A stretch of 64,000 nucleotides of DNA from Psammoneis japonica (lineage: Eukaryota), in NCBI GenBank assembly GCA_008632985.1, contig QPGO01000009.1:248001-312000 (forward strand), in the 5' to 3' direction. The position numbers were made by a program, and so were the translations under genes. Shown here piece by piece: positions 1 to 64,000 of this stretch. Within the stretch, counting starts at the first letter, position 1. Every line of letters begins with the position of its first letter. The notes under the pieces were generated by a model that was not told the origin of the DNA, made no database searches, and saw only the letters and a list, made by a program, of their open reading frames with translations.

Positions 1-810
1 ATCTGACATTGTCGCTGATTCCTTTTCAATTCTTTCCTCCAGTTATCTCACGGCACGCTTCTGTTTCGTTTTCGGACGATGGGATCGTATTTTCTTCTTT
101 TTGTTTTCTTTGGCGGCCGTCTTTTCTTTTGGCTTGTGTGTCGCCCTTTATTTCTCAATGTACGAAAAGTGAATGGCACTGCGTCCTTCGCCATCCTTGA
201 ATTGCGACAGCTCATCAAAATTCGATACATCGGCGTGCTAACTTGAATAATCTAGAGAACGTATTTCTTGGCCTTGTCGCCATGCTCTTCCAGAGCCGCG
301 TGAAGCAACATGGTCAGAAACGCTCTGCTCTAGAAGATGATTCATCGTGCTTGCATTTGAGCTTCAGATTTGTTCTTTCCGATTTCGTCATTTCTCCCAA
401 TATGTTTGTGATTTCTCCAACACAGTGTTAGTTATGATTTGATCCAGATAACATACTCGAGTACATACCGGTAGTACATTTTGTGCCATCGCCAATCATC
501 GCCAGGTTTTTTAGGTGTTACTGTAGTTGCGTTGCTTGTTGGCGCAGTAGCCGCTCGTAGAAATGTACCGAGAAAAAGGAGGAATCCGGAACCTGCACAC
601 GAAATGCACATTGCAGTGAACTCATCACGCGCGCGTGCTACGTATGCTGTCAGGCAGTTTCGCGTTTCGCCGCCCGACGCCCGCGACCATGGCACAAATA
701 ATAAAAAGAGACAGTTCAGGAGTTTTGAGAAGCGCGTCGTCGTTGTTGAGATTAAGACCATACTATATTTCGGGTGTATAAGGTTATGATATGTACGCCT
801 TACTGTGATT

Positions 811-2049
811 ATGTTTTCAGATCAAATTGCTGAAATATCATTGAACGGTCCGTCGAAATGTTTGGATGCAATTCATGCCGATCGAATGACAAGCCGATTC
901 GTGGCTGCAACTTGTACTACTTCTGAAACTGTCTTGCACGTGCTGCGCTTTCACTCGGATTTAAATGAACTCGGAAACGATGGAACTCTTGAATTGGAAC
1001 AGCCTGTGGATCATATCGTGACAGCTCCTAACGATGCCGGCTTGATTCTGACAAGCAGCTATGCGAGCGATACGGTGAGCCTGTTGCGGATACCTCGGCA
1101 TGTCGTAACAAACGAGAGTGATTTAGAGTACAAGCCGAGCGAAGGACAAGAAGACGAATCTACTTCAACTCGACCGAATCCTTCTCAAGACGACGAAGAA
1201 GAAGCGTCTCTGGAACAAGCAGCAACCTTTGTTCATGGAAACAACGAACGATTGGCGCATGTGGTTTGGCGTGGAGAAGACTATGATGCAGGTGAAATCT
1301 TTACTCTTACACACAAAGGAACCGTTTCTCAGTGGGATGTAGACCACGGTGGACGTCCTATGCGAGCCGAGTTGGTCTATAGTGATGATGATACAACACA
1401 ACGAGACATGGTAACAATCCCACCTCCACGTTTGGCTTGTGATCCTCATTTCGCTCAGTCCCTCTGCGTGACGGACAAGCATGATGTGAAAATTCTCGAT
1501 TGGAGAACCGATACATCCTTACCAACGGGGACGGTATCACAAATCAAGAATGCGCACGTTTTGGGTAGTGTCACGGACGTGGACTACAATCCCAACAAGC
1601 CGCACATTCTCGTCACTAGTGGACAAGACGGTTTACTCAAGTTTTGGGACTTGAGATACTCGGGAAGTAACTACAAGAGCAAACCCATTTTAGTGGGCCG
1701 TGGTGGACATTCTCATTGGGTATCATGTGTCAAGTTCAACCCTTTTCATGATCAATTGGTTCTTTCGGGAGGAACGGATGCCATTGTGAATTTGTGGCGA
1801 ATGTCCAGCATTTCGAGCGCACCATTGCTTCAGTTGCCTTCCACTGGATCCTTGTCGAGTGGGGACCATCATGCTGCTGCTGCAGATACTTCCAACAATG
1901 TTCGTGTATCCAAGTACGAGCACTCAGATTCGGTTTACAGCGTCACGTGGGGTGCAGCAGATGCTTGGATTTATGTTTCGGTTGCATATGATGGCAAGGT
2001 TGTGTTGAAGCACGTCCCTTCGGACGAAAAGTACAAGATCTTGCTGTAA
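811..2049 (+). CDS. EIPR1: WD40-repeat protein, EIPR1/TSSC1 (EARP-interacting protein) family
   Basis: Single ORF, ATG at 811, TAA at 2047-2049. WD40 repeats DVDYNPNKPHILVTSGQDGLLKFWDLR and GHSHWVSCVKFNPFHDQLVLSGGTDAIVNLW, followed by SSISSAP and the C-terminus HSDSVYSVTW...WIYVSVAYDGKVVLKHVPSDEKYKILL, which I recognise as TSSC1/EIPR1-like. The start codon is my choice of the first in-frame ATG. Confidence 0.85.
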   Translation: MFSDQIAEISLNGPSKCLDAIHADRMTSRFVAATCTTSETVLHVLRFHSDLNELGNDGTLELEQPVDHIVTAPNDAGLILTSSYASDTVSLLRIPRHVVTNESDLEYKPSEGQEDESTSTRPNPSQDDEEEASLEQAATFVHGNNERLAHVVWRGEDYDAGEIFTLTHKGTVSQWDVDHGGRPMRAELVYSDDDTTQRDMVTIPPPRLACDPHFAQSLCVTDKHDVKILDWRTDTSLPTGTVSQIKNAHVLGSVTDVDYNPNKPHILVTSGQDGLLKFWDLRYSGSNYKSKPILVGRGGHSHWVSCVKFNPFHDQLVLSGGTDAIVNLWRMSSISSAPLLQLPSTGSLSSGDHHAAAADTSNNVRVSKYEHSDSVYSVTWGAADAWIYVSVAYDGKVVLKHVPSDEKYKILL

Positions 2050-2325
2050 GAGTAGCTCAAGTGATTTGTAGAAAGTAGAAAGTAGTTATGCGACTATAAT
2101 CAACAACAGCAGAAAATCGATATTGTGCTACTCCGGCTTGAACAGCGAGATCTTGCTGTAAGAGTAGTTCAAGTGATTTGTAGTAAACAGTAAATAGTTA
2201 TGCGACAAATCAGCAATAGTGCCGTTGTTTCTGAACATCGATCGATAGATATCTCTACTCTCTACCGTAGAGATTAGATCTTGCTTGCTTGTATATGCTA
2301 CTGTACTCCGGGTTGAACAGCGACC
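2036..2325 (+). repeat. Imperfect tandem duplication of the WD40 gene stop/3'UTR region
   Basis: AGATCTTGCTGTAAGAGTAG(C/T)TCAAGTGATTTGTAG...TAGTTATGCGAC at ~2036 and ~2148. TACTCCGG(C/G)TTGAACAGCGA at ~2129 and ~2304. Confidence 0.8.
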
Positions 2326-4207
2326 TAATTGCGATCAAGGCGATGAGCTACACCTCATCTGCATCGCTCATCACTCTCATCCCGCATTTGCATTGCAATG
2401 CTGCTATCTGACGATGGGAATCATTACGCAAACAGTCACCCCTTGTGATGCTACGGTGTGCGCCATTGGTTCTGACAACCAAAAATGCCGTTCCTTATAC
2501 CTGGCACCGTATGTACGGCACCTCCTCCATGAATGTCACGGCACTCATCAACGCAGACGATGCTCATGGCTCATGGACTCACACATTGAACAATCGACTG
2601 CACTAAGTGCGGAACTTCTTCCTTTTGTGTTTTTGTTCGTCATCCGCCGATTTGGATATCTGGAAAAGATAAAACAACGTCTCGATCCAACTCACAGTCG
2701 AGAATTGGAATCAAGTCAGGATACAGCATACAGCTCTTGCAACAAACTCTTATCAGATGTTATTGGCTCGCAAGATCCGAGCTTGTGTAAAGCAAACTTC
2801 GAATGTGAGACTGAGACCGACAATTTTTCAGGCCCTTCTTTGAGCGACTCAAAATGATCAAGGATTTTTCGAATGGTGAAGCAGAGATTCACAGGATCCT
2901 CCTGTCTAGTGAGAATATGCTGGCAGAGACGTTTGGTCTCAAATCTGAACACAGCGGTATTATTGGCAGAAATCTCATTCTAACAATCCGACGACGTTGG
3001 TTCACAAATTGGCAACTGCATTCCATCAAATCGTAAGCCTACATTTGTGCATCTCGAGAATGGCAACCGTTGCCGCACCGCTTGAATGAAATCCTACTTG
3101 CTGAATGTACATGTCAACGTGGCATCGGAAGTCAAACACACTACAACATTGTATGAAAGCATTTTCCTACACGAGTGTTGCTTCTCATTGCACTTGAGGA
3201 TATTCTCCAGACGTGGGCTGAAACATTTGCGGGCTGAAACATTCGCCCGGTGAAACGCCAACAGATTCGAGCACGCAGTTCCAACTCTGACGTACGGAAT
3301 TTCGTTCCTCCAGGGTGGTTCCAGCCAAGGTGGAATTTTGGTGTGACCGTGATGAGCCTTTACGTCCTGCCATATTATGTCATCTGGGTTGGTACCTCTT
3401 GCTTCGTGTTTCGCTGAATTGAATTGTATCACTCTGTGTCGTGGGGGATTAGATGATCGCGCCATTCAACAAATCTTCTGCGAGTCAATGTGGAGGCGTG
3501 TGGACCGATTTGATGCACTTTGTAGCATTGCTGCCAATGCTGTGTATTGTTATCTTGACATGGCTTTGCTGTCCCTCCGAGACAATCAGGCAAGATGGAT
3601 CGTGTCTGTGCACGAGCCGGTCTGATAAGTATCCGTATGATGGCCACGAAAAGACAAAAGTCAGTCCTTGCACCAACGAGAGCTGCGCCAACTTTGTTAT
3701 TCTCTAACATTGGTAATCGAGGCGGATCGTCGGATAGGAGCTCCATGAGGTACTTGCTTGACTCTAGAACAAACGCTTGACTGAAAGTGGATACGAGTCA
3801 TCATTGGTGGCGTCTCCGAGGTTGTTTTCAGTGCTCTTCCTCGTGCCGCGTCTTGTTCATTGTTGCTCCCACGTCAAGTACGATATCTTGTTCCGGAGCA
3901 TTGCAGAATAGCGATAAAAAGATAATATTCATTACGAATGAAAACCAATATCAGTCTCGACCTCTGATTGTTTCTACCAACAGCCTACGAGTAACCGAAT
4001 GCAAACGTGCCCCATCCCGCGAAATCGAAAATCGTGGGCGTGACTCCGTCGGATTTTCTACGGGCTTCTCCGGTACAGTTTCTACGCATTCACGAATGGG
4101 CCAGCCGCAACAACGAGCGACCGTCACGCTCACCACACAATTCAAGTTTTGCTTGCATTGAAACACATTGTTACCAATCTATCTTCACTGATACTATCAC
4201 CCCCATT

Positions 4208-6064
4208 ATGATTGCATACATTGCACTACTCATTCTCTTTATGAATCTCCTGCTACGTGTATTTCACGGTAAGCAGAACCACGGCCGAATCGTTGGCGGT
4301 TTCCTTTGGGAAGCGTGGGACAAGATTCGCTGCACGATTCACGCTCTCGTGCCCGTTGTCGTTGCGATCTGGAAAGCTCTCCTCTCCTTATATGCTGGGA
4401 TATTCATACACTCCTCGTTGAAGTTGATTGGTGCTAAGGTCCATTTCTTGTACTACCGAATTATGGAAATCGACGACCTTACCACTCTTCTTTGGGATCG
4501 AGCGTGCGATGCTGTTGCGGCTACTCTCGCGGTTGCGGTGGTTGCATGGACCGTGTATTGGTTCTCCTACTTCATCTACGTCCCCTTGCGATTTCTGTTC
4601 CCGTGGCTACTGCTCTTGAAGCGCAAAATAGTTGGTCGTGGGCGCATCAGATGGAAACCGGACCGAATGATGTTGAAGAACCGTTACGTTGGTGACACTC
4701 CTCCCGTTCCAACCGGCGTGGCCGCTCCACCATGTCTTCGGATCCCTCGATACACCCGTGTCATTCCTGTCCTGAATGATGAGCAATTGGCTGCTGCGCT
4801 GCTTGAGTTTGACTGGAAGCAAGACCGATACATTCGTGAGTATCGTACGGATCCAAGGTATGATCACTGGCGTGGCTGGGTGCGGACTCCAGCAGCAATT
4901 GAAACGGCCAAGGTTGTTGCAGCGGTTGACGAACCCATTGCTGATGCTCCTCCAGTCCCTACTGGCGTGACCGCTCCACGATGTCTTCGGATCCCTCGAT
5001 ACACCCGTGTCATTCCCGTCCTGAATGATCAGCAATTGGCTGCTGCGCTGCTTGAGTTTGACTGGAAGCAAGACCGATACATTCGTGAGTATCGTACGGA
5101 TCCAAGGTATGATCACTGGCGTGGCTGGGTGCGGACTCCAGCGGCCATGGAACCGGCCGAGGCTCTTGCTGATCCAGTAGAAAGGCATGTCAGGTGGAAA
5201 CCCGACCGAGTGATGACTCAAGACTTTCACGTTGGTGACATTCCTCCAGTCCCAACCCGTGTGCCTGCCAAACGCGTTCTTCGACGTGCACGTTACACCC
5301 GTGTGATACCCGTATTGAATGATGAGCAGTTGGCTGTGGCGATGCTTGAATTTGATGCGGGTCAAGAAGAAAGTATTCATTACTGGGACTCTGATCTTTC
5401 GTGTGATCACTGGCGTGGCTGGGTGCGGACTCTAGCTGCCATTGGACCCGCTGATGCTGCAGACAACAACCCCATTGCTGACGATGCCTCGGATATTTTG
5501 GATATGGAACCGGCTGAGGATACGGACAACAATCTAAATGCTGTGGAGGAAGCAGTTCCTGATGTTGTTGAAGAGCCTTGGGAAGCCTTGAACGAGCCTG
5601 CTGCGACTGTTGACGACGCACCAGATGATGCGGATGTGGGCGTTCCTGTTGCTGTAGTAGAGGAACCTGTCGTTGAAGCCGTGGACCATCCTGCTGTGGC
5701 TATTGACGACGCTCCAGTCGATGCGGAGGTGGGCGTTCCCGTTGCTGACGTTGAGGAACCTGCTGCTGCTGACGCCACGAACGATCAAGCGATTGCTGCA
5801 CACGACGAGGAAGTTGTTCTTGGAGCTGTAGCCGAGGAGCCTGACGATACTTTCGATGTTCAGGATATGGCTGCTGACAACAATCCAGTGGAAGAGGAGG
5901 ATGTTGTTCCTGATGCTGTACTTGTGAGAAACAAGGAAAAGCAAGCCCACACTGTCCCATTGAGACGCTCGCCTAGGCTCCGTCAAGCCGCTGGCAGTGT
6001 CTTTGTTTCGTCTAATACTGGGCGTGTCGTGCGTAGATCCGCAAGGATCATGAGTCGCCGCTAG
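4208..6064 (+). CDS. Hypothetical protein: hydrophobic N-terminus, three ~65-aa internal repeats, acidic tract, C-terminal RRSPRL...RRSARI motifs (possibly TE-borne)
   Basis: Uninterrupted ORF (4007-6064 in the track; first ATG at 4208). Repeat PPVPTG...RIPRYTRVIPVLNDEQLAAALLEFD...DHWRGWVRT occurs three times, followed by Asp/Glu/Val/Pro-rich repeats and a basic tail. Confidence 0.6.
   Translation: MIAYIALLILFMNLLLRVFHGKQNHGRIVGGFLWEAWDKIRCTIHALVPVVVAIWKALLSLYAGIFIHSSLKLIGAKVHFLYYRIMEIDDLTTLLWDRACDAVAATLAVAVVAWTVYWFSYFIYVPLRFLFPWLLLLKRKIVGRGRIRWKPDRMMLKNRYVGDTPPVPTGVAAPPCLRIPRYTRVIPVLNDEQLAAALLEFDWKQDRYIREYRTDPRYDHWRGWVRTPAAIETAKVVAAVDEPIADAPPVPTGVTAPRCLRIPRYTRVIPVLNDQQLAAALLEFDWKQDRYIREYRTDPRYDHWRGWVRTPAAMEPAEALADPVERHVRWKPDRVMTQDFHVGDIPPVPTRVPAKRVLRRARYTRVIPVLNDEQLAVAMLEFDAGQEESIHYWDSDLSCDHWRGWVRTLAAIGPADAADNNPIADDASDILDMEPAEDTDNNLNAVEEAVPDVVEEPWEALNEPAATVDDAPDDADVGVPVAVVEEPVVEAVDHPAVAIDDAPVDAEVGVPVADVEEPAAADATNDQAIAAHDEEVVLGAVAEEPDDTFDVQDMAADNNPVEEEDVVPDAVLVRNKEKQAHTVPLRRSPRLRQAAGSVFVSSNTGRVVRRSARIMSRR
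4699..5435 (+). repeat. Intragenic coding repeats (two near-identical ~195-bp copies ~249 bp apart plus one diverged copy)
   Basis: ATGTCTTCGGATCCCTCGATACACCCGTGTCATTCC...GATCACTGGCGTGGCTGGGTGCGGACTC at ~4732 and ~4981, with a diverged third copy at ~5243-5435. Confidence 0.9.
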
Positions 6065-6629
6065 ACTCATTAGATGCTTGTTTTGTACCTGTGGAAGTCT
6101 AGAATGCATGGGGGCATTTCTGTATTCCAATTCCGGGTATCAACAATCATGTTTTCGCATCAAAGACTCGCCAACATTGCACGAGTTTGTCGTGCTATTC
6201 ATAATACGATGGGGTGCACTCGTTGTGTCACGTTACATTCGAATGCACCCCCAATGTAAGTCAATTTCGTGCCTCCTTTCCATTTTCATTTGAGACTTGT
6301 TTACTAACCTTGCTTTTCGTTTTCATTTCACAACATAGAAATATACCCTTTACCCGGTTCGACCACCCGACTTGAAACGATACGACAGACAGTCTTTGTT
6401 GAAATACTAAGGTTCAAGTAACCGTGGGTCCCGCCCCGCAACTTACGTTTTCTCAAACAAAATGTGTACCAGGAATGATTGGTCTTTCAACATCAAGAAT
6501 ACCCTGTTCGTATCTGCTCGAGACCCGTGGAGGTCAATGGACCAACCCATAACTTTGAATGTCGGACGCGGAGAAATAAGAAATAGACTAGATACTGTAG
6601 TAAGGGACAAAACGGAATTGGACTTCAAA

Positions 6630-7194
6630 GGATAGCGGCTCCAATGCTAGTAATAATTAGTAGTGCCGGGGATTAACCGTGTAGTGGTACTTTAATTTGT
6701 ATTCCCGTCCTGTGTCGTCAGATATTGTGTAAAGCTTGCGTACAAAGTATTCTATTAGTCGACCAAAAGAGTCTCTAGTAGTTGCTATGAAGAATCAAGT
6801 ACTACTAGAGCGCATTCGGCTATCGGAGATTCACACGAGGAACATCAGACATTCTTCCGTCTTCTCATAGGTCCAACACCGTAGCTACAAGTCTCCTTGG
6901 ATAGCGGCTCCAATGCTGTCACGCATTCCGTTGCGTCTAGTAATAATTAGTAGTGCCGGGGTTTAACCGTGTAGTGGTACTTTAATTTGTATTCCCGTCC
7001 TGTGTCGTCAGATATTGTGTAAAGCTTGCGTACAAAGTATATTTCTATTAGTCGACCAAAAGAGTCTCTAGAGTAGTTGCTATGAAGAATCAAGTACTAC
7101 TATAGCGCATTCGGCTATCGGAGATTCACACGAGGAACATCAGACATTCTTCCGTGTTCTCATAGGTCCAACACGGTAGCTACAAGTCTCCTTG
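6630..7194. repeat. Tandem duplication of ~270-295 bp covering the 3' end of the DBP4-like pseudogene
   Basis: GATAGCGGCTCCAATGCT...TAGCTACAAGTCTCCTTG at 6630-6899 and 6900-7194. The copies are near-identical, and the second carries small insertions. Confidence 0.9.
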
Positions 7195-9175
7195 CGCCTT
7201 GACGTCTATGCTGCTACGGGCATGCTGGTCATCGCTACTTGATGATGAATCGCTCTCCTCGTCGCTGCTGCTACTACTACTAGAAGACCCCTCGTCGTCA
7301 CTATGTCCGCCAAGAGTCACCATCATGCCAGTATCCTGCTGCTGCTCATCCAATGCGCCCTTTGCTTTGATTCGTTTCTGCTTGCGCATTTCCCGTACTC
7401 GCTCCTTTTCCTGTTGACGATCCTGCTTCATATTATCCTCCAACCGCTGACGCACCTTGTCGACATAGGATTGATTTGCATCCGCCAACGAGTCCGGTAC
7501 CAAAGACGATTCGTTTATTCTTAATATCTGAACCTCCATATCGACCTTGATTCTCTTTGCCTTTCGAGATTTGGTAACTTCATGAATGCCACACTCGGTT
7601 GCGTCTACATCCTCCTGGCTCCACTCGTGCCGTTGCTTTACAGCCAACAAGTCGTCCTCTTCTTTCTCCTCCTCGTTTGACATTTTTGGATTTGCGTACC
7701 TGCGTTCGATCCTTGATTTTTTGTCGAAACCGAAGGTTGGGAGTAAAGGGCAGTCCCAGATGTCACGCCACAGGAAGAAGCCGGCATGTTGGAATTGCTG
7801 AGCAAGTCTCGCGTGCCGTTGAAAAAGTTGGCCATGAACCCAACCAAGACGGTTCTTGTTACCCGACGTGCAGCCTCGCTTGTCGCGTCCAATCCTAAGC
7901 TACAGTCGCTCGCCAAAAAAGCGTTTCAGTCCTATCTACGATCGATTCATCTAATGCCAAACAAGGACATCTTCAAGTTGGATGACTTGGCCGTGGACGA
8001 GTTTGCCACACAACAACGACTTTCCACCACGATTGTACCGTGCTGCTCGTCCAACACGATGAATATACATGTCTTGGTCTTCGGGCGCATCCACTTGAAC
8101 GACCCAATCGACACTTGCAAAGTCCAACCCGCGCGCTACGACGTCTGTCGCAAACAAGACGGCGTTGGGTCGATGGACAAAGTCAAAATAAATAGAGGTT
8201 CGTTCGGTTTGTACCAGCTTGCCATGCAATGCCATGACGGGAATACCGGGTTGAAGGGCACAAAAGAGCTGCCACGCAATGCGTACTTGGGAACACGACG
8301 CCAAGAATATAATCGATTTTGACTTGAGATGTGACTTGATAAAGGAATACACCATGTTGAGCTTATGCTCAAGGGGGGGCACAACGACAGACTGAATCAG
8401 ATTGGATGTAGTAGATGTTGACTCCTTATCGTATGCACCAAGGTATTCGGGTGTTTTCAAAGACAACGCCGCCAAATCAGAAACTCGTTTCCTCTGCGTT
8501 GCAGAAAACAACAAAGTTTGCCGTTCGCTCGGTAGATATTCCAAGATTTGAAGCATTTGATTCCGAAAGCCCATGTCAATTATTCGATTACTAGTATTTG
8601 CAGGTTCGAAACGTCAAGATTTGGTGTCTGTTCCAAGTGCTGCAACAAACGTCCCGGTGTAGCCACGAGTATATTGGTGGATCCAACATGCTGTTGTCTG
8701 TTGTTCGACATGATATTTTTTTGCCGCCCACTACTAGTCCAGCCGACAATGCGTGATGCTGTCCCATCTTTTTCAATACTTGAAAGATCTGTACCGCAAG
8801 CTCGCGAGTCGGGCTTAGAACAAGAGCACCGGGCCCGTCGGATGGAGTGTATCTCGAGCGAAACAGCTTTTCAATAACCGGCACCAGATAGAAACGCAAG
8901 AGTTTTTTCCGAGCCCGTTCGTGCTGCGCCCAAAATGTCTCTTCCACACAGCGCATGAGGAATACAAGCGTTTTGTATTTCAGTCAGGGTGACAAAGTTA
9001 GCTCCATCCAATACACGCAACGTTGCTTCCGACAAAAAAGCGGAGGAGTATACCCTCGATCAGGAGCTTCCGCCGCAATCCGCTGTTCCAGACTCTCAAT
9101 CTCCTGCTCTAATTTTACAACATGTCTCTCATCGCCCTGCTTCTTTTGGGGATAGCGGCGCTTTTACTTGGCCAT
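7180..9175 (-). pseudogene. DBP4: DEAD-box RNA helicase DBP4/DDX10 pseudogene with internal inversion
   Basis: Minus strand carries a Q-motif ([23 protein letters not shown]), motif I altered to RTGSEKT, then [35 protein letters not shown] and YIHRVGRAAR, and an acidic C-terminus. Defects: TAA at codon 4 after ATG 9175, several frameshifts, DEAD motif missing, and ~7761-8010 reads in sense on the + strand (AKKAFQSYLRSIHLMPNKDIF). Confidence 0.85.
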
Positions 9176-9549
9176 GGTCCATGGTCCATGGTGCTTGTTT
9201 CTGCGACAGAAAAGAAAAAGTGAAAACAGAAAAAAAAAAAGTGAAAACAGAAAAAAAAAAAGTGCAGGAGTAGAAAAAATAAGTGGGTTTCTGCGAACAG
9301 CTCAGCACCCATTTGACTCTATCGACTAAAGATCTACAGTGCTCGTACTTGAAAATCACATCTGTGATTAGAGTCTTCCATCTTCGACAGATGCCGTAGT
9401 CCCATGATGCTAGTTACAGCAACACTTTCATCATTTACTATTCTAGTGTAGAGTCTGTAGCTAAGAGAAAGAGGGAAAAATTGCAACACTGCTCCTGTCC
9501 TTCTGTTTGAACTGCAGTTTGCTGCTGCAGATTTGAGGCGCAAAAAAGT

Positions 9550-10601
9550 CCATTTGAAAGCCATTTCCTCCTCCTTTTCCGTTTCGGCATCCCTCTCAAC
9601 ATGGCTTTGCTCTATTTCATTTTGGTCAAAGACTAAATGGGCAATGTCGTGTCCAATCACTTCAATCTCGTGAGCAATCTCTTCCATCTCGTGCTTCAAC
9701 TCAGCGCCAATCTCTTCTGCAGTCATGTGCGGAAAAACAAGCCGTCGGCAAGAATGCATTCACCCTCCATTCCAGTGACACAATGTGGTTCTTCCTCTTT
9801 GAATTCCTTTGTTGAACCAGCAAGAACAGAAAGCCAAAATGTCCAACACAGGCCGTGCACTGACAGAAACGGAATTTGCGGGCTCTCTTTGACAAAACTG
9901 AGCTGTGCAAATTGAGCGGGCATCCACAAGAGCAAGTTCCGTTGCATGAGGGGCAAAAAGTTCTGCTTGGCTCGTTCCAGGGCGGCATTGGCCAACAAGT
10001 TTTGTGCCATTCTTGTCAATGCAAAAAACATGGGACAGTGCAGAAAGGGCACAATCCCCAATTTGCTGGCCAGAGTCTGTTCTGTGGCGGCTGCAAAATC
10101 CATGGGTGCACCCGAAAACACAGATGTCACATGTTGTCCGTGACAGTGCTGTGCAATGACAGGAAATGCCACGTGTTGCAGCACTCGGTGACTCATGTCA
10201 AAAGCTGCAAACGATGCAGCTCATTGCTTGGTGCAGTCGTTGTTGGGTTCGTGCACTTGAGCAATTGAATCTCCCGCAACAGCGAGACCAGCTCCTGTTG
10301 CCATTTTTGTTGACAAGGGATGAGCCACCAATGTGTTCATGTGCACTCCTAAAGTTGGAATGGATGTTGTTGAAGAAGCTGCTGACAGCAATTGCAAGTG
10401 ATGGGGTGCAATCAGTGGTGCCAAACTTGATGATCCTGGCAAGGTGCAAAGCCCGGTCAGCACCACTGCAAACTTTCGACAGAGACGTCTCATGGCAACT
10501 TGTGGAGAAATGCTGCATGTTTCATTCAGATCAGTTTGATGTGCTTTCAAGGAGCTCAAGGCTGTGAGAAGAAGAAGAATGGTCAATGTCCTGTGCTGCA
10601 A
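9550..10601 (-). pseudogene. Mpv17/PMP22-family membrane protein pseudogene, hypermutated
   Basis: Fragments LVAHPLSTKMATGAGLAVAGDSIAQ, AASFAAFDM, EQTLASKLGIVPFLHCPMFFAL and NLLLWMPAQFAQLSFV...QIPFLSVHGLCWTFWLS match the Mpv17/PMP22 pattern. There is an in-frame TGA at ~10221, frameshifts, and no Tyr. Ends are approximate. Confidence 0.8.
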
Positions 10602-12344
10602 CTGAGATGATTTTTCCCGACCTCAGTCTTTGCCAAAAAGACAACAAAACGATGCTGCGCAGCTTGGATGAAAGGGTTTGGTCCCATGGGGGCACACATG
10701 TGCAAGTGCTGTGGAGGCACCACATGTGCGGCAAAACCTGTGGTTGCTCCATTGCACACAGTGCATTGCACCAACACAAAGAGCATGCACTGACACAGCA
10801 AACAGCATGCCAGCAACACATTCTGCAATGACTTTTGGGCAAGCATTGGCAAATGTGACCAATCGTTTCTTTTCAAAAGAGGAATCTCCAAGGAGCTGCT
10901 GCAAGGTTGCTTGCCTCTTTCACTGGTGTGGTGCTCTTGACAAGAAAAACCACCAGCGCTTTTGCCATGACTTCTCATGGCACAAAGAGAGCAAAAAATG
11001 CTGGCTTGAGAGTGCTGCTGCATCTCTGCCAGCAGTGCTGAAACAACCAGACCAACCCACACTTTCATTGCAATGAGTTGCAAAACTAAAAAAGTGACTT
11101 CAGCTGGCCAAGCTTGTTGCCACTGCTGCTGGTGCAGTGAGCTTGGAGGAAGAGGAGAGAGGAGAGGGCACTGAGCAGCATGCCAGCCAAAGCAACAGAG
11201 GATTTTTGACCCCTGCCATTGTTGAAAACTTGTGAGCTCTCATCAGCTCAATTTTTGGAAAGCTTCCCCAGCACCCAGCATTTTTTGAACATTGCCTGTG
11301 GCATGCCCAGGGGGCATGTTCTTGGTGTGCTTTCCCCTCCCCCCCTTGAGACCCGCCTCCTTGCTTTTGTCAGAATGCTGCCAAAAGCATTTGCTGCCAG
11401 CTCTTTGTTCTCTTGCAGTCAGGACAAGCCCAAGTGTGACCCAGTCAAGATGTGACAGCTGTGACTCTCAGCACACATTGCCTGCCACCCTGAAAAGCAG
11501 CTCATGGTGCACAGCACCTCTCTTGAGCTTTGCACCTTGTCCTCTCAAGCTTCCTCTCTGATGTGTCCTCAGCCCAAAAAGAAAGATGGTGAGGAGGCCT
11601 GCTGTGTGGAGCAGAGATGTCAAACATGCAGCCATGGAAGGCAGGCACCAAGGACTCCAACAGCATGGTTTGGTTGCTCTGTGTGACCACTGTGTGGCGT
11701 GCCAAGCTGTGGTCAAAGGCCAAAGCACTGGTGGCCTTCAAGACATCCAAAGTGACAACAGAGAAAGCAACATGAAGCAAGTGTGCATTTGAGGTTGGAG
11801 GCAGACTCTGTCTTGACCAAGTGTGCTGTTGTCAACTTGTTGAGATGGCAACAATCTTTTGAGTGAGTTGAGGATTTTGACCCAAGATTTGTTTGGCAAT
11901 GTTGTGCTGCTTTTGGCTGAGCTGCACAGTCAGCCATGAAACAAAGCATTGCTGAGAAAATGAGGGCTTCATTTTTTGTGGTGGGCACAAACTCCATTGC
12001 CATGTCTTGGCCACCCCAGGTCAAATGCCCCTGAGTGGCTGCACCAATGGTGTGCAAACTGTGTTGTTGGAGACCACAGTCCTTGCTGGCATGATCATCA
12101 CAAAGGCAGGTTGTGTGGTGGACACACACCCATGTGTTGTCACTTTGAAAGACCTTGCAAACATCACTCAAGGTGGATGACTTGTGCAGAGCTCATGCAC
12201 TCTTGGAGCACAACTCAGCAGCAGTGCTTTTGCATGGTCACAGCCCCCACCTCCTGCCAGTCAAAAGTGCTTTGCACACCTGGTTGAGTGTGGGGCAGCA
12301 GAGTGCTGGTTGCTGATGTGGCATCTGGGGCAGACTTGTCATTG

Positions 12345-14300
12345 CTGCAAACACTGAGCACCATGAGCCCCACACCACTTCAAAAGATCCTCAACAGACT
12401 TGTTCCAGACTTGGGTGCGCAAACGTGCAAAAAAATGCCCCTTTTTGCATGAAACACACAGCCCAAACTGCAAACACTGAGCACCATGAGCCCCACACCA
12501 CTTCAAAATGAGTGGACTGGCCCAATTGTGGTGTCTTTGCACTCTTGATTTGGGAAACTGCAAGCCTTGTTTTGGGCAGCAGCAGCCCCTTGCGTGATTC
12601 CTCCACAATTAAGAAGATGCCCAGCTGCACAAGGTGTGGAAGCATGAGGCCCACAGATGTGGCAAAGGAGGTGGTGTGCAGTTGTCTCGGGATGGCATTG
12701 GAGGACTCCAGTGGGTTGCCACCAGGGACATGCCAACAACCATGGTTGGGGAGCAAATGCCTTGTCTTGAATCAATGCAGCACCTTGAATCTCTGACACC
12801 ATGACTGGCTTTGGCACAGCCAGCCAACCTGCAGAGACAAGGGAAGCATCTGTGTGACAGCACAAGTGCTCCTCCATTGTCTTGGGATGGCATTGGATGA
12901 CTCCATTGGGTTCCAGAGGATGCAATGACAACAATGGTTGGGAAGCAAAGACCTTGTCTTGTGTCAACACAGCACCCTGTCTCTTTGACAAGACTGGGTT
13001 CTCTGGCCCAGCCACCCCACCTGCAAGGACAAGAAAACCATCTGTGTGAAAGTGCAAGTGCTCTGTTGTCTTGGGGTTGTGTTGGATGACTCCATTGGAT
13101 CCCAGAAAATGCATTGGCAACAATGGCTGGGAAAAAAGGCCTTGTCTTGTGTTAATGCAGGACCTTGTCTCTCTGACATGACTGGGTTTGGCCCAGCCAC
13201 CCCATGCGCAGAGACAAGAAAACCATCTGTGCAATGGTGCAAGTGCTCAGTTGTCTTGGGGTGGCTTTTGGTGACTCCATTGGATCCCAGAGGAGCCAAC
13301 AACAAGAATGGCTGGGAAGCAAAGGCACTGTCTTGTGTCAATGCAGCCCTTTGTCTCTCTGACATGACTGGGTTTGGCACCTTGCCACCCCACCTGCAGA
13401 GACAAGAAAACCGAGACAAGAAAACCATCTGTGTGCCCAGTTGTCTTGGGATGGCCTTTGGTGGTTCCATTGGATCCCAGAGGACACAACAACAACAATG
13501 GTTGGGAAGCACAGGCCTTGTCTTGTGCCAGTGCAGCATCTTGTCTCTCTGACATGACTGGGTTTGGCCCAGCCAAGAACCAATTTGCAAGAAAGACAAG
13601 GGAGCCATCTGTGTGACAGCACAAGCACTCAGTTGTCTTGGAATGGCACAAGAGACTTCGTTGAGTCCCTGAGAAGGCAAAAACAACAATGGTTGGGAAG
13701 CAAAAGCCTGGCCCTGGGCCAATGCAGCCCCTTTTTCTGTCTCATGTGATTGGCTTGCTTTGGCCCAGCCAACCCACATGCAGAGACAAGGGAGCTTTCT
13801 GCACCGTGTGATAGCACAAGTGCCCAGTTGTCTTTGGATGGCCTTGGGTGCCTCCATTGTGTCCCAGGGGAGCCACCAGCAACAACCAGGGCAGGGAGTC
13901 ACTGAGTGGAAATTCATGGTGTCACCTCTCTCTTGTTTGGGTGAAAAACCAAGAGAGAGCAGATGAGCATGACCCACCTTCAAGTTGCCCACTTTCTTTG
14001 CAAGGTTGGTCTCCAAAGTTGTCATTTCACTGGAATGAAGGGTCTGTTTCTGAGCTTTCTGGGGAGAGGCAATTGTCTTGTTGGCAGCGGCAATTTTTGA
14101 ACACACCAAATGGCAAAAAGGTGTTGATTGAACAAGTCCCAGAGCTGGGGCGAGTGTGCAGCACAAGGAGTGTGAAAATTTCAATCTCAACAAGAACACA
14201 TTGGTGTGATGGGGTCAAACTTTTTGTTGAATGCATGCATGACATTGACAACTGAATGATTCATTGAGGTTGTTTCAAACCTTTCAAACCATTCAAACCA
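12345..14300 (-). repeat. Diverged tandem array of ~185-190-bp units (family A) plus flank; inverted homologue of ~50470-52700
   Basis: CTCTGACATGACTGGGTTTGGC-like anchor recurs at ~12790, 12981, 13170, 13356 and 13546, and CAATGGTTGGGAAGCAAAG-like anchor recurs each unit. A 41-bp direct repeat lies at 12345 and 12468. Confidence 0.85.
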
Positions 14301-15073
14301 TCATGTTGCAACCAAATCCTTGATTTTTCAAGCAAAACTGTTGCTGAAAAAGAGATGCCAATGGGAATCAACTGATGGTCAGGCTTGCATTTTGGCCAAA
14401 AACACAAATTGTGGCTCTCCCTCACAAGACACAAAAAATGCAAACTCCAGTCACATGCAATGGGGACAGGCAACGGCATTGCGGATCATGGGATGGAACA
14501 AAATGCAGGACACAAGACACAAGGTGAGAAAACAAGAGTGGCAAATGCATGGAGATTGGGTGCACAATGCAAACAACTGATGTTTGCACACATCTTTGCA
14601 CACAGACATCTGGACATGCAACCTGAGCTGCAACGGAAGATGGGCAATGGGGGGAAGGGCACAAAGGCAAGCAGAAGCAGCACATGAGACAAGATTCCAA
14701 GAAACACAAGACATGCACAAGACCTGGTCATTGGCACAAAATTTTCTCTTGTTGCAGGTGATGCTTTGGTCTGCCAAACAGAAGGAATGCAAGACAGATT
14801 GTTGCAGGACAACGCGGTTGCCTGGTGCAGATGATTGCAGAGAGATTGAGAGTGGTCGCACAAGGGAGGACACAAGGACCAAAACATCACACCCATCTGG
14901 AGCTGGTGGAATGCAGGAGAAAAACAAGAGCGGGAAAAAGGGAGCATTTTTTGGTGTGCAGTGCAGAAATGACAAAATGGAACATTTGCAAGTGAGATGA
15001 CAAGTGGCACACAGCCGATGTGCAATCAGGTTGTCAAGTCAATTGAATGTCATCATTGTCAGAAATGAACAAT

Positions 15074-15835
15074 TTAAGATGGAAACAAAAGCAAATGACA
15101 AGTTTCATGGTTGGCGGTCACCACATTTTTCGACATTCCGCAGGGACGAGTTGGCGTCGTAGTCCACGAATGCGACAAGGTCGGACGCGGGAACTTGAGG
15201 ACGGCCTTGGCAACAACGCAAGGACCGGATCGTGTGTTGCTCTGCTCGAGTAAAATGTCCGCTTGAATGATTGGTGGTTCCGCAAGCCAACTCTTCATGG
15301 CATCAAGTGTAGCCATTTCAAAATCGTCGGGATCCGCGTCGGACGGGCAAGGCTTGAACACGAGTTCAACGCCTGCGAAAATGGACCTTGTGGGAGCAGA
15401 AAATAAAGTGGAAGCGCTCTTGATCACACAATCCACAGCAGTGTCCATTCTCGGCACTTGGGATGGACTTTTCATCACAATAGCCAAGGTAGAGCCTTGA
15501 CAGGTAGTGGAGTGAAACTTGAAAATCGGTTCGACTCGAAACTTGGTGGCAAGACGCGCGAGTTTCTCGATGTACGATTTGAACCAAGCGCCATGCGAAT
15601 TGAAGTATACAGCATTGACATTCGAGTATGGAACAATCGAAAGAGACTCTTGGGAAGTTGGGGTGAGAATGAATTGAGTCGTCCCCGCTTTCTCATCGTC
15701 GAAAAGCTTCTTCGAGATTGGCTCCAACGGGAGAAAGACGGCAAAGGCGGCGAGAACGGCTTTGCTCACCAAAGCGACGACACTGCCAAGGATGGCAGCA
15801 AAGAGGACACTACAGATCAAAAGGACGATCGACAT
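15074..15835 (-). CDS. Hypothetical protein with hydrophobic N-terminus
   Basis: ~250-aa ORF in normal-composition DNA starting MSIVLLICSVLFAAILGSVVALV. No recognisable domain. Confidence 0.35.
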   Translation of the reverse strand: MSIVLLICSVLFAAILGSVVALVSKAVLAAFAVFLPLEPISKKLFDDEKAGTTQFILTPTSQESLSIVPYSNVNAVYFNSHGAWFKSYIEKLARLATKFRVEPIFKFHSTTCQGSTLAIVMKSPSQVPRMDTAVDCVIKSASTLFSAPTRSIFAGVELVFKPCPSDADPDDFEMATLDAMKSWLAEPPIIQADILLEQSNTRSGPCVVAKAVLKFPRPTLSHSWTTTPTRPCGMSKNVVTANHETCHLLLFPS

Positions 15836-17399
15836 GGTTGATAGAGGTTGGTAGTTACCGCAGCGATACAGTGTCAAAAGACCAGGTGTCCGTGTTGTGA
15901 GAGCTGAGCGTGGGAGAATTTCTCGTTCGGATTTTCGAGGCTTTGAGTGTTCAGTACCAAGGCTACATGGGTTCTACGTACAGAGATTTTGAAATTCAAG
16001 CGTGATTCAAGGACTGGCACGTTTTTATTTTGTGATCGAAACCTAACGACAATCTTTCCTCTTCCCCAAAGATGGCCAATACCGGTTCTGAGACTTGTGA
16101 CGTACCGACTTTTTGACTGTCTGGTGATGATTTGATGGCTCCGTGATGTCGTCGTTTCTACAATGCCTACGTACCAACACAGCTAAAGTCAAACGTTCTC
16201 GGCGACATTATCCTACGTATTGTTACTGTGTAAAAAGCTAATAGATCTCTTTCGAATATTTCATTATATTCCATCTAGTTTTGTTTACCGGACGATAGAA
16301 TTCCGTTTTCGTTTTGCGACGCGACATGCAATTGAGCAACGTAGTTACCGAAACTGATATTGTTTGGGGTATATCATAATCCATGCTCTCTATTGACCGA
16401 GCTCCTTCTGATGGAAGCATGCCATTAAGAAGCACTTCTTGAGAAGTAGGGACGGCAGCGCCTCTTTCTTATCGAATTTGTACGTGTTCGTTCTCCCTTG
16501 AGTTGATCCACCAGTACAGTTGCCCTGGTATTCAAAATGCCGTGTTTTCCCGTCATTTGCACCACCCCACGGAGTCGCTTTCCGTGATTGACTCGGAATA
16601 TACTAGCCTCCAATGATATTACTTCGAGTACAAATGATGCAATAATATGCGTCCCCCGTCGGTCCGGTTTCTTGGTGTTGTGAGCTTGAAGAAGGGTCGT
16701 AGTGACTGGCACGCTGTATTGTTCACGGAGAGAGAGACAGAGTAGGATGAGCACGACCTCGCTGCTTTCAAGCCGCAGTCTTGATGGGGATTAGCTAGGA
16801 AATTTTCGGGAAAAGCGTTTGTTTCTGCGATTTCGATTCTCCAAAACAACGAGTTTGTGCGTCAACAGAGCCACGGTCATATCCCATTCGTCGTCGAATC
16901 GCGAATCGGCAACACGTGAAGCCTTGTGCTGGACTCTATCATTCACAGCCAAAAAAGCATGGGGTGCAGTAATGTCACTTCTTGAATCTGGAAACGGATG
17001 TTACCCTCTCTTGTCGCACTGTGTGCTTCTGTTTTGTAGTCTTAAAACGTTGAACCTGCTCATCGTCAATTTTCTTGGAAGCAAGTTCTCGAATTTCAAA
17101 ATCCCTTGTGGACGAGAGACATGCCACGTGGAAGCAAAAAACTTTCTTCTGTATTTGGCACCCAAACAAACCGCCAAGCGAGCTCACAAGGATGCTGACT
17201 GCGACAACGAGCGAGCAACAAAAACGAGAAGATCGGTCGCCGGTCGCTCACCTCATTTCACAACGAGTGTTTGTTGGACCATGTTCTTCCTAATTTGTTC
17301 AAGCAAGGTCCGAGCCTGACCGAGATTGTCAGGTGCTTTGATGAGCCAGACAACAGTGCAAACACGTTTCAGTCGAGTGGAAAGCCGACGAGCTTCATG

Positions 17400-19100
17400 C
17401 TTGATGCACTGAATGCGCTGGCACACGACGACCAGCTTGGCTTGATTTTGTGCCCACTTCCAGCTGTCTTGCCCTGACCTGGTCACCACCATTGAATCAC
17501 TCATCAAGTTTCTCCAGTGAAATTTTGATGTGTGTTTTGCAACATTTCACGGGCACTTGAGGCGCAACGAAATTTGGTTCAGCAGCCACAACAACAACAG
17601 GGTGCTGGTGTGGGCTGGACTCTGGAGCATCAAGCCACACAGTGTGTTGAAGATCCTCAAGTTGAGCATGTTGGAACTCACCTCCAGAATCACCTGGCTT
17701 TGGCTTGAGTTGCAAATGACAAGGTTGATCCTCCTTTGTTGCTGGTTGTTTCCGATTTTGGCAGCAGTCTACATTCAGAACAGCAGCTGAGGAGCTCTCT
17801 TTCCAAAGCTGTTGCATTAAAATCAAGGCCATGAGGTTTGGAAAGCTCCGCACACTTGATCAATTTGCACGCATGGAATTGATTCAATGGACAAAAGTGC
17901 ACAACAACCTTCTGCCTGATGGCAGTGACCTGCATGCTAAATGTGTTGGCTTGGCATTTGAATTTGCCCATCTGATCTCTGTCATGCCTTGCCTCATGCA
18001 GAACGCACCCATCTGATCTCTGTCATGCCTTGCCTCATGCAAAACAGAGGGCGGGATGTAAATCGCGGTCATCTGAAAGCGTCTTTCTGATTTCTTGGTC
18101 TGTGGCAACAAGTCACTGTTGATGTTGATGATTGGTGACAGGGTGCTTGGAAATCGTGTGCCAAGCCAAAGTCCAGATGCTGATGTGTTGGACAGAGCAG
18201 GGGCCAACGCGCAGCGGCATCAGAAATGACTCATTTCCTGGCACCGGCAATGCCCGACAAAGATCCACAAGGCAAAGTGGTGCTCGCGCATTGGTTTCAT
18301 CTGAGCAAGTCTCGGACATGTCAAACTGAGTCCACCTTTCCCAGTTTTGGGTTGGCCAAGGGTTGCCTGACGGGACAGATGCAGATGAGTTTTGCAGCTG
18401 CGTCATGCTCACATCACTTGGGTGAGCTTGAAGGGACCCTTCCCACCGGCATGGGCGACAACCTCAAATTGAATGGGAACCTGGCCAGTCGCTGCAGCAT
18501 TCGCCCCAATTTGTCACAGATTCAATTTCTGACACATGGTCCAGACGTGCCATTTGAAAGATGGTGTTGCAAAGGTCAATCCAGGGGTGAGCTTGTGACC
18601 TGACTCTCAAGGATCCGGCGGCTGCAGTGCGTTTTTGCAGCGCACTTGCGTGTCTGTTCGAACGCAGAAATGAAGTGCCGAGGAGATGGCACAGAAATCT
18701 TCTTAGCAACTGTTCACGAAAGCTGGTCTTGGACGCCTTTTTCCTGTCTCACCCAGGATCCCAAGAATGTCACTCTCAGTGGAACCAAGCAAGACACCAA
18801 GAACAAAAACAGGATCATCTTCAAGATTGGTTTGCACTTCCTCCGCAAGTGTGAACAGCAGTCGGCAGCACATGCATTCCAACAAAAGGCATGAACAAGC
18901 TGCAGAAAAGAAGTTGCAGGAGGTGCAACATTGGGGCAGAGTGTTGACGAGTGCCAACGTTGATCGGTTGCAAGATGTGAAAAGAGCAGCAAGTCTCGCA
19001 GCGAAGCCTCTACAAATGTCAGTGCTCAGGATGGGCTCTGAACACATGAGAAAGTCCAGACGCTTGGCGTGGAAAAAAGTCAATGGGCATTTGCACCTGC
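17400..19100. other. TpA-depleted block 2 (decayed unidentified sequence)
   Basis: Very few TA, with Tyr nearly absent from track ORFs. CpG is less depleted than in blocks 1 and 5. A 34-bp direct repeat CCCATCTGATCTCTGTCATGCCTTGCCTCATGCA lies at ~17967 and ~18008. Confidence 0.7.
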
Positions 19101-19660
19101 AGTTTTGCTGTTAGATCGAAAATGTGACACCCGAAGAGATCTTTGCGAGATTACAATTACAGCAGCAGCAGGCGGCAAACTCTGTGTTGTTGCATCAGGT
19201 CAATGGATGAATGTGCGGTTCTTTGACGTCTTCTGGCCAATCGTCAACCATGCGGTGTGCCAATCGCAAGCAAGGATTCGAGATGATTCGTGCACCAGAA
19301 GATTCAAGGCTTCCAAAAGCTGCCGTCACCCGCACCACACAATGGAAAAGATGCTGTCCCATTCATTTTAGAGGCGCGGCAAAATGAAGGGCGGAATTCT
19401 TTTTTACCACAAGCAACATCATCACGCTGAAATCATCTGCTGACGGCCATTTTATCAACGCCATGGTGAATCTGCTCTTACAGAAACCTCATGTTCGCAA
19501 GCTGTCGCTCGTCATCACCTCTCACGGGTTCTTGTTGGCCTGTGCGAAGACTAGTTTTAGCATCATGTGGTAATAGCAAAACCCCTCTAGAGGTACATTT
19601 TAGGCACTGTGGCAATGGTCCATTGTGGACTATTTGTTGTTTTATCTATTATGAATTCCT

Positions 19661-22600
19661 TCAACCGCATGCAACTACCGGCTTTTTGGAGTCCGAGTCG
19701 TCAGACGCCGCAGCATCCGATTCAATGTCCTCCATGTTGTTCGGTCGGAGGACCAAATCTTGCTGCTCTTGGGCACTTGGTGCAATCGTTGCGTCTGTAT
19801 CAGCCGGAGCGGAACTCTCAATATCCTCCATTTGATCGACTCCTGCTGTAGCGATGCGCCGCCGCTTCATTTCAGTCTTTGATATTCCGCAATGCTTTGC
19901 TTCCATGGAAGTGGCAGAAGCGGAGGAAAGTGACTCATGTCCTAAAGGATTGTTCTCGGGCTCCAGTTGAATAACAAAATGTGTAGGGGAGACGTGGTGA
20001 TTTCGTCGATGATGAGAATCTTGAAACATTAGCATGAGGGAATGAGGATCAGACAGGAATGAATTCTCGTGCTTGCGTCTTTTGGGATTGTCCCTGGTTG
20101 AGTCCAGTTGGTCGTCTGCTTTTTTTGGCGGATGATGATGCTTTCCGTGGTGGTGATGAATGTGTCCTCCCTGATCTGTCACCACGGCATAGTCGACAGT
20201 ACTGAGAGACGACACTACTGGTGAAACAGTCATTCGACAAGATATTGAAGCCATCAGTCGATCTTTGTCATAAGGACCAGTTCCTTGGCTTCTCAGATCA
20301 TCGTGCGAGGTAGCCGTATACTTCTCAGGAGACGCAGAGACCTTGTGGACTACTGTGACGTTTCGTCCAACAATAGGGTGCTGTGGCATGGCTGTCACGT
20401 GAACAATGTGGTGGCGGCCGAAGCCACTTGCAGAAACAAGGCGTTCTAAGCTCATTCCTCGATACGAGTCAGCGTCTGTCGGGAGACTAGCTGGGGCAGA
20501 AGTCGCCTCGGTTGGAGTAGTATCCACGCCGTTCTGGTCAGAAGAAGCCTTGAGCTCTCGCGGCATGCCAGGACCAGGAATTGACAGCAACGATGATATC
20601 GGCTTTCCAATCACAGAATGGCAGTTTATGCCTGATAGTCCCGAGTAGGCAGCGTTGGCGTGCACAACAAGAAATGGATGCATTGCTTGAACAAGAAGAC
20701 TGACAGAAACCAGCAAAGCACACAAATACAGGTTAGACATGTGCAAGAAAAGAATGAAAGTGAAAATTGAGTCGACTAACGTACCGCGCTGCTTTGGCAA
20801 AAGAAAGCACGTTGTCCAACGTGACAGGTTTACCAGGTCGAAGTGCGACCTCGGCAGAGCTTTCGCTACTTTCGGAGGACGCCATTTGCTTCTTCACCTC
20901 AGCTTCGTATTCTCTCCGCATGTTCATTCTTTTCCGCTTTTTGTCAATGAGTTTCTGTTCTCGTACAGCATTTTGCTCGTCAGTAGTTTCTGGTGCTGGC
21001 ATAGAAGCGTTGAACGACACGGCAGGGAGCTGAGCTTGAGAGGTTCGACTAGCCACGTCTTGTCCTGTAGCACTTGTATCAACCTGAAGAGCGCGTCTTT
21101 CTTGTACCGGTACTTGGACAGAACTCGCTTGCTCTTCTTTATTTTCGTCAGAGTTAGAATTAGCATCACCGCCACTGTTTTCATTGTTTCCATTGTCCGT
21201 GCTACTCCCTTTGCCATCATTGCCGCTTCCTGAGCTACCGTTGGCGCTAGCACTCTGGCCGCCGCTACCACTACCAGATCCTGATGTCGAGGTCGTCAGA
21301 TTGTTTCCAGTAGAGCTGCTTCCAGTTCTTTCTGAAGATTCAGTGACCACACGCGGCGGCATTGGGTGATGATGAATACCGTCGCCTATCGCGCGTATTG
21401 GAGCTTGAAGGTCAACGTTGATCGCTTGATCTTCTGAAGAAGATTGGGATGTAGTGGAGCTTTCCTGGTGCCGTCGCATTGGTGGCGCCATCAGCTGAAC
21501 TTCATCTACTTGAGGATCTGGGGGGCCTGGTGCCTCTGGTGCTTCTGGCGGGCCGGGTCCATCTGCTTGTTGAGGCATGGATTGCTCACTCCCTCTATCT
21601 GAATAGGCGGAGCTACTGCTGGCGCCATGGTGCGCTTTGCGCTTCACATGCTTTCGCTTTACTCGTGCCAAAACAACCATGGAAGACGCATCACTCTCTT
21701 CCTTTGCTACTGCGCTTTGATGCGACGTATCCGTATTCATTGAAGTATCGTTTTGGTAGGCACTGGCAGAAACCTCAGCGGCATGTTCTCTGTTAGAAGC
21801 AGATGGTTGCGAGTTTGATGCAGAAGCCGAGTCAGAGGATCCCGTATTGGAATTCGTGGTGGTGAAGAAAGACGTAAAGCCCTCGGAGGACAATTCTGAG
21901 CCGCTTCCTTCGCGCTGTTGTCCCGTCTTATGATGTTCCGCTTCTGGTGTTGTCATTTGTAGGCCGCTCACGGAAAAGAACGGACGGACGGCTTCCAGCA
22001 AACTCATGTAGTGATCAGCAGACGGTGCAGGAAATGTCACTACGTTGTTAGTATCCTTGTTCTCGTCCGCATTGGGAAGGATTGGCAAAGGTAATCCAGG
22101 ATCACTTCCTTTCATGATATGCTGGACAGTGCTGATATCAATACGAGGGTCCATTGGGTGCTCAATTCGTATTCCGTTCCATTGAGGCATCTGTCCGCGA
22201 TACGCCGCAGGTGAGGCCGATGCCGCGTTGGCCATGCGGCTTTCTCGGCGCATTGACTTGTGCAAAGCCTCGGCCAGAGAATCGACAGTGGTGGACTGAT
22301 GGATCTGACTCCCCGAGGAATCCATTGTCGCTGCTCCATCTCCGTTTGACTTTGAGACATTATCTTGATCCGCGCTGTGCTGCAGACTACGCCGAAGAAC
22401 ACCCAAACCGCTGATCTTGTGCACAAGATTATGAAGCCCCTTACGCTGTTGCGATGCATCCGAAGAGCTTTCGGATGATGAATAGTCAGCGCTGTAGCCT
22501 CCTCCACTCCCTGATGCCTGGCCGCCGCTGCTGGCGCTTGATTCTTCCGGTGATCGATGTTCAAAAGCCCCTTTTCCCACTACTGCTTCCAACGTTTTCA

Positions 22601-22700
22601 TTGTGAGGGTACTTTCTTTTATACCGTTTTGCTCTGATTGAACGCCACTGAGGACTTGGGCTTGCTGCGTAGAATCCGAATAGTTGTGTGTTGATGTCAT
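19661..22700 (-). CDS. Large Ser/Gly-rich protein with basic NLS-like segment and C-terminal PAS-like domain (paralogue A); exons 22700-20785 and 20699-19661
   Basis: Two long ORFs join in frame through a GTACGT...CTAAC...TCAG intron (20784-20700), giving AKAAR^LLVQAMHPFLVVHANAAYSGLSG...VIGKPISSLL, a PAS N-terminal strand/helix pattern. Confidence 0.75.
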
Positions 22701-22919
22701 CGTGCATGGTTGGAGTCGTCTTCGTTGCCTTGATGGTTTTGTGGCAAAAGAACGAGAAGGTCGCAAACAGTCTTGTCAAAGTCGGAAATCTCTTTATGTA
22801 CTGATGACGATATCTAAGTTTCGTCGGACGCACATTATTTAACACATCGATTCAGTGTCGATTTCTTTATCCAATCAGAACGTATGAAGTGAAAACGTCA
22901 CCCCTTTGTTGATGAGCGT

Positions 22920-23404
22920 CAGTGTTGGTTCGCGCGGTCGTGGTGGGTGGCGCGCGCGCTCCGATGTCTGCCGTCATCCGTTTTCTCATCCCCTCCCCCA
23001 ATCACACATGTGACAACGGGCTCTGGTCTGTGCCACATTGTCTCTGCTCTACTAGAGTTCGGTGGGGACAAGCCATGATGTTTGTTGAAAAATGAGACAT
23101 TGACACCCTCGACCCCATTTTGTGGTGCGTGCATTGCGTGTGTGTGAGGGACAGCAGCGGCAAAAGAGCTCTCTCTCCTGAGCAGCACAGAGTGTGCAAA
23201 AAAAGAGCACCAGCCAGCAGCCTGAGAGGACACAGACCACAAGAGTGTGATTCTTCTCCATCTGGTGTGGAGGCACCAAGGCCAAGTTTCATCCTTCTGG
23301 TTGCTGTTGCCATTTGCCAAGAGCAAGATTTCAGCCAGCATCCTCGCGCCACACAGAAAAAAAAACTTGTCGCAAAAAACAGGTGCAGAGGTTGTGCGAG
23401 GACA

Positions 23405-23440
<36 letters not shown>

Positions 23441-23530
23441 CAAATTTTGCAGGGCAGTTCTCTGATGTTTGTCAGTTCTTTGAAGAAGTTGAGGACACCA
23501 ACAACAACTCTCTGCTCACTCAGCATGTCA
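22920..23530. other. Short TpA-depleted island with a (CA)n microsatellite (23408-23439) between divergent PAS-like genes
   Basis: The ~600 bp has essentially one TA cluster (~23050), while the flanks have normal TA content. The CA run is pure. Confidence 0.7.
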
Positions 23531-24017
23531 CACGTCCGAAGCTCGGTGAGACAGTCGAATTAGTCCGACGGTGACAAACGACGAAGTGGGGGGCGTCTTT
23601 GGAAGTGAGATCGTCGAAGGCGGTCTGATCGCCAGTGCGTTTGGGGTTTTCCCAGTACAATTTGTACGCAAAAGAAAACACGTAGGATCTGTCCAGAGGT
23701 CCCAAATACCCAATCGCACTGATTGACAGACTGTTTTAGTACAAATTCTACGTAACTTTCTTCGACAGTCTCACTTCCGAAGACGTCCCCCAGAAGGGTG
23801 ACGTCAATTTGCATACCCTAAATCGAAACGGAAAGCGAACGCTATTTTCGTCATATCGTTAAATAATGATCATTGACGGCTGAATGAGTCATCCCCTCCA
23901 GTTGATTGCCCACGAAGATGCGCCGTATGTATCGATGGTGGAATGAGGTGACATCATTTCGTCGATCGTGGTGCCTGTCATAAAATCAACAGCGAAAACT
24001 TCAAGGAACACATCACC

Positions 24018-25432
24018 ATGATGACAACTAATACGGCAGACCGCGACGGCAACAAAACACCTACTACCAATGTCAGTGAGCATGATTCGGACATGGTTGA
24101 TAGTGGCTATTTGTCCGACAAGGAAGACGCGATAACGGCACCGGAATCGTCCGACGATAGTCCAACCGACTTTTCGTCGGGTGAAACTGATGACACATCC
24201 GAGAGCGATTGGAAGTCGACCCCCACCCCGGAAGAAAGAATAACAATGGCGGTGGCCAAATCCGAGCTATTCCATTTGGATGAACGAGCAAGCGGAAATC
24301 GCTCATCATCGGAGTCGTCCTTGTCGATAGACAGTGACACCAGCGATGAGAACAAATGGGATGTTAAGTACTTACAAAAGAAACAACGGCTTATGAAGCG
24401 TGCCTCAGACTTCGTAAGCCAGGAGAAAGCCTATGATGCTTCAGTTGCTAAAGCGACGGTTTCAAAGTCATCTATTGATTCACCACTATGGGCGGAGGCG
24501 AAGGAGCTAGTGGCTGTACTCTGTGAGCGCCTAGACGGGGTTGTTCGCACTGTATCACAGAAACGAAATCAGTCTTCATTGGAACGTCTTCGAAGCCGAA
24601 AAAGGAAATTGATTGATCTAAGCACCGTTTGTCACATGTATTCTCGAGCTATGGACAATGGAGTAATTCTTCTCGTCAACACGCTTGAAACCTCCGTTTC
24701 TGTCTTCAGTCCAGTTCATACTGAGGGAATGTGGCTGGCTAGGATATTGAGCAAGTTGTGGAGAGTACCGAGTGGCGAAGACTCCAATCGTATCGCATGT
24801 AGGGAACAATGGAATATACATTCTGATCCTTATTCTGGTATTGTCTCGACAGTACCGAAAAACTTTCAGCCCAACGAGTCAAAGAGCCTTGACGAAGCCA
24901 TGCGGCTCACACACGTCGCACAGTAAGTTTTTGTTGTATTCTCCCAAGGCCTTTTTTCCAGCAGCTTTCGAAGCACTCAACTGTGTTTGCCTTGGCCTTC
25001 TGCTTTATGTGCAGGTTAATAACACAATCAGTTCCGCCATTTGTTGTGGTTCATGCAAACAGATCATTCTCTGCGCTTGCGGGCATTATGACCGAGAATG
25101 TCATCGGCCGTCCTGTGGAGTCTATTCTTCAGGTGGACCCTGAAAACAGCATCGACGGTACAACACAAGTGGGGGTATCTGGATACTCTGCAACTCTTAA
25201 GAATCAAAGTATGGACCCCACAGCCTCCTCCTACAGGATGCACGTCATACCCGTCATGGACAAGACTGCGACGAGCAAAACGCCGATTTCTTTAGGTCGA
25301 ATGTCACATGTACTCATCCAGATAGAACCCGTGATATCCAAGAGTGCTGACGGCGATGCGTTTATGAGAGCTATGAGTTGTGCTACGTACCGTGGATCAA
25401 GTGCCACTACTCTTGTAGGTGATTTTGGATAA
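24018..25432 (+). CDS. Ser/acidic-rich protein with C-terminal PAS-like domain (paralogue B); exons 24018-24922 and 25015-25432
   Basis: GTAAGT...TGCAG intron 24923-25014 joins THVAQ^LITQSVPPFVVVHANRSFSALAGIMTENVIGRPVESIL. Same intron phase and position as paralogue A. Confidence 0.75.
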
Positions 25433-25985
25433 GAAGGCCACGAGCTACGGAAGAAGAGCGGGATAGAGCGACTGGTGCATATTGCATATGTTAGAAACAG
25501 TGGCAAGGGGGAAAATGCCGCTGGTAGGCTGCTATTTATAACTATCGTTGTTTCAAGAAGGTACTCTTTCTTTCCACCAAATAGAGCTATTCTGTAGTAG
25601 AGACGTCGGCTAGTATCTAGAAACCTGGAGGAAAGAAACGTTCTTCACTATTTTCGATCGTCAGCTCTTTATTTTATGCTCCCGGCCTTTCTACTCTCTG
25701 CTCTAGCTCTAGTAGTAGCTACCGGCACTCACAAATAGCGAGAGCGATCGATTCGTCCGGCCGGCCGTTCGTTCGAGAGAGATTCCTTGTCGCCAAAGAA
25801 GCAAAACAAATCTGGCTTTTCGCATTTGTGGTTGTGTGTCCTTGCTTTTCCATTTGACCTCGATTGATTCGATCCATTTCGTACCCAACTCTTGCGGACA
25901 ACCGCAACGACCACCCGCAGTCAGTGAAAGAAAAGCAACACGCCGGACTATGAGATTCCAACCTAATACTTCAAATTCATTTCTG

Positions 25986-28155
25986 CTAATGAGCCACTTT
26001 TTGAAACAAGTGCCGACGTTGGTTTTCAAAGTCTTCCTTGTTGGACGATGCTTCCTTGGAAAAGCAAACTTCATAAATGGACTCGACAAAGGTAATGATA
26101 AGTGTAAAGATCATGACGGCAATAAAGGCTACTCCCGCCCAATAATGACGCGACGTGTCCTTTTGCAGGGCGTGTTGATCTTGCTTGTCCTTGGGAATGA
26201 GTCCAAGTAACACGAGGGGGACAGGTCCAACGAGACCACACAAGAGCGACAGCTTCCACACACCGTCAAAGTTTCCTGACGCAATGGTTTCCGACGACAC
26301 GTCCCACACTCCGGTAAGAGCAGTGGATATATCAAAGGCAAGTGAGCCAGCCAAGTTGCTCCACGTTGTCAACATAGCGTACGTGGTTCCTTCACTTCCC
26401 GCTGGACACAGTCCCAAATACATGATGCACATGGGAAGAAACTGGACAGCAATCACAAACTCCACCAGAATGTCGTCACCCATGCTGAACCAAATATCCG
26501 GAATCCCAATACGCCGATTCCACCCAAAGACTAAAATGATTTGTCCCAGCGCAATGATAGTGGCCAGTGTCGTGCACCAAAAGTACACAATTCTCCAATT
26601 GGACGCAAAAAAGAATTTCTTGTACGCCATAATTCCAAGCCATGCCATGATGCTCCCGCCAATGCTCACGATACCAATTTTCCACGCTTCAAAGTCCAGT
26701 CCCTCGACCAAAAAATTCATCCATGCGGCATTGGTGAGTTGGAGCGCATTGTAAACGTACACAAAAGTCATGGGCTGCCAAACGGATCGTAGTTGGACCG
26801 TGTGAAACAAATCTTGGCATTGTACGACAAAACTTTTTGGGGCGCAGCCAGTTTCCAATTCCAAGAGATAGGGAACGACGGGAAGCAAAAAGAGCAAGGC
26901 AAAGACGCCATTGATGAAAAAGACAACATTGATGGGCAAGTACCAATCCCACGTTTCCTTATTGTACACCAATGCCCCAATTGTAGCTCCAATGGTGGAA
27001 CCAAAGAAACGAATGATATAACCCGTACTTTGCATGGTGCCTCTTGATTCGTCCGGCTCGTACCGCGATCGTTCCACAATGAGCGCGTCCGTCATGACAT
27101 CGGCCAGCATGTATCCAGCCGTTTGCGTAAACACAAATAGAGTACACCATTGAATGTTGGGCTGTGGTGTCATGGCCAAAATGAGATTGCTACCAATGTA
27201 CACACACCAACCAATCATGAAATAGGGCTTTCGTCGCAATCCCGAAATGGGAAGACAGTCCGATAAGAACCCGTACAAGACCTTGAAGCACCACGGAACC
27301 GCCACTGTGAATAAAACGTAAAATAAGTGGGAATGTCAGAATGTTTCAGCATAATTCTCGCATCAAATAATTAACACTCCAACTACTCTACAATCTCTGC
27401 AACGACAATCATACTACACACTCACTGACGGTAAAGAGCACATTGACTTGTGCGGCCGACGCATCCAAGTCTTGAATAAAGTACACAATCAGTGGCGTTC
27501 TCAAGAGCTGCAGTGCCACACCTATACAAAAGTAAGATATGGGTATTGCCAAATTGGGAAGCGAATAAAAGCGGTACATCCATTCCGGTGTTTCGCCCGA
27601 TTCTTTGAGACTCTGTTGTTGTTCTGGATTGAGCGGCGTGTAAATGTCTAGCCCAAACCAATTGTGCAAGTAGACCGACGACCACGCAATGTATCCGTCT
27701 TCGAGTCGACCATACCATCGTTTCGTAAAACGTCGTCCATCGTGAGCATGACAAATGTAGTAGGGACCCTCATAGTAGGGTGCACGTTGCCCGTGACAAT
27801 CAAACAATTGTGGTGGTTCGTCTGTAATACCGTCAAAATTGGTAGATGTCACTGACACGACCGACGCGGTATCATTGTGTGTCAGAGGAGGAGGAGAGTA
27901 CGGGCGTTGTCGTTGTTTTTGTTGTCTTGGTGGCATGAAGCCAATTCCAGTTGCCGCGCCGTCGTTGGGAACAGCATGAAACGCGTTGCTCGGCTCGTCA
28001 TGTTCGTCTTCCTGACTCGTCATGGAGGAAACACCCAATCGAATGGCTAATCGTGTCGCTTCAGCATTAGCAGCGGCGAGTTCATCCTGAGGTTGTTGAG
28101 AAGTCGTTCGACGGGGACCTGATTCGCCAGGTTGCAAAGCATCATGGTTGTTCAT
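25986..28155 (-). CDS. Folate-biopterin transporter (BT1 family, MFS); exons 28155-27426 and 27304-25986
   Basis: PWCFKVLYGFLSDCLPISGLRRKPY, ADVMTDALIVERS and LCPAGSEGTTYAMLTTWSN are BT1/FBT hallmarks. The GTGAGT...CACAG intron joins VLFTVM^AVPW in frame. Start ATG is uncertain. Confidence 0.9.
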
Positions 28156-28489
28156 GTTTTCAGTTGTAGCGGTATGTTGTATGGATGTTGGATGTTGGAT
28201 TTGTTTGTGTTGTTCAACCACGGGCGGTTCAACCGACGTTTGAACTCAAATGAATATATTTGTGACCTAATATAAAATTTAAAATTGAGCCGTTACAGAT
28301 ACTTTAACAAGTACATATCCAATTGAACATGCATGTTTATCAATTATTTTATAATATATGTATTTTTCATATATTTTTCCAACGGCTACTAACGCTGTTC
28401 ACGATAATTTCTAATTGACGCAAAACACACTACAGTGCATACAGTGCCATACTTCTTATGTTTTCGTTTGAATGAGCCATGATGGTGAC

Positions 28490-31000
28490 TTCCCCCAACA
28501 CTGGCACTTAAGCCGCGGAGCCATTTTTTCCACTTGTGACAGAAATCGTGTCTTGCGTTGACCCCAAATGGTGTCAGGGAATCTGGGCTGATGGAGAATT
28601 CCAAGAACGACACCCAGAATTTGTGCAGCAGCTGAGCAAGGAAAACAGCAAAACCAAAGCCATCCGGCTCCTCTCTGCAACTCTTTTGTCCAAAGCCATG
28701 CACCTGCCACACAGTGACAACAACCACACATCAAGAAAAGGCCTTGCAGAAGCAATGTTCATTTCTTGCATCGCCAATGGGGGGGCAAAAGCAGCGTGGT
28801 TTGGTTGGCCATGCACGTGCTTCTGTGTGGGCCAGACTGTCTTTTTCAAGCACTTGGAAGCCATGACCCACATTGTGACCGAGGCAGCAGAAACGTGCAA
28901 CATCTTGGACAGTTGGAAGAAACACTTGGTTCCATCCATGGAGGAGCAAAAAGTCTGAACCTTTTTGATGAAATTGAGGGGTTGGGTGCACTGAAAGCTG
29001 AGCGCCACATCGTTGAGCCAATGTCTCGCCATCAAGCATTTTGGAGTTTCGCCCTCTTGCTCTCAGTTGCAAAGTTTGACCTGTTGCTGCCACAGCAGGT
29101 TAGAGCTGGCAGCAGTTGTTGGGTTGTCTTGTGCAGAAATTGCGCTCACAAAATGACAGCATTTTTTCATTCTCGTGTTTTTGCAGGCAGCCTCAGCTCT
29201 CAAACTTCCTGTGAGACATTTCCCGCCAACCACGTCAAACTGACAGATGCTCTCAAGGATCATTTCTTGGCTGGATTTTTGCTGCTTTGCACAAGGATGA
29301 AAAGAACTCATTGCAAGTTAGAAATTGAAGCACCCCACTGCGTTCCCAAAGGATGGAGACAAGCATCTGATGCAACTGCTGCAGATGAGAAGGACACTGG
29401 GAAGAACGATGCAAGGGGAAACTTGAATTTTGTTTCAAGGCATGGCAAAAACACAGCAAAAAAAAACAACACAGACTGGTTGCATGATTTTCACCATGTT
29501 TTGCTCACTTCTTGAAAAAGTGGAGAACATGTTTCCCACAGGACAAGCAATGAAGGAGTTCATTGGGATGATGGCAGGTCTTGATTTTCTGCCTTTCTGA
29601 ATGCTCCTTGACTGCAACGAAAAAAAAAAGCATCACAGCAAGAAGTGCAATGGGAAGGAAATGTTTTGAATGGGTTGAACACTTCAGAAGACATTTCAGG
29701 TGCAACTTGGAACCAGCGATGTAAAAGAGATGCACTTCACAGTTCGACTCACATGGAGAACTTCATGAGAGAGCTCACTCATGCATTGGATGGCAAGAAA
29801 GGCCCACAAAACCTGTGCAATGCCTTTTTCTGTGGAAGGACGTTTGCGCTGATGTTGGATTGATTGAAGACAATGGTGGACTGCCGAAGATGAAATGGAT
29901 TCCACAAAATCTGTTTCTGAGCACTGTTCACCAGCTGAGGAAGCAGGAGTGTACAAAACAATGGCCGCCATTGCAGAAGAGCTTGACGGTGCTTTGGACA
30001 TGTCTTGTTTCCAGTCGCGAGCACGCCACCACCAAGCAAAGTTGGGTTTTGCACTCCAGCCATGCCCTGTCGAAGAGATTTCAGAGGCTTGCGAAGACAT
30101 CCTCAAAAGGAGGCATTGAACGAATTGAAGGTGACGGGGACACCCACCCATGAGCGAAAGCGACCCCGCTGAGATGATCGCTCCGAACCATCATGATTTC
30201 AACAGACACCAAGAAAGAAGACGTCGAAGAGGTTTATTCATTTTATATGATGACAACTTTGAGTCATTCTTCCTCGTCGTGTTTTGGACCACATGTTTCA
30301 TCGTCGTGTGAAGGCATTGCGAAAGACGCAGAGCATCCCCTCCTGGAATGCTCAACCGCAAACCAAGCCAAGCTTCATCATTCATCAGCTAAATTGCCAG
30401 TGCATCAAATAAAGAACGAAACACTGAAAAGCTGCTGCCTCTCCTTGCGTTGGCTTTTGGACCACACAGCCAGCTATGCAAGAGCGAGCTTCCAGCTAGA
30501 TTGTTTGCGTCCCTTGGCAGTTACAATCTGCCAGTGCTCAGAGACCACTTAGTGATTCATGAACACGTGCCGACATTGCAGAGTTCATTGCACAGTGGAA
30601 ATCAGAGAACTGCAATGGTTGTGAAGTGCGGTTGCTTTCTGGAAAAAACCAATTGTCCGGTGAGGAGAATCAGAACGTCGTCAAAAAAAGTTGATGGAAA
30701 CGCTTGGGGCATCAGAGATTCAGAGCTTACGACTTTGCTTCTCAGATGCCAACGACGTTTTGGTTTCTTGACATAACACTCGTCTTCTATACAGTGATGA
30801 TATTGAGGCTTACCGCGAAACGTTGCTAAACTCAAAAACAATGCAAACGTCCAATGAGTAACAATGCCGTTCAAGGGAATGCACACATTCAAGCAGGGCT
30901 TGATGGGGACCACATTTGATCAGAAGGTGTGTTGCAAAGGATGGAGCTTTCAGCAGATCGAAGAGATGGAAACGGCCTTGGTTGATCAGTGTGTGCATTC
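28490..31000. other. TpA-depleted block 4 (decayed unidentified coding sequence), depletion fading toward ~30.2-31 kb
   Basis: Abrupt shift from the AT-rich promoter (28250-28450) to near TA-free DNA, with fragmentary protein-like + strand ORFs lacking Tyr. Confidence 0.65.
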
Positions 31001-32227
31001 CTCGGCCGCATGTAGTTTCTCCCTAAAGCTATGCGGAATACAGTAGATACCTGAATCAATGACATTGCCTCCAGATAATTTGTCGCAAGGTACTTTCGAG
31101 CGAGTGTCACGGTAAGCATAAATCGCTTTGAATACTTCGCGTCGTGCGTTCAGAATCACGGTACATTAGACGAGGTGTCCGGATCGTTCTTTCAGTTTGT
31201 TTCGCCCTCAGCTTGACCTGCTCGGTTATCGGCTTGAACGCTTTTAGTAAAACATGACAAAGTGGAAACAACAATAGCAATGTCTATTGAAAGGCCAGCA
31301 AACGCACCCACGAGGTTATCGAGAGCAACACCACGGACCACGGACAAAAGAAACAATCGTCGCATACCAACTCTCAACTCTTCTGGCCGAGCAACTGTCA
31401 AGCTGAACAAGAACGCGAGAGAGACTGTGCCGAAAGGGTAAGAGAGTCCTACTAGCTATGAGCAGTCATTGCTTCTCGCGAAAGCATGACACGGCTAGCA
31501 GAATTTCAATGCGGAGCCCAAAGTACATGTTGTATGTGTAGATGACTCGTCTGGAACTGCATCATTTCCATTTCCGACAGAATGCTCTCTGGTTTCCTTG
31601 ACACTTGATACTATCGGCCATGAAAGTAACTCCAGTAGACCGAAACATCAATCGTATAAGTTACCGGTATGTGCTGGGGCACGGAAGCGCAGTGAGTTTG
31701 TCAAAACTGCCTTTGCCGGCCGAGTAGTGTGGGTCTACACCGGTACAAAACTCCACAGCGCGTCAAAAGTGCTACGGACGTAGCATTGCTGGCCTGAATA
31801 ATAAAAAAAAGGTCGACAAAACTTGAAAACAAAGAACCTACACGAGTTCTTCGCCTTTTTTTCCTCTACAGAGAGATCCTTTTCTCACGCCCAAGGCAAT
31901 TTTGCAGGATCATCTCTACATAGGTGCAGCAGATGCGAGAGAAGGCTGGCTGGAACTGAATACACGAGAAAGTACTTGAAACCCAGGGGCAAGCTTTCTG
32001 TACTCAAACTAAAGATTTGTAGCGCGCTACGAATCGTTTTCCCCCATCGTTCCATGCTCAATGCGACTGGCTTTGCCGCTTTTCTTTACAGCCGTTTTTC
32101 CCGTTTTTGAGCTGAAGCTATGGTACTCCCTCTATTAATACCAGTCACTGCACCAGCCATGTCGACCGACGGACATTTCCAGATGCACTGACTGGAAGAG
32201 ATCATTTCACCGTCGTTTTCAATTCAC

Positions 32228-33482
32228 TCATGGCGGCCATCGGCCATGGCGGCGGATCTGACAACTGGTATCAACAACGCAACACGACCTTTCCGAGGTC
32301 GTAACCTTCTTAGTAGAGTGGTCATTCCTACTTCTACTAACCTTATTACGTTCATTCAAAATCATCTCCTCTGGAACGGCAAAGACCCGATGAAGAGGAG
32401 CACACACATCCAAGGCCGTCTTGGTCTTCATACTGAGCGCCCCCTCCACCATGCTTACTTCGTCGACATGAATAGACGAAAGGCGCTTGTCGGGCAGCTG
32501 CATTTGCGCTGAATTAGTTTCTGGTAACACCTGACTTGCTCCATTACGCATGGCCGCCTGTGATCGTAAAAGTTTTCGCCGATTCTTGGAAGCAAGACGT
32601 TCTTCGTATTGAATGCGGACCAAAGCTGTCAATTCACCACGATTGTACCGTCCCCCCTCACCGTCTTCATCGTGTAGTACGACATCCAAGAGTTTGGCGA
32701 TTGGATAGGCGATTGGACACAATAGAATCATGACGAGTTTGGCCATTGGAGCCAAACTGGCTGCCGATTCCAACTGATTGGGCCCCGTGAACAGCGCGGA
32801 CGGTATGATTTCTCCAAAAAACAAAACCAACGTGACAGAAAGGATCACAGCCATGTAGCTTCCTACTAGGGAGTCCAAAAAAAGAGGGGAAGGGCTTCGT
32901 TGGCAATCGAATTCAAGAGTAAGAGTGATACGAGCAGTAGGTGATGTTGCTTGACAATCGGTAGCAGTCTCTGGGCCTGACGCTTTTCCTGGGGACTCGC
33001 CGCCGCTCGAATCTTGATGTGAAGCGACAAAGGATCGATACTGAGAAGTCCCATGGTCAAGCCAGCAGCCAAGGCAGCCGTCACGACACAGACAGCAGCC
33101 ATTGAGGCATTTCGAATGTAAAACCATTTGTCCTTTTCAGTTGCCTCCTCCTCTAGTAAGCTCCGCTCCGACGAACACGGAGGAATCTTATCGCCCAACA
33201 TTTCGTACAGTACTTGCCAGCGGATTCGTCGTTTTCGTGACACCAAAATATTACACCCATAGATTCCAACAATGCAACAGCATCACGAACATCCTTATTG
33301 TCTGCTGAATCAGCATGTTGCACTCCGGTATTGAATCGCCTCGGCGTTGCGTGAACTGAAAAAGCAACCGAGTCCACAGCAGCGATTCTGGCAAAAGAGA
33401 AGCGCCAATTGGCGGTAGCAATTATAAGTAGAAGTAGTAAGCGATTCTTTGCCATTTGCTGCAGCATAAACATGATGGCCAT
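32228..33482 (-). pseudogene. CNNM/DUF21 (CBS-associated metal transporter) gene, frameshifted and truncated
   Basis: AALAAGLTMGLLSIDP, HHLLLVSLLLLNSIANEALPLF, VTLVLFFGEIIPSA, PIAYPIAKLLD, RGELTALV and DEVSMVEGALSMKTKTA are DUF21 motifs. Frame changes occur at ~33205 and in a 7-nt homopolymer at 32877-32883, and similarity ends early in the CBS region. A sequencing error in the homopolymer cannot be excluded. Confidence 0.7.
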
Positions 33483-33614
33483 TACAGGGAAGTACGTAAC
33501 GCAATGCTGTTGTATGATTTACAAAACAACCAAGAGAGACGAAGATCCCCCCCGGCCGCTCAGGGATGCTTCTTGCAAAAGCGATCAACGCTTAAGTAGA
33601 GTCGTGAACCACGA

Positions 33615-33700
33615 CTACCCCAAAAAATGCTAGGTTCTAACCCAAAAAATGCCAGGTTACCCCAAAAAATGCCAGGTTCTACCCCAAAAAATGCTAGGTT
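33615..33700. repeat. Minisatellite, four ~21-bp units CCCAAAAAATGCYAGGTT(CT)A
   Basis: Four copies read directly in the intergenic region between the CNNM-like gene and RPA1. Confidence 0.9.
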
Positions 33701-34072
33701 AAACGTTCGCAACACCGTTCATCGTCATTGTGAAAATCGCGACGTTACCCCCTTGCAGCGAGAATAGCGCGCTTCGCACGCCCCCTGTTGGTCGTATGAT
33801 CGTTAGGCGCTAGAACTGTGGGAACAAGACATTCTCTAGCTACGCTACATTATATTTATTTTCATACAAGTACATACATGAGTATCATACCAATACGGCA
33901 ATGAGCTCATCACCCATTCATGCACGCGTCGCCTCCAGCAGAAAACTAACAGCGGAAGCGCTCTGCGCAGCGATGGTGCTACCGGTATGACATCGATCGT
34001 TGTGTGTTGCTGATAAATATCGCTCACTAATACAGCTGCTACTACTACTACCCCCTTTACTCGATTACCATC

Positions 34073-37000
34073 ATGGCGTTGGCGGATCCAAGCAGATCCA
34101 TTGTTCGACGACAGGTCCAGAGTGTTGAATTTGGGTGAGTCTTTTACCCGTATGAAGTTGAACACGAAGGAACGAATGAGAGAGCGGGCTGTACCTTATG
34201 CTGTGTAGTCAATTCGTATTCTCTCAAACACACTGTGAAAATTACCAATCACTCACCCACCTATCCCAAATCAAATCGTCTTATCGTTATTCATATACAC
34301 ACAGCTTTTACACAGACGATGACGTTCGGACTCGTTCTGTATGCGAAGTCACGTCTCCTCAATCGCTCGATGCCTTGGGAACGCCACTTCCCTTCGGAAT
34401 GTACGATGCTCGTATGGGCCCCACCGACATGCGTTCCCCACCCTGTGTGACGTGTGGTTGCACCTTTCAAGACTGTCCTGGACACGCTGGTCATGTCGAG
34501 TTATGCGTTCCGACCTATCATCCGCTGCTCTTTGCCCGGTTGTTGGAATTGCTGAGGTGCAAGTGTTTTAACTGCCATCGTCTTCGTTGGTCGCAACGAC
34601 AAGTGGAAATGGCAAAGACACAATTCGTGTTGTTGGAACAAGGACGAATCAAGGAAGCACAAGAATTAGAATCGGAACTAGCGCAAGCCTTGCATGCCGC
34701 ACGAAGTCAACGTGTAGACGGGGAAACCGTGAAACCGGTATCCGAATTGCACATGGCCGCCACAGTCGATCAATTCTTGCGAGACAAACAAAAGACTACT
34801 ACTACTTCTTCTAATACAAGGACAATCGAAACGTCGGTAGAACGCCAGTTCAAACGCAATCTCGTCAAGCACGTCTTGAGTTCGTGTCGGAAGGCACGCA
34901 AGTGTGAATCCTGCGGCGCCTTTTCTCCACCCATTCGTCAGGATGCCTCCAACAAGATTTTTCAAGCACCGCTGGCGGAGGCCAATGCACGCATCAATGC
35001 CGCCGAGGGCATTATAATTCAGAGTGCTTTGGAAGAAAAAGATACGGAGGTAAATTACGAGTCGGATGATACTCGAGACAATCATGACGACGAAGATATG
35101 GAAGTCGATGGCGATGCCGCGTTGCAACAACAAGATGATGAGGATAACGATGACAGTACACCGCAGAATGATAAATTCATGCACGCGCTCGAGGTGGAAG
35201 CACAAGTCAAGCGCACGTGGTTGCTTGAACCGCAGCTTTGTCATTTTCTCTTTGGTGGTGGTACGGAAGGATACAAGACGTACTTTTTACGCGCCATTCC
35301 CGTTCCACCCTCTCGATTTCGTCCACCCATGGTGCTTGGCATCATGACGGTAGAGCACGCCCAAAACCATTATCTCAATAAAATGTTGCTTGCCAATGAC
35401 AGAGTACGAACCCTACTCAGTGAGCCTCACGAAGAGGGAGAACAAGATACAAAAGCACAAAACATGGCCATTACCACGTGGATTGAATTGCAGACCATTG
35501 TCAATTGCTACATAGACAGCAGCAAGGATCCCAGTGCCGCCGGTGCGGCGGGCAATGCTCCGTCGGGGATTCGACAAATTCTAGAGAAAAAGGAGGGTAT
35601 TTTTCGCAAACACATGATGGGCAAGCGCGTTGACTTTGCTTGTCGATCCGTCATTTCTCCCGACCCGTACGTGGGTACCAACGAGATTGGAATACCCTTG
35701 CATTTTGCAAAGACCTTGACCTATCCAACGCCCGTGACGGCACGAAATAGTGTTGAAATGCGTAAACTGGTGGAACGTGGCAAGGAGATATATCCCGGTG
35801 CGTCGTGGGTGGAATTTCCGAATGGACGACGAGTCGAGTTGGGTCGAATGGATGCCTTCAAGCGTCAAGCCGTTGCTGCACGCATCTTGGCGGAAAGCAA
35901 GGCTGGTGGACCGCCCGTCTTTGTTGGACGGCAACTACGGAACGGAGACATGATGCTGGTCAATCGACAGGTACGCTTTGTTTGAAATGAGTGCAGAGTT
36001 GTATGAACAGGTCCAAGGAAGAGATACACCAGTCATGCACCACTCTGAAGGAGACAATGTTAGATTATGACTTCCTGTTATCGGCATGGGCAAGGCGTAG
36101 AAATATGGTGTGCCCTGTGTCGTACTGAGGACTAGACTGCTGAATCGTTGTTGAATTACATTTTCCTTCATCATCGCTGACTCACTCGCAACGTTTCTCT
36201 CTTGGTCACAGCCTACGCTTCACAAACCAGGAATTATGGCACATAATGTTCGTGTCTTGCACAGTCCGACTCAGAAAACGATTCGAATGCACTATGCTAG
36301 TAAGTAGTCAGCATGATTGAGATACGAACGTTATGAAAGGTCTAGGTATCTGGTCTCCTCACGTTTTCGTTCTTCTTTCGCATTCAGACTGTAACACGTA
36401 CAACGCAGACTTCGATGGAGATGAGGTAAATACGTGTGCTTTTGATTTTGTTCCCTTTACTTTGTTTTTGCTTACATGCTAACAACAAATCATCTCATGT
36501 CTTTTTTTTTGTTACACTTGCCTCCAACACTATAATGTGCAGATGAATTGCCACTTTCCTCAAAACGATATAGCAAGAGCCGAATCCGAATTCATTGCTG
36601 CCACGGACCTTCAGTACATTGTTCCTACTGACGGATCGCCGCTGCGAGGATTGATCCAAGACCACGTTGACAGTGGTGTCAAGCTCACTTGCAAAGATAC
36701 CTTTTTGGAAAAGTGGGAGTATATGCAGCTCTTGTTTGCCACCTTGGGGGGTCTTTCCGGGCTCGAAATGATTCGGTCCGACATGGACATTACACTCGTG
36801 CCTCCTACCATTCGGAAACCAAGAGAGTTGTGGACGGGAAAGCAGGTCATTACAACGCTGCTGAATCATTTAAGAAGGGGAAATGATCGTGACGGACTCG
36901 GTCAACGAGAAGAAGGGCTTCCCGGTATTTCCCTAGAGCGAAAGGCAAAGACTCCCGAGACCGCTTTTGGTGGGAATCAACAAGAACACCTTGTCCTGGT

Positions 37001-40000
37001 TCGAGACGGTGAATTGCTACGCGGAGTGCTGGACAAGGCGGCGTTTGGGGCAACCGACTTTTCTTTAGTTCACGCCGTGTACGAGGCGTACGGTCCGAGC
37101 AAGGCGGGGCTCCTCCTTAATGCGTTTGGAAGGCTCTTCACGGCGTACTTGCAATATTATTCAGGTCACTCGTGTCGAATGGAAGATCTTGTCCTTACGC
37201 GGGAGGCCGAAGGAGCGCGACGCAATCTTGTGCAGGTACGTCCCATGGCAGCGACTGGTAGATTGTAGAGCCTGCTGGTTGTTTTGCCCAACTGTAGCTG
37301 CCTTCTTGTCTTGTTTTTTATTAGCGTGCCTACAACACGGGATCACGTGCCGCCAAGGCGTGGGCGGACTCAGAGGGCGGGAAGGTTCAGATACAGTCCG
37401 TTTCTGACCAACCCGGATCGGAGCTACCGTTGAAGCCTTACGAAGCTGCCGCGGCCTCTGCAAAGATTGGGCAGCTGCTGTCGGGAACAGAAGGAACAGC
37501 TAATTTTGCAGCTTTGGATGGCTACATGCAGTCTCAGTTGAACCCGCTTGCTTCAAAAATCATCAAAGCTTGTCTTCCCAATGGCCTTGAAGTTCCATTT
37601 CCTGCCAATGTAAGTGGACGCCTCTACCGAGCTTCACTTTGTTCTGTGTCTCTGTCTCTATGCTAATCCTCTTTCTCTCCATTGTTAACAGACGTTTGGA
37701 CTAATGGTTACGACCGGAGCCAAAGGTTCAACCGTAAACCAGTCTCAGGTGTCTTGTGCTCTTGGACAACAAGCTCTGGAAGGTCGACGGGTCCCTCGAA
37801 TGAGCAGCGGGAGGACTCTTCCGTCGTTTGCGCCTTATGATCCGAGTCCTCGTGCCGATGGATTCATTGCTGATAGATTCCTAACCGGAGTTCGCCCGCA
37901 GGAGTACTACTTTCACTGCATGGCTGGTCGAGAAGGTCTCGTTGATACCGCTGTTAAGACATCTCGCTCTGGATACTTGCAACGCTGTCTGGTAAAGCAT
38001 ATGGAGGAACTTAAGGTTTGCTACGACTGGACTGTTCGTGATGGCGAAGGTGGTGTTGTTCAGTTTCTTTACGGAGAAGATGGGCTCGACCCAACCAAAG
38101 CCGCGTACCTCGACTGTTCCTCCAAATCGTTTGAATATGTTGCACGTAACCACGAAGCCCTCAAAAGGCGAAATACCGCTCTTCCCGGGGCAACTCTCGA
38201 TGCAGCGGCCTTTGACGCAGACAGAGCTTTCGCCGTTTCCCAGAATGATCCGTCTCTGATGAGTAAAGGCTCGTTTGTTCACGCTCGAAGACTTCGAGTA
38301 GGGTCTCGTTGGGTTCGCGGGGCATTGTGCAGGGGTTGGTTTGATGCCGTGATTACAGATGTGCACACAAACGGAGCATTGTATGACTTGGTGTACCTCG
38401 ACGACAAGGCTCCGGCGAAGGACGTGCCCCTCCAGGTCGACCTTGGCCAGTGTGGCGGAAAGAAGACCCGTGCCGCTTCTTCTATCTGCACTTTGATCAG
38501 GCCAGCTGTACAAGATCCAATTCTCTCCGACACAGTTCGTGATGACGGCAAGTATCGTCTTGGAATGAATGGCGCATGTGTCTCCGAAAAGGTGGCATTA
38601 TCCGCTCTGGATGCTCTCACAATTGATGGCGTTGTCAAACGCGCTGTCAGTGGCGCAGGACTTTCTCGAAAGGATTTTTCTCAACTGATGGCTGCAAAGT
38701 ATGGCACGTCGCTATGTGCCCCTGGTGAAGCAGTAGGCAGCATCGCAGCGCAATCCGTTGGGGAACCTTCAACCCAAATGACACTCAACACATTCCATTT
38801 GGCTGGATCTGGAGCTAATGTGACGCTCGGAATCCCTCGACTTCGAGAAATCATTATGACGGCTTCTAAAGAATTGAAAACACCAACAATGTCGGTACCG
38901 CTCCGTCGAACTGTAACTGACAGGGAAGCCCTAAAGCTGACTCGCTTCTTCACAAGGTTAACATTGATGGAAGTGATATCGAGTCATGGGGGTATCAAGG
39001 TAGTCGAGTCGCTGGTTCAGGGTGAAGCTGGTAACTGGGAGCGGGCGTACCAGGTGACTCTCAAGCTACATCCTGCTGAGCGAATCAAGGAAGCATTTGG
39101 TTTGAGTCTTCTGGACATCGCAAAGGTCGTTGCAAGATTGTTTATTCCAAAGCTGTCGGAAGTAATGAAACGAGAATTAAGGCGATCGGCGACCGATGGA
39201 GATGTAGCTTCCATTGATGTTCAAGGCGGTGCTGCTTCAGACTACATTGAAACAACCAACGCGCAAGAGCCAAACAATTCTTTAGACATTGAAGAAGAGT
39301 CTGAAGATGAAGGTGCGGGTGAAGAAATTGATGCAGAGGATGGTGTGATGGCGTCGAGATTCGGACACAAGCGAGAGATGGAATCGTATGGAGACATGGA
39401 TGACGAGGACAAGCAAGTCTCCAAAACAAGTTCCGAAGAAAACGAGAATAGTGACGACGGTAGCGATGGCGGAAAGGATGAAGCGGCTCTTATTACGGAC
39501 GACGAGGGCCAAGGCGGCAGGTTCGAATACGATGAAGCCGGAAATGCCGTCAAGGTGGATATGAGACGCAATTCGCTCATTCTGCAGCCACTGCGCGTCG
39601 ACCCGTCGGCAAGACCGTTGCTCATGGTTGGTCTAGTTGAACGTGCAGCAACTGCTACGCTTGTTCGGACTCGACCAAGAATAAGCCAAGCCTTTATAAA
39701 TGAAGAAGAGGGCGGGCGTGGGCGTTGCCTGCAGACTGCTGGAGTTAACTTTGAAGAGTTTTGGAAGTTGAACAATGTGAAACATAACCAACTGGCATCA
39801 AATGATATCTGGGCGATGCGCTGCGCTTATGGCGTTGAAGCAGCCCGCAACAACATTGTTGAACAGATTCGCAGCGTTTTTGGAGCGTATGGTATATCTG
39901 TTGATCCACGCCACTTATTCTTGATTGCAGACTACATGAGTTTTGAAGGCGGTTTCAAGGCCATGAATCGAACCGGCATGGCAGACGTAAGTTCCCCATT

Positions 40001-40151
40001 CCTACAAATGAGTTTCGAGACTACTGCCTTATTCATGACGGAAGCAGCACTCCGCGAGCGCAAAGAAGAGCTCATCAGTCCAAGCGCTAACATTGTCCTG
40101 GGTCGACCCATCAAGCACGGAACCGGAGCGTTTGAACTACTTGCGAAGTAA
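34073..40151 (+). CDS. RPA1: DNA-directed RNA polymerase I largest subunit; exons 34073-34134, 34305-35970, 36212-36299, 36388-36425, 36543-37235, 37325-37609, 37692-40151
   Basis: CVTC...CPGHAGH zinc site, [29 protein letters not shown]^[14 protein letters not shown]^MN active site, [41 protein letters not shown] and MSFET. Acidic insertion typical of Pol I, no heptad CTD. All six introns are GT-AG and restore the frame. Confidence 0.95.
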
Positions 40152-40628
40152 GTCTTAACGAACTGCATTACCCAATGATATGGTAGTACCGTAGCTATGA
40201 TAGCTTGCTCATGCGACCCTGAGTTTGTTCGCCTCGAGCCGACAATCTTGGCAAGTGGGTATGCTGATTGCCACATTCGGTTTAGCGCTCCGTCTTGTGC
40301 TGTGCGAAAGATCCTGTCGGCTGTCGTTGAAAGGACCTGGTGGATTTTGTCTGTAACTACGTTCCTCTATGTATTTGATAAGGTGTATCAAAGAATCTCG
40401 ACTTAATAAAGCGATGAATGCCTTGCAATGTGATCCGTGGTGCGATGCAAGATCCGTCAAATAAACAGCAGGCGTTGTATCCTTAACGATGAACGATTGA
40501 ACACCTTCGAAGTTGCGGAAGATACAGCTTTCATTGACATAATGCGTGATAGATAACTTTGAAAGCTAGAACCCGCGCATGCCTCTGCTTCTTTCCTACT
40601 AAGAACCTTCCGCGAGACAAGCATGTAT

Positions 40629-40777
40629 TGAATGAACCTTATTTTAAACGGTGAGAGCGTGCATAGTTTCTGTTGCTAATGTGTACTGAGCTAGCTAAGT
40701 CTTGAATGAAACTTATTTTAAACGGTGAGAGCGTGCATATAATTTCTGTTGCTAATGTGTACTGAGCTAGCTAAGTC
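40629..40777. repeat. Tandem duplication of ~73-76 bp just downstream of the collagen-like gene
   Basis: TGAATGAA(C/A)CTTATTTTAAACGGTGAGAGCGTGCATA...GTGTACTGAGCTAGCTAAGTC occurs twice in a row. Confidence 0.9.
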
Positions 40778-40826
40778 GTCATGAATTGCAGCCCTTTATT
40801 CTCCATAACAATTTGTGAGTGATGGA

Positions 40827-43169
40827 TTAACGCGAATGACTTGGCGAGGCCATGGGTGAGTCATCAGGCGAATCCATACTGGGCGAAAAGGCGACAGCGT
40901 CCTTGCCATCCTTGCCGTCCTTGCCGTCCTCACCGTCCTTGCCATCCTCGCCGTCTTTGCCGTTCTTGCCATCCTCGCCGTCCTTGCCGTCCTTGCCATC
41001 CATGCCGTCCTTGCCGTCATCACCGCTGGAACCGTCCTTGCCGTCGACGCCGTCCTTGCCATCTTCACCATCCTTTCCGTCCTTACCGTCGACGCCATCC
41101 TTGCCGTCCTCGCCATTCTTGCCGTTCTTGCCGTCCTTGCCGTCCTCGCCGTCGTCGCCATCCTTGCCGTCAACGCCGTCCTTTCCATCGTCGCCACTTG
41201 ATCCGTCCTTTCCGTTGACGCCGTTCTTTCCGTCCTTTCCGTCCTCACCATCTTCGCCATCCTTGCCGTCCATGCCGTCCTTGCCGTCGGCTCCGTCCTT
41301 GCCGTCCTCACCATCCTTTCCGTCGGCACCGTCCTTGCCATCCTCACCGTCGGCGCCGTCCTTTCCATCGGCGCCGTCCTTGCCATCGTCGCCGCTGGAG
41401 CCGTCGGCGCCGTCCTTGCCGTCCTTTCCGTCCTTGCCGTCGTCGCCATCTTCGCCATCCTTGCCGTCCTTGCCGTCGACACCATCCTTGCCGTCAGCAC
41501 CGTCCTTGCCGTCGGCGCCGTCCTTGCCGTCGTCGCCACTTGAACCGTCCATTCCGTCTTTGCCATCCTTTCCGTCGGCGCCGTCCTTGCCGTCGGCACC
41601 ATCCTTGCCGTCATCACCGTCCTTTCCGTCCTTACCGTCGGCACCATCCTTGCCGTCATCGCCATCGGCACCGTCCTTGCCGTCGGCACCGTCATCGCCG
41701 TCCTCACCGTCCTTGCCGTCGGCGCCGTCCTTTCCGTCCTTGCCGTCCTCGCCATCTTTGCCGTCCTTTCCGTCGGCGCCGTCCTTGCCGTCATCGCCAC
41801 TTGCGCCGTCCTTTCCGTCGGCGCCGTCCTTGCCGTCATCGCCGTCCTTTCCGTCGGCACCGTCCTTTCCGTCATCGCCATCTTTTCCGTCCTTTCCGTC
41901 GGCACCGTCCTTTCCGTCATCGCCATCCTTTCCGTCCTTGCCATCATCGCCGTCTTTGCCATCCTTTCCGTCGACGCCATCCTTGCCGTCTTCGCCATCC
42001 TTGCCGTCGGCACCGTCCTTGCCGTCGGCACCGTCCTTGCCGTCATCGCCACTTGAGCCGTCGGCACCGTCCTTGCCGTCCTTTCCGTCAGCACCGTCCT
42101 TGCCGTCATCACCGTCCTTGCCATCGTCACCGTCCTTGCCGTCCTTTCCGTCGGCACCGTCCTTTCCGTCCTCGCCATCCTTTCCGTCGACACCGTCCTT
42201 TCCGTCGGCTCCGTCCTTTCCGTCGGCACCATCCTTGCCGTCATCGCCACTAGAGCCGTCCTTTCCGTCGGCACCGTCATCACCATCTTTCCCGTCCTTT
42301 CCATCGGCACCGTCCTCGCCATCTTTCCCGTCCTTGCCGTCGGCACCGTCCTTGCCATCGGCGCCACTTGAGCCGTCGGCACCGTCCTTGCCGTCTTTGC
42401 CGTGCCTGCCGTCGGCACCGTCCTTACCATCTCTGCCGTCGGCACCACTAGAGCCGTCCATTCCGTCCTTTCCATGTCTTCCGTCTCGGCCATCCCTTCC
42501 GTCCTTGCCGTTTCTGCCGTCCCTTCCATCGTGGCCGTCTTGTCCGTCGACACCGTTCCTTCCATCTTTGCCATCCTTTCCGTTCACACCGTCTGCTCCC
42601 TTTTCTCCCTTCTTTCCATCTTTACCATCCTTTCCGTCGTGGCCGTCCTTCCCATCTTTGCCATCTTTTCCGTCTTTACCATCCTTTCCGTCTTTGCCGC
42701 GATCGCCCTTTACTTTCCAGTAGACGTACGTTTCCGAATTGCTGCAATCGCTCATACCAGAGACCAAGCGGATGTACTTGTCCATCTTCATACAGACATG
42801 AACGACACCTCCCATGTACATTCCTGGTCCAGAACCTGAATGAGATTCCGGAGAAAGCCTCGTCTCCGACTTTCCAAGATGACGACGACGCATGCTTGTC
42901 TTCTCTTGAGGTTGTTGGACTTCTCCGCTAAGATCAGAAGCACTCAAGTGGACATACTGCTCGTAAGAGCTGCAGCCGTCTCTACTTCCGACAAAGCGAA
43001 CATCCTTGTTGTTTGCAACACATCCATGGATCGAGCCGCTCACACTCAAACTGCGAAGTTGGCGAATGTCGTTTTGCGGGCCCGGTCCGCGAAGGCCTCC
43101 TGTCTCAGCGCCTTGCAAAGGGGCGGCCAAAAGCGCCAATAGCGCGAACTTTTGAACCAGCACTTTCAT
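40827..43169 (-). CDS. Secreted collagen-like protein with ~200 uninterrupted proline-free Gly-X-Y triplets (GKD/GAD/GED/GDD)
   Basis: Signal peptide MKVLVQKFALLALLAAPLQG, two small Cys-pair modules, then Gly at every third residue from ~42712 to ~40900. Synonymous codon variation between repeats supports coding on the minus strand. Confidence 0.85.
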   Translation of the reverse strand: MKVLVQKFALLALLAAPLQGAETGGLRGPGPQNDIRQLRSLSVSGSIHGCVANNKDVRFVGSRDGCSSYEQYVHLSASDLSGEVQQPQEKTSMRRRHLGKSETRLSPESHSGSGPGMYMGGVVHVCMKMDKYIRLVSGMSDCSNSETYVYWKVKGDRGKDGKDGKDGKDGKDGKDGHDGKDGKDGKKGEKGADGVNGKDGKDGRNGVDGQDGHDGRDGRNGKDGRDGRDGRHGKDGMDGSSGADGRDGKDGADGRHGKDGKDGADGSSGADGKDGADGKDGKDGEDGADGKDGKDGDDGADGKDGSSGDDGKDGADGKDGADGKDGVDGKDGEDGKDGADGKDGKDGDDGKDGDDGKDGADGKDGKDGADGSSGDDGKDGADGKDGADGKDGEDGKDGVDGKDGKDGDDGKDGKDGDDGKDGADGKDGKDGDDGKDGADGKDGDDGKDGADGKDGASGDDGKDGADGKDGKDGEDGKDGKDGADGKDGEDGDDGADGKDGADGDDGKDGADGKDGKDGDDGKDGADGKDGADGKDGKDGMDGSSGDDGKDGADGKDGADGKDGVDGKDGKDGEDGDDGKDGKDGKDGADGSSGDDGKDGADGKDGADGEDGKDGADGKDGEDGKDGADGKDGMDGKDGEDGEDGKDGKNGVNGKDGSSGDDGKDGVDGKDGDDGEDGKDGKNGKNGEDGKDGVDGKDGKDGEDGKDGVDGKDGSSGDDGKDGMDGKDGKDGEDGKNGKDGEDGKDGEDGKDGKDGKDAVAFSPSMDSPDDSPMASPSHSR

Positions 43170-44114
43170 GTTGATTCTGTAAAGAGCGGGAAACATGCAC
43201 GAGAGTGTGAGTGACAGAGAGGGACATGGGCTCAGCCATCAAGGGACGAACAAAGACGAACAAACACATCGTCATTGTGATCATGTGATCATGCACTTTC
43301 GCGCCAGAAGCGATGCCGGTTGCAGACAGACGGTGATGCGAGCATGCACGCCGGCCGGCTCGTGTGCGCGAACGTTCACGACACGATGTGGGTCTTGTGA
43401 GTCGAACTATTCGAAGATACAAAACATATCTTTCATCCCAGACCACTGCCGGTACCGGTTGGATAAGCACTATGCAGCACTGTGCACAATGGCATGAGCG
43501 ACGTCTCCAAATACACAAGGAGACTAGAACGCCTCGAAAGCGCGCGATGTGAGTCTGGAGAGTCGACCTATCCGGAAGATCCATAATATCTTTTCTTCCC
43601 GGACCACAAACGGTTCGACAAGCACTTCGCCCTGGCTGTGCATAATGGAATGAACGACGTCTTCAACGACACAACCCTAAGGAGCCTCGGAAATCCACAT
43701 CCACGAGGAAGTCTTCAGCGCATATTGACAACGAAGAAACAAGTTGGAGAAATGGGAGGGCGACAGGGTCACCCACGGCACCGAAAGAGCTATCACAGCG
43801 ATGGAAAGCAGCGAACCGTCTCTTCGTGGACCAATCGGCACTCATCAGGATTGCGCAGTCACTTTGACGATGAGTACAACCATTGCTCTTGCTCACCTTC
43901 ACCTGTTTAGCGGTAGTTCAACTCTTCAATCTTACGATCAAAATGTGAAATTGTGAGAGGCGAGTGCGTATGCGGGATTTTTGGCTGGTTCGTGTAGCCA
44001 TTCGACGAATATCTTTATCGTGGAAGCTGCCGGGACTCTCAAAATTTTCGAAGTACAATTTTGGCCATAACAATAATTTTGTATAAAATTTTATGAGCTA
44101 AAAGCTTCTTCAAC

Positions 44115-44825
44115 GGGCTAATATATTTTTGAACGGAAATATTTGCTAATTCATATATAATCATATGAATAGTTCACATTAAACACGACGAATCGTGAAA
44201 AGAATTTTGATACTACTAAGAACAACGGAGAATTTGTGTCAGACATATTCGACGATAATAGTCGAATGAAGAACATCACAAGATATAACGGAGAACTTGT
44301 ATCGCCTTTTGTAGCTAATATTTTCTGCAACGGAAATTCTGTACTTGGAACAACGGGAAATTTGGCATCGAATCTTGTCGCGCGGCCTCCTTTCCGTGAC
44401 CCCCATCTTTAGCGTGCACAAAATTTTGGCGCTATGATGGATTCTTACGTGGAAGATTCAACATCTACCTCAATAAAGGAGGCTGATATCATATTTGTGT
44501 AGCTAATATTTTCTTCAACGGAGATTTCGTTCTTTCCACCAATCAGAAGTCTTCTCTGATGAATCTTGTTTCAAATGGTTCTACGTGGCGAAGAAGTGTC
44601 TTCCAAGACTGTCAGAGATTTGTGCAGCTAACATTTTCGCAAATTATGTTCTTTCCACCAATCAGAAGTCTTGTCGGACGAATCTTGTCTTAAATAAGTC
44701 TACGTGCCGAAGAAGAAGAGGCCTCTGGATCGGCTCGGATGGGGATGGGGGGTCTTGTACGTACAGCATGTGGCAATCCCCAACGTCTTCTGCCACAATG
44801 CACTTTTCTGCACAACGGAAATTGC
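44115..44825. repeat. Diverged direct repeats at the left edge of the large depleted block
   Basis: GCTAATATTTT...CAACGGA motif at ~44118, 44314 and 44501. GTTCTTTCCACCAATCAGAAGTCTT...GAATCTTGT...CTACGTG(G/C)CGAAGAAG at ~44529 and ~44647. Confidence 0.65.
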
Positions 44826-46399
44826 CATTCCACTGCACGAACTTCGGTCAGACATTGAGTGACATCATCCCCGCGCCCCAGTTTGATTGCCGCTGTAGTT
44901 GTGCTGATTCTGTTGTTTCTTTTGCCCCTCAAGAGCGCGGCACAGTGAGCTGTTTTTTAACTTGCAAGGGCTTGGGATGAAACACCCTTCTCCTTCACAA
45001 CAGCTGGTGCTGCAGCTTTCAATCTCTGAGCTGCTTGCGCAAGAGTGACAGGGGCACAAGCAGCGGCTGTGCGAGGCCTCGCTTTGGCAGAGGCAACAGG
45101 CAGCACTTGCACGATGGTCGATGCGGAACATGGTCTGCAAGCAGCCATTGTTGGCACAAGCTCTTTTTCTGTCAAAAACCTTGCCCCCTGAACAAGCTCA
45201 CCAGCACATCACAAGCTCTTTGCTGCCCCCAGCAGCGAAACAGAGGTGGCAACCCAGCCGCCGCCAGCCTCACCCGCAGCCGCTTTTGGTCTTCTTGCCA
45301 CATGTTTTTGAGCTCCAAAAAAGCTCTTGTGTGACACAGGTTGAGTTTGGCATGGCGCAGCACTGCTCCACAAAGTGCCAGAGCCATTGCTTGAGAGAGA
45401 CAGCACCAGATGGAATGGGGTGGCAACAAATGGATCAGACTTTTTTGACTTCAAACAAGAGCAACCCTGTTTGCAGCAACAAGCCCAAACCAAGGCAAGC
45501 ACCAGCACTTTGGCTCCTGGAGGAGAGGTGCAAAATGCTCAAGTGCACAGCCACGTTTTCAAAATTGCCGCGGCTGAAAGAGCTGCGCTGCGCAGAGCTC
45601 TTGCAAATTTGGAGTGGTGAGCAGCGCATCTCTCAGTCACATTTCTTGATCCAAGAATCTCGCATCTTTTTTGAAGCTGTGTGCAATTCTTGCCATGCCA
45701 GCTGTTTCCCAGAACAATTGCTGGGAGAAGTTGTGGTCTGACACAGCTCTTTTTTCTGCAGCTCTGAGTGAGGTTGAATGCAAAGCGTCAGCAGCTGCTG
45801 CCTCCCATGATGTTGTGTGCTCTTTTGCAAGATCTTGCTCCATGGTGAAGGTTTGAAGCAAGTGGCCTGTGGCAACAAGCTTGTCTTCTGCCAAGCCCAA
45901 CCCTCAAAATGTGGTCATCTGGTCTGCTTTTTCTTCTGCCAGGCCCGCCCCCCCAAAGTTCAGCCTTTGAGACAACTTTTCTTCTGCCAGGCTTGCCACC
46001 CCAAACACAGCGACTGTGAGCCAGCATGTTGGGAAATCTCAAATGAGCCAACTGTGTGGGAGCACTCAGAGCTGTTGGCAAGTCTGGATGGTCAGTTTTT
46101 AACTGAGCTGCACCTCTCTTGGCCCCGCGGCTGCCACCCTGTTTGCCCTTGTTGAGAGCCAGCCTCAACTGCTGCCACATTTTGCCAACTCAGCGACACA
46201 TGCTCTCACTGCTCCCTTGCCTCTCACTGGTCTTTCTGTGTGCCCCCAGTTGCTGAGGGCCACCCCAAGAACCTCTTTGGACTTTTTTAGACTCATGTGC
46301 TGCAACATGCAGGTCAAGTGACTCCTCGTTCTTCTTGACATTGTCAATCTGCACAGCAAGGCACCCTTTCTGCTGTTGACCCCCCTGGCAGGTCACAAG

Positions 46400-48640
46400 A
46401 AATGTGTGCCCTTTGTCAAGCTGCAGCTCCACATGATGGGAGCTTGCAGAGAGTGCCAGCATTGCTTGGCTGGGGTCCACCAAAGACTGCCAAAGCTCTC
46501 AGCTTGCAGCTGTTGCATTGTCTGGTGGTGCCATCATGGGACCCCTGCACTCTTGAGTTGGGAACATCAAATCTGCTCCTGTTGGAGACAAGGTGATGTG
46601 GGGCCACAAAACCAAAACATCAACCTTGCAATGCCCAGCAACAGCTCTTGAAGTCTTGCCACAGACACTGTCAGTGTCCTCTGCTGGCAGCTGTTGGGTT
46701 GGTTGGCACCATCGAATCCTTGCATTCTGGAGTTTGGAGACTTGCTCAAGTCTGCTCATGTTGGGGCCAAGGTGATGTGGGGCCACAATGTCACAAGATC
46801 AATTTTGCAACACCCAGCCACACTTTTCAAAGTCCCCCTGGAGTCCACCAAACACTGCCAGTGTGTCCTTTGTCAGAAGTTGTTGGGATGGCTGGTGCTG
46901 TCATGGGGTCCTTGCACTCTGGAGTTGGGAAAGTCAAGTCTGCTGCGGTTGGGGGCAACATGACACAAGGCCACAAGGCCACAAAACTGACCTTTCAATG
47001 CTCAACCACAGCTCTCAAAGTCACACCTGGAGCCTGCCAGACACCAACAGTGCCCTCAACTTGCAGTTGGGAGGCTTGCTCATGTCATCATGTGCCCTTT
47101 CACTCTGGAGTTTGGAGGCTCAAGCAAGTCTGCTGCCAATGGGGACCAGAGATGATGTGGGGCCACAACACCACAAGACCAGCACAGTTCTCAAAGCAAT
47201 GCCTGGGGTCCACCAGAGACAACCAATGCCCTCAGCTTGCAGCTGCCTGTCAGGTTGGTTGGTGCCATCATGGGATTCCTGCACTCTTGAGTTGGGAAAG
47301 TCAAGTCTGCTGCTGCTGGGGACAAGGCAACATGGGGCCACAACACCACAAGATCAACCTTGCAATGCTCAGCCACAGTTCTCCAAGTCTTGTCTGGGCT
47401 TCACCAGACACTGCAAGTGTCCCCAGCAGCTTGCTGTTGTCAGGTTGGTTGGCGCTGTCATGGGGGGGACCTCTGACTCTGGAGTTTGGTGACTCAAGTC
47501 TGCTCCTGTTGGGGACAAGGTGACATGCTGCCACAACACCACAAGATTGATCTTGCAATGCCCAGCAACAGCTCTTGACATCTCATCTGGGGTCTGCCAG
47601 ATGCAGCTGCTGGGTTGGTTGTTGGCACCTTCATGGGATCCTTGCACTCTGGTTCTGGGAAGCTCAAGTCTGCTCCTCCTGTTGGGACAAGGTGACATGG
47701 AGCAATCACACAAGAAAGGTGCTGCACTGCTCAACCGTGGTGGTTGTTGCAGTGTCACCTTGGCCAGTGCTGTCATGGGGTCCTTTCATTCTGGAGTTGG
47801 GAAAGTCATCTCAAGTCTCTGCTGGCGGCGGTGGTGACAAGGTGACATGGGGCCACAACACCACAAGATCAACCTTGCAATGCTCAGCAACAGCTCTCAA
47901 AGCATTGTCTGGGGCCCAAAAAGGACTGCCAGTGCCCCCCGCTTGTTGCTGTCAGGTTGGTCAGTGCCATCATGAGATCCCTGCACTCTGGAGGTTGGAA
48001 GTTCAAGTCTGGCATTGTTGGGGACAAAGTGACATGGGCCACAACACCACAAGATCAGTGCATTGCAATGCCCAGCAGCAGCTCTGAAAGTGTTGCCTGT
48101 GGTCTGCCAGATGCCACCAGTGTCTTCATCTTGCAACTGCTGGGTTGGTTGGCAACACCACCATGCAGCCCTTTTGCATGCAAAGTTCTTGGGAAGTTCA
48201 AGTCTGCTCCTGCTGTTGGGACAACATGACATGGGGCCACAACCGCCAAGACAGGCCTTGCTCTGCTTGACTGTGGTGGTTGTTGCAGTGCCACCTGGGA
48301 TCCACAAGAAACGCAGCCAGTGCCCTCAGCTGCACGTTGTCTGCTTGGTTGGTGCCATCATGGTGGGTCCTTTCATTCTGGATTTGGGAGTTTGAAGCTT
48401 GCTTCTGACTGGGAGGATGCAAAAGGGCACTGCAGCTGTGCAACACCAGCCTCACACTGCTCAATGCTCAGTCAACCACAGCTCTTGGAGTGTCACCTGG
48501 GGTCTGCCAGAGACCACCTGTGCCCTCAGCTTGCTGTTGCTTGTTGGCTGGGCTGGCTGGTGCCATCATGGGGCTGCTTTTCTCTGGAGCTGGGAAGTTG
48601 AAGTCTGCAACAACCTTCTGGGGACAAGACTGAATTGGCA
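46400..48640 (+). repeat. Diverged tandem array of ~175-195-bp units (family B), about 12 copies
   Basis: GCACTCT(T/G)GAGTT...CAAGTCTGCT...GACAAGGTGA...GGGCCACAACACCACAAGATC anchors at ~46547, 46722, 46914, 47101, 47281, 47475, 47645, 47787, 47983, 48374 and 48580. Confidence 0.85.
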
Positions 48641-50469
48641 TGGGCAGCTTCTTGTTGAGGAGGAGGAGGAGGAGGAAAAGGAGGAGGAGAAGGAGGAACA
48701 TGTTGGCAGGAGGAAGTGCTGCAGCTGCAGCGCCCCCTGTCTCTGGGGGCTGCTGCTCTGGCTCTTTGTGGGCACACATCCAGCAACATGGTTGTGCTGT
48801 CTGAGACCACCTGCTCAACCAACTCAACAACCCCAACCCTGCAAGTTTCAACCATGATGAGAAGCAACATCAACAAAAGTTGTTGCATGCATGTGGATCA
48901 GCTGCAAAGATCAGCTGCAGTGCAGCAGCCCCACAGACACAAGCACTGGAGACAAACAAAAAAGCTGTGTGGGCCAGCACAAATGTGAAAATTTCTTTCT
49001 CAACAAGAGCTGGCCAAGATCACAAAAATGAAACATGCGCCAGTCTCTTTTGAAAACAGACATGCTGCACTTGGCTGAAGCAGTGCTCAGCACCCGGCAC
49101 CCAGCTGCCAAAAACAAATGACAACTCACAAGCAAAATGCGCTGGCAGCGAAGACCAGCTGCACAACAAAGTGCTTCATTCAAGTTGACCCAAACAGTTT
49201 GAAGCTTCAAAAACAAGTGCAATGAGAGGCCTTTTAAAAAAAATGACCACTTTGTCTGGAAAATGTCGTTGCTCTTGTTTAGAATCCATTCTTTCTTGTC
49301 AAGAATCCTGCTCTCTTAACAAGGGTTCATTGATGCTGCACAAATGCATTTTGACAATTTTGTTTCAACATGCCAAGTGGGATTTAAGACTTAAAATGAA
49401 TCAGTTTCACTCTGAATGCAGTCTTGATGATCAGCGAACAATTGTCATTTTGGAATCCGCCAACAATCAAAACAACATTCCAAGCAGGAAATGAGTCTCA
49501 ATGAAATCTGTTGTGCTCTGATGTGCACGTCTCATCCAGCATTTGCTGACTGCAATTCACCTGCATTGTTCAGTTCTGACAAACAATGAAGCTCATTTGC
49601 GCTGATGACTTCACAATGCACAGTTGTTTTGCTGTTTAATTTCTGGTTTGTGTCAGCTCTAACATGTCATTTCCACACTAAAAGAAAGGCACTGTCTTGT
49701 TTCCTGTTCCTCGTCCATGTTGTTTCTTTTCCCTTGCAAGTTCCCTTTTGTCCTCCATTGCCAACACACCATGTTGTCCTGCACTTGCAGAGGGTCGATC
49801 CCCTCCAATCACTGTCTCTCCATGGTCTGTCTCAGAAGTGTCCGGCAGCTGTTGCAACCCCACTCTTGCCTCTTGCCCATCTCTTTTCTTGCCCACGGCC
49901 TTTCCTGAAACCTGAGAAGACAGTGTGCAAATGTTCTTCAGTGTTTGGCATTTCTGTTGTGTTTGACCTGCTTGTCAAACTGTTGCTGCTCACCTTTTTC
50001 CATCTGCATCTCCATCACTCTCCTCTGCGCTCACTTGCTGTGTTGTCACAATGCCTGTGTGCAATGTGAGATGATTCCTGTTTGGTGCATGTCTGTCATG
50101 TTCGCACAGCTCATCACACTGCTGCTGCTGCTCACCTTTTTTGCATTCCTTCCCCCCTGACTCTCTTGTGCACTCACTTGCTGTGTCGCAACGATGCCTG
50201 TGTGCAACGTGCAATGTTTCCCATCAGTGCAAGTTTGTGTGCCTCACTTGTCCCAGGTCACTGTCTCTCTGTCTCATGCCTTGTGTCCCACATTTCCCCC
50301 TTCTCCTCTGCAACTCCACCTCCTCTCCCCGCCACTCTCTCCCTCATGGTCTTGGCTCTCCCGTGTGTTTTTGTGCTTTGTGTCGTGTGAGGAAATGATG
50401 ATGGCTGATGTTTTTGCAGCAATGTTGAGCCTGTCTGCCTGGTGATTCCTGCCAGCATTGGTTTTTAAG

Positions 50470-52700
50470 TGACAATTTTTTTAAATTCCATGCTCACATT
50501 CAGTTTTAAAGGTTTGAATGATTTGAAACAACTTGGTGAATTGTCCAGTCATCAAGGTTTTGCACATGTGTCAGCAGTTGGTCAACCCCTCATTTTTCAT
50601 CGTGTCAATGTGTTCTTGTTAAGAAGCAAATTGTCGCAGTCTTGCTGTGCAGGTGGAGCTGGCAAATCTCAAGCTTCATCACGTCAATGTGTTCTTGTTG
50701 AGATGCAAAATTTTCACAGTCTTGCTGCGCAGGTGGAGCTGGCAATTCTCAAGCTCAATCTCAGCCACAGGAGCACAGCAGCAGGAGCCCTCAGAGAAAC
50801 CAAGGCTGTGCTGCCACAGCTGCTGCAGCACCAGCTGATGGTCCCAACCCAGCAACTGCTGCCACTGTTGCTGCCTGCACAATGACAAAGCCAGCGCCCA
50901 TCATGCCAATGTGGGCTCGCACCATTCTCCAGCAATTGAAACCAAAAATCTTGAATTTCTCATGCACTGGTGTGACAAAATTTCCTGCAATTGCTGTTGC
51001 ATGCCCTGGCACCCAACGGAGTCTCCCACAGCCATCCTGCGATGACAAGTGGTCACTTGCAAGCTGTCACTCAGATGGCTTCATGGTCTCTGCACAGGTG
51101 TGTTGGCTGGGCCAAAGAAGCCCCCAGTCATGTCAGAGAGAAAAGGGGCCACATTGACACAAGACAAGCCTTTGCTCCCCAACCAAGGTTGTTGCCAGCT
51201 CTTGGGCTCCTGGGACACAATGGAGTCACCCAAGGCTGGCAAAAGATGTCTGGTCTGCTGAAGCAAGCTCATCACATCAGAAAGAAAAGTGGCTGCATCT
51301 GCCCAAGACAAGGCTTTTCCTTCCCAACCACCATTGTTGTTGCCTCCTCCTGGACCCAACAGAGTCTCTCTTGTGCCCGCCCCCAGACCACTGAGTGCTT
51401 GCACTGTCACACAGATGGCTCCCTTGTCTTTCTTGCAGGTTGAGCCACCAAAAGCCATCCCCAGGTGATGGAGTGTTTGCGCTGTCATGCAGACAGCTCC
51501 CTTGTCTTTCTTGCAGGTTGAGCAGCCACCAAAAGCCGTCCCAAGACAATGGTGGAGTGCTTGCACCATCACACAGATGGTCCCTTGTCTTTGCAGGTTG
51601 GCTGGTGCCTGCACACCTTTTGCAGCTGGGCATCTTCTTGTGTGGAGGAATCCAGCAAGGGGCTGCTGCTGCTGCCCAAGACAAGGCTTGCAGCTTCCAA
51701 AATCAAGAGTGCAAAGACACCACTGTCAGTTGGGCCAAGAACCCACTCAACAACTGCAGGCTGAGTGCATTCTTTGGGGTCTCCATGTCATGATGCAGGT
51801 GGCAGCAACTCAAACCAATGTGCATTGATGGCAATGATGATGATCTGGCTTGGCATTTGGCAAATGTTTGCTGGAACATGGGGTCACCACCACTGCATGC
51901 TCCACTTCAGTTCTTTCTTGAGTGGCCTTGGCCTGTGCACCATTCATGGCTGTGCCGTGCACCCCTCGGCAAGCCTGTTGCTCCAGTTGGAGACACCAAG
52001 ACATGCAACCAAACTCACAACCAGACAAGGCTTTTCCTTCCCAACCATCATTGTTGTTGCCTTCTTGAGGACCCAATGGAGTCTCTTGCAAATGTCCCAA
52101 GACAACACAGAGTGCTTGTGCTGTCACACAGCACAAGCCCCTTGTCTTTCTTGCAGCAGGATGGTTCTTGGCTGGGCCAAACCCAGTCATGCCAGAGAGA
52201 CAAGGTGCCACACCGACACAAGACAATGCCTTTGCTTTCCAGCCATTGTTGGTGTTGCATTCTCTGGGACCCAATCAAGTCATCCAAGGCCACCCCAAGA
52301 CAACAAAGCACTTGCACTGTCGCACACATGGCTTTCTTGTTTTTGCAGGTGGGGTGGCTGGGCCAAGAAACCCAGTCATGTCAGAGAGACAAAGGGCTGT
52401 GTGGACACAAGACAAGGCCTTTGCTTCCCAACCATTGTTGTTGTTGCATCCTCTGTGACCCACTGGACTCCTCCAATGCCACCTCAAGACAGCTGTGAAC
52501 CTCCTTTGCCAGACTGACACGCCCTGTTTGCCACATCTGTGGGCCTGGTGTTTTCACACCTTGTGAAGCTGGGCATCTTCTTGTGTGGAGGAATCACGCC
52601 TTGGGCTGCTGCTGCTGCCCAAGACAAGGCTTGCAGCTTCCAAAATCAAGAGTGCAAAGACACCACAGTTGGGCCAAGAACCCACTCAACAAATGCACAT
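50470..52700 (+). repeat. Second copy of the family A array and flank, inverted relative to 12.3-14.3 kb
   Basis: CCCAGTCATGTCAGAGAGACAA and GCAGCTTCCAAAATCAAGAGTGCAAAGACACC are reverse complements of motifs at ~13170 and ~12530-12560. Flank AATGTGTTCTTGTTGAGAT (50687) mirrors ATCTCAACAAGAACACATT (14184). Confidence 0.85.
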
Positions 52701-54374
52701 GAGTTGGACAAACCAGCCCCTTGTCGCAAAGTGATCACAAGACGCAGCCAACAGGATTCAAGGATGTCATTGAGTCACTGGCTGCTTGCATGATCACTCA
52801 ATGTGGGCTTGCAAAGAGCCAAAAGCCAAGTCCATTGGCTTTCCCCAGCACTGAGGACAATCCATGCATCCCCAAATGTTGTTGCCTCAATGTGAGCCTG
52901 ACACATGCAGACCGGCTCAATGATGCTGCTCCTGCACAAGAGCTCGTCCAGGAGATGAAAGATCTGGTTGCACACTTTGAAAAGGATGCAGCCAAACTTG
53001 CACACAAGATGGCCTTGCATGAACTTGAAGTTGTGAAAACCAACCAAGTGCAAGAATTGGTCAATGCTGGCCTTGTTCTCTTCCAATTCTACATTGGCCA
53101 TGCAAAAGAATTCAAAGGCTCTGCAGACCCAACAACACATCAACTCAGTGGAGTGTCGCTTGTGCACTGCTTGTGTGACTCACTGCCATCAACTTTCCCA
53201 ACAGACTGCCCTTGAAACTTCTCCCAAAGAAATCATCAAGGAAGTCCAATGTCAACTTTGACATGAAGGACCTGTCAATCCCGCAGACAGCACCCCTCCC
53301 TCTGCTCAAGAGATCAAAGATGAAGACATGCAAACCCAAGAGGACACCACGTGCACTCAGGTTGCACCAGTGGCAAACTTGAACCCACTGCACGAGAGCA
53401 AATGCGTGACACACAAACTGTCAGCAGGGGAGAGAGTTGCAAAAACAGAATTGTTCAGAGAGATGAAACAGCAGCAATGGCTTTCCAAGCAGTGGCGCTG
53501 TTGCTTGCTTCATGAGATGCAAAGACCGTGCCTTGGCAAGTTTAAATCTGAGCAGCTCTTCCTGCTCTTCCCAGTGCTTCTCTTCCTGCAGCGCTGGGTG
53601 GGGGTGTGCTTGCCAAAGTCATTGTCAGGGTTCAGGCCAAAATGGAGAAAGAAGAGCACTGGAGATGCCTTTGGAAATGTCTTTGGAGAGTCAAGAAAAT
53701 GTCAAACAAGAAGAAGCAGGATGATGTGGACCGAAGCCTTCTCCTCGCTTCCGAGAACACATCTTTCCCGTTCGTCCAATCTGTTGGACACCACTCAGGT
53801 CATAAAACAGAATGGTGATGCCAAGCAAATTCTTCCATTGTCTGATGCCATTGCCCCCTTGTTTTCATTGACAGCATCATGCACCGCACTCCTTCGGCTG
53901 GCGTCTCTCTGAATTGAAGATGCTGCAGTGTTGAAGCCACTCAACAAACGTCTTGCATTTCAATTTGTGGCACCCAGAAGCTCCTTCAGCTGCTTCAACT
54001 GTCCTTGGCATTTCACTGCATTGCCCCCTGCTCTTGCACCCATGTTTCCAAGCTTTGTGGCCTGGAATCTCGAGTGCATGCCTTGTTGATTGCCTCGCAT
54101 TGGATCTCATGTCCTCAATGATGCTGCCACCTTGGGTGCACTCCCTGCGTTGGTGGTGGACACCTGACAAAGAAGGCACACCCTCCATGTGCTCGAGATG
54201 CCAGTTCCTGGCTTCCAACATGCCCGCCCCCTTGGTTGAAAAGCTCATTGCCACAACAGCCAGGAAAGCCAGAGGAGAAGGCTTTGGTGCACACTGCATT
54301 TGGCGTGAAAGATCCTTGCTCTTCACAGACCCCACTGAAGGCATGTCCAAGACAGAGTGATCTTTTCAAAACTG

Positions 54375-54879
54375 TCAACCCTTCAACCACCGGACTTGAG
54401 CAAATCTCCACGGGTGGAGATTTGCTCCCTTGCATCACAAATGCAGTGAGTGAAGCAATTTCAGATGTGGGCAATGTCAAATTTGCGCAATTTTGTTTTG
54501 GAGCGCGCACTCGCCAAAAATCTCGGGGAACCCTTTTTGCAATTTAGAAAGTTCAATGTCGACTTTTAACACCGGGTTTTTGCAAGCTGCATTTGTGAAC
54601 AGAGGAGAACCAAATCTCAACCTTTGACAATGTAGGTTGTCATGAACTGCTGTTGCAGACAGACCAACAATGCCACACCCTTGGAGCAAATCTCCGCCGG
54701 TGGAGATTTGCTCCCAATGAGCAAATGCACGTGGCGCACTTCATGCAGATTCTGTGTGACATGACATTTTTGTGCTGTGTTCATTGTGTCATTGTAAAAT
54801 TGCACGACACATCACACATCCTCAAGCAGAGCAAATCTCCACCCATGGAGACTTGCTCCCCTGGTGGTTGAAGGGTTGA
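54375..54879. mobile_element. piggyBac-like MITE (~497 bp, 54379-54875) with ~50-bp TIRs, three 30-32-bp palindromes and apparently mutated TTAA target-site duplications
   Basis: Left end TCAA|CCCTTCAACCACCGG...GAGCAAATCTCCACGGGTGGAGATTTGCTC. Right end GAGCAAATCTCCACCCATGGAGACTTGCTC...CTGGTGGTTGAAGGG|TTGA. CCC...GGG termini flanked by TTAA are the piggyBac signature. Confidence 0.75.
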
Positions 54880-57800
54880 GAAGAGATTGGAAAAAAGGAG
54901 TGTGAGCAAAGAAACAGAGTGGATGAATGAACATCAAAGCATGGGTCAGCGACAATCACAAATGGCTGATGCAAGACCACACAAGTGTGTGGCCGATGTT
55001 TCTCGCCACAAATCAAACACACACCAGCGCAAGCAAGACAGGGGATGCTTTTTGTGTCAATGCCAAAGAGACAACTGCAGCAGCATGCAACAGAGGAGAT
55101 GCATTGAACGAGTGCACATGAAAGCATGGATCATGTCAATTCCATGTTTTTTGGTGTTTCTTGTTGACACGAGAGAATGATGTTTCTCAACACAGCCCCC
55201 ACCCACAGCCTGCCCAAGACATGGGAAACTTTTCATGACCATGGTCAATCAATGTCAGCAGTGGGCATCATCAGAGGAAGTGAAATGCACGAACCACATC
55301 ATTGCGGCTGTTGGCAGTTGGCGTCGATGTGGTGTGTGGTGTGGTGTGAAAAAATGTGCGTCCGCCGACCGCGAATTGGGCCACGCAGGTAAAAAATGGC
55401 CAAATTGTTTGTGACTCAATGTTTGCAAAAATGCACAATTGACAACTGGACAGAGTTAGCACATTTGCAGCAACTTTGTTTGTCAGTGAGTTTCATGATC
55501 AAATTAAAACATTTGCAAGAATGCACCATTGACAAGTGAGAAAATTGAAGATTGGTGGACAGAGACAGCATGCATGCAACAATTTTGTTTCTCAACAAGT
55601 TTCATTCTTAATGAGCACCAAAACATGTTAGAGACATTGCAAAATGATGCAGGCAATGATCACCAGGCTGACTGGCTTGGCTCCATGGCAAAAGGCCCAT
55701 CACCACCACACGAAATGACAAAGAAACACAGGATGCATCCAAGCAGTGCACAAACAATGACAACATTGCAGGAAGGCACCAACAAAAACCAGGAGTCTTG
55801 CAGCCATTCTGCACACATGCCAGCAACAACAAAAATCCATGGGAAAGGCAAGAGGTCAGTTTGCAGCAAACAACAACAAACTGATGATGTGCTTTCTTTT
55901 GCAATTTCTTTGTTTCTTGAAACTCAGACAAGTCAACAAAAATGGCCAAGGATGACATTGTGCACAGGCCAGCAGCAGAAATGGCAGCATTGTGTCACAC
56001 TTGCCAAAGAAAACATGCCAAATTGACAACTTTTGTGCTGTTTTCTGCCAGGGATTGCTGTCACATCTCACAATGAGAAGTTGTCACAACAACTGACTCT
56101 CTTTGAAGCATGGAAGATTGGAGCATGATGAGATGTCAACACAGCCAAGACCACCAAGTTGTGGGGCAGACTGCCAGCAGAGACAATGGGGCAGAAAATG
56201 GGGTGGGGTGGCAGCAGAGGGGACAAAGGCAATGGAGAATGACAGCATGGAATGGCTGAGGGCATGCGCCAAATGTCAGATGTTGCCAGGGTGAAATCAA
56301 ACATCATCAGAAGCCAAAATTGCAAAATGTGCCAGCTGACAAATGAGCAACTCAAATTGTCAGCATTGTGCTCCAGCCAATGAGCAAGAACAGCTGGCTT
56401 GTTGATTGACACATGTGTGCGCATGCACAGAAATGAGCCATGCTTCAATTCATTGTTGTCTCCCACTTTTCTAACCCAGCTGGCAATTGACAATGCTCTG
56501 ACATTCAAAGTTGTTGTGCACTGCTGTGGTTGAGCTCAAAGCTGATCTTGTCAGGAGCCCCCTTGCACTGTGAAACCAAATCATTTCAAGAAGTCTGGCC
56601 TCCCACTTTGCCAACACAGTTGATTGTCAAAAGCCACTCATTTGCTGTCAACTGGCACTTGACAAGAGCACAAGCTTCTCATCAAGAAGCAAATTTCATT
56701 TCTGGGCCAGAGCCAACAACATTTTCCAGATGCGTGCAACATGGCCCACATGTGGTTGTGTGCTGCACACAATTTTTTTGTGCACAACTTGTGCGCACAC
56801 ATTGGCAATTGGCGCCACATCTTGTGCCTCATTCTTCTTGCAAACTCTCTCTTTTTCAGAAGGTGGGGCCACCACAACTGCACACAAACTTGCTGAGGTT
56901 CTGGAATGCACACATTTTCCTCAAAAGTGCACCCTTTGGTGTGTCCACAGAGCACACCTCCTGAGCACATGCCTGCAGCTGGCTGTGGTTTGCAAGCATG
57001 GGGGTTTTCCATGTGTCAAAAAATTGCCTCTTTCTCCATCAGCAGCAGCCACTTCTTTGCTGTTTGAAAACTCATGAAATTGCTGCAGAGTTTGTGGGTG
57101 CATCTTGCAGATTCCCACCCAGCTGACAAACAGCAGATGGCAGGCCAGCATGTGCCTTGTGGCGTGACCATTCCAGCAGAGGCAAAGGACAGGCAAGTCA
57201 GGTGTGTGTGCTGCATGAGCACCCAAGCAACTTGCGCTGGTCTCTTTGCCAAGCAGATGCGCTGCTGGCATGATTGTGTGCCACCTGAGAGCAAGCCTGC
57301 ATCACAAAGGTTGTGCACTCAGCTGCTCCCCAAAGTTGCACCAGCAAGAATTGAGACAACATGTGCAAAGCTGCGCGCATCACATGACACTCACCAAGAG
57401 GGTCCCAAGATGAGCTCAGAGCAAAGCCACATCTTTGTGAGTGGCAAATGGGGAACAAGTTTGCATGCAAAAGAGGAAACACACAATCTGCACAACTCAG
57501 TGTTTCTCAGCAAAGTGCAGCAACTCAGAAATGGCCCCACTCAAATGGGCAAACTGGCCAGAGTGGGCAGCTGCCTCTCCTGTCACTCGTTGTTCCCAGA
57601 AAGGGCCAGATGGTGCAGCTCAACAACAACTGAGTGAACACAAAGCAAGGAGCACCACACCCAACTCTGCACATGGTGCAGGGCATGTGTGTTGCTGAAA
57701 GCTGGGGGTTTCAGTGGGCAGCTTCCCTTGACTTGAACATGGTTTGCTGCCACACTCAAGTTGATGTGGCACCCCCAACAAAGAAGCTTTGCAACTTAAA

Positions 57801-60800
57801 TTTTCCACAGGGAAAGCATGAGATGCCATGTCTGCCAATGGTCTCATGTGGTGTGCCAGGCACCACTTTGGCTTTTAGAAAAAAAACAATGGTGGGGACC
57901 TTCTTCTCCAAGACTTGTCTGTTGCACAGTTGCTCACAGAGACACAAAATGACCAGCTGACAGCAACAACAAGAGAATCCCCAAAAGACCATCTCTTGAG
58001 ACACTGGACAAACTCCTTGAGAGGCTCCAGGAAGCTGGAGCTGAGGCAAGTTCCAACAAGTTGACAGTTTCCTGAGCTCACTCAGGAGCACCATGGACAT
58101 GAGGTGACAGGAGCCCATCAGCTGAAAAGTGCAGCATTGCGCACACCATGCAACTGGGGCTGGCAGCAGACACCAGCAATGCCTTGTGTCATTTGGCAGA
58201 TCTCCTCCTGCAGCAGGAAATGTGCGAGTTGGGAGAAGTGTGGGATGCTGTGCAAGCCCACACAACTTCTTGCACTCACTCAGCTGAGCAGGCACAACGA
58301 CTTCTTAGACACATGTCAACTGTGAGTGGCCTGCACATGAGGGCAGCACACTCAACTGACTGGCACTCCCAAAGTCATGATTGGTGAGCAAAAGCTCTGC
58401 ATGTGGTGATGCCACACACTGCACAGCATTTGCCAAGAGCCAAGATGAACTTGGAGCAAAGCTCTGCATTTGAGGATGAAGATGCTCACCTGTGTGCATG
58501 AAGTGAGTGCACAACTCATGCAGCCAAATGATTCATGGCAAAAACTGCTGACTCAGAAGCTGGTCTTTAAGTGCTGATGAGACAGCAATCTTTGCAACAA
58601 CTGCTCAGCACCCATCTCCTGGCAGTTTGGAGTGCAGCGCGCAAGAGGTTGGGGCAACTGAGCAAGCTGGCAAGCTCAAGAGCAAAAGGGTGCTGATTCA
58701 CAGTTGCAGTTGGTTGTGGCTGAGATGTGCAGCTGTGGCATTTGGACATCTGGCACCTCTTGCAAGATGACTTGTGAGCAAAACTTCCAAGTGGGAGGCT
58801 GGGTGCACATTGAAGACAAAGCATTGTCCTTCAATGCTGTCAAGTGTTTGCACAACATCTGAAGAAGAACTCTTGCTTGTGCACACCCAGATGATGTGTG
58901 CCAGTGCATCTGGGTGTCAACTTGGAGCAGCAACATCCCAAGACAATTGGCAACTGGCCTTTTGCTCAGCCATGCCCAGCCAAAGAACTGTGTTGCCTGC
59001 CATTGCAGAGATGCAGAAGGAGCTCAGATCTGTCTTCCTTGGGCAGCACTTTTCCACTTTTCCATGCAAGCACCCACTGGCAGCCCCTGCATGTGTTTCC
59101 ATGTGTGCTCTTGCGCTGATGTTGCCCTTTTCAGATGGCATTTTGATGGGTCCCCCAACACCCTTTTGCCCCCTTCTGCCATTGGTGCACCCTCATTTCA
59201 CCATGATGTGCAACAATTTTTAGTGCAAAATGACTGGCATTGATGCCTTGTGGCTTGCATGCTTGTTGTCTGATTTGACATTTTTTGCAGATTCGGTGCA
59301 GTTTCTGCACAGAATCCAGTGCAAATTCCACATGCTTCAGAAATGTCCACTGACAATCACAACATCTTCAATGCAATCAACTTCCATCCACACCCAAAAG
59401 CCCCCAACAACTTCTTTTGCTCCTGCCAGCTGCCCAAGTTCTTTGCCACATGTGGTGACAGCACTGCCCCTGTTGTGGTTCTTGCAAGTGTTTGGTTGGA
59501 TGAACCACCAGTGTTGCTTGACAACCATCCATTTGCTGTGTGGATTGGCATTTCTGCACAGGATTCAGCATCAATCTCATGTGAGAAAAATGTTTCTTCT
59601 GATGACCTTCTCATCACATCACCAAGACTTCCCATTTCATGCCTGCAAGTCCCAAACACACCCCCTTTTCCACTTGCTGGCCTGACAAGATCATTGCTCC
59701 TGGCAGCAAACTGTGCACTTTTGTTCCAGTGCACGCAAATGTGAAATTCAGCCAGTCTTTGTTGAAGACAAGACCTGCCCTCACAGAAGCAAGGCTTTCC
59801 CCCCAGAGTTTGCACTGACTTTGAATTCTCTGCTTGATGTGATTGTCCTTTGCTGCGGCAGTTTGGGTGCATTGAATCCTCTCCAAAAGAAAGCAACAAC
59901 CTCATTCTTGTGCAATTTTTCCCTGAACTGTTGTCTCCAGTGTGCGCAGCTGCAAAGTGGTGGCACATTGATTGGCTTGTTGCACAAACTTCTGCTGCAC
60001 CCCTTGCAGGGTGCTGCACTGGAAGTGTGGGTTGGCCAGCACTGGTGTTGCTGGACAAACAAGAGGCAATGACACTTAAAATTGGGTTTGAAATTTTGTT
60101 GTCTTCCAACAGGCAGCTGCTGCACACATGCACAGATTGTGAAAACCTTGTGCAAAGCACCCAATTCCAAGCTCGCCAAGGACATGCACTGAAGTGTTCA
60201 CCAGAGATGCCATGTCAAATGTCACCACTGTGCCAAGTGGAGACACAACCAGGATGGAAAAAGCAGAAAGAGCAAATGTGACAAGAAAGAGACAGAACTC
60301 TCCTGTGCATGGAGAGCATGCCAACATGCTGCAGGGCAATGTTGGCACTTGTCAACAAACAGGAACAAAGACCAAGTGTGACAGGGCTGACTGGTGTGCA
60401 AGCCCCGCCAGAGTTGTCTGTGCAAACAACAAGAATGGTGCATTGCACGCACAAGAGCTTGTTCCGTGACATGCGTGCACAGCCTGCCACCACGCAGATT
60501 GCACCCCCTGTCATCAGCCAGACATCTGGTGCTCTGTGACCCTTGTCATGGTGGTGTGTGCAGCATGCACTGTGCTGACAACTGGCAGATGCACCAGCAT
60601 GTGCACCCTGTGATGCGGCCCCTCTAGAGGCAAAGGACATGCACAGATGCTTGTGCTGCACACACAGGCTTGCATGGCTCACACTCATTTTGACAACTCC
60701 GCAAAGAAACCTGCATGATGAGGCATGCTGAGCTGCTGTCCAAAGAGCCATGCTGCCAAGCAAATAAAACCCAAGCACACAAAGCTTGCCAAGAGCCAAC

Positions 60801-61198
60801 AACAGACAAGATGAGCCTGAAGCAATGCTTTTTGTTCAAAAATGGCTGAAGAGAAGCTCGCTTGCGTGCATGAAGTGAGCACACAACTTGCAAAAAAAAA
60901 ACATTTCTCAGCCAAATGTGCCAACTCAGAAATTGTGTTGCAGCCATTGGCAACAACAGTGACATTTGCTGTTGCTGTCACAAACTCATTTCCAAATTTG
61001 GCACATGAGGTGCCAGAGCTGAAGTGCAGCCTTTTCAGGGCAGCTTGTGGCCATTTCCCTCATCTGCCATTGCACCTTCCTGTTGAGCCAGAGTTTTTAA
61101 GATGCCAGCCAGAGTTGACACAACAAACCTCTTGATTGATCAAACAATCTCAGAACTCAGATTGGCGAGGTTCCAAAATGACCCATGACAAACCAGTG

Positions 61199-61226
<28 letters not shown>
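61199..61226. repeat. (GT)n microsatellite
   Basis: Pure GT run read directly. Confidence 0.95.
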
Positions 61227-61229
<3 letters not shown>

Positions 61230-62464
61230 ACAGAGAAAAAACTCTTGCCCACTGTGGTCTGATGTCATGAAACGTGCCCACTCCATGACCCTTGAGATCT
61301 GAGACACACCATGTGAGCACAAATGGGAAATTTGAAGGCAACTGCAACATGTCATCTGGGCCCACTGTGGACAACTGTCTCAACTGCAAAGAGAAATCCA
61401 CACACATCACCCTCCTTGTGGTTGATCACACCTTGGCTCTCAGTCCAGGACACTTGCTTGCCTCACCCACACTGGCTTTCTTGTGTGCTGCTGCTTCCAG
61501 CTCCTCATGCTCCACCCTGGACCTGTGCTTCCTCTCTTCCACAGCTGTCTGCCTTCAACGCATTTCATTTCATGACAAACTCCCCACAATGCCCATTTCC
61601 ATCCACTGTGGCCATTTGGAAATCACAGTGTTTTTCCAATGTGTGTTTTTGCACTGTGTGTCACTCTGCTGTGTCCAAAGCATCAGCAAAGCTGTTGCCC
61701 AGTTGACAGCAGACTGGCTTGCCCAACATGCCCTGAAGCTCACTGCCCCCTCTCTGCCACACTCACTGCCATCCCATCCACCTTTCATGTGCAGCACTTC
61801 TTCACACCCCTTTGTCATCCTCTCTTGCTCCACACCCCTGGGCAATGCAGCACACGACTCCATTCTAGCCAGTGGAGAGAGCTGGCTGTTAACCTGCACA
61901 AAAAGGAAAAATTCTGCAGGCCAACACAATGCATGGTTGGAGAGACACCCAGTCTCGAACATTTCCATTTCAAGCGGTTTTGTGGCGCTAATGCAGGAAG
62001 ATGAGGTGCCAGCAGATGAACAGTTGGATTGAAAACTGTAAGACGAAAGGAACAAGGACAAATGTGACATTTTAAGAGCTTTACAACCATCTAATTTTGA
62101 TTGGAAGGAGAGGCTACAACCTTTCGCTGTGGTTTCAAGGCAACGAAGCCATCAGGGGGCGAATAGTTCAGCTCTCCATGGATGAAAAGAATTCTAGATT
62201 ACAGCCTTGTTCACCACAGAAGCAGCTCCCTACTCGAGCACAAAGAAGGACTCGTTCATCCAAACGCCAACATTTTCCTTGGTTGACCCACCAGTTCGGA
62301 AACGATGGCATTCGAGTCACTCGGAAAATCGACCATCACTACCTTTACGGGCATCAAACTTTTGTATTGCTCGCCGCTGGCTGGTTGAAGCAACAAATGG
62401 CCCGAAACCCAAATAGATCCACTCATTGACAGCCTTTAGTAGAGATTGCGTGATGCCTACTTTG

Positions 62465-63353
62465 TTAACCGATAGCTTGGGCATGTCGCTCTGATGCTTG
62501 ACGCGAAATGTGATTTTTTGACTTGCTGCTATCCTCCTCCCGAGATTCCACCAAATAGTGAGACACTACATTGTTTGACACCACGGGATAAACGGCGAGA
62601 GCCTCTTGACAACCTCCAAACAAAGAGTAAACAATTGTTCCAAAGTCATCATGATTTGAGGGCAGCGGACTATCACGTTTCTGGCAGGAATTGCTGGATG
62701 CTTTCCGATGCGCATAGGCGGCATTTGCATAGACCACTTGATACGGATGCTCAGCTTGCATTAATAGTCTACGATAAACAATAGAATACAAATTATAGTT
62801 TGGAATGCACGGTTCGGTCGAATGAAAAAAGAATGAAGCCGTATCTTTGAACGTACCTTGGCAATCGCGTAAAGGAGAGGGTATCTTCGAGTTCCAAGTA
62901 TCCACCGAGCGTCATTCCTGGAAAATGTAATGGTAAATCTCTATTGATGTGACTTTGCTTCTTGCTGTAGATTTGTTGTGATGTCGAAGAGTGCTCTAAA
63001 TATTCCGACAAGAGTTGCGGAATCTCTCGCAGCAAGACCTCTGGAGACGAAAAGATCTGTTGCCTCGGTGATTGGAAGGAACGACTGCGTACAACTTTTG
63101 TCAAAGTCAAGTCGATTTCTGGATGCACATGGCGCCGTTTCCTCTTTTGTCTCGTCATAATTTTCTCAGAGACATGTTTCTCACAAAAGCTTTCGTCTTG
63201 TTCGTCATCGCCATGGTATCCCGCCTCTTCAACAGTGGTATCCAGCGTGTTCTGTGAGGGATCCAACTCCCGAACATGCCGTTGCTCTCTACCAAATGTT
63301 TCCTCGTTTCTTGCATTCATATTAATTATCGTCTCGCGGTATTGTTCTTCCAT
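62465..63353 (-). CDS. Short protein with degenerate C-terminal PAS-like domain (paralogue C); exons 63353-62857 and 62768-62465
   Basis: GTACGT...GTAG intron 62856-62769 joins DTLSFTRLPR^LLMQAEHPYQVVYANAAY. Same intron position and phase as paralogues A and B. Confidence 0.7.
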
Positions 63354-63802
63354 TGTTAAGACGGCAGAGTTTGACGTGCGTCTCCGGCAATTGTGAAGAA
63401 GAAATCAATCACCTGTTCCTGTTGACCATGTCGCAAAGTGATGTGTGGAATGATGGCACATCAAAAAAAAGTGTGGCGAAATCGAATGAATCAGAGGTGT
63501 CGACGTCACTTATGGCTTTGACGTAAGCACGAAATAGTCATTGACCTGCACGCGCGCAACGTGGCAGAAAATCTCTCTCACGTACTGCAAGTACGTACAA
63601 ATTGAAGCAGATGGATTCGACCACTGGTTGAAGTTCAAAAGGTACTTAACAACTCAAATTATAAGATGTGTACATACCTATAGTTTATATGATGTTAGGG
63701 CAATGTAAGAAAGCCGTCCGCACGCCGTCCGACGACGATCGACGCCTCTCATTTTTTCGGCACTTTTGATTTTGAGCGACGCGTGGAGGCGCAAACATCA
63801 CC

Positions 63803-64000
63803 ATGATGTGGAAGCACTGCGACGACGTTTCAGTGTTGCTGATAATAACCATAGCTTTATGCTTTCGACCTACTAATGGATGGAGCGCTTCTTCTTGCGG
63901 TTGTTCCAGAAGCAGAAGGAGCGGAATACATTATTCTCGCCCACCATACCGACCACGCAATGGCAAAAGCGTGATTGACGAAGAAGATGACTACTTCGAG
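63803..64000 (+). CDS. 5' part of a gene with a putative bipartite (signal plus transit) plastid-targeting leader; runs off the window
   Basis: MMWKHCDDVSVLLIITIALCFRPTNG-WSASSCGCSRSRRS... is open to the window end: hydrophobic core, then aromatic W, then a Ser/Arg-rich stretch. Confidence 0.4.
   Translation, partial: MMWKHCDDVSVLLIITIALCFRPTNGWSASSCGCSRSRRSGIHYSRPPYRPRNGKSVIDEEDDYFE

Follow-up and report, generated by a model that had tools for sequence, protein, structure and literature searches.

A putatively dead Mpv17/PMP22 duplicate in the diatom Psammoneis japonica, within a tract that probably underwent regional TpA to TpG/CpA mutation

Introduction

Repeat-induced point mutation (RIP), known from Neurospora and other ascomycetes, converts CpA to TpA; it creates TA dinucleotides and stop codons, lowers G+C and mutates both copies of a duplicate. 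It requires a cytosine methyltransferase of the RID type and takes place at a premeiotic stage. Methylated CpG in silenced repeats decays to TpG or CpA. APOBEC or ADAR editing of retroelements acts on single-stranded cDNA or RNA and is seen as strand-coherent runs of C-to-T or A-to-G changes.

A mutational process directed at TpA has been described in Bigelowiella natans, a chlorarachniophyte (rhizarian). Integrated giant-virus and virophage DNA is reported to undergo TpA hypermutation in mutation-accumulation lines of this alga (Mettrop et al., bioRxiv 10.64898/2026.01.13.699255). Of 211 single-nucleotide mutations in the giant-virus region, 210 were transitions from A to G or from T to C, all on TpA, and the same held for all 20 of 20 mutations in the virophage region, the rate being about 1000 times background (10.64898/2026.01.13.699255). 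Moreover, TpA-poor clusters rich in CpA and TpG are reported from the B. natans genome, where they are enriched in transposon-like domains, with some host-like ones, and an ADAT-like adenine deaminase is proposed by the authors in the same text (10.64898/2026.01.13.699255). No report of such TpA-directed mutation in a diatom was found in the literature searched; this one 2026 preprint, on an unrelated alga, was the only described counterpart found, and the diatom case is apparently undescribed.

Here, we describe a tract in a diatom, Psammoneis japonica, that resembles the B. natans case in A:T to G:C changes at TpA giving TpG or CpA according to strand. The change from TA to TG or CA was found ten times among 40 listed differences between two copies of a gene, with no case of the reverse, and at five of five invariant Tyr codons. 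Both cases also show strong regional restriction (TA observed/expected ratio, hereafter obs/exp, 0.01-0.04 inside the diatom tract and 0.58-0.63 outside), TpA-poor tracts rich in CpA and TpG, and host-like sequences among those affected. The B. natans rate was measured directly on viral inserts, whereas in the diatom the process is read from the duplicate of a host gene and from repeats; what is affected here is this gene copy together with unclassified repeat DNA, not foreign viral DNA. The near-complete erasure of TA in the diatom tract is accompanied by CpG loss, and the preprint text available to us makes no mention of CpG or of diatoms. The stretch analysed, hereafter the window, comprises 64,000 nt of assembly GCA_008632985.1 (contig QPGO01000009.1, positions 248,001-312,000, forward strand), and all positions are those within this window.

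Results

A disrupted Mpv17/PMP22 reading frame

The frame at 9550..10493 on the minus strand was read from an ATG at 10493-10491, across a 2-base insertion at 9734-9733, to 9553 (253 + 60 codons, 313 in all), with TGG at 9552-9550 in the place of a stop. It matches the Pfam profile PF04117 (Mpv17_PMP22) with an E value of 8.8e-11 and 42.1 bits against a cut-off of 27. Protein-database searches returned 155 relatives at E <= 1e-3, the best being 65% identical over 91% of the query. The named relatives, similar over their full length, are diatom proteins annotated as Mpv17 or peroxisomal membrane protein, from genera that include Amphora, Craspedostauros, Seminavis, Cyclotella and Epithemia, among others.

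The initial annotation had recognised here an Mpv17/PMP22 frame without tyrosine, and this is borne out. All five of the peptides it quoted are present in the minus-strand translation (GVHMNTL at 10349-10329, NDCTKQ*AASF at 10241-10209, FDMSHR at 10202-10185, PFLHCPMFF at 10049-10023 and EEPHCVTG at 9794-9771), and the 313 codons include 19 for His, eight for Cys, one in-frame TGA and none for Tyr, versus 6-13 Tyr in each of 19 aligned orthologues. The frame is not the intact one of a functional member, since it carries the in-frame TGA, a frameshift of two bases and no stop codon. The frameshift consists of two extra T in a T run (9733..9734, minus strand), at which the reading frames switch; a second version of the gene, described below, is without these two bases in both sequencing runs that cover it. 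Fifteen of 87 conserved columns are changed in the window copy. Judged on these features, the frame at 10493-9550 would be a duplicated and now dead diatom gene for a membrane protein of the Mpv17/PMP22 family.

A sister copy in the same sample

Run X1 contains 99% of the words sampled from 9300-11300. The assembly may derive from this run, which may hence not be independent of it. Contigs of X1 and two runs of the same sample were aligned to 8500-12400 at 80% likeness. The window version is matched by a 1402-base X1 contig over 9645-11046 with 0 differences. A second version was found in X1 as 726 bases covering 9999-10567 (80 differences and 11 gap positions) and in X2 as a contig of 1087 bases over 9483-9850 (34 differences) and 9922-10546 (82 differences). 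Over the gene X2, which is labelled 'DNA?', contains the sister version only, with no cover at 9286-9416 or 10596-12400. The frame had been called a gene copy from the outset, and at least one other version is indeed present in the same sample. The orthologue P0001 was considered as a candidate for this sister and rejected: it differs from the sister in the sole stretch that is readable in both, and the second version is therefore a same-sample sister copy and not a database orthologue.

The comparison of sister and window rests on 40 differences listed of 318, with 60 indels beyond those listed. Ten of the 40 are sites where the sister has TA and the window TG or CA, the reverse being seen nowhere; six have CG in the sister and TG or CA in the window, against one in reverse. 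The remainder comprise 12 other transitions and 12 transversions, which indicates that the two copies are old relatives that have diverged to a large extent in ordinary ways. Changes of the TA and CG type form a one-sided layer over that divergence. The initial annotation expected substitutions to be concentrated at TA and CG; the direction agrees with this (10:0 and 6:1), whilst such sites make up only 16 of the 40 listed differences. Besides that at 9733, the indels listed in the coding part of the sister are -3, +3 or a +1/-1 pair five bases apart, which fits an open frame in the sister without being proof of one.

The two versions could also be diverged alleles of one locus, the window being a decaying haplotype. 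Their contig depths are alike (71.5 for the window version and 58.9 for the sister), the stretches 10730-11046, 11251-11644 and 12017-12280 also have diverged partners of similar depth, and the neighbouring DEAD-box helicase copy likewise has an unbroken, near-identical partner. However, the X1 sister contig has 162 bases unlike the window past 10567, and alignment of the sister pieces ends at about 9483. Moreover, the ordinary divergence (24 of the 40 listed differences, 12 of them transversions) is far above the roughly 1% seen in the helicase partner, and other-copy depths of 137-245 in the 3′ part suggest more than two versions. Although it survives better than the other alternatives, the allelic explanation appears unlikely; a paralogue is favoured over a very diverged allele by the flank that fails to match and by the extent of ordinary divergence.

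Polarity of the codon changes

The window frame was aligned with 19 orthologues (alignment A1). Five Tyr columns, 20, 56, 71, 121 and 122, are invariant across the orthologues, the first in 18 of 18 and the other four in 19 of 19. The window codons at these columns are CAC (His, 10341..10343), TGC (Cys, 10233..10235), CAC (His, 10188..10190) and the adjacent pair CAC TGT (His-Cys, 10035..10040), all on the minus strand. Sister differences at 10040, 10038 and 10036 turn the His-Cys pair into two Tyr codons. At column 90 the window has CAT (His, 10131..10133, minus strand) where the orthologues have Tyr in 12 of 19, Phe in six and Val in one. A further CAT (His, 9783..9785, minus strand) lies in a C-terminal Tyr-Cys-Val motif; five orthologues have Tyr here, as read from A1, and the sister letter at 9785 makes the codon TAT. 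Seven Tyr codons have thus given five His and two Cys. The polarity is read from both sister and orthologues for three of the seven, and from the orthologues only for the other four and for an Arg/TGA codon.

All five invariant Tyr columns are changed, whereas among the 82 other columns with conservation of 90% or more the number is 10 (Fisher P 8e-5). These data indicate that Tyr is ancestral at the five columns. The initial annotation had deduced from family patterns that TAY had become CAY or TGY, and the comparison agrees: every invariant Tyr column now holds CAY or TGY, and the homologues carry Tyr there, not His or Cys, in 18-19 diatom orthologues, as does the sister at three codons. Reversal of TA- and CG-type codon changes accounts for nine of 15 conserved-column mismatches, in a weakly discriminating test in which control dinucleotide models account for 0-7.

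An in-frame TGA at 10221..10223 (minus strand) occupies Arg column R60, which is at least 90% conserved, and CGA to TGA would be the simplest path to it. The same origin had been suggested for the CAA that precedes this TGA; that part does not carry over so readily, as the CAA may be original (P0001 has Gln). At the C-terminal end, the supposition that AAA-TGG is a read-through of a former TAG gains support from two sides. A plus-strand T at 9551 in the sister gives TAG on the minus strand in place of the window TGG at 9550..9552, and P0001, P0002 and P0009, orthologues with the same acidic C-terminal tail, stop where the window reads Lys-Trp.

A tract almost free of TA

The gene copy lies in a tract (9463..15074) with seven TA in 5612 bases, poor in CG and with TG and CA about doubled. 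Within the gene part (9463-10600) TA obs/exp is 0.04 and CG obs/exp 0.46, with three TA versus 42-54 expected from the TA ratio of the flanks (Poisson P ~1e-15 or less); in the rest of the tract (10601-15074) the values are 0.01 and 0.10. The flanks have TA obs/exp of 0.58-0.63 and CG obs/exp of 1.05-1.12. Across the tract TG obs/exp is 1.7-1.9 and CA obs/exp 1.6-1.8, and the G+C of the erased DNA stays near 0.49. In the corresponding coding stretch of 57 orthologous loci from metagenomes, which served as a control, TA obs/exp is 0.25-0.95, with a median of 0.65.

The loss of CpG is confined to the same tracts (CG obs/exp 0.10-0.46), in which respect it is like the decay of methylated CpG, and it is most simply explained by this ordinary decay. 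The loss of TA cannot be accounted for in this way. The erasure of TA is complete in both parts of the tract, with CG reduced by half in one and by nine-tenths in the other, which argues that TA is lost faster than CpG and by a process that can be separated from CpG decay.

The tract is observed to be sharply confined. On the left, the last ordinary TA is at 9462 and the first sister TA lost in the window is at 9515, which places the edge within about 50 bases; the sister pieces cease to align close by. This sharp edge may represent a junction of old mutated DNA with a younger inserted segment and not a limit of the process. Past 10567, where the X1 sister contig departs from the window, the TA-free state persists for another 4.5 kb, and TA and dense CG return at about 15075-15160. 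An ORF of 299 codons without a Pfam match lies at 15074-15973 on the minus strand and ends at TTAA; its last 30 or so codons (15077-15160) are TA-free and rich in TG and CA, and the right edge of the tract may fall inside its 3′ end.

Six units of a ~190-base tandem repeat lie inside the tract (12518..13885). This repeat recurs at 50991-52676 in another TA-free tract, in opposite orientation and with 70-86% identity. The long ORFs searched with Pfam yielded no match among 19 (of 24 ORFs of at least 90 aa) in 10600-15038, and no viral or transposon domain was found in the long ORFs of the tract; the ORFs of the other TA-free tracts in the window likewise gave 0 matches among 21. No LTR or terminal inverted repeat was found flanking the tract. 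The initial annotation held that the process strikes ordinary gene copies as well as transposable elements. The first half stands, as a host-gene copy is struck; as regards the second, no transposon protein was recognised in the TA-free tracts of the window. As a check of synteny, two pieces of the DEAD-box copy and the right-hand ORF were searched by tblastn against the 57 orthologous loci, with no match.

TA obs/exp falls below 0.15 in 268 of 636 overlapping 500-base windows of the 64 kb (42%). This proportion, together with the avoidance of intact genes by the tracts, would fit a mutation bias against TA and CG that acts on the whole genome without targeting and becomes visible wherever selection is absent. 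However, the non-coding spacer adjoining the tract (9160-9462) is dense in TA, ordinary regions including spacers are at TA obs/exp of about 0.6, and the edges are sharp. A bias of this kind is an improbable explanation. The TA-rich spacer that separates the tract from the DEAD-box copy includes 2.9 copies of an A-rich 21-base repeat (9206-9264). TA-poor DNA of another kind is found at 41084-42251, which is 64% G+C and without TA, and in which CG obs/exp is 1.3-1.6 and TG is low.

Sparing of the sister and of a neighbouring duplicate

The copy next to the spacer (7951-9060, minus strand) belongs to a DEAD-box helicase, presumably DDX10/Dbp4-like. It is broken by three frame changes, its DEAD motif is gone and GSGKT reads GSEKT. 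Near-identical versions in X1 and X2 (0-3 differences per 121-242 bases) are without seven bases at 8691 and without four bases at 8886. The composition of the copy is ordinary, with TA obs/exp of 0.58 and CG obs/exp of 1.12. From these features it would be a young pseudogene or degenerate allele that was spared by the erasure.

These two gene copies bear on the possibility of a RIP-like defence, in which duplicates are sensed by homology and then mutated. At least two copies of the mutated gene exist, and part of the tract is repeated elsewhere in the 64-kb window. RIP and the diatom tract also share dense dinucleotide-specific transitions in non-genic or duplicated DNA, with genes killed by missense and stop changes. 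However, RIP mutates both copies, whereas the sister is seen to be spared, retaining its Tyr codons and TAG stop, and the DEAD-box copy, despite near-identical versions in the same runs, has normal TA and CG. The sparing of both argues that duplication alone is not the trigger and that homology sensing of the RIP kind fits poorly. Moreover, the chemistry is opposite. RIP proceeds by C:G to T:A changes, mainly CpA to TpA, and so creates TA and stops and lowers G+C, whilst the diatom process destroys TA, removes TAA and TAG, and doubles TG and CA. A RIP-like mechanism is thus improbable, and position in a silent, repeat-bearing domain appears to fit the data better.

Changes on both strands

The ten TA-type changes between sister and window comprise four CA and six TG on the plus strand, interleaved, two of them being only four bases apart. 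Both strands have therefore been hit, which argues against an origin by editing of just one strand of RNA or cDNA. One such scenario is ADAR-like A-to-I hyper-editing of RNA, followed by reverse transcription and insertion as a retrocopy. Homology to the sister is colinear over about 9483-10567, which is about the 1087 bases of the X2 contig and would suit a retrocopy. One edited RNA strand would, however, leave changes of one strand type, whereas CA and TG types alternate here. Moreover, the TA-free state extends 4.5 kb past the gene copy into unrelated DNA and a satellite, a poly(A) remnant past the 3′ end is absent, and CpG loss is left unexplained. This makes an edited retrocopy very improbable. 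More broadly, APOBEC and ADAR editing resembles the present case as a deaminase-type, context-dependent hypermutation of selfish or foreign sequences, but it is strand-coherent, whereas the diatom tract has both strands affected in resident DNA that includes a host-gene copy.

An artefact of sequencing, base-calling or assembly is scarcely credible: although X1 may be the assembly's own data, so that their agreement is not independent, both the TA-free version and the sister that retains TA are recovered from the same run at comparable depth, the changes make sense at codon level against 19 orthologues, a single contig switches between ordinary and TA-free DNA at sharp edges, and a similar tract is present on an unrelated metagenome contig (L052).

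Context of the surviving TA sites

Surviving TA sites were counted over four large tracts (9463-15074, 17291-19011, 28509-29722 and 44958-61866). There are 53, of which 42 lie in TTAA (23) or CTAA/TTAG (19). These contexts account for 11% of the TA found in ordinary DNA of the window and, within the tracts, for 18% of TG/CA sites, so that the enrichment among survivors is strong against either (binomial P ~1e-31 and 1e-22, respectively). None of the 53 is in ATAT, ATAC or GTAC. In the gene copy three TA survive, two of them in CTAA and one in ATAG. Such a distribution would reflect a flanking-base preference of the erasing process. A rule by which the base after A sets which strand is hit was also tried; it fitted only two of four informative Tyr codons and was rejected.

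Related signatures in other diatoms

Metagenome contigs from other diatoms carry the same signature beside intact Mpv17 orthologues, at L052 901-1700, L022 2401-3900 and L021 3901-4885. On L052 there is no TA at 1013-1494, and over 901-1500 CG obs/exp is about 0.3 and TG 1.8-1.9. On L022 TA obs/exp is 0.13-0.29 and CG obs/exp 0.07-0.33. A TpA-erasing process may extend beyond the P. japonica genome.

Discussion

Taken together, these data point to a dead Mpv17/PMP22 duplicate inside a tract that underwent regional TpA to TpG/CpA mutation after the duplication, a reading to which we assign a probability of roughly 0.8. On this account an Mpv17/PMP22 gene would have been duplicated, one copy ending up as the left end of a 5.6-kb repeat-bearing tract. 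A regional process would then have converted TpA to TpG or CpA by A:T to G:C transitions on either strand, site by site, until almost no TA was left in the tract, with decay of CpG to TpG or CpA accompanying it at a slower pace. The expected outcome is that each Tyr codon becomes His or Cys, TAG becomes TGG and an Arg codon becomes TGA, the 2-base insertion being a separate event.

The conversion itself may be an enzymatic deamination of adenine in DNA to hypoxanthine, which is read as G, and the process may take its direction from chromatin state, in silent or repeat DNA, and not from sequence duplication. For these two steps taken jointly we would give even odds. A more far-reaching proposal, to which we give slightly less credence, is that diatoms possess a dedicated eraser of TpA acting on DNA, probably an adenine deaminase, aimed at silent chromatin, sparing TTAA and CTAA/TTAG, and either shared with Bigelowiella or convergent on its system. 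Such an eraser would rewrite a whole domain together with any host-gene copies captured in it, at a pace exceeding the decay of methylated CpG, and might serve genome defence or heterochromatin-linked editing; this extension is put forward just as tentatively.

A host gene that has numerous orthologues and a sister spared by the process provides a ruler, in that the direction from TA to TG or CA is set by outgroups. The Mpv17/PMP22 ruler further indicates that both strands are struck, that duplication is not sufficient and that TA erasure runs ahead of CpG decay. There are also practical consequences. TA-free tracts without TAA or TAG stops give rise to long false ORFs, and pseudogenes within them appear Tyr-free and rich in His and Cys, so that gene prediction and composition-based binning can be misled. 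If the process is enzymatic, it would represent adenine-directed DNA editing in a major phytoplankton group.

Follow-up and report, generated by a model that had tools for sequence, protein, structure and literature searches.

Five sharply bounded blocks on a diatom nuclear chromosome have lost nearly all of their TA dinucleotides and most of their CG, with TG and CA in large excess, and a real regional mutational process aimed at TpA very probably produced them. The DNA analyzed, called the window here, is a stretch of 64,000 nucleotides of Psammoneis japonica nuclear DNA (GCA_008632985.1 QPGO01000009.1:248001-312000), and positions are counted from its first letter. The blocks, whose borders were set by TA spacing (mean of 26 bp outside them), sum to 26,303 bp and contain 50 TA and 332 CG, against 1,660 and 1,621 expected from base composition, with TG+CA increased nearly twofold and the gain equal to the TA and CG lost (Table 1). 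A near-equal length of non-block DNA (26,203 bp) has 1,083 TA and 1,034 CG. In 1-kb sliding windows, all five blocks have TA observed/expected (o/e) values of 0.00-0.10, CG of 0.03-0.5 and TG/CA of 1.6-2.1, versus ~0.6, ~1.0 and ~1.1-1.3, respectively, in the flanks. Sliding windows and TA spacing thus confirm what the first-pass annotation had described as five depleted blocks with normal neighbors. The G+C content is 0.50 in the blocks versus ~0.48 outside, and the in silico conversion of TA and CG in non-block DNA reproduced the 16 dinucleotide o/e values of the blocks (r=0.97). The largest, block 5, is non-coding, has sharp edges, is partly repeated in the genome and includes TA-free runs of up to 2,947 bp. 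A further TA-free stretch (41,084-42,251) is of a different kind, being a collagen-like GXY coding repeat with a CG o/e of 1.5.

Table 1. Depleted blocks of the window and the features located in them (TA, CG and TG+CA as observed/expected counts unless stated).
Feature	Position (strand)	Length	TA	CG	Details
Block 1	9,635-15,075	5,441 bp	5/347	53/331	Holds the Mpv17/PMP22 pseudogene and satellite array A
Block 2	17,292-19,011		5/107	53/108	TA erased, CG half decayed
Block 3	23,054-23,561	short	0/31	14/31	(CA)16 run inside
Block 4	28,510-30,235		4/118	43/97	Weaker depletion fading to ~31 kb
Block 5 (main domain)	44,959-61,866	16,908 bp	36/1,057	169/1,054	TG+CA 3,905/2,114
Block 5 edge zone	44,959-45,700		0	5-7 per 200 bp	Flank CG 7-9 per 200 bp
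Mpv17/PMP22-family pseudogene	9,723-10,493 (-)				Inside block 1; in-frame TGA at 10,223-10,221
Satellite array A	12,679-13,885				Block 1; ~190-bp units, 6.3 copies, 74% matches
Inverted relatives of array A	50,991-52,697				Block 5; self-BLAST 72-86% identity to 12.5-13.9 kb
Satellite array B	46,465-48,628				~183-bp units, ~11 copies, 65-73% identity
Top-copy-number stretch of block 5	54,145-55,412		7 TA	o/e 0.3-0.5	Summed depth 1,357-3,945 vs 61; less decayed

The polarity of the change, TA to TG/CA, can be read directly from the codons of a single pseudogene, a cellular Mpv17, which is the sole recognizable gene in the blocks; no second gene remnant was found in them. It matches PF04117 (E 8.8e-11, 42 bits versus a cut-off of 27), and its read-through translation (P0122) has at least 120 homologues at 43-67% identity, those named by organism being mostly diatoms. 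Polarity was scored at the conserved columns of 80 homologues. None of the six conserved tyrosines (TAY) is kept, these being now His (CAC, three), Cys (TGC/TGT, two) and Phe (TTC, one), versus 99 of 130 other conserved columns that are kept (Fisher p=3e-4). In total, the pseudogene has no Tyr, as compared with 6-11 in each of the 80 homologues, and 11 His versus a mean of 5.2. Four further changes fit TA>TG/CA (GTA>GCA, ATA>ATG and, twice, ATC>GTC preceded by t), for nine in all relative to the 80 homologues, and four fit CG>TG/CA (CGA>CAA, CGA>TGA, GCG>GTG and GGT>AGT preceded by c), including the universally conserved Arg of the Mpv17 homologues that became a stop. The automatic flagging had explained 14 changes, of which L254P was discarded as invalid. 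These codon changes indicate that the step from TA to TG/CA was distinct from CpG decay. With the explained changes removed, the pseudogene is off consensus at ~24 of 136 conserved columns, which is within the range of the functional homologues (mean 12, maximum 29), so TA loss appears to have been far faster than background decay; a single TA is left in its 771 bp, an indirect estimate of the rate, with the other conserved columns no more divergent than in functional homologues. One of the Tyr>His changes (P0122 residue 151) follows T, a context refractory in the fit given below, and the preceding base may have changed too.

The losses of TA and CG are also separable in space. The block edges are sharp to 100-200 bp, with 7-11 TA per 200 bp dropping to none across one or two such bins, and the blocks lie beside normally evolving DNA, with flanking genes having a TA o/e of ~0.6. 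At the edges, TA loss extends beyond CG loss and is also the more complete of the two; as in the edge zone of block 5, TA is already 0 at 9,640-10,400 in block 1, where CG is near normal. Since the edges differ, two separate processes are indicated. CpG decay in the blocks depends on context (TCG > ACG ~ CCG >> GCG), TCG being the fastest and GCG the slowest. The change of CG to TG/CA in repeat-rich silent DNA, including the pseudogene Arg codons CGA to TGA/CAA, resembles 5mC deamination in methylated repeats, which has been described for diatom transposons (PMC9998398). However, 5mC deamination cannot remove TA, and TA loss here is fuller and wider than CG loss, with dinucleotides other than CG affected. 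The first-pass annotation had posited a domain-limited second mutator, recognizable in polarized alignments, that turns TpA into TpG or CpA on either strand on top of a distinct CpG decay, with 5mC deamination insufficient and a polarity opposite to that of fungal RIP; the tyrosine columns and the uncoupled edges bear this out.

Parts of the blocks are multi-copy, and the blocks hold no recognizable host gene save the one pseudogene, as would be expected if they were foreign or selfish DNA (a virus, transposon or satellite) that lacked most TA and CG before it came in, or if selection acted against both dinucleotides. CpG and UpA are under-used by many viruses. Several observations make such a native bias highly improbable. 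The diatom Mpv17 in block 1 differs from its 80 homologues by derived replacements of Tyr by His or Cys and of Arg by a stop. The summed k-mer depth in block 5 reaches 3,945, versus 61 in the flanks, and depletion in its single-copy parts equals that in its multi-copy ones. The TA o/e of 0.03 is far under any control bias, with none of 3,949 1-kb windows from 160 other loci (80 giant-virus and 80 metagenome contigs) combining TA below 0.25 with TG/CA above 1.4. Furthermore, the satellite copies changed between TG and CA after duplication, as judged from their alignments: copies of array A differ by TG<->CA switches, and between tandem-repeat copies these double transitions are 3-5 times commoner than any other. 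In aligned satellite-copy pairs, the TG<->CA partner is found at 12-13%, versus 2-5% for the double-transition partner of other dinucleotides, and 17 of 346 column pairs are polymorphic for TG/CA, versus 1-3 for each other double-transition pair. Among 40 listed differences between the window and other genomic copies, the latter have TA at 3 sites and CG at 11 sites that are TG/CA in the window. Block 5 has 153 stop-to-stop ORFs of at least 70 aa, none with a Pfam family that reaches its curated cut-off; no family was found in the six read-through frames of 28,401-31,102 in block 4, and viral or transposon Pfam domains were absent from 243 ORFs of at least 70 aa and those six frames, where decay may hide homology. 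A spurious ORF within a satellite reaches 416 aa; TA-free DNA lacks TAA and TAG stops on both strands and therefore gives long spurious ORFs.

Modified bases can give systematic miscalls in long-read assemblies, and the first-pass annotation had named a base-calling artifact on modified DNA as one reading that could overturn its own. The k-mer contigs of run X1, which may derive from the assembly's own sample or data, show 0 differences over 44,001-46,648 (2,648 bp), a stretch that includes the left edge of block 5, at a depth (60.9) equal to that of the flank, and 0-1 differences elsewhere over 3,367, 1,857 and 1,798 bp. At 48,178 and 58,093, both single-copy, these contigs have CG in place of the window's CA. 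A symmetric modification at the palindromic TA would yield conflicting TG and CA calls on the two strands, whereas every site is fixed as either TG or CA, paralogous copies differ in that choice, and the pseudogene also has an ordinary premature stop. A sequencing, base-calling or assembly artifact is scarcely credible on these grounds.

The bases around the surviving TAs follow a rule. TpA alone is lost, with T 5' of the mutated A, and ApA, CpA and GpA are not; AA/TT is enriched (o/e 1.24 in blocks versus 1.13). Of the TAs that survive in blocks, 39 of 50 are in YTAR, versus 156 of 1,083 outside (p=4e-22). RTAY occurs once in blocks versus 361 times outside (survival ~0.3%), and TTAA 21 versus 23 times (~91%). 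This survival of YTAR and loss of RTAY point to T-A-(T>C>G), and not TAA, as the target. A two-strand additive fit reproduced all 10 context classes with rate x time values of 0.04 for TAA, 1.23 for TAG, 2.65 for TAC and 3.67 for TAT, on the premise that the TA contexts of block ancestors resembled those of present-day non-block DNA, most of it coding. The order of susceptibility is TAT >= TAC > TAG >> TAA, with TTAA spared. Additionally, simulations of block dinucleotides fit best with a TAY bias (rmsd 0.083, versus 0.110 context-free and 0.148 for a TAR bias), and the most enriched trinucleotides are TGC and GCA. TG and CA are randomly interleaved in the blocks (autocorrelation ~0), so there is no sign of strand-coordinated clusters, which are a common trace of processive single-strand deaminases.

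Pol eta changes A to G at WA, most strongly at TA, in somatic hypermutation, and the first-pass annotation had listed among its candidates error-prone repair in which T:G mismatches at methylated CpG recruit a pol-eta-type Y-family polymerase. Such a polymerase would miscopy T throughout the methylated domain. TA loss and CpG decay do share domains, but this proposal fits poorly because AA is not depleted, and A>G at both TA and AA is not what the blocks contain. Of the 17 conserved columns of the pseudogene with Lys, Asn, Gln or Glu codons, 15 are unchanged, and TA is gone where CG is near normal (44.96-45.7 and 9.64-10.4 kb), the reverse of what a CpG-repair trigger predicts. The near-absolute immunity of TTAA is, to our knowledge, not a feature of pol eta, and error-prone repair is decidedly unlikely as the source of the blocks.

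In sequence data, A>G on one strand is T>C on the other. Because TA is a palindrome, the context data are fitted equally well by A>G at T-A-(T>C>G>>A) and by T>C with the mirrored preference, (A>G>C>>T)-T-A. The changed base may have been thymine, with a TET/JBP-type dioxygenase or other enzyme forming, for example, 5-hydroxymethyl- or 5-formyl-uracil at TpA in silent chromatin, and mispairing with G or misrepair then giving T>C. 5-Formyluracil mispairs with G, and 5hmU in dinoflagellates is found preferentially at TpA. In this case T>C at TpA and C>T at CpG would each strike a 5-substituted pyrimidine that precedes a purine. However, the thymines of TpG are stable (TG o/e up to 1.9), so a thymine enzyme must read the following A strictly; a modified thymine is unlikely. 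The only experimental precedent, in Bigelowiella natans, in the available text of its preprint, leaves A versus T unsettled, its authors favoring adenine deamination (bioRxiv 10.64898/2026.01.13.699255).

Here it is proposed that in these domains of a diatom nuclear chromosome, which are rich in repeats and appear to be non-coding, a region-targeted mutator, probably enzymatic, would have caused an A:T>G:C transition at nearly every 5'-TA-3' site. A change of the top-strand A would leave TG and one of the bottom-strand A would leave CA, site by site and on both strands at random, with the following base setting the rate, TTAA spared and a slower CpG>TpG/CpA decay running in parallel. The likeliest chemistry would be the conversion of adenine to hypoxanthine in DNA, read as G in the next replication, by a candidate TadA/ADAT2-type deaminase recruited to silent repeat domains; adenine deamination itself has close to an even chance of being the process. 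The outcome would be irreversible inactivation, in which Tyr codons vanish along with TATA-like motifs and two of three stop codons; Mpv17, an ordinary gene trapped in the domain, was killed. The process may serve genome defense, or may be a by-product of heterochromatin. The proposal as a whole, comprising the domain-targeted TpA mutator, the deaminase and the CpG decay alongside, is considered somewhat probable.

The blocks share with TadA and ADAT2-ADAT3 an obligatory T (U) directly 5' of the edited A (tRNA positions 33-34), a preference for a pyrimidine after that A and a product read as G. The TadA substrate is UACG, TadA has been engineered into base editors, and natural ADATs have tRNA substrates; we know of no chromatin-domain targeting of ADATs. 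The first-pass annotation had tied a TAC or TAY preference to these enzymes, and TAY is indeed favored; the order found (TAT >= TAC > TAG >> TAA) departs from theirs, with TAT at least equal to TAC and TAG still mutated. The preference at +1 (T>=C>G>>A) is an exact match to neither ADAR, which prefers G, nor TadA, which prefers C. Activity on DNA has been reported for amphioxus ADAT2 (PMC10354150).

Similarly to the blocks, RIP in Neurospora and other fungi leaves irreversible, near-saturating transitions of repeated DNA in sharp-bordered blocks, has a dinucleotide-specific target and can spill into neighboring single-copy genes. However, RIP turns CpA/TpG into TpA, mutating the G:C pair, whereas here TpA is destroyed and the A:T pair mutated; the blocks do not have the C>T changes at CpA or TpCpG, the raised TpA/ApT or the lowered G+C of RIP. 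Duplication triggers RIP. In block 5, single-copy stretches are hit as much as multi-copy ones, and a 295-bp tandem repeat outside the blocks (6,647-7,194, x1.9, 96% identity) is untouched, with a TA o/e of ~1.0. A RIP-like hypermutation described at TpCpG in Pucciniomycotina has a target that recalls TCG as the fastest CpG decay here (PMC3318451), and the diatom DNMT4 is described as related to RID (PMC9998398).

The first-pass annotation knew of no prior description; a 2026 preprint on a chlorarachniophyte now provides one, so TpA hypermutation is not categorically new, and its regional form is a very recent but known kind, reported in one preprint for one unrelated alga. According to its available text, two hypermutable regions of B. 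natans mutation-accumulation lines gained 231 mutations, of which 230 were A>G/T>C, every one of these at TpA, and the rate was ~1000x the background; Mettrop et al. propose an ADAT2-like deaminase acting on integrated viruses (bioRxiv 10.64898/2026.01.13.699255). As far as that text goes, both cases have A>G/T>C at TpA alone, giving TpG/CpA, in discrete regions adjoining normally mutating DNA, with long-term TpA depletion and CpA+TpG enrichment in clustered 1-kb windows, and in both a DNA adenine deaminase is proposed and a comparison with RIP drawn. The differences are that the host is rhizarian there and a stramenopile diatom here; that Rho_TpA is 0.45 in its NCLDV region versus ~0.03 over 17 kb here, near saturation; that its targets are integrated viruses, whereas the recognizable ones here comprise satellites, a cellular pseudogene and non-coding DNA present in many copies, with no viral or transposon domain found; that rates were measured in lines, whereas here the footprint is read from sequence; and that CpG, which decays alongside here, is unmentioned in the available text and the +1-base rule sparing TAA/TTAA is absent from the main text. 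In the literature, no report was found for diatoms or of saturation, coupling with CpG decay or a flanking-base rule.

A saturated footprint in a diatom suggests that the process is widespread in algae or arose more than once, and the end state is on view here, with TA-free kilobases, killed genes and satellites diverging by TG/CA switches only. By a tentative and rather doubtful extension, diatoms and much of SAR might have a chromatin-guided natural DNA adenine editor that reads 5'-T-A-(not A)-3' and erases TpA from silenced domains until TTAA alone remains; the CpG decay, with its 5' T preference, could then be due to this deaminase or a sister enzyme working on C, and not to spontaneous 5mC deamination, in a dual A/C 'reverse-RIP' defense common to distant algae. 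The flanking-base rule provides a biochemical fingerprint for testing candidate enzymes and the B. natans mutation list, and a natural adenine editor of chromosomal DNA, if true, would be of interest to the genome-defense and base-editing fields. Additionally, TA erasure masks transposon and viral homology and runs counter to models of algal genome evolution that assume a GC>AT mutation bias.

The five sharply bounded blocks reported in the first-pass annotation, poor in TA and CG and rich in TG and CA, were confirmed by sliding 1-kb windows, TA spacing and 200-bp bins. In the 1-kb windows, the five blocks have observed/expected (o/e) ratios of 0.00-0.10 for TA, 0.03-0.5 for CG and 1.6-2.1 for TG and CA, against about 0.6, about 1.0 and about 1.1-1.3, respectively, in the rest of the window. 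Summed over the blocks (26,303 bp), 50 TA and 332 CG were observed, with 1,660 and 1,621 expected from base composition, and non-block DNA of equal length contains 1,083 TA and 1,034 CG. The longest TA-free run in the blocks reaches 2,947 bp, whereas TA recurs every 26 bp on average in non-block DNA, and the edges are sharp to within one or two 200-bp bins. Converting every TA and most CG outside the blocks in silico gave DNA that matches the blocks in its 16 dinucleotide o/e values (r=0.97). The blocks also have TC and GA ratios (0.91 and 0.92) below those of the conversion simulations (0.99-1.03 and 1.07-1.12) and TT and AA ratios (both 1.24) above them (1.12-1.15 and 1.14-1.18), which could reflect a weak additional TC>TT process or just a different ancestral composition. 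Among 160 unrelated loci from giant-virus and metagenome contigs, none of the 3,949 1-kb windows comes near the block-like pattern; the metagenome contigs in this control are short and gene-centred, and it does not bear on other diatoms.

Features located in the window, with block limits taken from TA spacing
Feature	Position	Strand	Remarks
Block 1	9,635-15,075		
Block 2	17,292-19,011		
Block 3	23,054-23,561		
Block 4	28,510-30,235		fading until ~31 kb
Block 5	44,959-61,866		
Mpv17/PMP22 pseudogene	10,493-9,723	-	in block 1; PF04117, 42 bits (cut-off 27)
Satellite family, units of ~190 bp	12.68-13.89 kb		inverted relatives at 51.0-52.7 kb
Satellite family, units of ~183 bp	46.5-48.6 kb		
RNA polymerase large subunit	34,198-40,151		three ORF pieces; domains assigned for first and third
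Collagen-like gene	40,827-43,196	-	789-aa ORF; Pfam Collagen, E 8e-98
BT1 transporter			
EIPR1-type WD40 protein			
CNNM protein			

The k-mer contigs of sequencing run X1, in which 77% of the sampled block words were present, show 0 differences from the window over 44,001-46,648, including the left edge of block 5, at a depth of 60.9 that equals that of the flanking gene, and 0-1 differences elsewhere over 3,367, 1,857 and 1,798 bp. X1 may be the assembly's own data, and its match therefore excludes an artefact of the assembler but not one of the sequencing chemistry. A chemistry artefact on modified DNA is nevertheless unlikely: a modification at the palindromic TA should make the calls of the two strands disagree, TG against CA, whereas each site is fixed as TG or CA and paralogous copies differ in the choice. 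The X1 match and this strand argument together contradict the reading of the blocks as an artefact. At two single-copy sites, 48,178 and 58,093, at which the window reads CA, the X1 contigs show CG with full depth; a difference between alleles or strains, CpG decay still under way or misassembly at a methylated CpG could each account for this.

The direction of change can be read from the Mpv17/PMP22 pseudogene, which carries an in-frame TGA at 10,223-10,221 and has at least 120 homologues of 43-67% identity, mostly from diatoms among those with a named organism. In an alignment with the first 80 of these homologues, none of six conserved tyrosine columns (five at >=0.99) keeps tyrosine, having instead His (CAC) in three, Cys (TGC, TGT) in two and Phe in one, while 99 of 130 other conserved columns are retained (Fisher p=3e-4). 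Over 227 aligned columns the pseudogene contains no tyrosine, against 6-11 in every aligned homologue, with 11 His (homologue mean 5.2) and 6 Ile (mean 11.1). Further changes fit TA>CA/TG (Val GTA>GCA, Ile ATA>ATG and t|ATC>t|GTC twice) or CG>CA/TG (Arg CGA>CAA, an invariant Arg CGA>TGA creating a stop, Ala GCG>GTG and c|GGT>c|AGT). One of the 14 script-flagged changes, L254P, was discarded, as both bases of a single TA would have to change. Other contexts of A were spared: 15 of the 17 conserved columns with Lys, Asn, Gln or Glu are unchanged. Once the 13 explained changes are removed, about 24 of 136 conserved columns are off consensus, within the range of functional homologues (12 +/- 7, maximum 29); TA was therefore erased before much else had changed, and a single TA remains in the 771 bp, at 10,350 in TTTAGG. 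The pseudogene alignment is thus direct evidence for mutation of TA into TG and CA. The TA-poor composition was neither inherited nor selected, and the alternative that the blocks simply have it natively is contradicted.

The repeat copies lend independent support to conversion of both TA and CG to TG/CA. In alignments of satellite units, TG stands opposite CA in 11.7% and CA opposite TG in 13.1% of cases, against 1.9-5.0% for the double-transition partner of every other non-CG/TA dinucleotide, and single transitions to TA or CG account for 0-1.4%, compared with 6-16% for other dinucleotides. TG/CA is polymorphic in 17 of 346 satellite column pairs, each other double-transition pair in 1-3. 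When the window is compared with other copies in the genome, the 40 differences with the best support include 11 in which the other copy has CG and 3 in which it has TA where the window has TG/CA; the reverse direction for CG accounts for 5.

The loss of TA and the decay of CpG have different edges, about 0.7 kb apart. At 44,959-45,700 and 9,640-10,400, TA is at 0 per 200 bp while CG persists at 5-7 per 200 bp (7-11 in the flanks), and in blocks 2-4 the loss amounts to 95-100% for TA but only to about half for CG. TA is thus gone where CG remains, which makes its loss a faster or wider process, independent of local CpG decay. The proposal that a region-targeted mutator turning TpA into TpG/CpA ("reverse RIP") acted beside CpG decay is supported in its core, namely the mutation of TA to TG/CA polarised by the pseudogene and the existence of a second process. 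CpG decay in the blocks varies with the base preceding C, with survival of 68-84% in GCGC, 3.5-17% in TCGA and 13-32% in ACGT and CCGG, a pattern not expected from plain 5mC deamination; the preference for TCG is reminiscent of RIP-like mutation in basidiomycetes, which targets TCG.

The surviving TAs follow a flanking-base rule. Y-TA-R makes up 39 of the 50 in the blocks versus 156 of 1,083 outside (p=4e-22), and R-TA-Y is found once in the blocks versus 361 times outside. TTAA survives at 91% (21 in the blocks, 23 expected), against 0-5% for the TA classes with a pyrimidine following A on at least one strand. A model with independent action on the two strands fits all ten context classes, with rate x time values of 0.04 for TAA, 1.23 for TAG, 2.65 for TAC and 3.67 for TAT, the expected contexts being those of present-day, mostly coding non-block DNA. 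A simulation in which the TAY strand wins has an rmsd of 0.083, lower than the context-free version (0.110) and the opposite rule (0.148), and it accounts best for the increase in GC and the decrease in AT dinucleotides; the most enriched trinucleotides in the blocks are TGC (1.9x) and GCA (2.2x), and the least enriched are TGA (1.07x) and TCA (1.23x). No strand-coordinated mutation clusters were found, the autocorrelation of TG/CA labels being about 0 at lags 1-20; TG and CA are randomly interleaved, which argues for site-by-site action on both strands and not for single-strand bursts.

Judged from sequence patterns, the best reading is an enzymatic deamination of adenine in DNA at T-A-(not A) within silent repeat domains, and the resulting hypoxanthine would be copied as G. 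A TadA/ADAT-type enzyme is a candidate, since the strict need for a 5' T agrees with such enzymes and the bias towards a pyrimidine after A does so in part. Repair synthesis by a pol-eta-type polymerase with errors at WA fits poorly, as AA is not depleted in the blocks and TA loss runs ahead of CpG loss. The changed base could instead be thymine, with T>C at non-T-T-A via oxidised thymine; the sequence is compatible with this, which is considered rather improbable. The process may serve as a defence and may still be active; these points, like the manner in which its domains would be chosen, are inferences.

Parts of block 5 match many similar contigs. The summed k-mer depth, 61 in the flanks, climbs to 1,468 at 47.2-47.8 kb, to 2,269 at 52.2-52.9 kb and to 3,945 at 54.1-54.8 kb, while the parts at 44.9-46.5, 56.7-58.6 and 60.5-61.8 kb have a depth of only 60-81; many-copy and low-depth parts are equally depleted. 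A young, short duplication outside the blocks (6,647-7,194), in which a 295-bp unit is repeated in tandem 1.9 times at 96% identity, has a TA o/e of 0.9-1.1, normal to high, and was therefore not hypermutated. Only one of the 243 stop-to-stop ORFs of at least 70 aa in the blocks has a Pfam match above cut-off, that of the Mpv17/PMP22 pseudogene; the remaining matches (E 2e-4 to 8e-3) lie below curated cut-offs and were treated as chance. No Pfam family was found in the six read-through frames of block 4 (28,401-31,102), and no homologues were found for the ORF at 10,586-11,239 (-). The single HMMER match of the ORF at 28,718-29,512 (+), to library protein P0243 (E 3e-10), covers a short stretch only and was set aside as uninformative; P0243 (653 aa) is itself repetitive, made up of tandem units of 59 residues, about eleven in number, and resembles the translation of a satellite from another organism. 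The longest spurious ORFs reach 416 aa across a satellite array (12,967-14,214, (-)), because TA-free DNA is without TAA and TAG on both strands, and such blocks would mislead gene callers.

The genes of the window are eukaryotic. Resemblance of its polymerase to giant-virus polymerases in Atlas had raised a viral origin, which was rejected, the polymerase being the cellular Pol I subunit RPA1. Its best PDB matches are the fission yeast, budding yeast and human RPA1 (1e-145 to 1e-133), and its nearest database relatives are the RPA1 of diatoms (58-64% identity) and bolidophytes (53-56%), then other stramenopiles; with the eukaryotic genes, this identifies the window as diatom nuclear DNA. A close relative of this diatom occurs in a marine metagenome, since positions 1,523-1,864 of a 1,864-bp contig from it (L095) encode an RPA1 fragment that shares 95% identity with that of the window across 114 residues. 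The TA-free stretch at 41,084-42,251 was rejected as a sixth block: it is the GXY coding repeat of the collagen-like gene (9/18-bp repeats, 64% G+C, strong strand skew), with a CG o/e of 1.5, and its lack of TA is due to the codon repeat and not to a mutator. Tandem repeats of 249 bp (4,698-5,169; 93% matches) and 93 bp (5,582-5,762; 82% matches), of normal composition, sit in a 685-aa ORF without a Pfam family. A contig of a second run, X2, is spliced over an 88-nt GT..AG intron (62,769-62,856) and covers almost none of the block, and its splicing indicates that X2 is probably cDNA; this was treated as neutral evidence on expression of the block. No tRNA genes or Rfam families were found in the window.

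Like fungal RIP, the diatom process is dinucleotide-specific, saturating, block-wise and gene-killing; unlike RIP, it has the opposite polarity and acts on the other base pair, and thus lacks RIP's defining feature. According to a survey of diatom DNMTs (PMC9998398), diatoms have CG methylation on transposons and a DNMT4 of unknown function related to the RIP enzyme RID. The first-pass annotation knew of no description of such a process; however, a 2026 preprint precedes it (Mettrop et al., bioRxiv 10.64898/2026.01.13.699255). In that study, which followed mutation-accumulation lines, the chlorarachniophyte Bigelowiella natans has two integrated viral regions that mutate about 1000x faster than its remaining DNA. 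Of the 231 mutations found in them, 230 are A>G or T>C, all at TpA, and an ADAT2-like DNA adenine deaminase is proposed, in line with the reading preferred here; diatoms, CpG and trinucleotide context go unmentioned in the main text. The finding is therefore not categorically new. A full-text literature search returned no report of TpA loss in diatoms, and within the literature searched this is the first case found in them. The TpA signature is the one seen in B. natans, here in another supergroup branch, whereas the diatom case is carried to saturation, targets satellites, multi-copy non-coding DNA and one cellular gene, combines TA loss with CpG decay and has a defined +1 rule. To the known process the diatom case adds a saturated end state, TA loss that is uncoupled from CpG decay, and the rule on flanking bases.

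Follow-up and report, generated by a model that had tools for sequence, protein, structure and literature searches.

Introduction

The closest described system is that of Bigelowiella natans, in which integrated NCLDV and virophage DNA undergoes TpA-to-TpG/CpA hypermutation. The main text of the preprint (10.64898/2026.01.13.699255) describes 124 TpA-depleted, CpA+TpG-enriched clusters, and, of the 231 mutations that arose de novo in two regions of integrated viral DNA, 230 are A>G or T>C, each of them at TpA. In the literature on a flank rule or on joint TA and CG loss, this preprint was the sole report of TpA hypermutation of DNA that we found, and the words "context", "flanking", "trinucleotide" and "CpG" are absent from its main text.

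Several deaminases and fungal repeat-induced point mutation (RIP) provide further points of comparison. Bacterial TadA acts on A34 of tRNA-Arg and has mRNA off-targets at UACG, and fungal ADAT-type mRNA editing has U at −1 with A or G enriched at +1 and +3 (UAR) (both PMC10027721). Amphioxus ADAT2 deaminates A as well as C in DNA, preferring TCG for C and GAA for A (PMC10354150), and the hot spot of ADAR2 is 5'UAG (PMC10661471). Fungal RIP changes C to T mainly at CpA and raises TpA (PMC2621366).

Results

Depleted blocks in the window

Within the window, the whole stretch of 64,000 nucleotides that was analysed, five blocks totalling 26255 bp have a common state in which TA and CG are almost lost and TG and CA are doubled. 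The blocks and their parts, none of them assigned to a strand, are as follows.

44900–61900: main block, depleted of TA and CG with TG and CA about doubled (dinucleotide counts); includes 49200–61900
46400–48650: array of diverged 180–190-bp units within the main block, a source for the TG/CA copy-disagreement test
49200–61900: range of the finding, with 36 residual TA (30 YTAR)
49235–50620: cluster of 12 residual TA, 12/12 YTAR (TTAA 9, TTAG 1, CTAA 2)
50990–52700: repeat units homologous, on the reverse strand, to the 190-bp tandem array at 12679–13885; a source for the copy-disagreement test
53090–55629: less advanced sub-region, with 12 residual TA (7 YTAR)
9700–15000: second depleted block, with 5 residual TA (4 YTAR, 1 ATAG)
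17250–19200: partly depleted block, with 10 residual TA (5 YTAR, 4 YTAY, 1 RTAR, 0 RTAY)
23000–23500: mini-block, with 2 residual TA (CTAC, CTAG)
28600–30100: small depleted block, with 4 residual TA (2 YTAR, 1 GTAA, 1 GTAC)

The main block contains 39 TA in 17 kb, where outside DNA has about 40 in every kb. Taken in one-kb windows from 45001 to 62000, Rho(TA) is 0–0.10 and Rho(CA+TG) 1.62–2.05 in each of the 17, within the cluster thresholds of the B. natans preprint. Across the blocks the observed/expected ratio (o/e) is 0–0.10 for TA and 1.5–2.5 for CA and TG, and AA, at 1.0–1.5, is not depleted. The blocks contain 2942 TG and 3018 CA, with per-kb values within about 0.7–1.3 of one another, and this balance gives no sign of one-strand targeting in the blocks, either overall or per kb. 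The 25 inverted pairs and 20 direct families listed include no terminal repeats that span the ends of the 17-kb block.

The blocks resemble the B. natans clusters, as described in the preprint, in their kilobase scale, in the loss of TA and gain of CA+TG, in having both strands hit and in that most of their ORFs are unannotated. They differ from the B. natans NCLDV region, for which the preprint gives a loss of less than half of TA, in that TA loss here is near total; parallel CpG loss and a hierarchy of 3' neighbours are moreover resolved here, compared with the main text of the preprint. The share of TA among dinucleotides is 4.0% in the normal DNA of the window, as against a reported 6.0% for the B. 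natans genome.

Sequencing run X1 shares 0.80 of the window's words, and its contigs (depth about 60) match the window with 0–1 differences over 43500–46648 and 55728–59094 (3.1 and 3.4 kb), an agreement that is not fully independent in that run X1 may be the window's own source. Contigs of run X2 reach only 53.3–55.3 kb, at about 84% identity, and run X3 contributes no contigs; none of the runs listed as sharing the window's words is an RNA run. Parts of the main block are multi-copy in run X1, and the parts at single-copy depth, where summed contig depth is not the same as copy number, are depleted to the same degree, unlike in RIP. A Pfam search with 16 long block ORFs gave nothing, and among 131 block ORFs of at least 95 aa the sole match above the cut-off was Mpv17_PMP22 at 9726–10220, on a block edge, all others falling below it. 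A HMMER search with a 285-aa ORF (59360–60214, reverse strand) against 1.84 billion representatives returned one match (E=6e-4). The protein clusters of an EIPR1-like WD40 ORF are all eukaryotic.

Residual TA sites

The 36 TA sites left in 49200–61900 comprise 30 YTAR sites (TTAA 18, TTAG 7, CTAA 3 and CTAG 2), five RTAR, one YTAY and no RTAY; counted by trinucleotide, TAT occurs 0 times, TAC once, ATA twice and GTA three times. These counts confirm the first-pass annotation, in which the residual TAs had been described as mostly YTAR with TAT, TAC, ATA and GTA nearly absent. Each of the 20 YTAR positions named there has a TA of this class no more than 1 base away, and its five exceptions are real (53090 CTAC, 53803 ATAA, 54633 GTAG, 54795 GTAA and 55390 GTAA). 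A further exception, ATAA at 60765, was absent from its list. Many residual TA in the cluster at 49235–50620 sit where a T run meets an A run. The sub-region 53090–55629 contains five of the six non-YTAR exceptions together with the highest residual CG of the main block (survival 0.29–0.37), and in the partly depleted block at 17250–19200 TA survival is 0.13 and CG survival 0.44–0.60.

In the five blocks together the 60 residual TA divide into 45 YTAR, 8 RTAR, 6 YTAY and 1 RTAY, compared with 218 YTAR, 361 RTAR, 384 YTAY and 472 RTAY among 1435 TA outside (35924 bp of the window's normal DNA, excluding the collagen-like repeat at 40890–42710). The excess of YTAR over the rest relative to outside is strong both for 49200–61900 (Fisher OR 27.9, p=1.0e-18) and for all blocks (OR 16.7, p=1.9e-23), as it is in a binomial comparison with the flank classes of in-block TG+CA, of which 23% are Y__R (p=5.5e-15 and p=4e-17, respectively). 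An excess persists (p=7e-5) if the ancestor is assumed to have been 50% YTAR, and the bias holds under three different ancestor models; the YTAR share is 15% in TA-rich and in TA-poor outside windows alike. Depletion that is uniform across NTAN contexts, the outcome named in advance as speaking against a sequence context, is rejected (LRT chi2=145, df 3, p=2.6e-31).

Relative to an expectation scaled from outside, survival is 45 of about 159 for YTAR (28%), 6 of 281 for YTAY (2.1%), 8 of 264 for RTAR (3.0%) and 1 of 345 for RTAY (0.3%, a single site), figures that rest on a stand-in ancestor, whether the window's normal DNA, its TA-rich windows or a flat model. Survival of the mixed classes equals the product of the half-site survivals (0.53 × 0.054 = 0.029). 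A per-strand multiplicative model fitted by maximum likelihood, with an acceptable fit (G=12.7), gives survival by the base 3' of A of 0.82 for A, 0.28 for G, 0.078 for C and 0.019 for T, with estimated rates of 0.20, 1.26, 2.55 and 3.97 in the same order. This order recurs in 49200–61900 alone, in the other blocks alone, with TA-rich outside windows and with a flat ancestor, and the survivors are also enriched for A at +2 and +3. The earlier proposal that YTAR is only relatively protected is supported by this gradation and can be refined, as the rule is graded by the 3' base, with near immunity for TAA and no more than moderate protection for TAG. Since few TAs are left and these are almost only TTAA-like, the A of TA is hit mainly when T or C follows.

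Products and comparisons between copies

The ratio (YTGY+RCAR):(YCAY+RTGR) is 1968:1127 in the blocks and 1469:1295 outside (OR 1.54, p=6e-16), a comparison in which TG and CA come from CG loss as well and the contributions of TA and CG are not cleanly separable. It lies at 1.54–2.06 in each of the five blocks and at 0.97–1.32 in six outside chunks, and the block at 17250–19200, where TA is lost and about half of CG is kept, has the same asymmetry (122:72 versus outside, p=0.009). Predicted tetramer frequencies correlate with those observed at r=0.62 with the +1 rule, 0.38 without it and 0.03 with the opposite rule. In absolute terms the tetramer models fit poorly (best chi2 296), with xTGC/GCAx commoner and ATGA/TCAT rarer than any of them predicts.

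Between repeat copies, TG stands opposite CA in 276 site pairs. A paralogue has the opposite TG/CA state at 99 of 248 R__Y, 76 of 374 Y__Y, 56 of 294 R__R and 47 of 314 Y__R sites, so that disagreement is twice as frequent at R__Y, in counts of tandem units that are mutually non-independent. The residual ATAG at 13812 faces CA in five partner copies and TG in one. A comparison of the blocks with normal DNA gave 0 matches to an unmutated copy within the window. Among 40 of the 1357 differences from other copies, 34 are transitions, five adjacent pairs have TG opposite CA, and other copies retain TA or CG where the window reads TG or CA; the informative cases among these 40 are few and mixed, with cTAt versus cTGt at 54001 fitting the rule and tTAt versus tCAt at 54108 contradicting it. 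The copies have been hit independently, and the product asymmetry has a direction that goes with the context hierarchy. Survivor classes, product asymmetry and TG/CA disagreement between paralogues, each drawing on a different part of the data, all support TAY (RTA on the opposite strand) as the preferred target, as had been suggested from the residual sites.

CpG loss

CG survival is 0.05–0.6 per 1-kb bin and 0.21 overall. The blocks display decay of CG to TG and CA, as after cytosine methylation, and between copies CG is found opposite TG 39 times and opposite CA 36 times. The loss spares GCG only and has no special preference for TCG; the partners of residual CG sites have no clear TG/CA bias.

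Discussion

Proposed mechanism

The blocks probably represent DNA near the end state of a strand-independent TpA transition process with the 3'-base rule T > C > G >> A. A TpA-directed transition would convert TA to TG or CA, with CpG lost alongside at a slower pace. The two strands would be hit independently, the change of A in 5'-TA-3' being set by the next base in the order given. YTAY would then become YTGY and RTAR would become RCAR; RTAY would vanish first because it offers two good targets, and YTAR, foremost TTAA at junctions of T runs with A runs, would linger because it offers two poor ones. Chemically, the change may be deamination of A to inosine in DNA by an enzyme that depends on a 5' T and is sensitive to the 3' neighbour, the sequence giving the equivalent pair "A then Y" and "T after R", in which the attacked base is not distinguished. 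An enzyme rather than compositional drift, which the first-pass annotation had favoured, fits the sharp block edges and the mutation-accumulation data in the B. natans preprint. The process in the blocks may be the one measured in B. natans, a link that rests on likeness of footprint.

Alternative explanations

The residual TAs appear to be original rather than regenerated. If they were instead newly made by G>A or C>T at TG and CA, with creation balanced by re-editing, the context rule would still be the mutator's and the rate ratios would be far larger. TTAA is as dense in 49200–61900 as in normal DNA (survival 1.04 for 3' A), the background spectrum in B. natans is AT-biased according to the preprint (10.64898/2026.01.13.699255), and TA per TG+CA precursor is 0.032 for Y__R, 0.0045 for the mixed classes and 0.0007 for R__Y (a hand calculation from the counts), all of which would suit regeneration. 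We nevertheless give it a minority share of the probability, as the non-YTAR exceptions cluster where residual CG is highest (53.0–55.4 kb) and the less depleted block at 17250–19200 retains four YTAY among its ten sites, both more readily explained by survivors being lost over time than by a steady state; the one RTAY site does not separate the two models. The context could also arise in repair, with a lesion such as hypoxanthine formed at every TA and removed better before a purine, above all A. A footprint is a net outcome, and the same per-strand pattern of 3' neighbours would be expected from a deaminase and from a glycosylase or endonuclease that depends on context, but a strict 5' T with a graded 3' effect is typical of deaminase preferences such as those reported for TadA (UACG, PMC10027721) and ADAR2 (UAG, PMC10661471), and we regard an origin in repair as unlikely. 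Recognition of the double-stranded RTAY tetramer by a dimer-like, palindrome-reading enzyme, in place of per-strand hits, would predict the observed ranking with RTAY most and YTAR least depleted. It is nonetheless quite improbable: the rate of the mixed classes (3.65) lies near the mean of the extremes (3.55) and not to their geometric mean (2.71), which predicts about 36 mixed sites where 14 are observed, a weak distinction that depends on one RTAY site, and the flank sets which strand is changed (YTAY to YTGY, RTAR to RCAR), as for single-strand recognition of half-sites.

Ancestral composition or selection, with source DNA rich in TTAA or in T-run/A-run junctions or with sites kept for a function as target sites or signals, is suggested by the 32 of 60 residual TAs that adjoin TTT or AAA and by the enrichment of A at +2 and +3. 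The bias remains, however, when sites with upstream TTT or downstream AAA are removed (YTAR 19/28 versus 169/1275 outside, p=1e-10), it recurs in five separate blocks and in single-copy and multi-copy parts alike, none of the natural DNA compared comes near 75% YTAR (15% in outside windows), and the product asymmetry and the R__Y disagreement would be left unexplained, which makes this explanation very improbable. Block-wise loss of two self-complementary dinucleotides could in some technologies reflect base modification, for example through miscalls at modified bases. The run X1 contigs, possibly from the window's own source, agree with the window, and swaps of TG and CA between copies are not expected from miscalling, so we consider a sequencing or assembly artefact to have hardly any probability. 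As the blocks keep their AA, an error-prone polymerase acting at WA motifs was set aside.

Relation to known deaminases and to RIP

T at −1 is given by the definition of the footprint, and at +1 a pyrimidine is favoured, with T at or above C. The likeness to TadA-type deaminases that had been proposed holds as a resemblance of site preference to the reported mRNA off-targets (strict 5' U or T, and a pyrimidine following the A that is edited; PMC10027721), with the difference that T ranks at or above C here and the TadA site is UACG. The TadA substrates are moreover RNA hairpin loops with C and then G after the A, and here the substrate is genomic DNA, in which a preference for G at +2 is not assessable since CG itself is lost. 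Fungal ADAT-type editing is alike in its U at −1 and opposite in the A or G reported at +1. Amphioxus ADAT2, in its reported action on both A and C (PMC10354150), is reminiscent of the way TA and CG are lost together here; its GAA and TCG preferences differ from the TA context here and from CG loss that has no special TCG preference.

ADARs also accept a 5' A. ADAR hyperediting shares the A-to-G outcome and the favoured 5' U with the blocks. An ADAR-like preference was rejected, the reported UAG hot spot of ADAR2 standing against the relative protection of TAG here, whose per-strand survival is about 3.5 times that of TAC and about 15 times that of TAT, with AA kept; the substrate here is also DNA. 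RIP likewise puts many transitions into blocks of non-genic DNA, follows a dinucleotide rule and hits copies independently; it was rejected on the o/e values of TA, CA and TG given above, by which TpA is destroyed and CpA/TpG created.

Implications

The window may hold another instance of a recently described process together with a new flank rule, one that resembles TadA (UACG) and not ADAR (UAG) or fungal ADAT (UAR). A natural A:T to G:C process at TpA in genomic DNA was first reported in 2026. As a specific signature, the order T > C > G >> A on each strand can be compared with published de novo mutations; it favours a TadA-like site preference, speaks against an ADAR-like or fungal-ADAT-like one, and guides the choice of oligonucleotides for candidate deaminases. 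It also accounts for TTAA-type sites as the last TAs in old targets, and allows blocks to be staged by age, with RTAY lost first, the mixed classes next and YTAR last, and with CpG decaying more slowly. A broader and doubtful reading is that a single TadA/ADAT2-like DNA deaminase, acting on A and C strand by strand in marked chromatin, erases TpA (via TAY) and CpG (except GCG) and drives foreign, repeated and neighbouring single-copy DNA to an end state of TG and CA only. Were this so, the flank rules would be the enzyme's own fingerprint, and an origin of the window outside B. natans would mean that the system extends beyond one species.

Depleted blocks in the window

The window is eukaryotic, with genes split by introns, and contains five blocks in which TA and CG are nearly absent and TG and CA are about doubled; outside them the observed/expected ratio is about 0.6 for TA and about 1.0 for CG. 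The genes and blocks concerned are the following:

790–2049, EIPR1-like WD40 open reading frame
7951–8983, DEAD-box helicase, in pieces
9700–15000, depleted block
17250–19200, depleted block, with about half of CG kept
23000–23500, depleted block
28600–30100, depleted block
44900–61900, depleted block, the largest, with a right edge sharp to about 100–200 bp

The range 49200–61900, to which the first-pass annotation referred, takes in three quarters of the largest block, on its right-hand side. Contigs of the public sequencing run X1 (depth about 60), possibly the window's own source, reproduce the window sequence with 0 differences over 43500–46648 and 1 difference over 55728–59094, so the blocks are no assembly quirk. 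Duplication alone is unlikely to have been the trigger, since parts of the largest block at single-copy contig depth (44.8–46.1, 56.5–58.5 and 60.4–61.7 kb) are depleted as much as the multi-copy parts at 46.1–48.7, 50.0–52.6, 53.3–55.9 and 59.1–60.4 kb, with the caution on these labels that summed contig depth is not equal to copy number.

Several other features of the window were recorded. A 295-bp unit repeated 1.9 times at 96% identity (6647–7194) lies within TA-rich normal DNA, and this recent duplication is thus not depleted of TA. The stretch 43000–43400, with 2 TA in 400 bp, normal CG (33) and raised TG plus CA (72), could be coding sequence, a target at a very early stage, or a partial one. 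The long array of about 75 copies of an 18-bp unit at 40890–42710, CG-rich, TA-poor and strongly C- and T-rich on the plus strand, is unlike the depleted blocks in nature; its "collagen-like" label comes from the unit alone, and the array was excluded from the outside reference. Inside the TA-free left edge of block 9700–15000 is an open reading frame (9726–10220, minus strand) that clearly contains an Mpv17/PMP22 domain (E = 8.8e-11), round which CG is still at 45%; it could be either a host-type gene invaded by the process or a gene copy belonging to the target.

Residual TA sites and their survival

The first-pass annotation had described the TA sites left in 49200–61900 as mostly YTAR (Y, pyrimidine; R, purine). 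All 20 YTAR positions and all 5 exceptions that it named are present, to within 1 base, and ATAA at 60765 is a further non-YTAR exception. The 36 TA sites of this range comprise TTAA 18, TTAG 7, CTAA 3, CTAG 2, RTAR 5, YTAY 1 and RTAY 0, and the 60 sites of all five blocks comprise 45 YTAR, 8 RTAR, 6 YTAY and 1 RTAY, as against 218 YTAR among 1435 TA sites (15%) in the window's normal DNA (Fisher test: range, p = 1e-18; all blocks, p = 2e-23). The YTAR bias is real and strong, and very unlikely to be due to chance. Homopolymer runs do not explain it, since it persists when sites adjoining TTT or AAA are removed (19 of 28 in blocks versus 169 of 1275 outside, p = 1e-10). Random back-mutation would yield TAs flanked as the blocks' TG and CA sites are, with 23% Y__R; the residual TAs are far from this (p = 4e-17).

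Survival, calculated as residual TA over outside counts scaled to block length, is 28% for YTAR, 2.1% for YTAY, 3.0% for RTAR and 0.3% for RTAY, and uniform depletion over contexts, the alternative that the first-pass annotation had named, is rejected (chi2 = 145, df 3, p = 2.6e-31). In an independence model, each of the two As in a TA site survives with a probability fixed by its own 3' neighbour; the half-site product for the mixed classes, 0.53 x 0.054 = 0.029, equals the observed value. The per-strand estimates from the blocks are compiled below.

Per-strand survival of A in TA sites by 3' base (overall: maximum-likelihood estimate, with bootstrap 95% range in brackets)
3' base; overall; 49200–61900 alone; other blocks alone
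A; 0.82 (0.63–1.02); 1.04; 0.57
G; 0.28 (0.19–0.38); 0.27; 0.30
C; 0.078 (0.04–0.13); 0.045; 0.12
T; 0.019 (0–0.04); 0.023; 0.015

The order A > G > C > T is also obtained with TA-rich outside windows or a flat model as ancestor. A graded rule is better than "YTAR" as a description: TAA is almost immune, TAG is protected to a moderate degree, and TAC and TAT are strongly hit. Survivors are also rich in A at +2 (66/120) and +3 (60/120), compared with 25–29% outside.

Products of the lost sites

Survival alone fits a rule in which A is changed when followed by Y (the +1 rule) and one in which A is changed when its T is preceded by R (the opposite rule) alike, and it is the products that separate the two. 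The +1 rule predicts that YTAY becomes YTGY and RTAR becomes RCAR, as the first-pass annotation had proposed, and the opposite rule predicts YCAY and RTGR. The ratio (YTGY+RCAR):(YCAY+RTGR) is 1968:1127 in the blocks versus 1469:1295 outside (OR 1.54, p = 6e-16), and per piece it is 1.54–2.06 in 5 of 5 blocks and 0.97–1.32 in six outside chunks. When the 16 NTGN classes were predicted from outside composition and survival-derived rates, the correlation was 0.62 under the +1 rule, 0.38 without a rule and 0.03 under the opposite rule, and the absolute fit was poor in all models (chi2 296 for the best). The normal DNA of the window is surely not what the true ancestors looked like, and the products of TA loss are also fed by loss of CG.

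CG loss as the source of the asymmetry is argued against by two observations. Block 17250–19200, which has lost TA and kept about half of CG, has the same asymmetry (122:72, p = 0.009), and no TG/CA bias was seen in paralogues of residual CG at Y__Y and R__R sites in the blocks (Y__Y: CA 6, TG 4, tie 1, none 1; R__R: CA 2, TG 2, none 2).

Repeat copies

Tandem units of about 180–190 bp in the blocks are 60–85% alike:

12679–13885, 190-bp array, inside block 9700–15000
46400–48650, diverged repeat units of 180–190 bp, inside the main block
50990–52700, relatives of the 190-bp array, inside the main block

The arrays at 12.7–13.9 kb and 52.0–52.7 kb are reverse-strand relatives. Long open frames over the tandem units, such as that of 416 aa at 12967–14214 (minus strand), match nothing in Pfam; they may exist just because TAA and TAG are missing.

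In 276 site pairs, the same dinucleotide is TG in one copy and CA in the other, a double change that marks a TA or CG of the ancestor as having been resolved in each copy independently. Per unique site, such disagreement is found in 99/248 R__Y, 76/374 Y__Y, 56/294 R__R and 47/314 Y__R (R__Y versus the rest, Fisher OR 3.0, p = 4e-12, the sites not being independent). A context-free process with outside composition as ancestor predicts near-equal fractions, and the +1 rule predicts Y__Y and R__R at about half of R__Y, as observed. Survivors, products and copies together support and sharpen the earlier claim that TAY is the preferred target and YTAR only relatively protected.

Among the 40 shown of 1357 read differences from other genome copies, 34 are transitions; the same 40 include five adjacent TG/CA swaps and several cases of TA or CG in other copies facing TG or CA in the window, and are mixed with respect to the YTAY rule (54001 for, 54108 against, 55212 ambiguous). 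Contigs of X2, which is another run of the same sample, match only 53300–55300, at about 84% identity, and continue into TA-rich sequence unlike the window; they may represent a less mutated or an unrelated copy of one block element. Three copies of a near-perfect palindrome of about 30 bp, with arms 93–94% complementary, lie within 470 bp at 54398–54866, in the sub-region where the main block is least depleted.

CpG loss

CpG is lost with TpA, more slowly, in 9700–15000, 17250–19200, 28600–30100 and 44900–61900. Survival per 1-kb bin is 0–0.20 for TA and 0.05–0.60 for CG, and is lower for TA in 25 of 27 bins, the remaining two showing roughly the same survival for both. CG loss follows its own rule, in which GCG is spared: on each strand, survival is 0.74 where G stands 5' of the C, as against 0.36 for A, 0.42 for C and 0.34 for T (LRT p = 1e-15), and residual CG is enriched in GCGC (49/321). 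It would represent a second, slower process.

Mechanism and comparison with known systems

Block by block, TA (and CG) has been converted almost completely to TG and CA; the 3' neighbours form a graded hierarchy, the flank sets which strand is changed, and copies were resolved independently. The TA loss would be the work of an enzyme that needs a 5' T and deaminates the A of a single DNA strand at a time, and the residual TAs would be survivors rather than regenerated sites. A context bias introduced at a repair step would leave the same footprint. For a deaminase, the comparison is one of sites. In the available text of the cited papers, bacterial TadA edits UACG and fungal ADAT-type mRNA editing favours U at -1 and A/G at +1 and +3 (PMC10027721), the ADAR2 hot spot is UAG (PMC10661471), and amphioxus ADAT2, acting on DNA, favours GAA as the context of A and TCG as that of C (PMC10354150). 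With T at -1 and a pyrimidine at +1, the rule here is closest to the bacterial TadA site, and the ADAR and fungal patterns run the other way. The TadA resemblance suggested earlier holds as a likeness of site preference only, as read from a DNA footprint.

According to the main text of a 2026 preprint on Bigelowiella natans (bioRxiv 10.64898/2026.01.13.699255), of the 231 mutations that mutation-accumulation lines carried in two regions, one of integrated NCLDV and one of virophage DNA, 230 were A>G or T>C, every one of them at TpA, at about a thousand times the background rate and with almost no G:C changes; the genome has 124 clusters in which TpA is depleted and CpA+TpG enriched, and an ADAT2-like protein is the proposed candidate. 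The main block resembles these clusters, passing the preprint's thresholds in 17 of 17 one-kb windows; TA makes up 4.0% of dinucleotides in the window's normal DNA, compared with a reported 6.0% in the nuclear genome of B. natans. The terms "context", "flanking", "trinucleotide" and "CpG" are absent from that main text. The process would be the very recently described one, and what is new here is this instance of it together with a flank property that can be tested.
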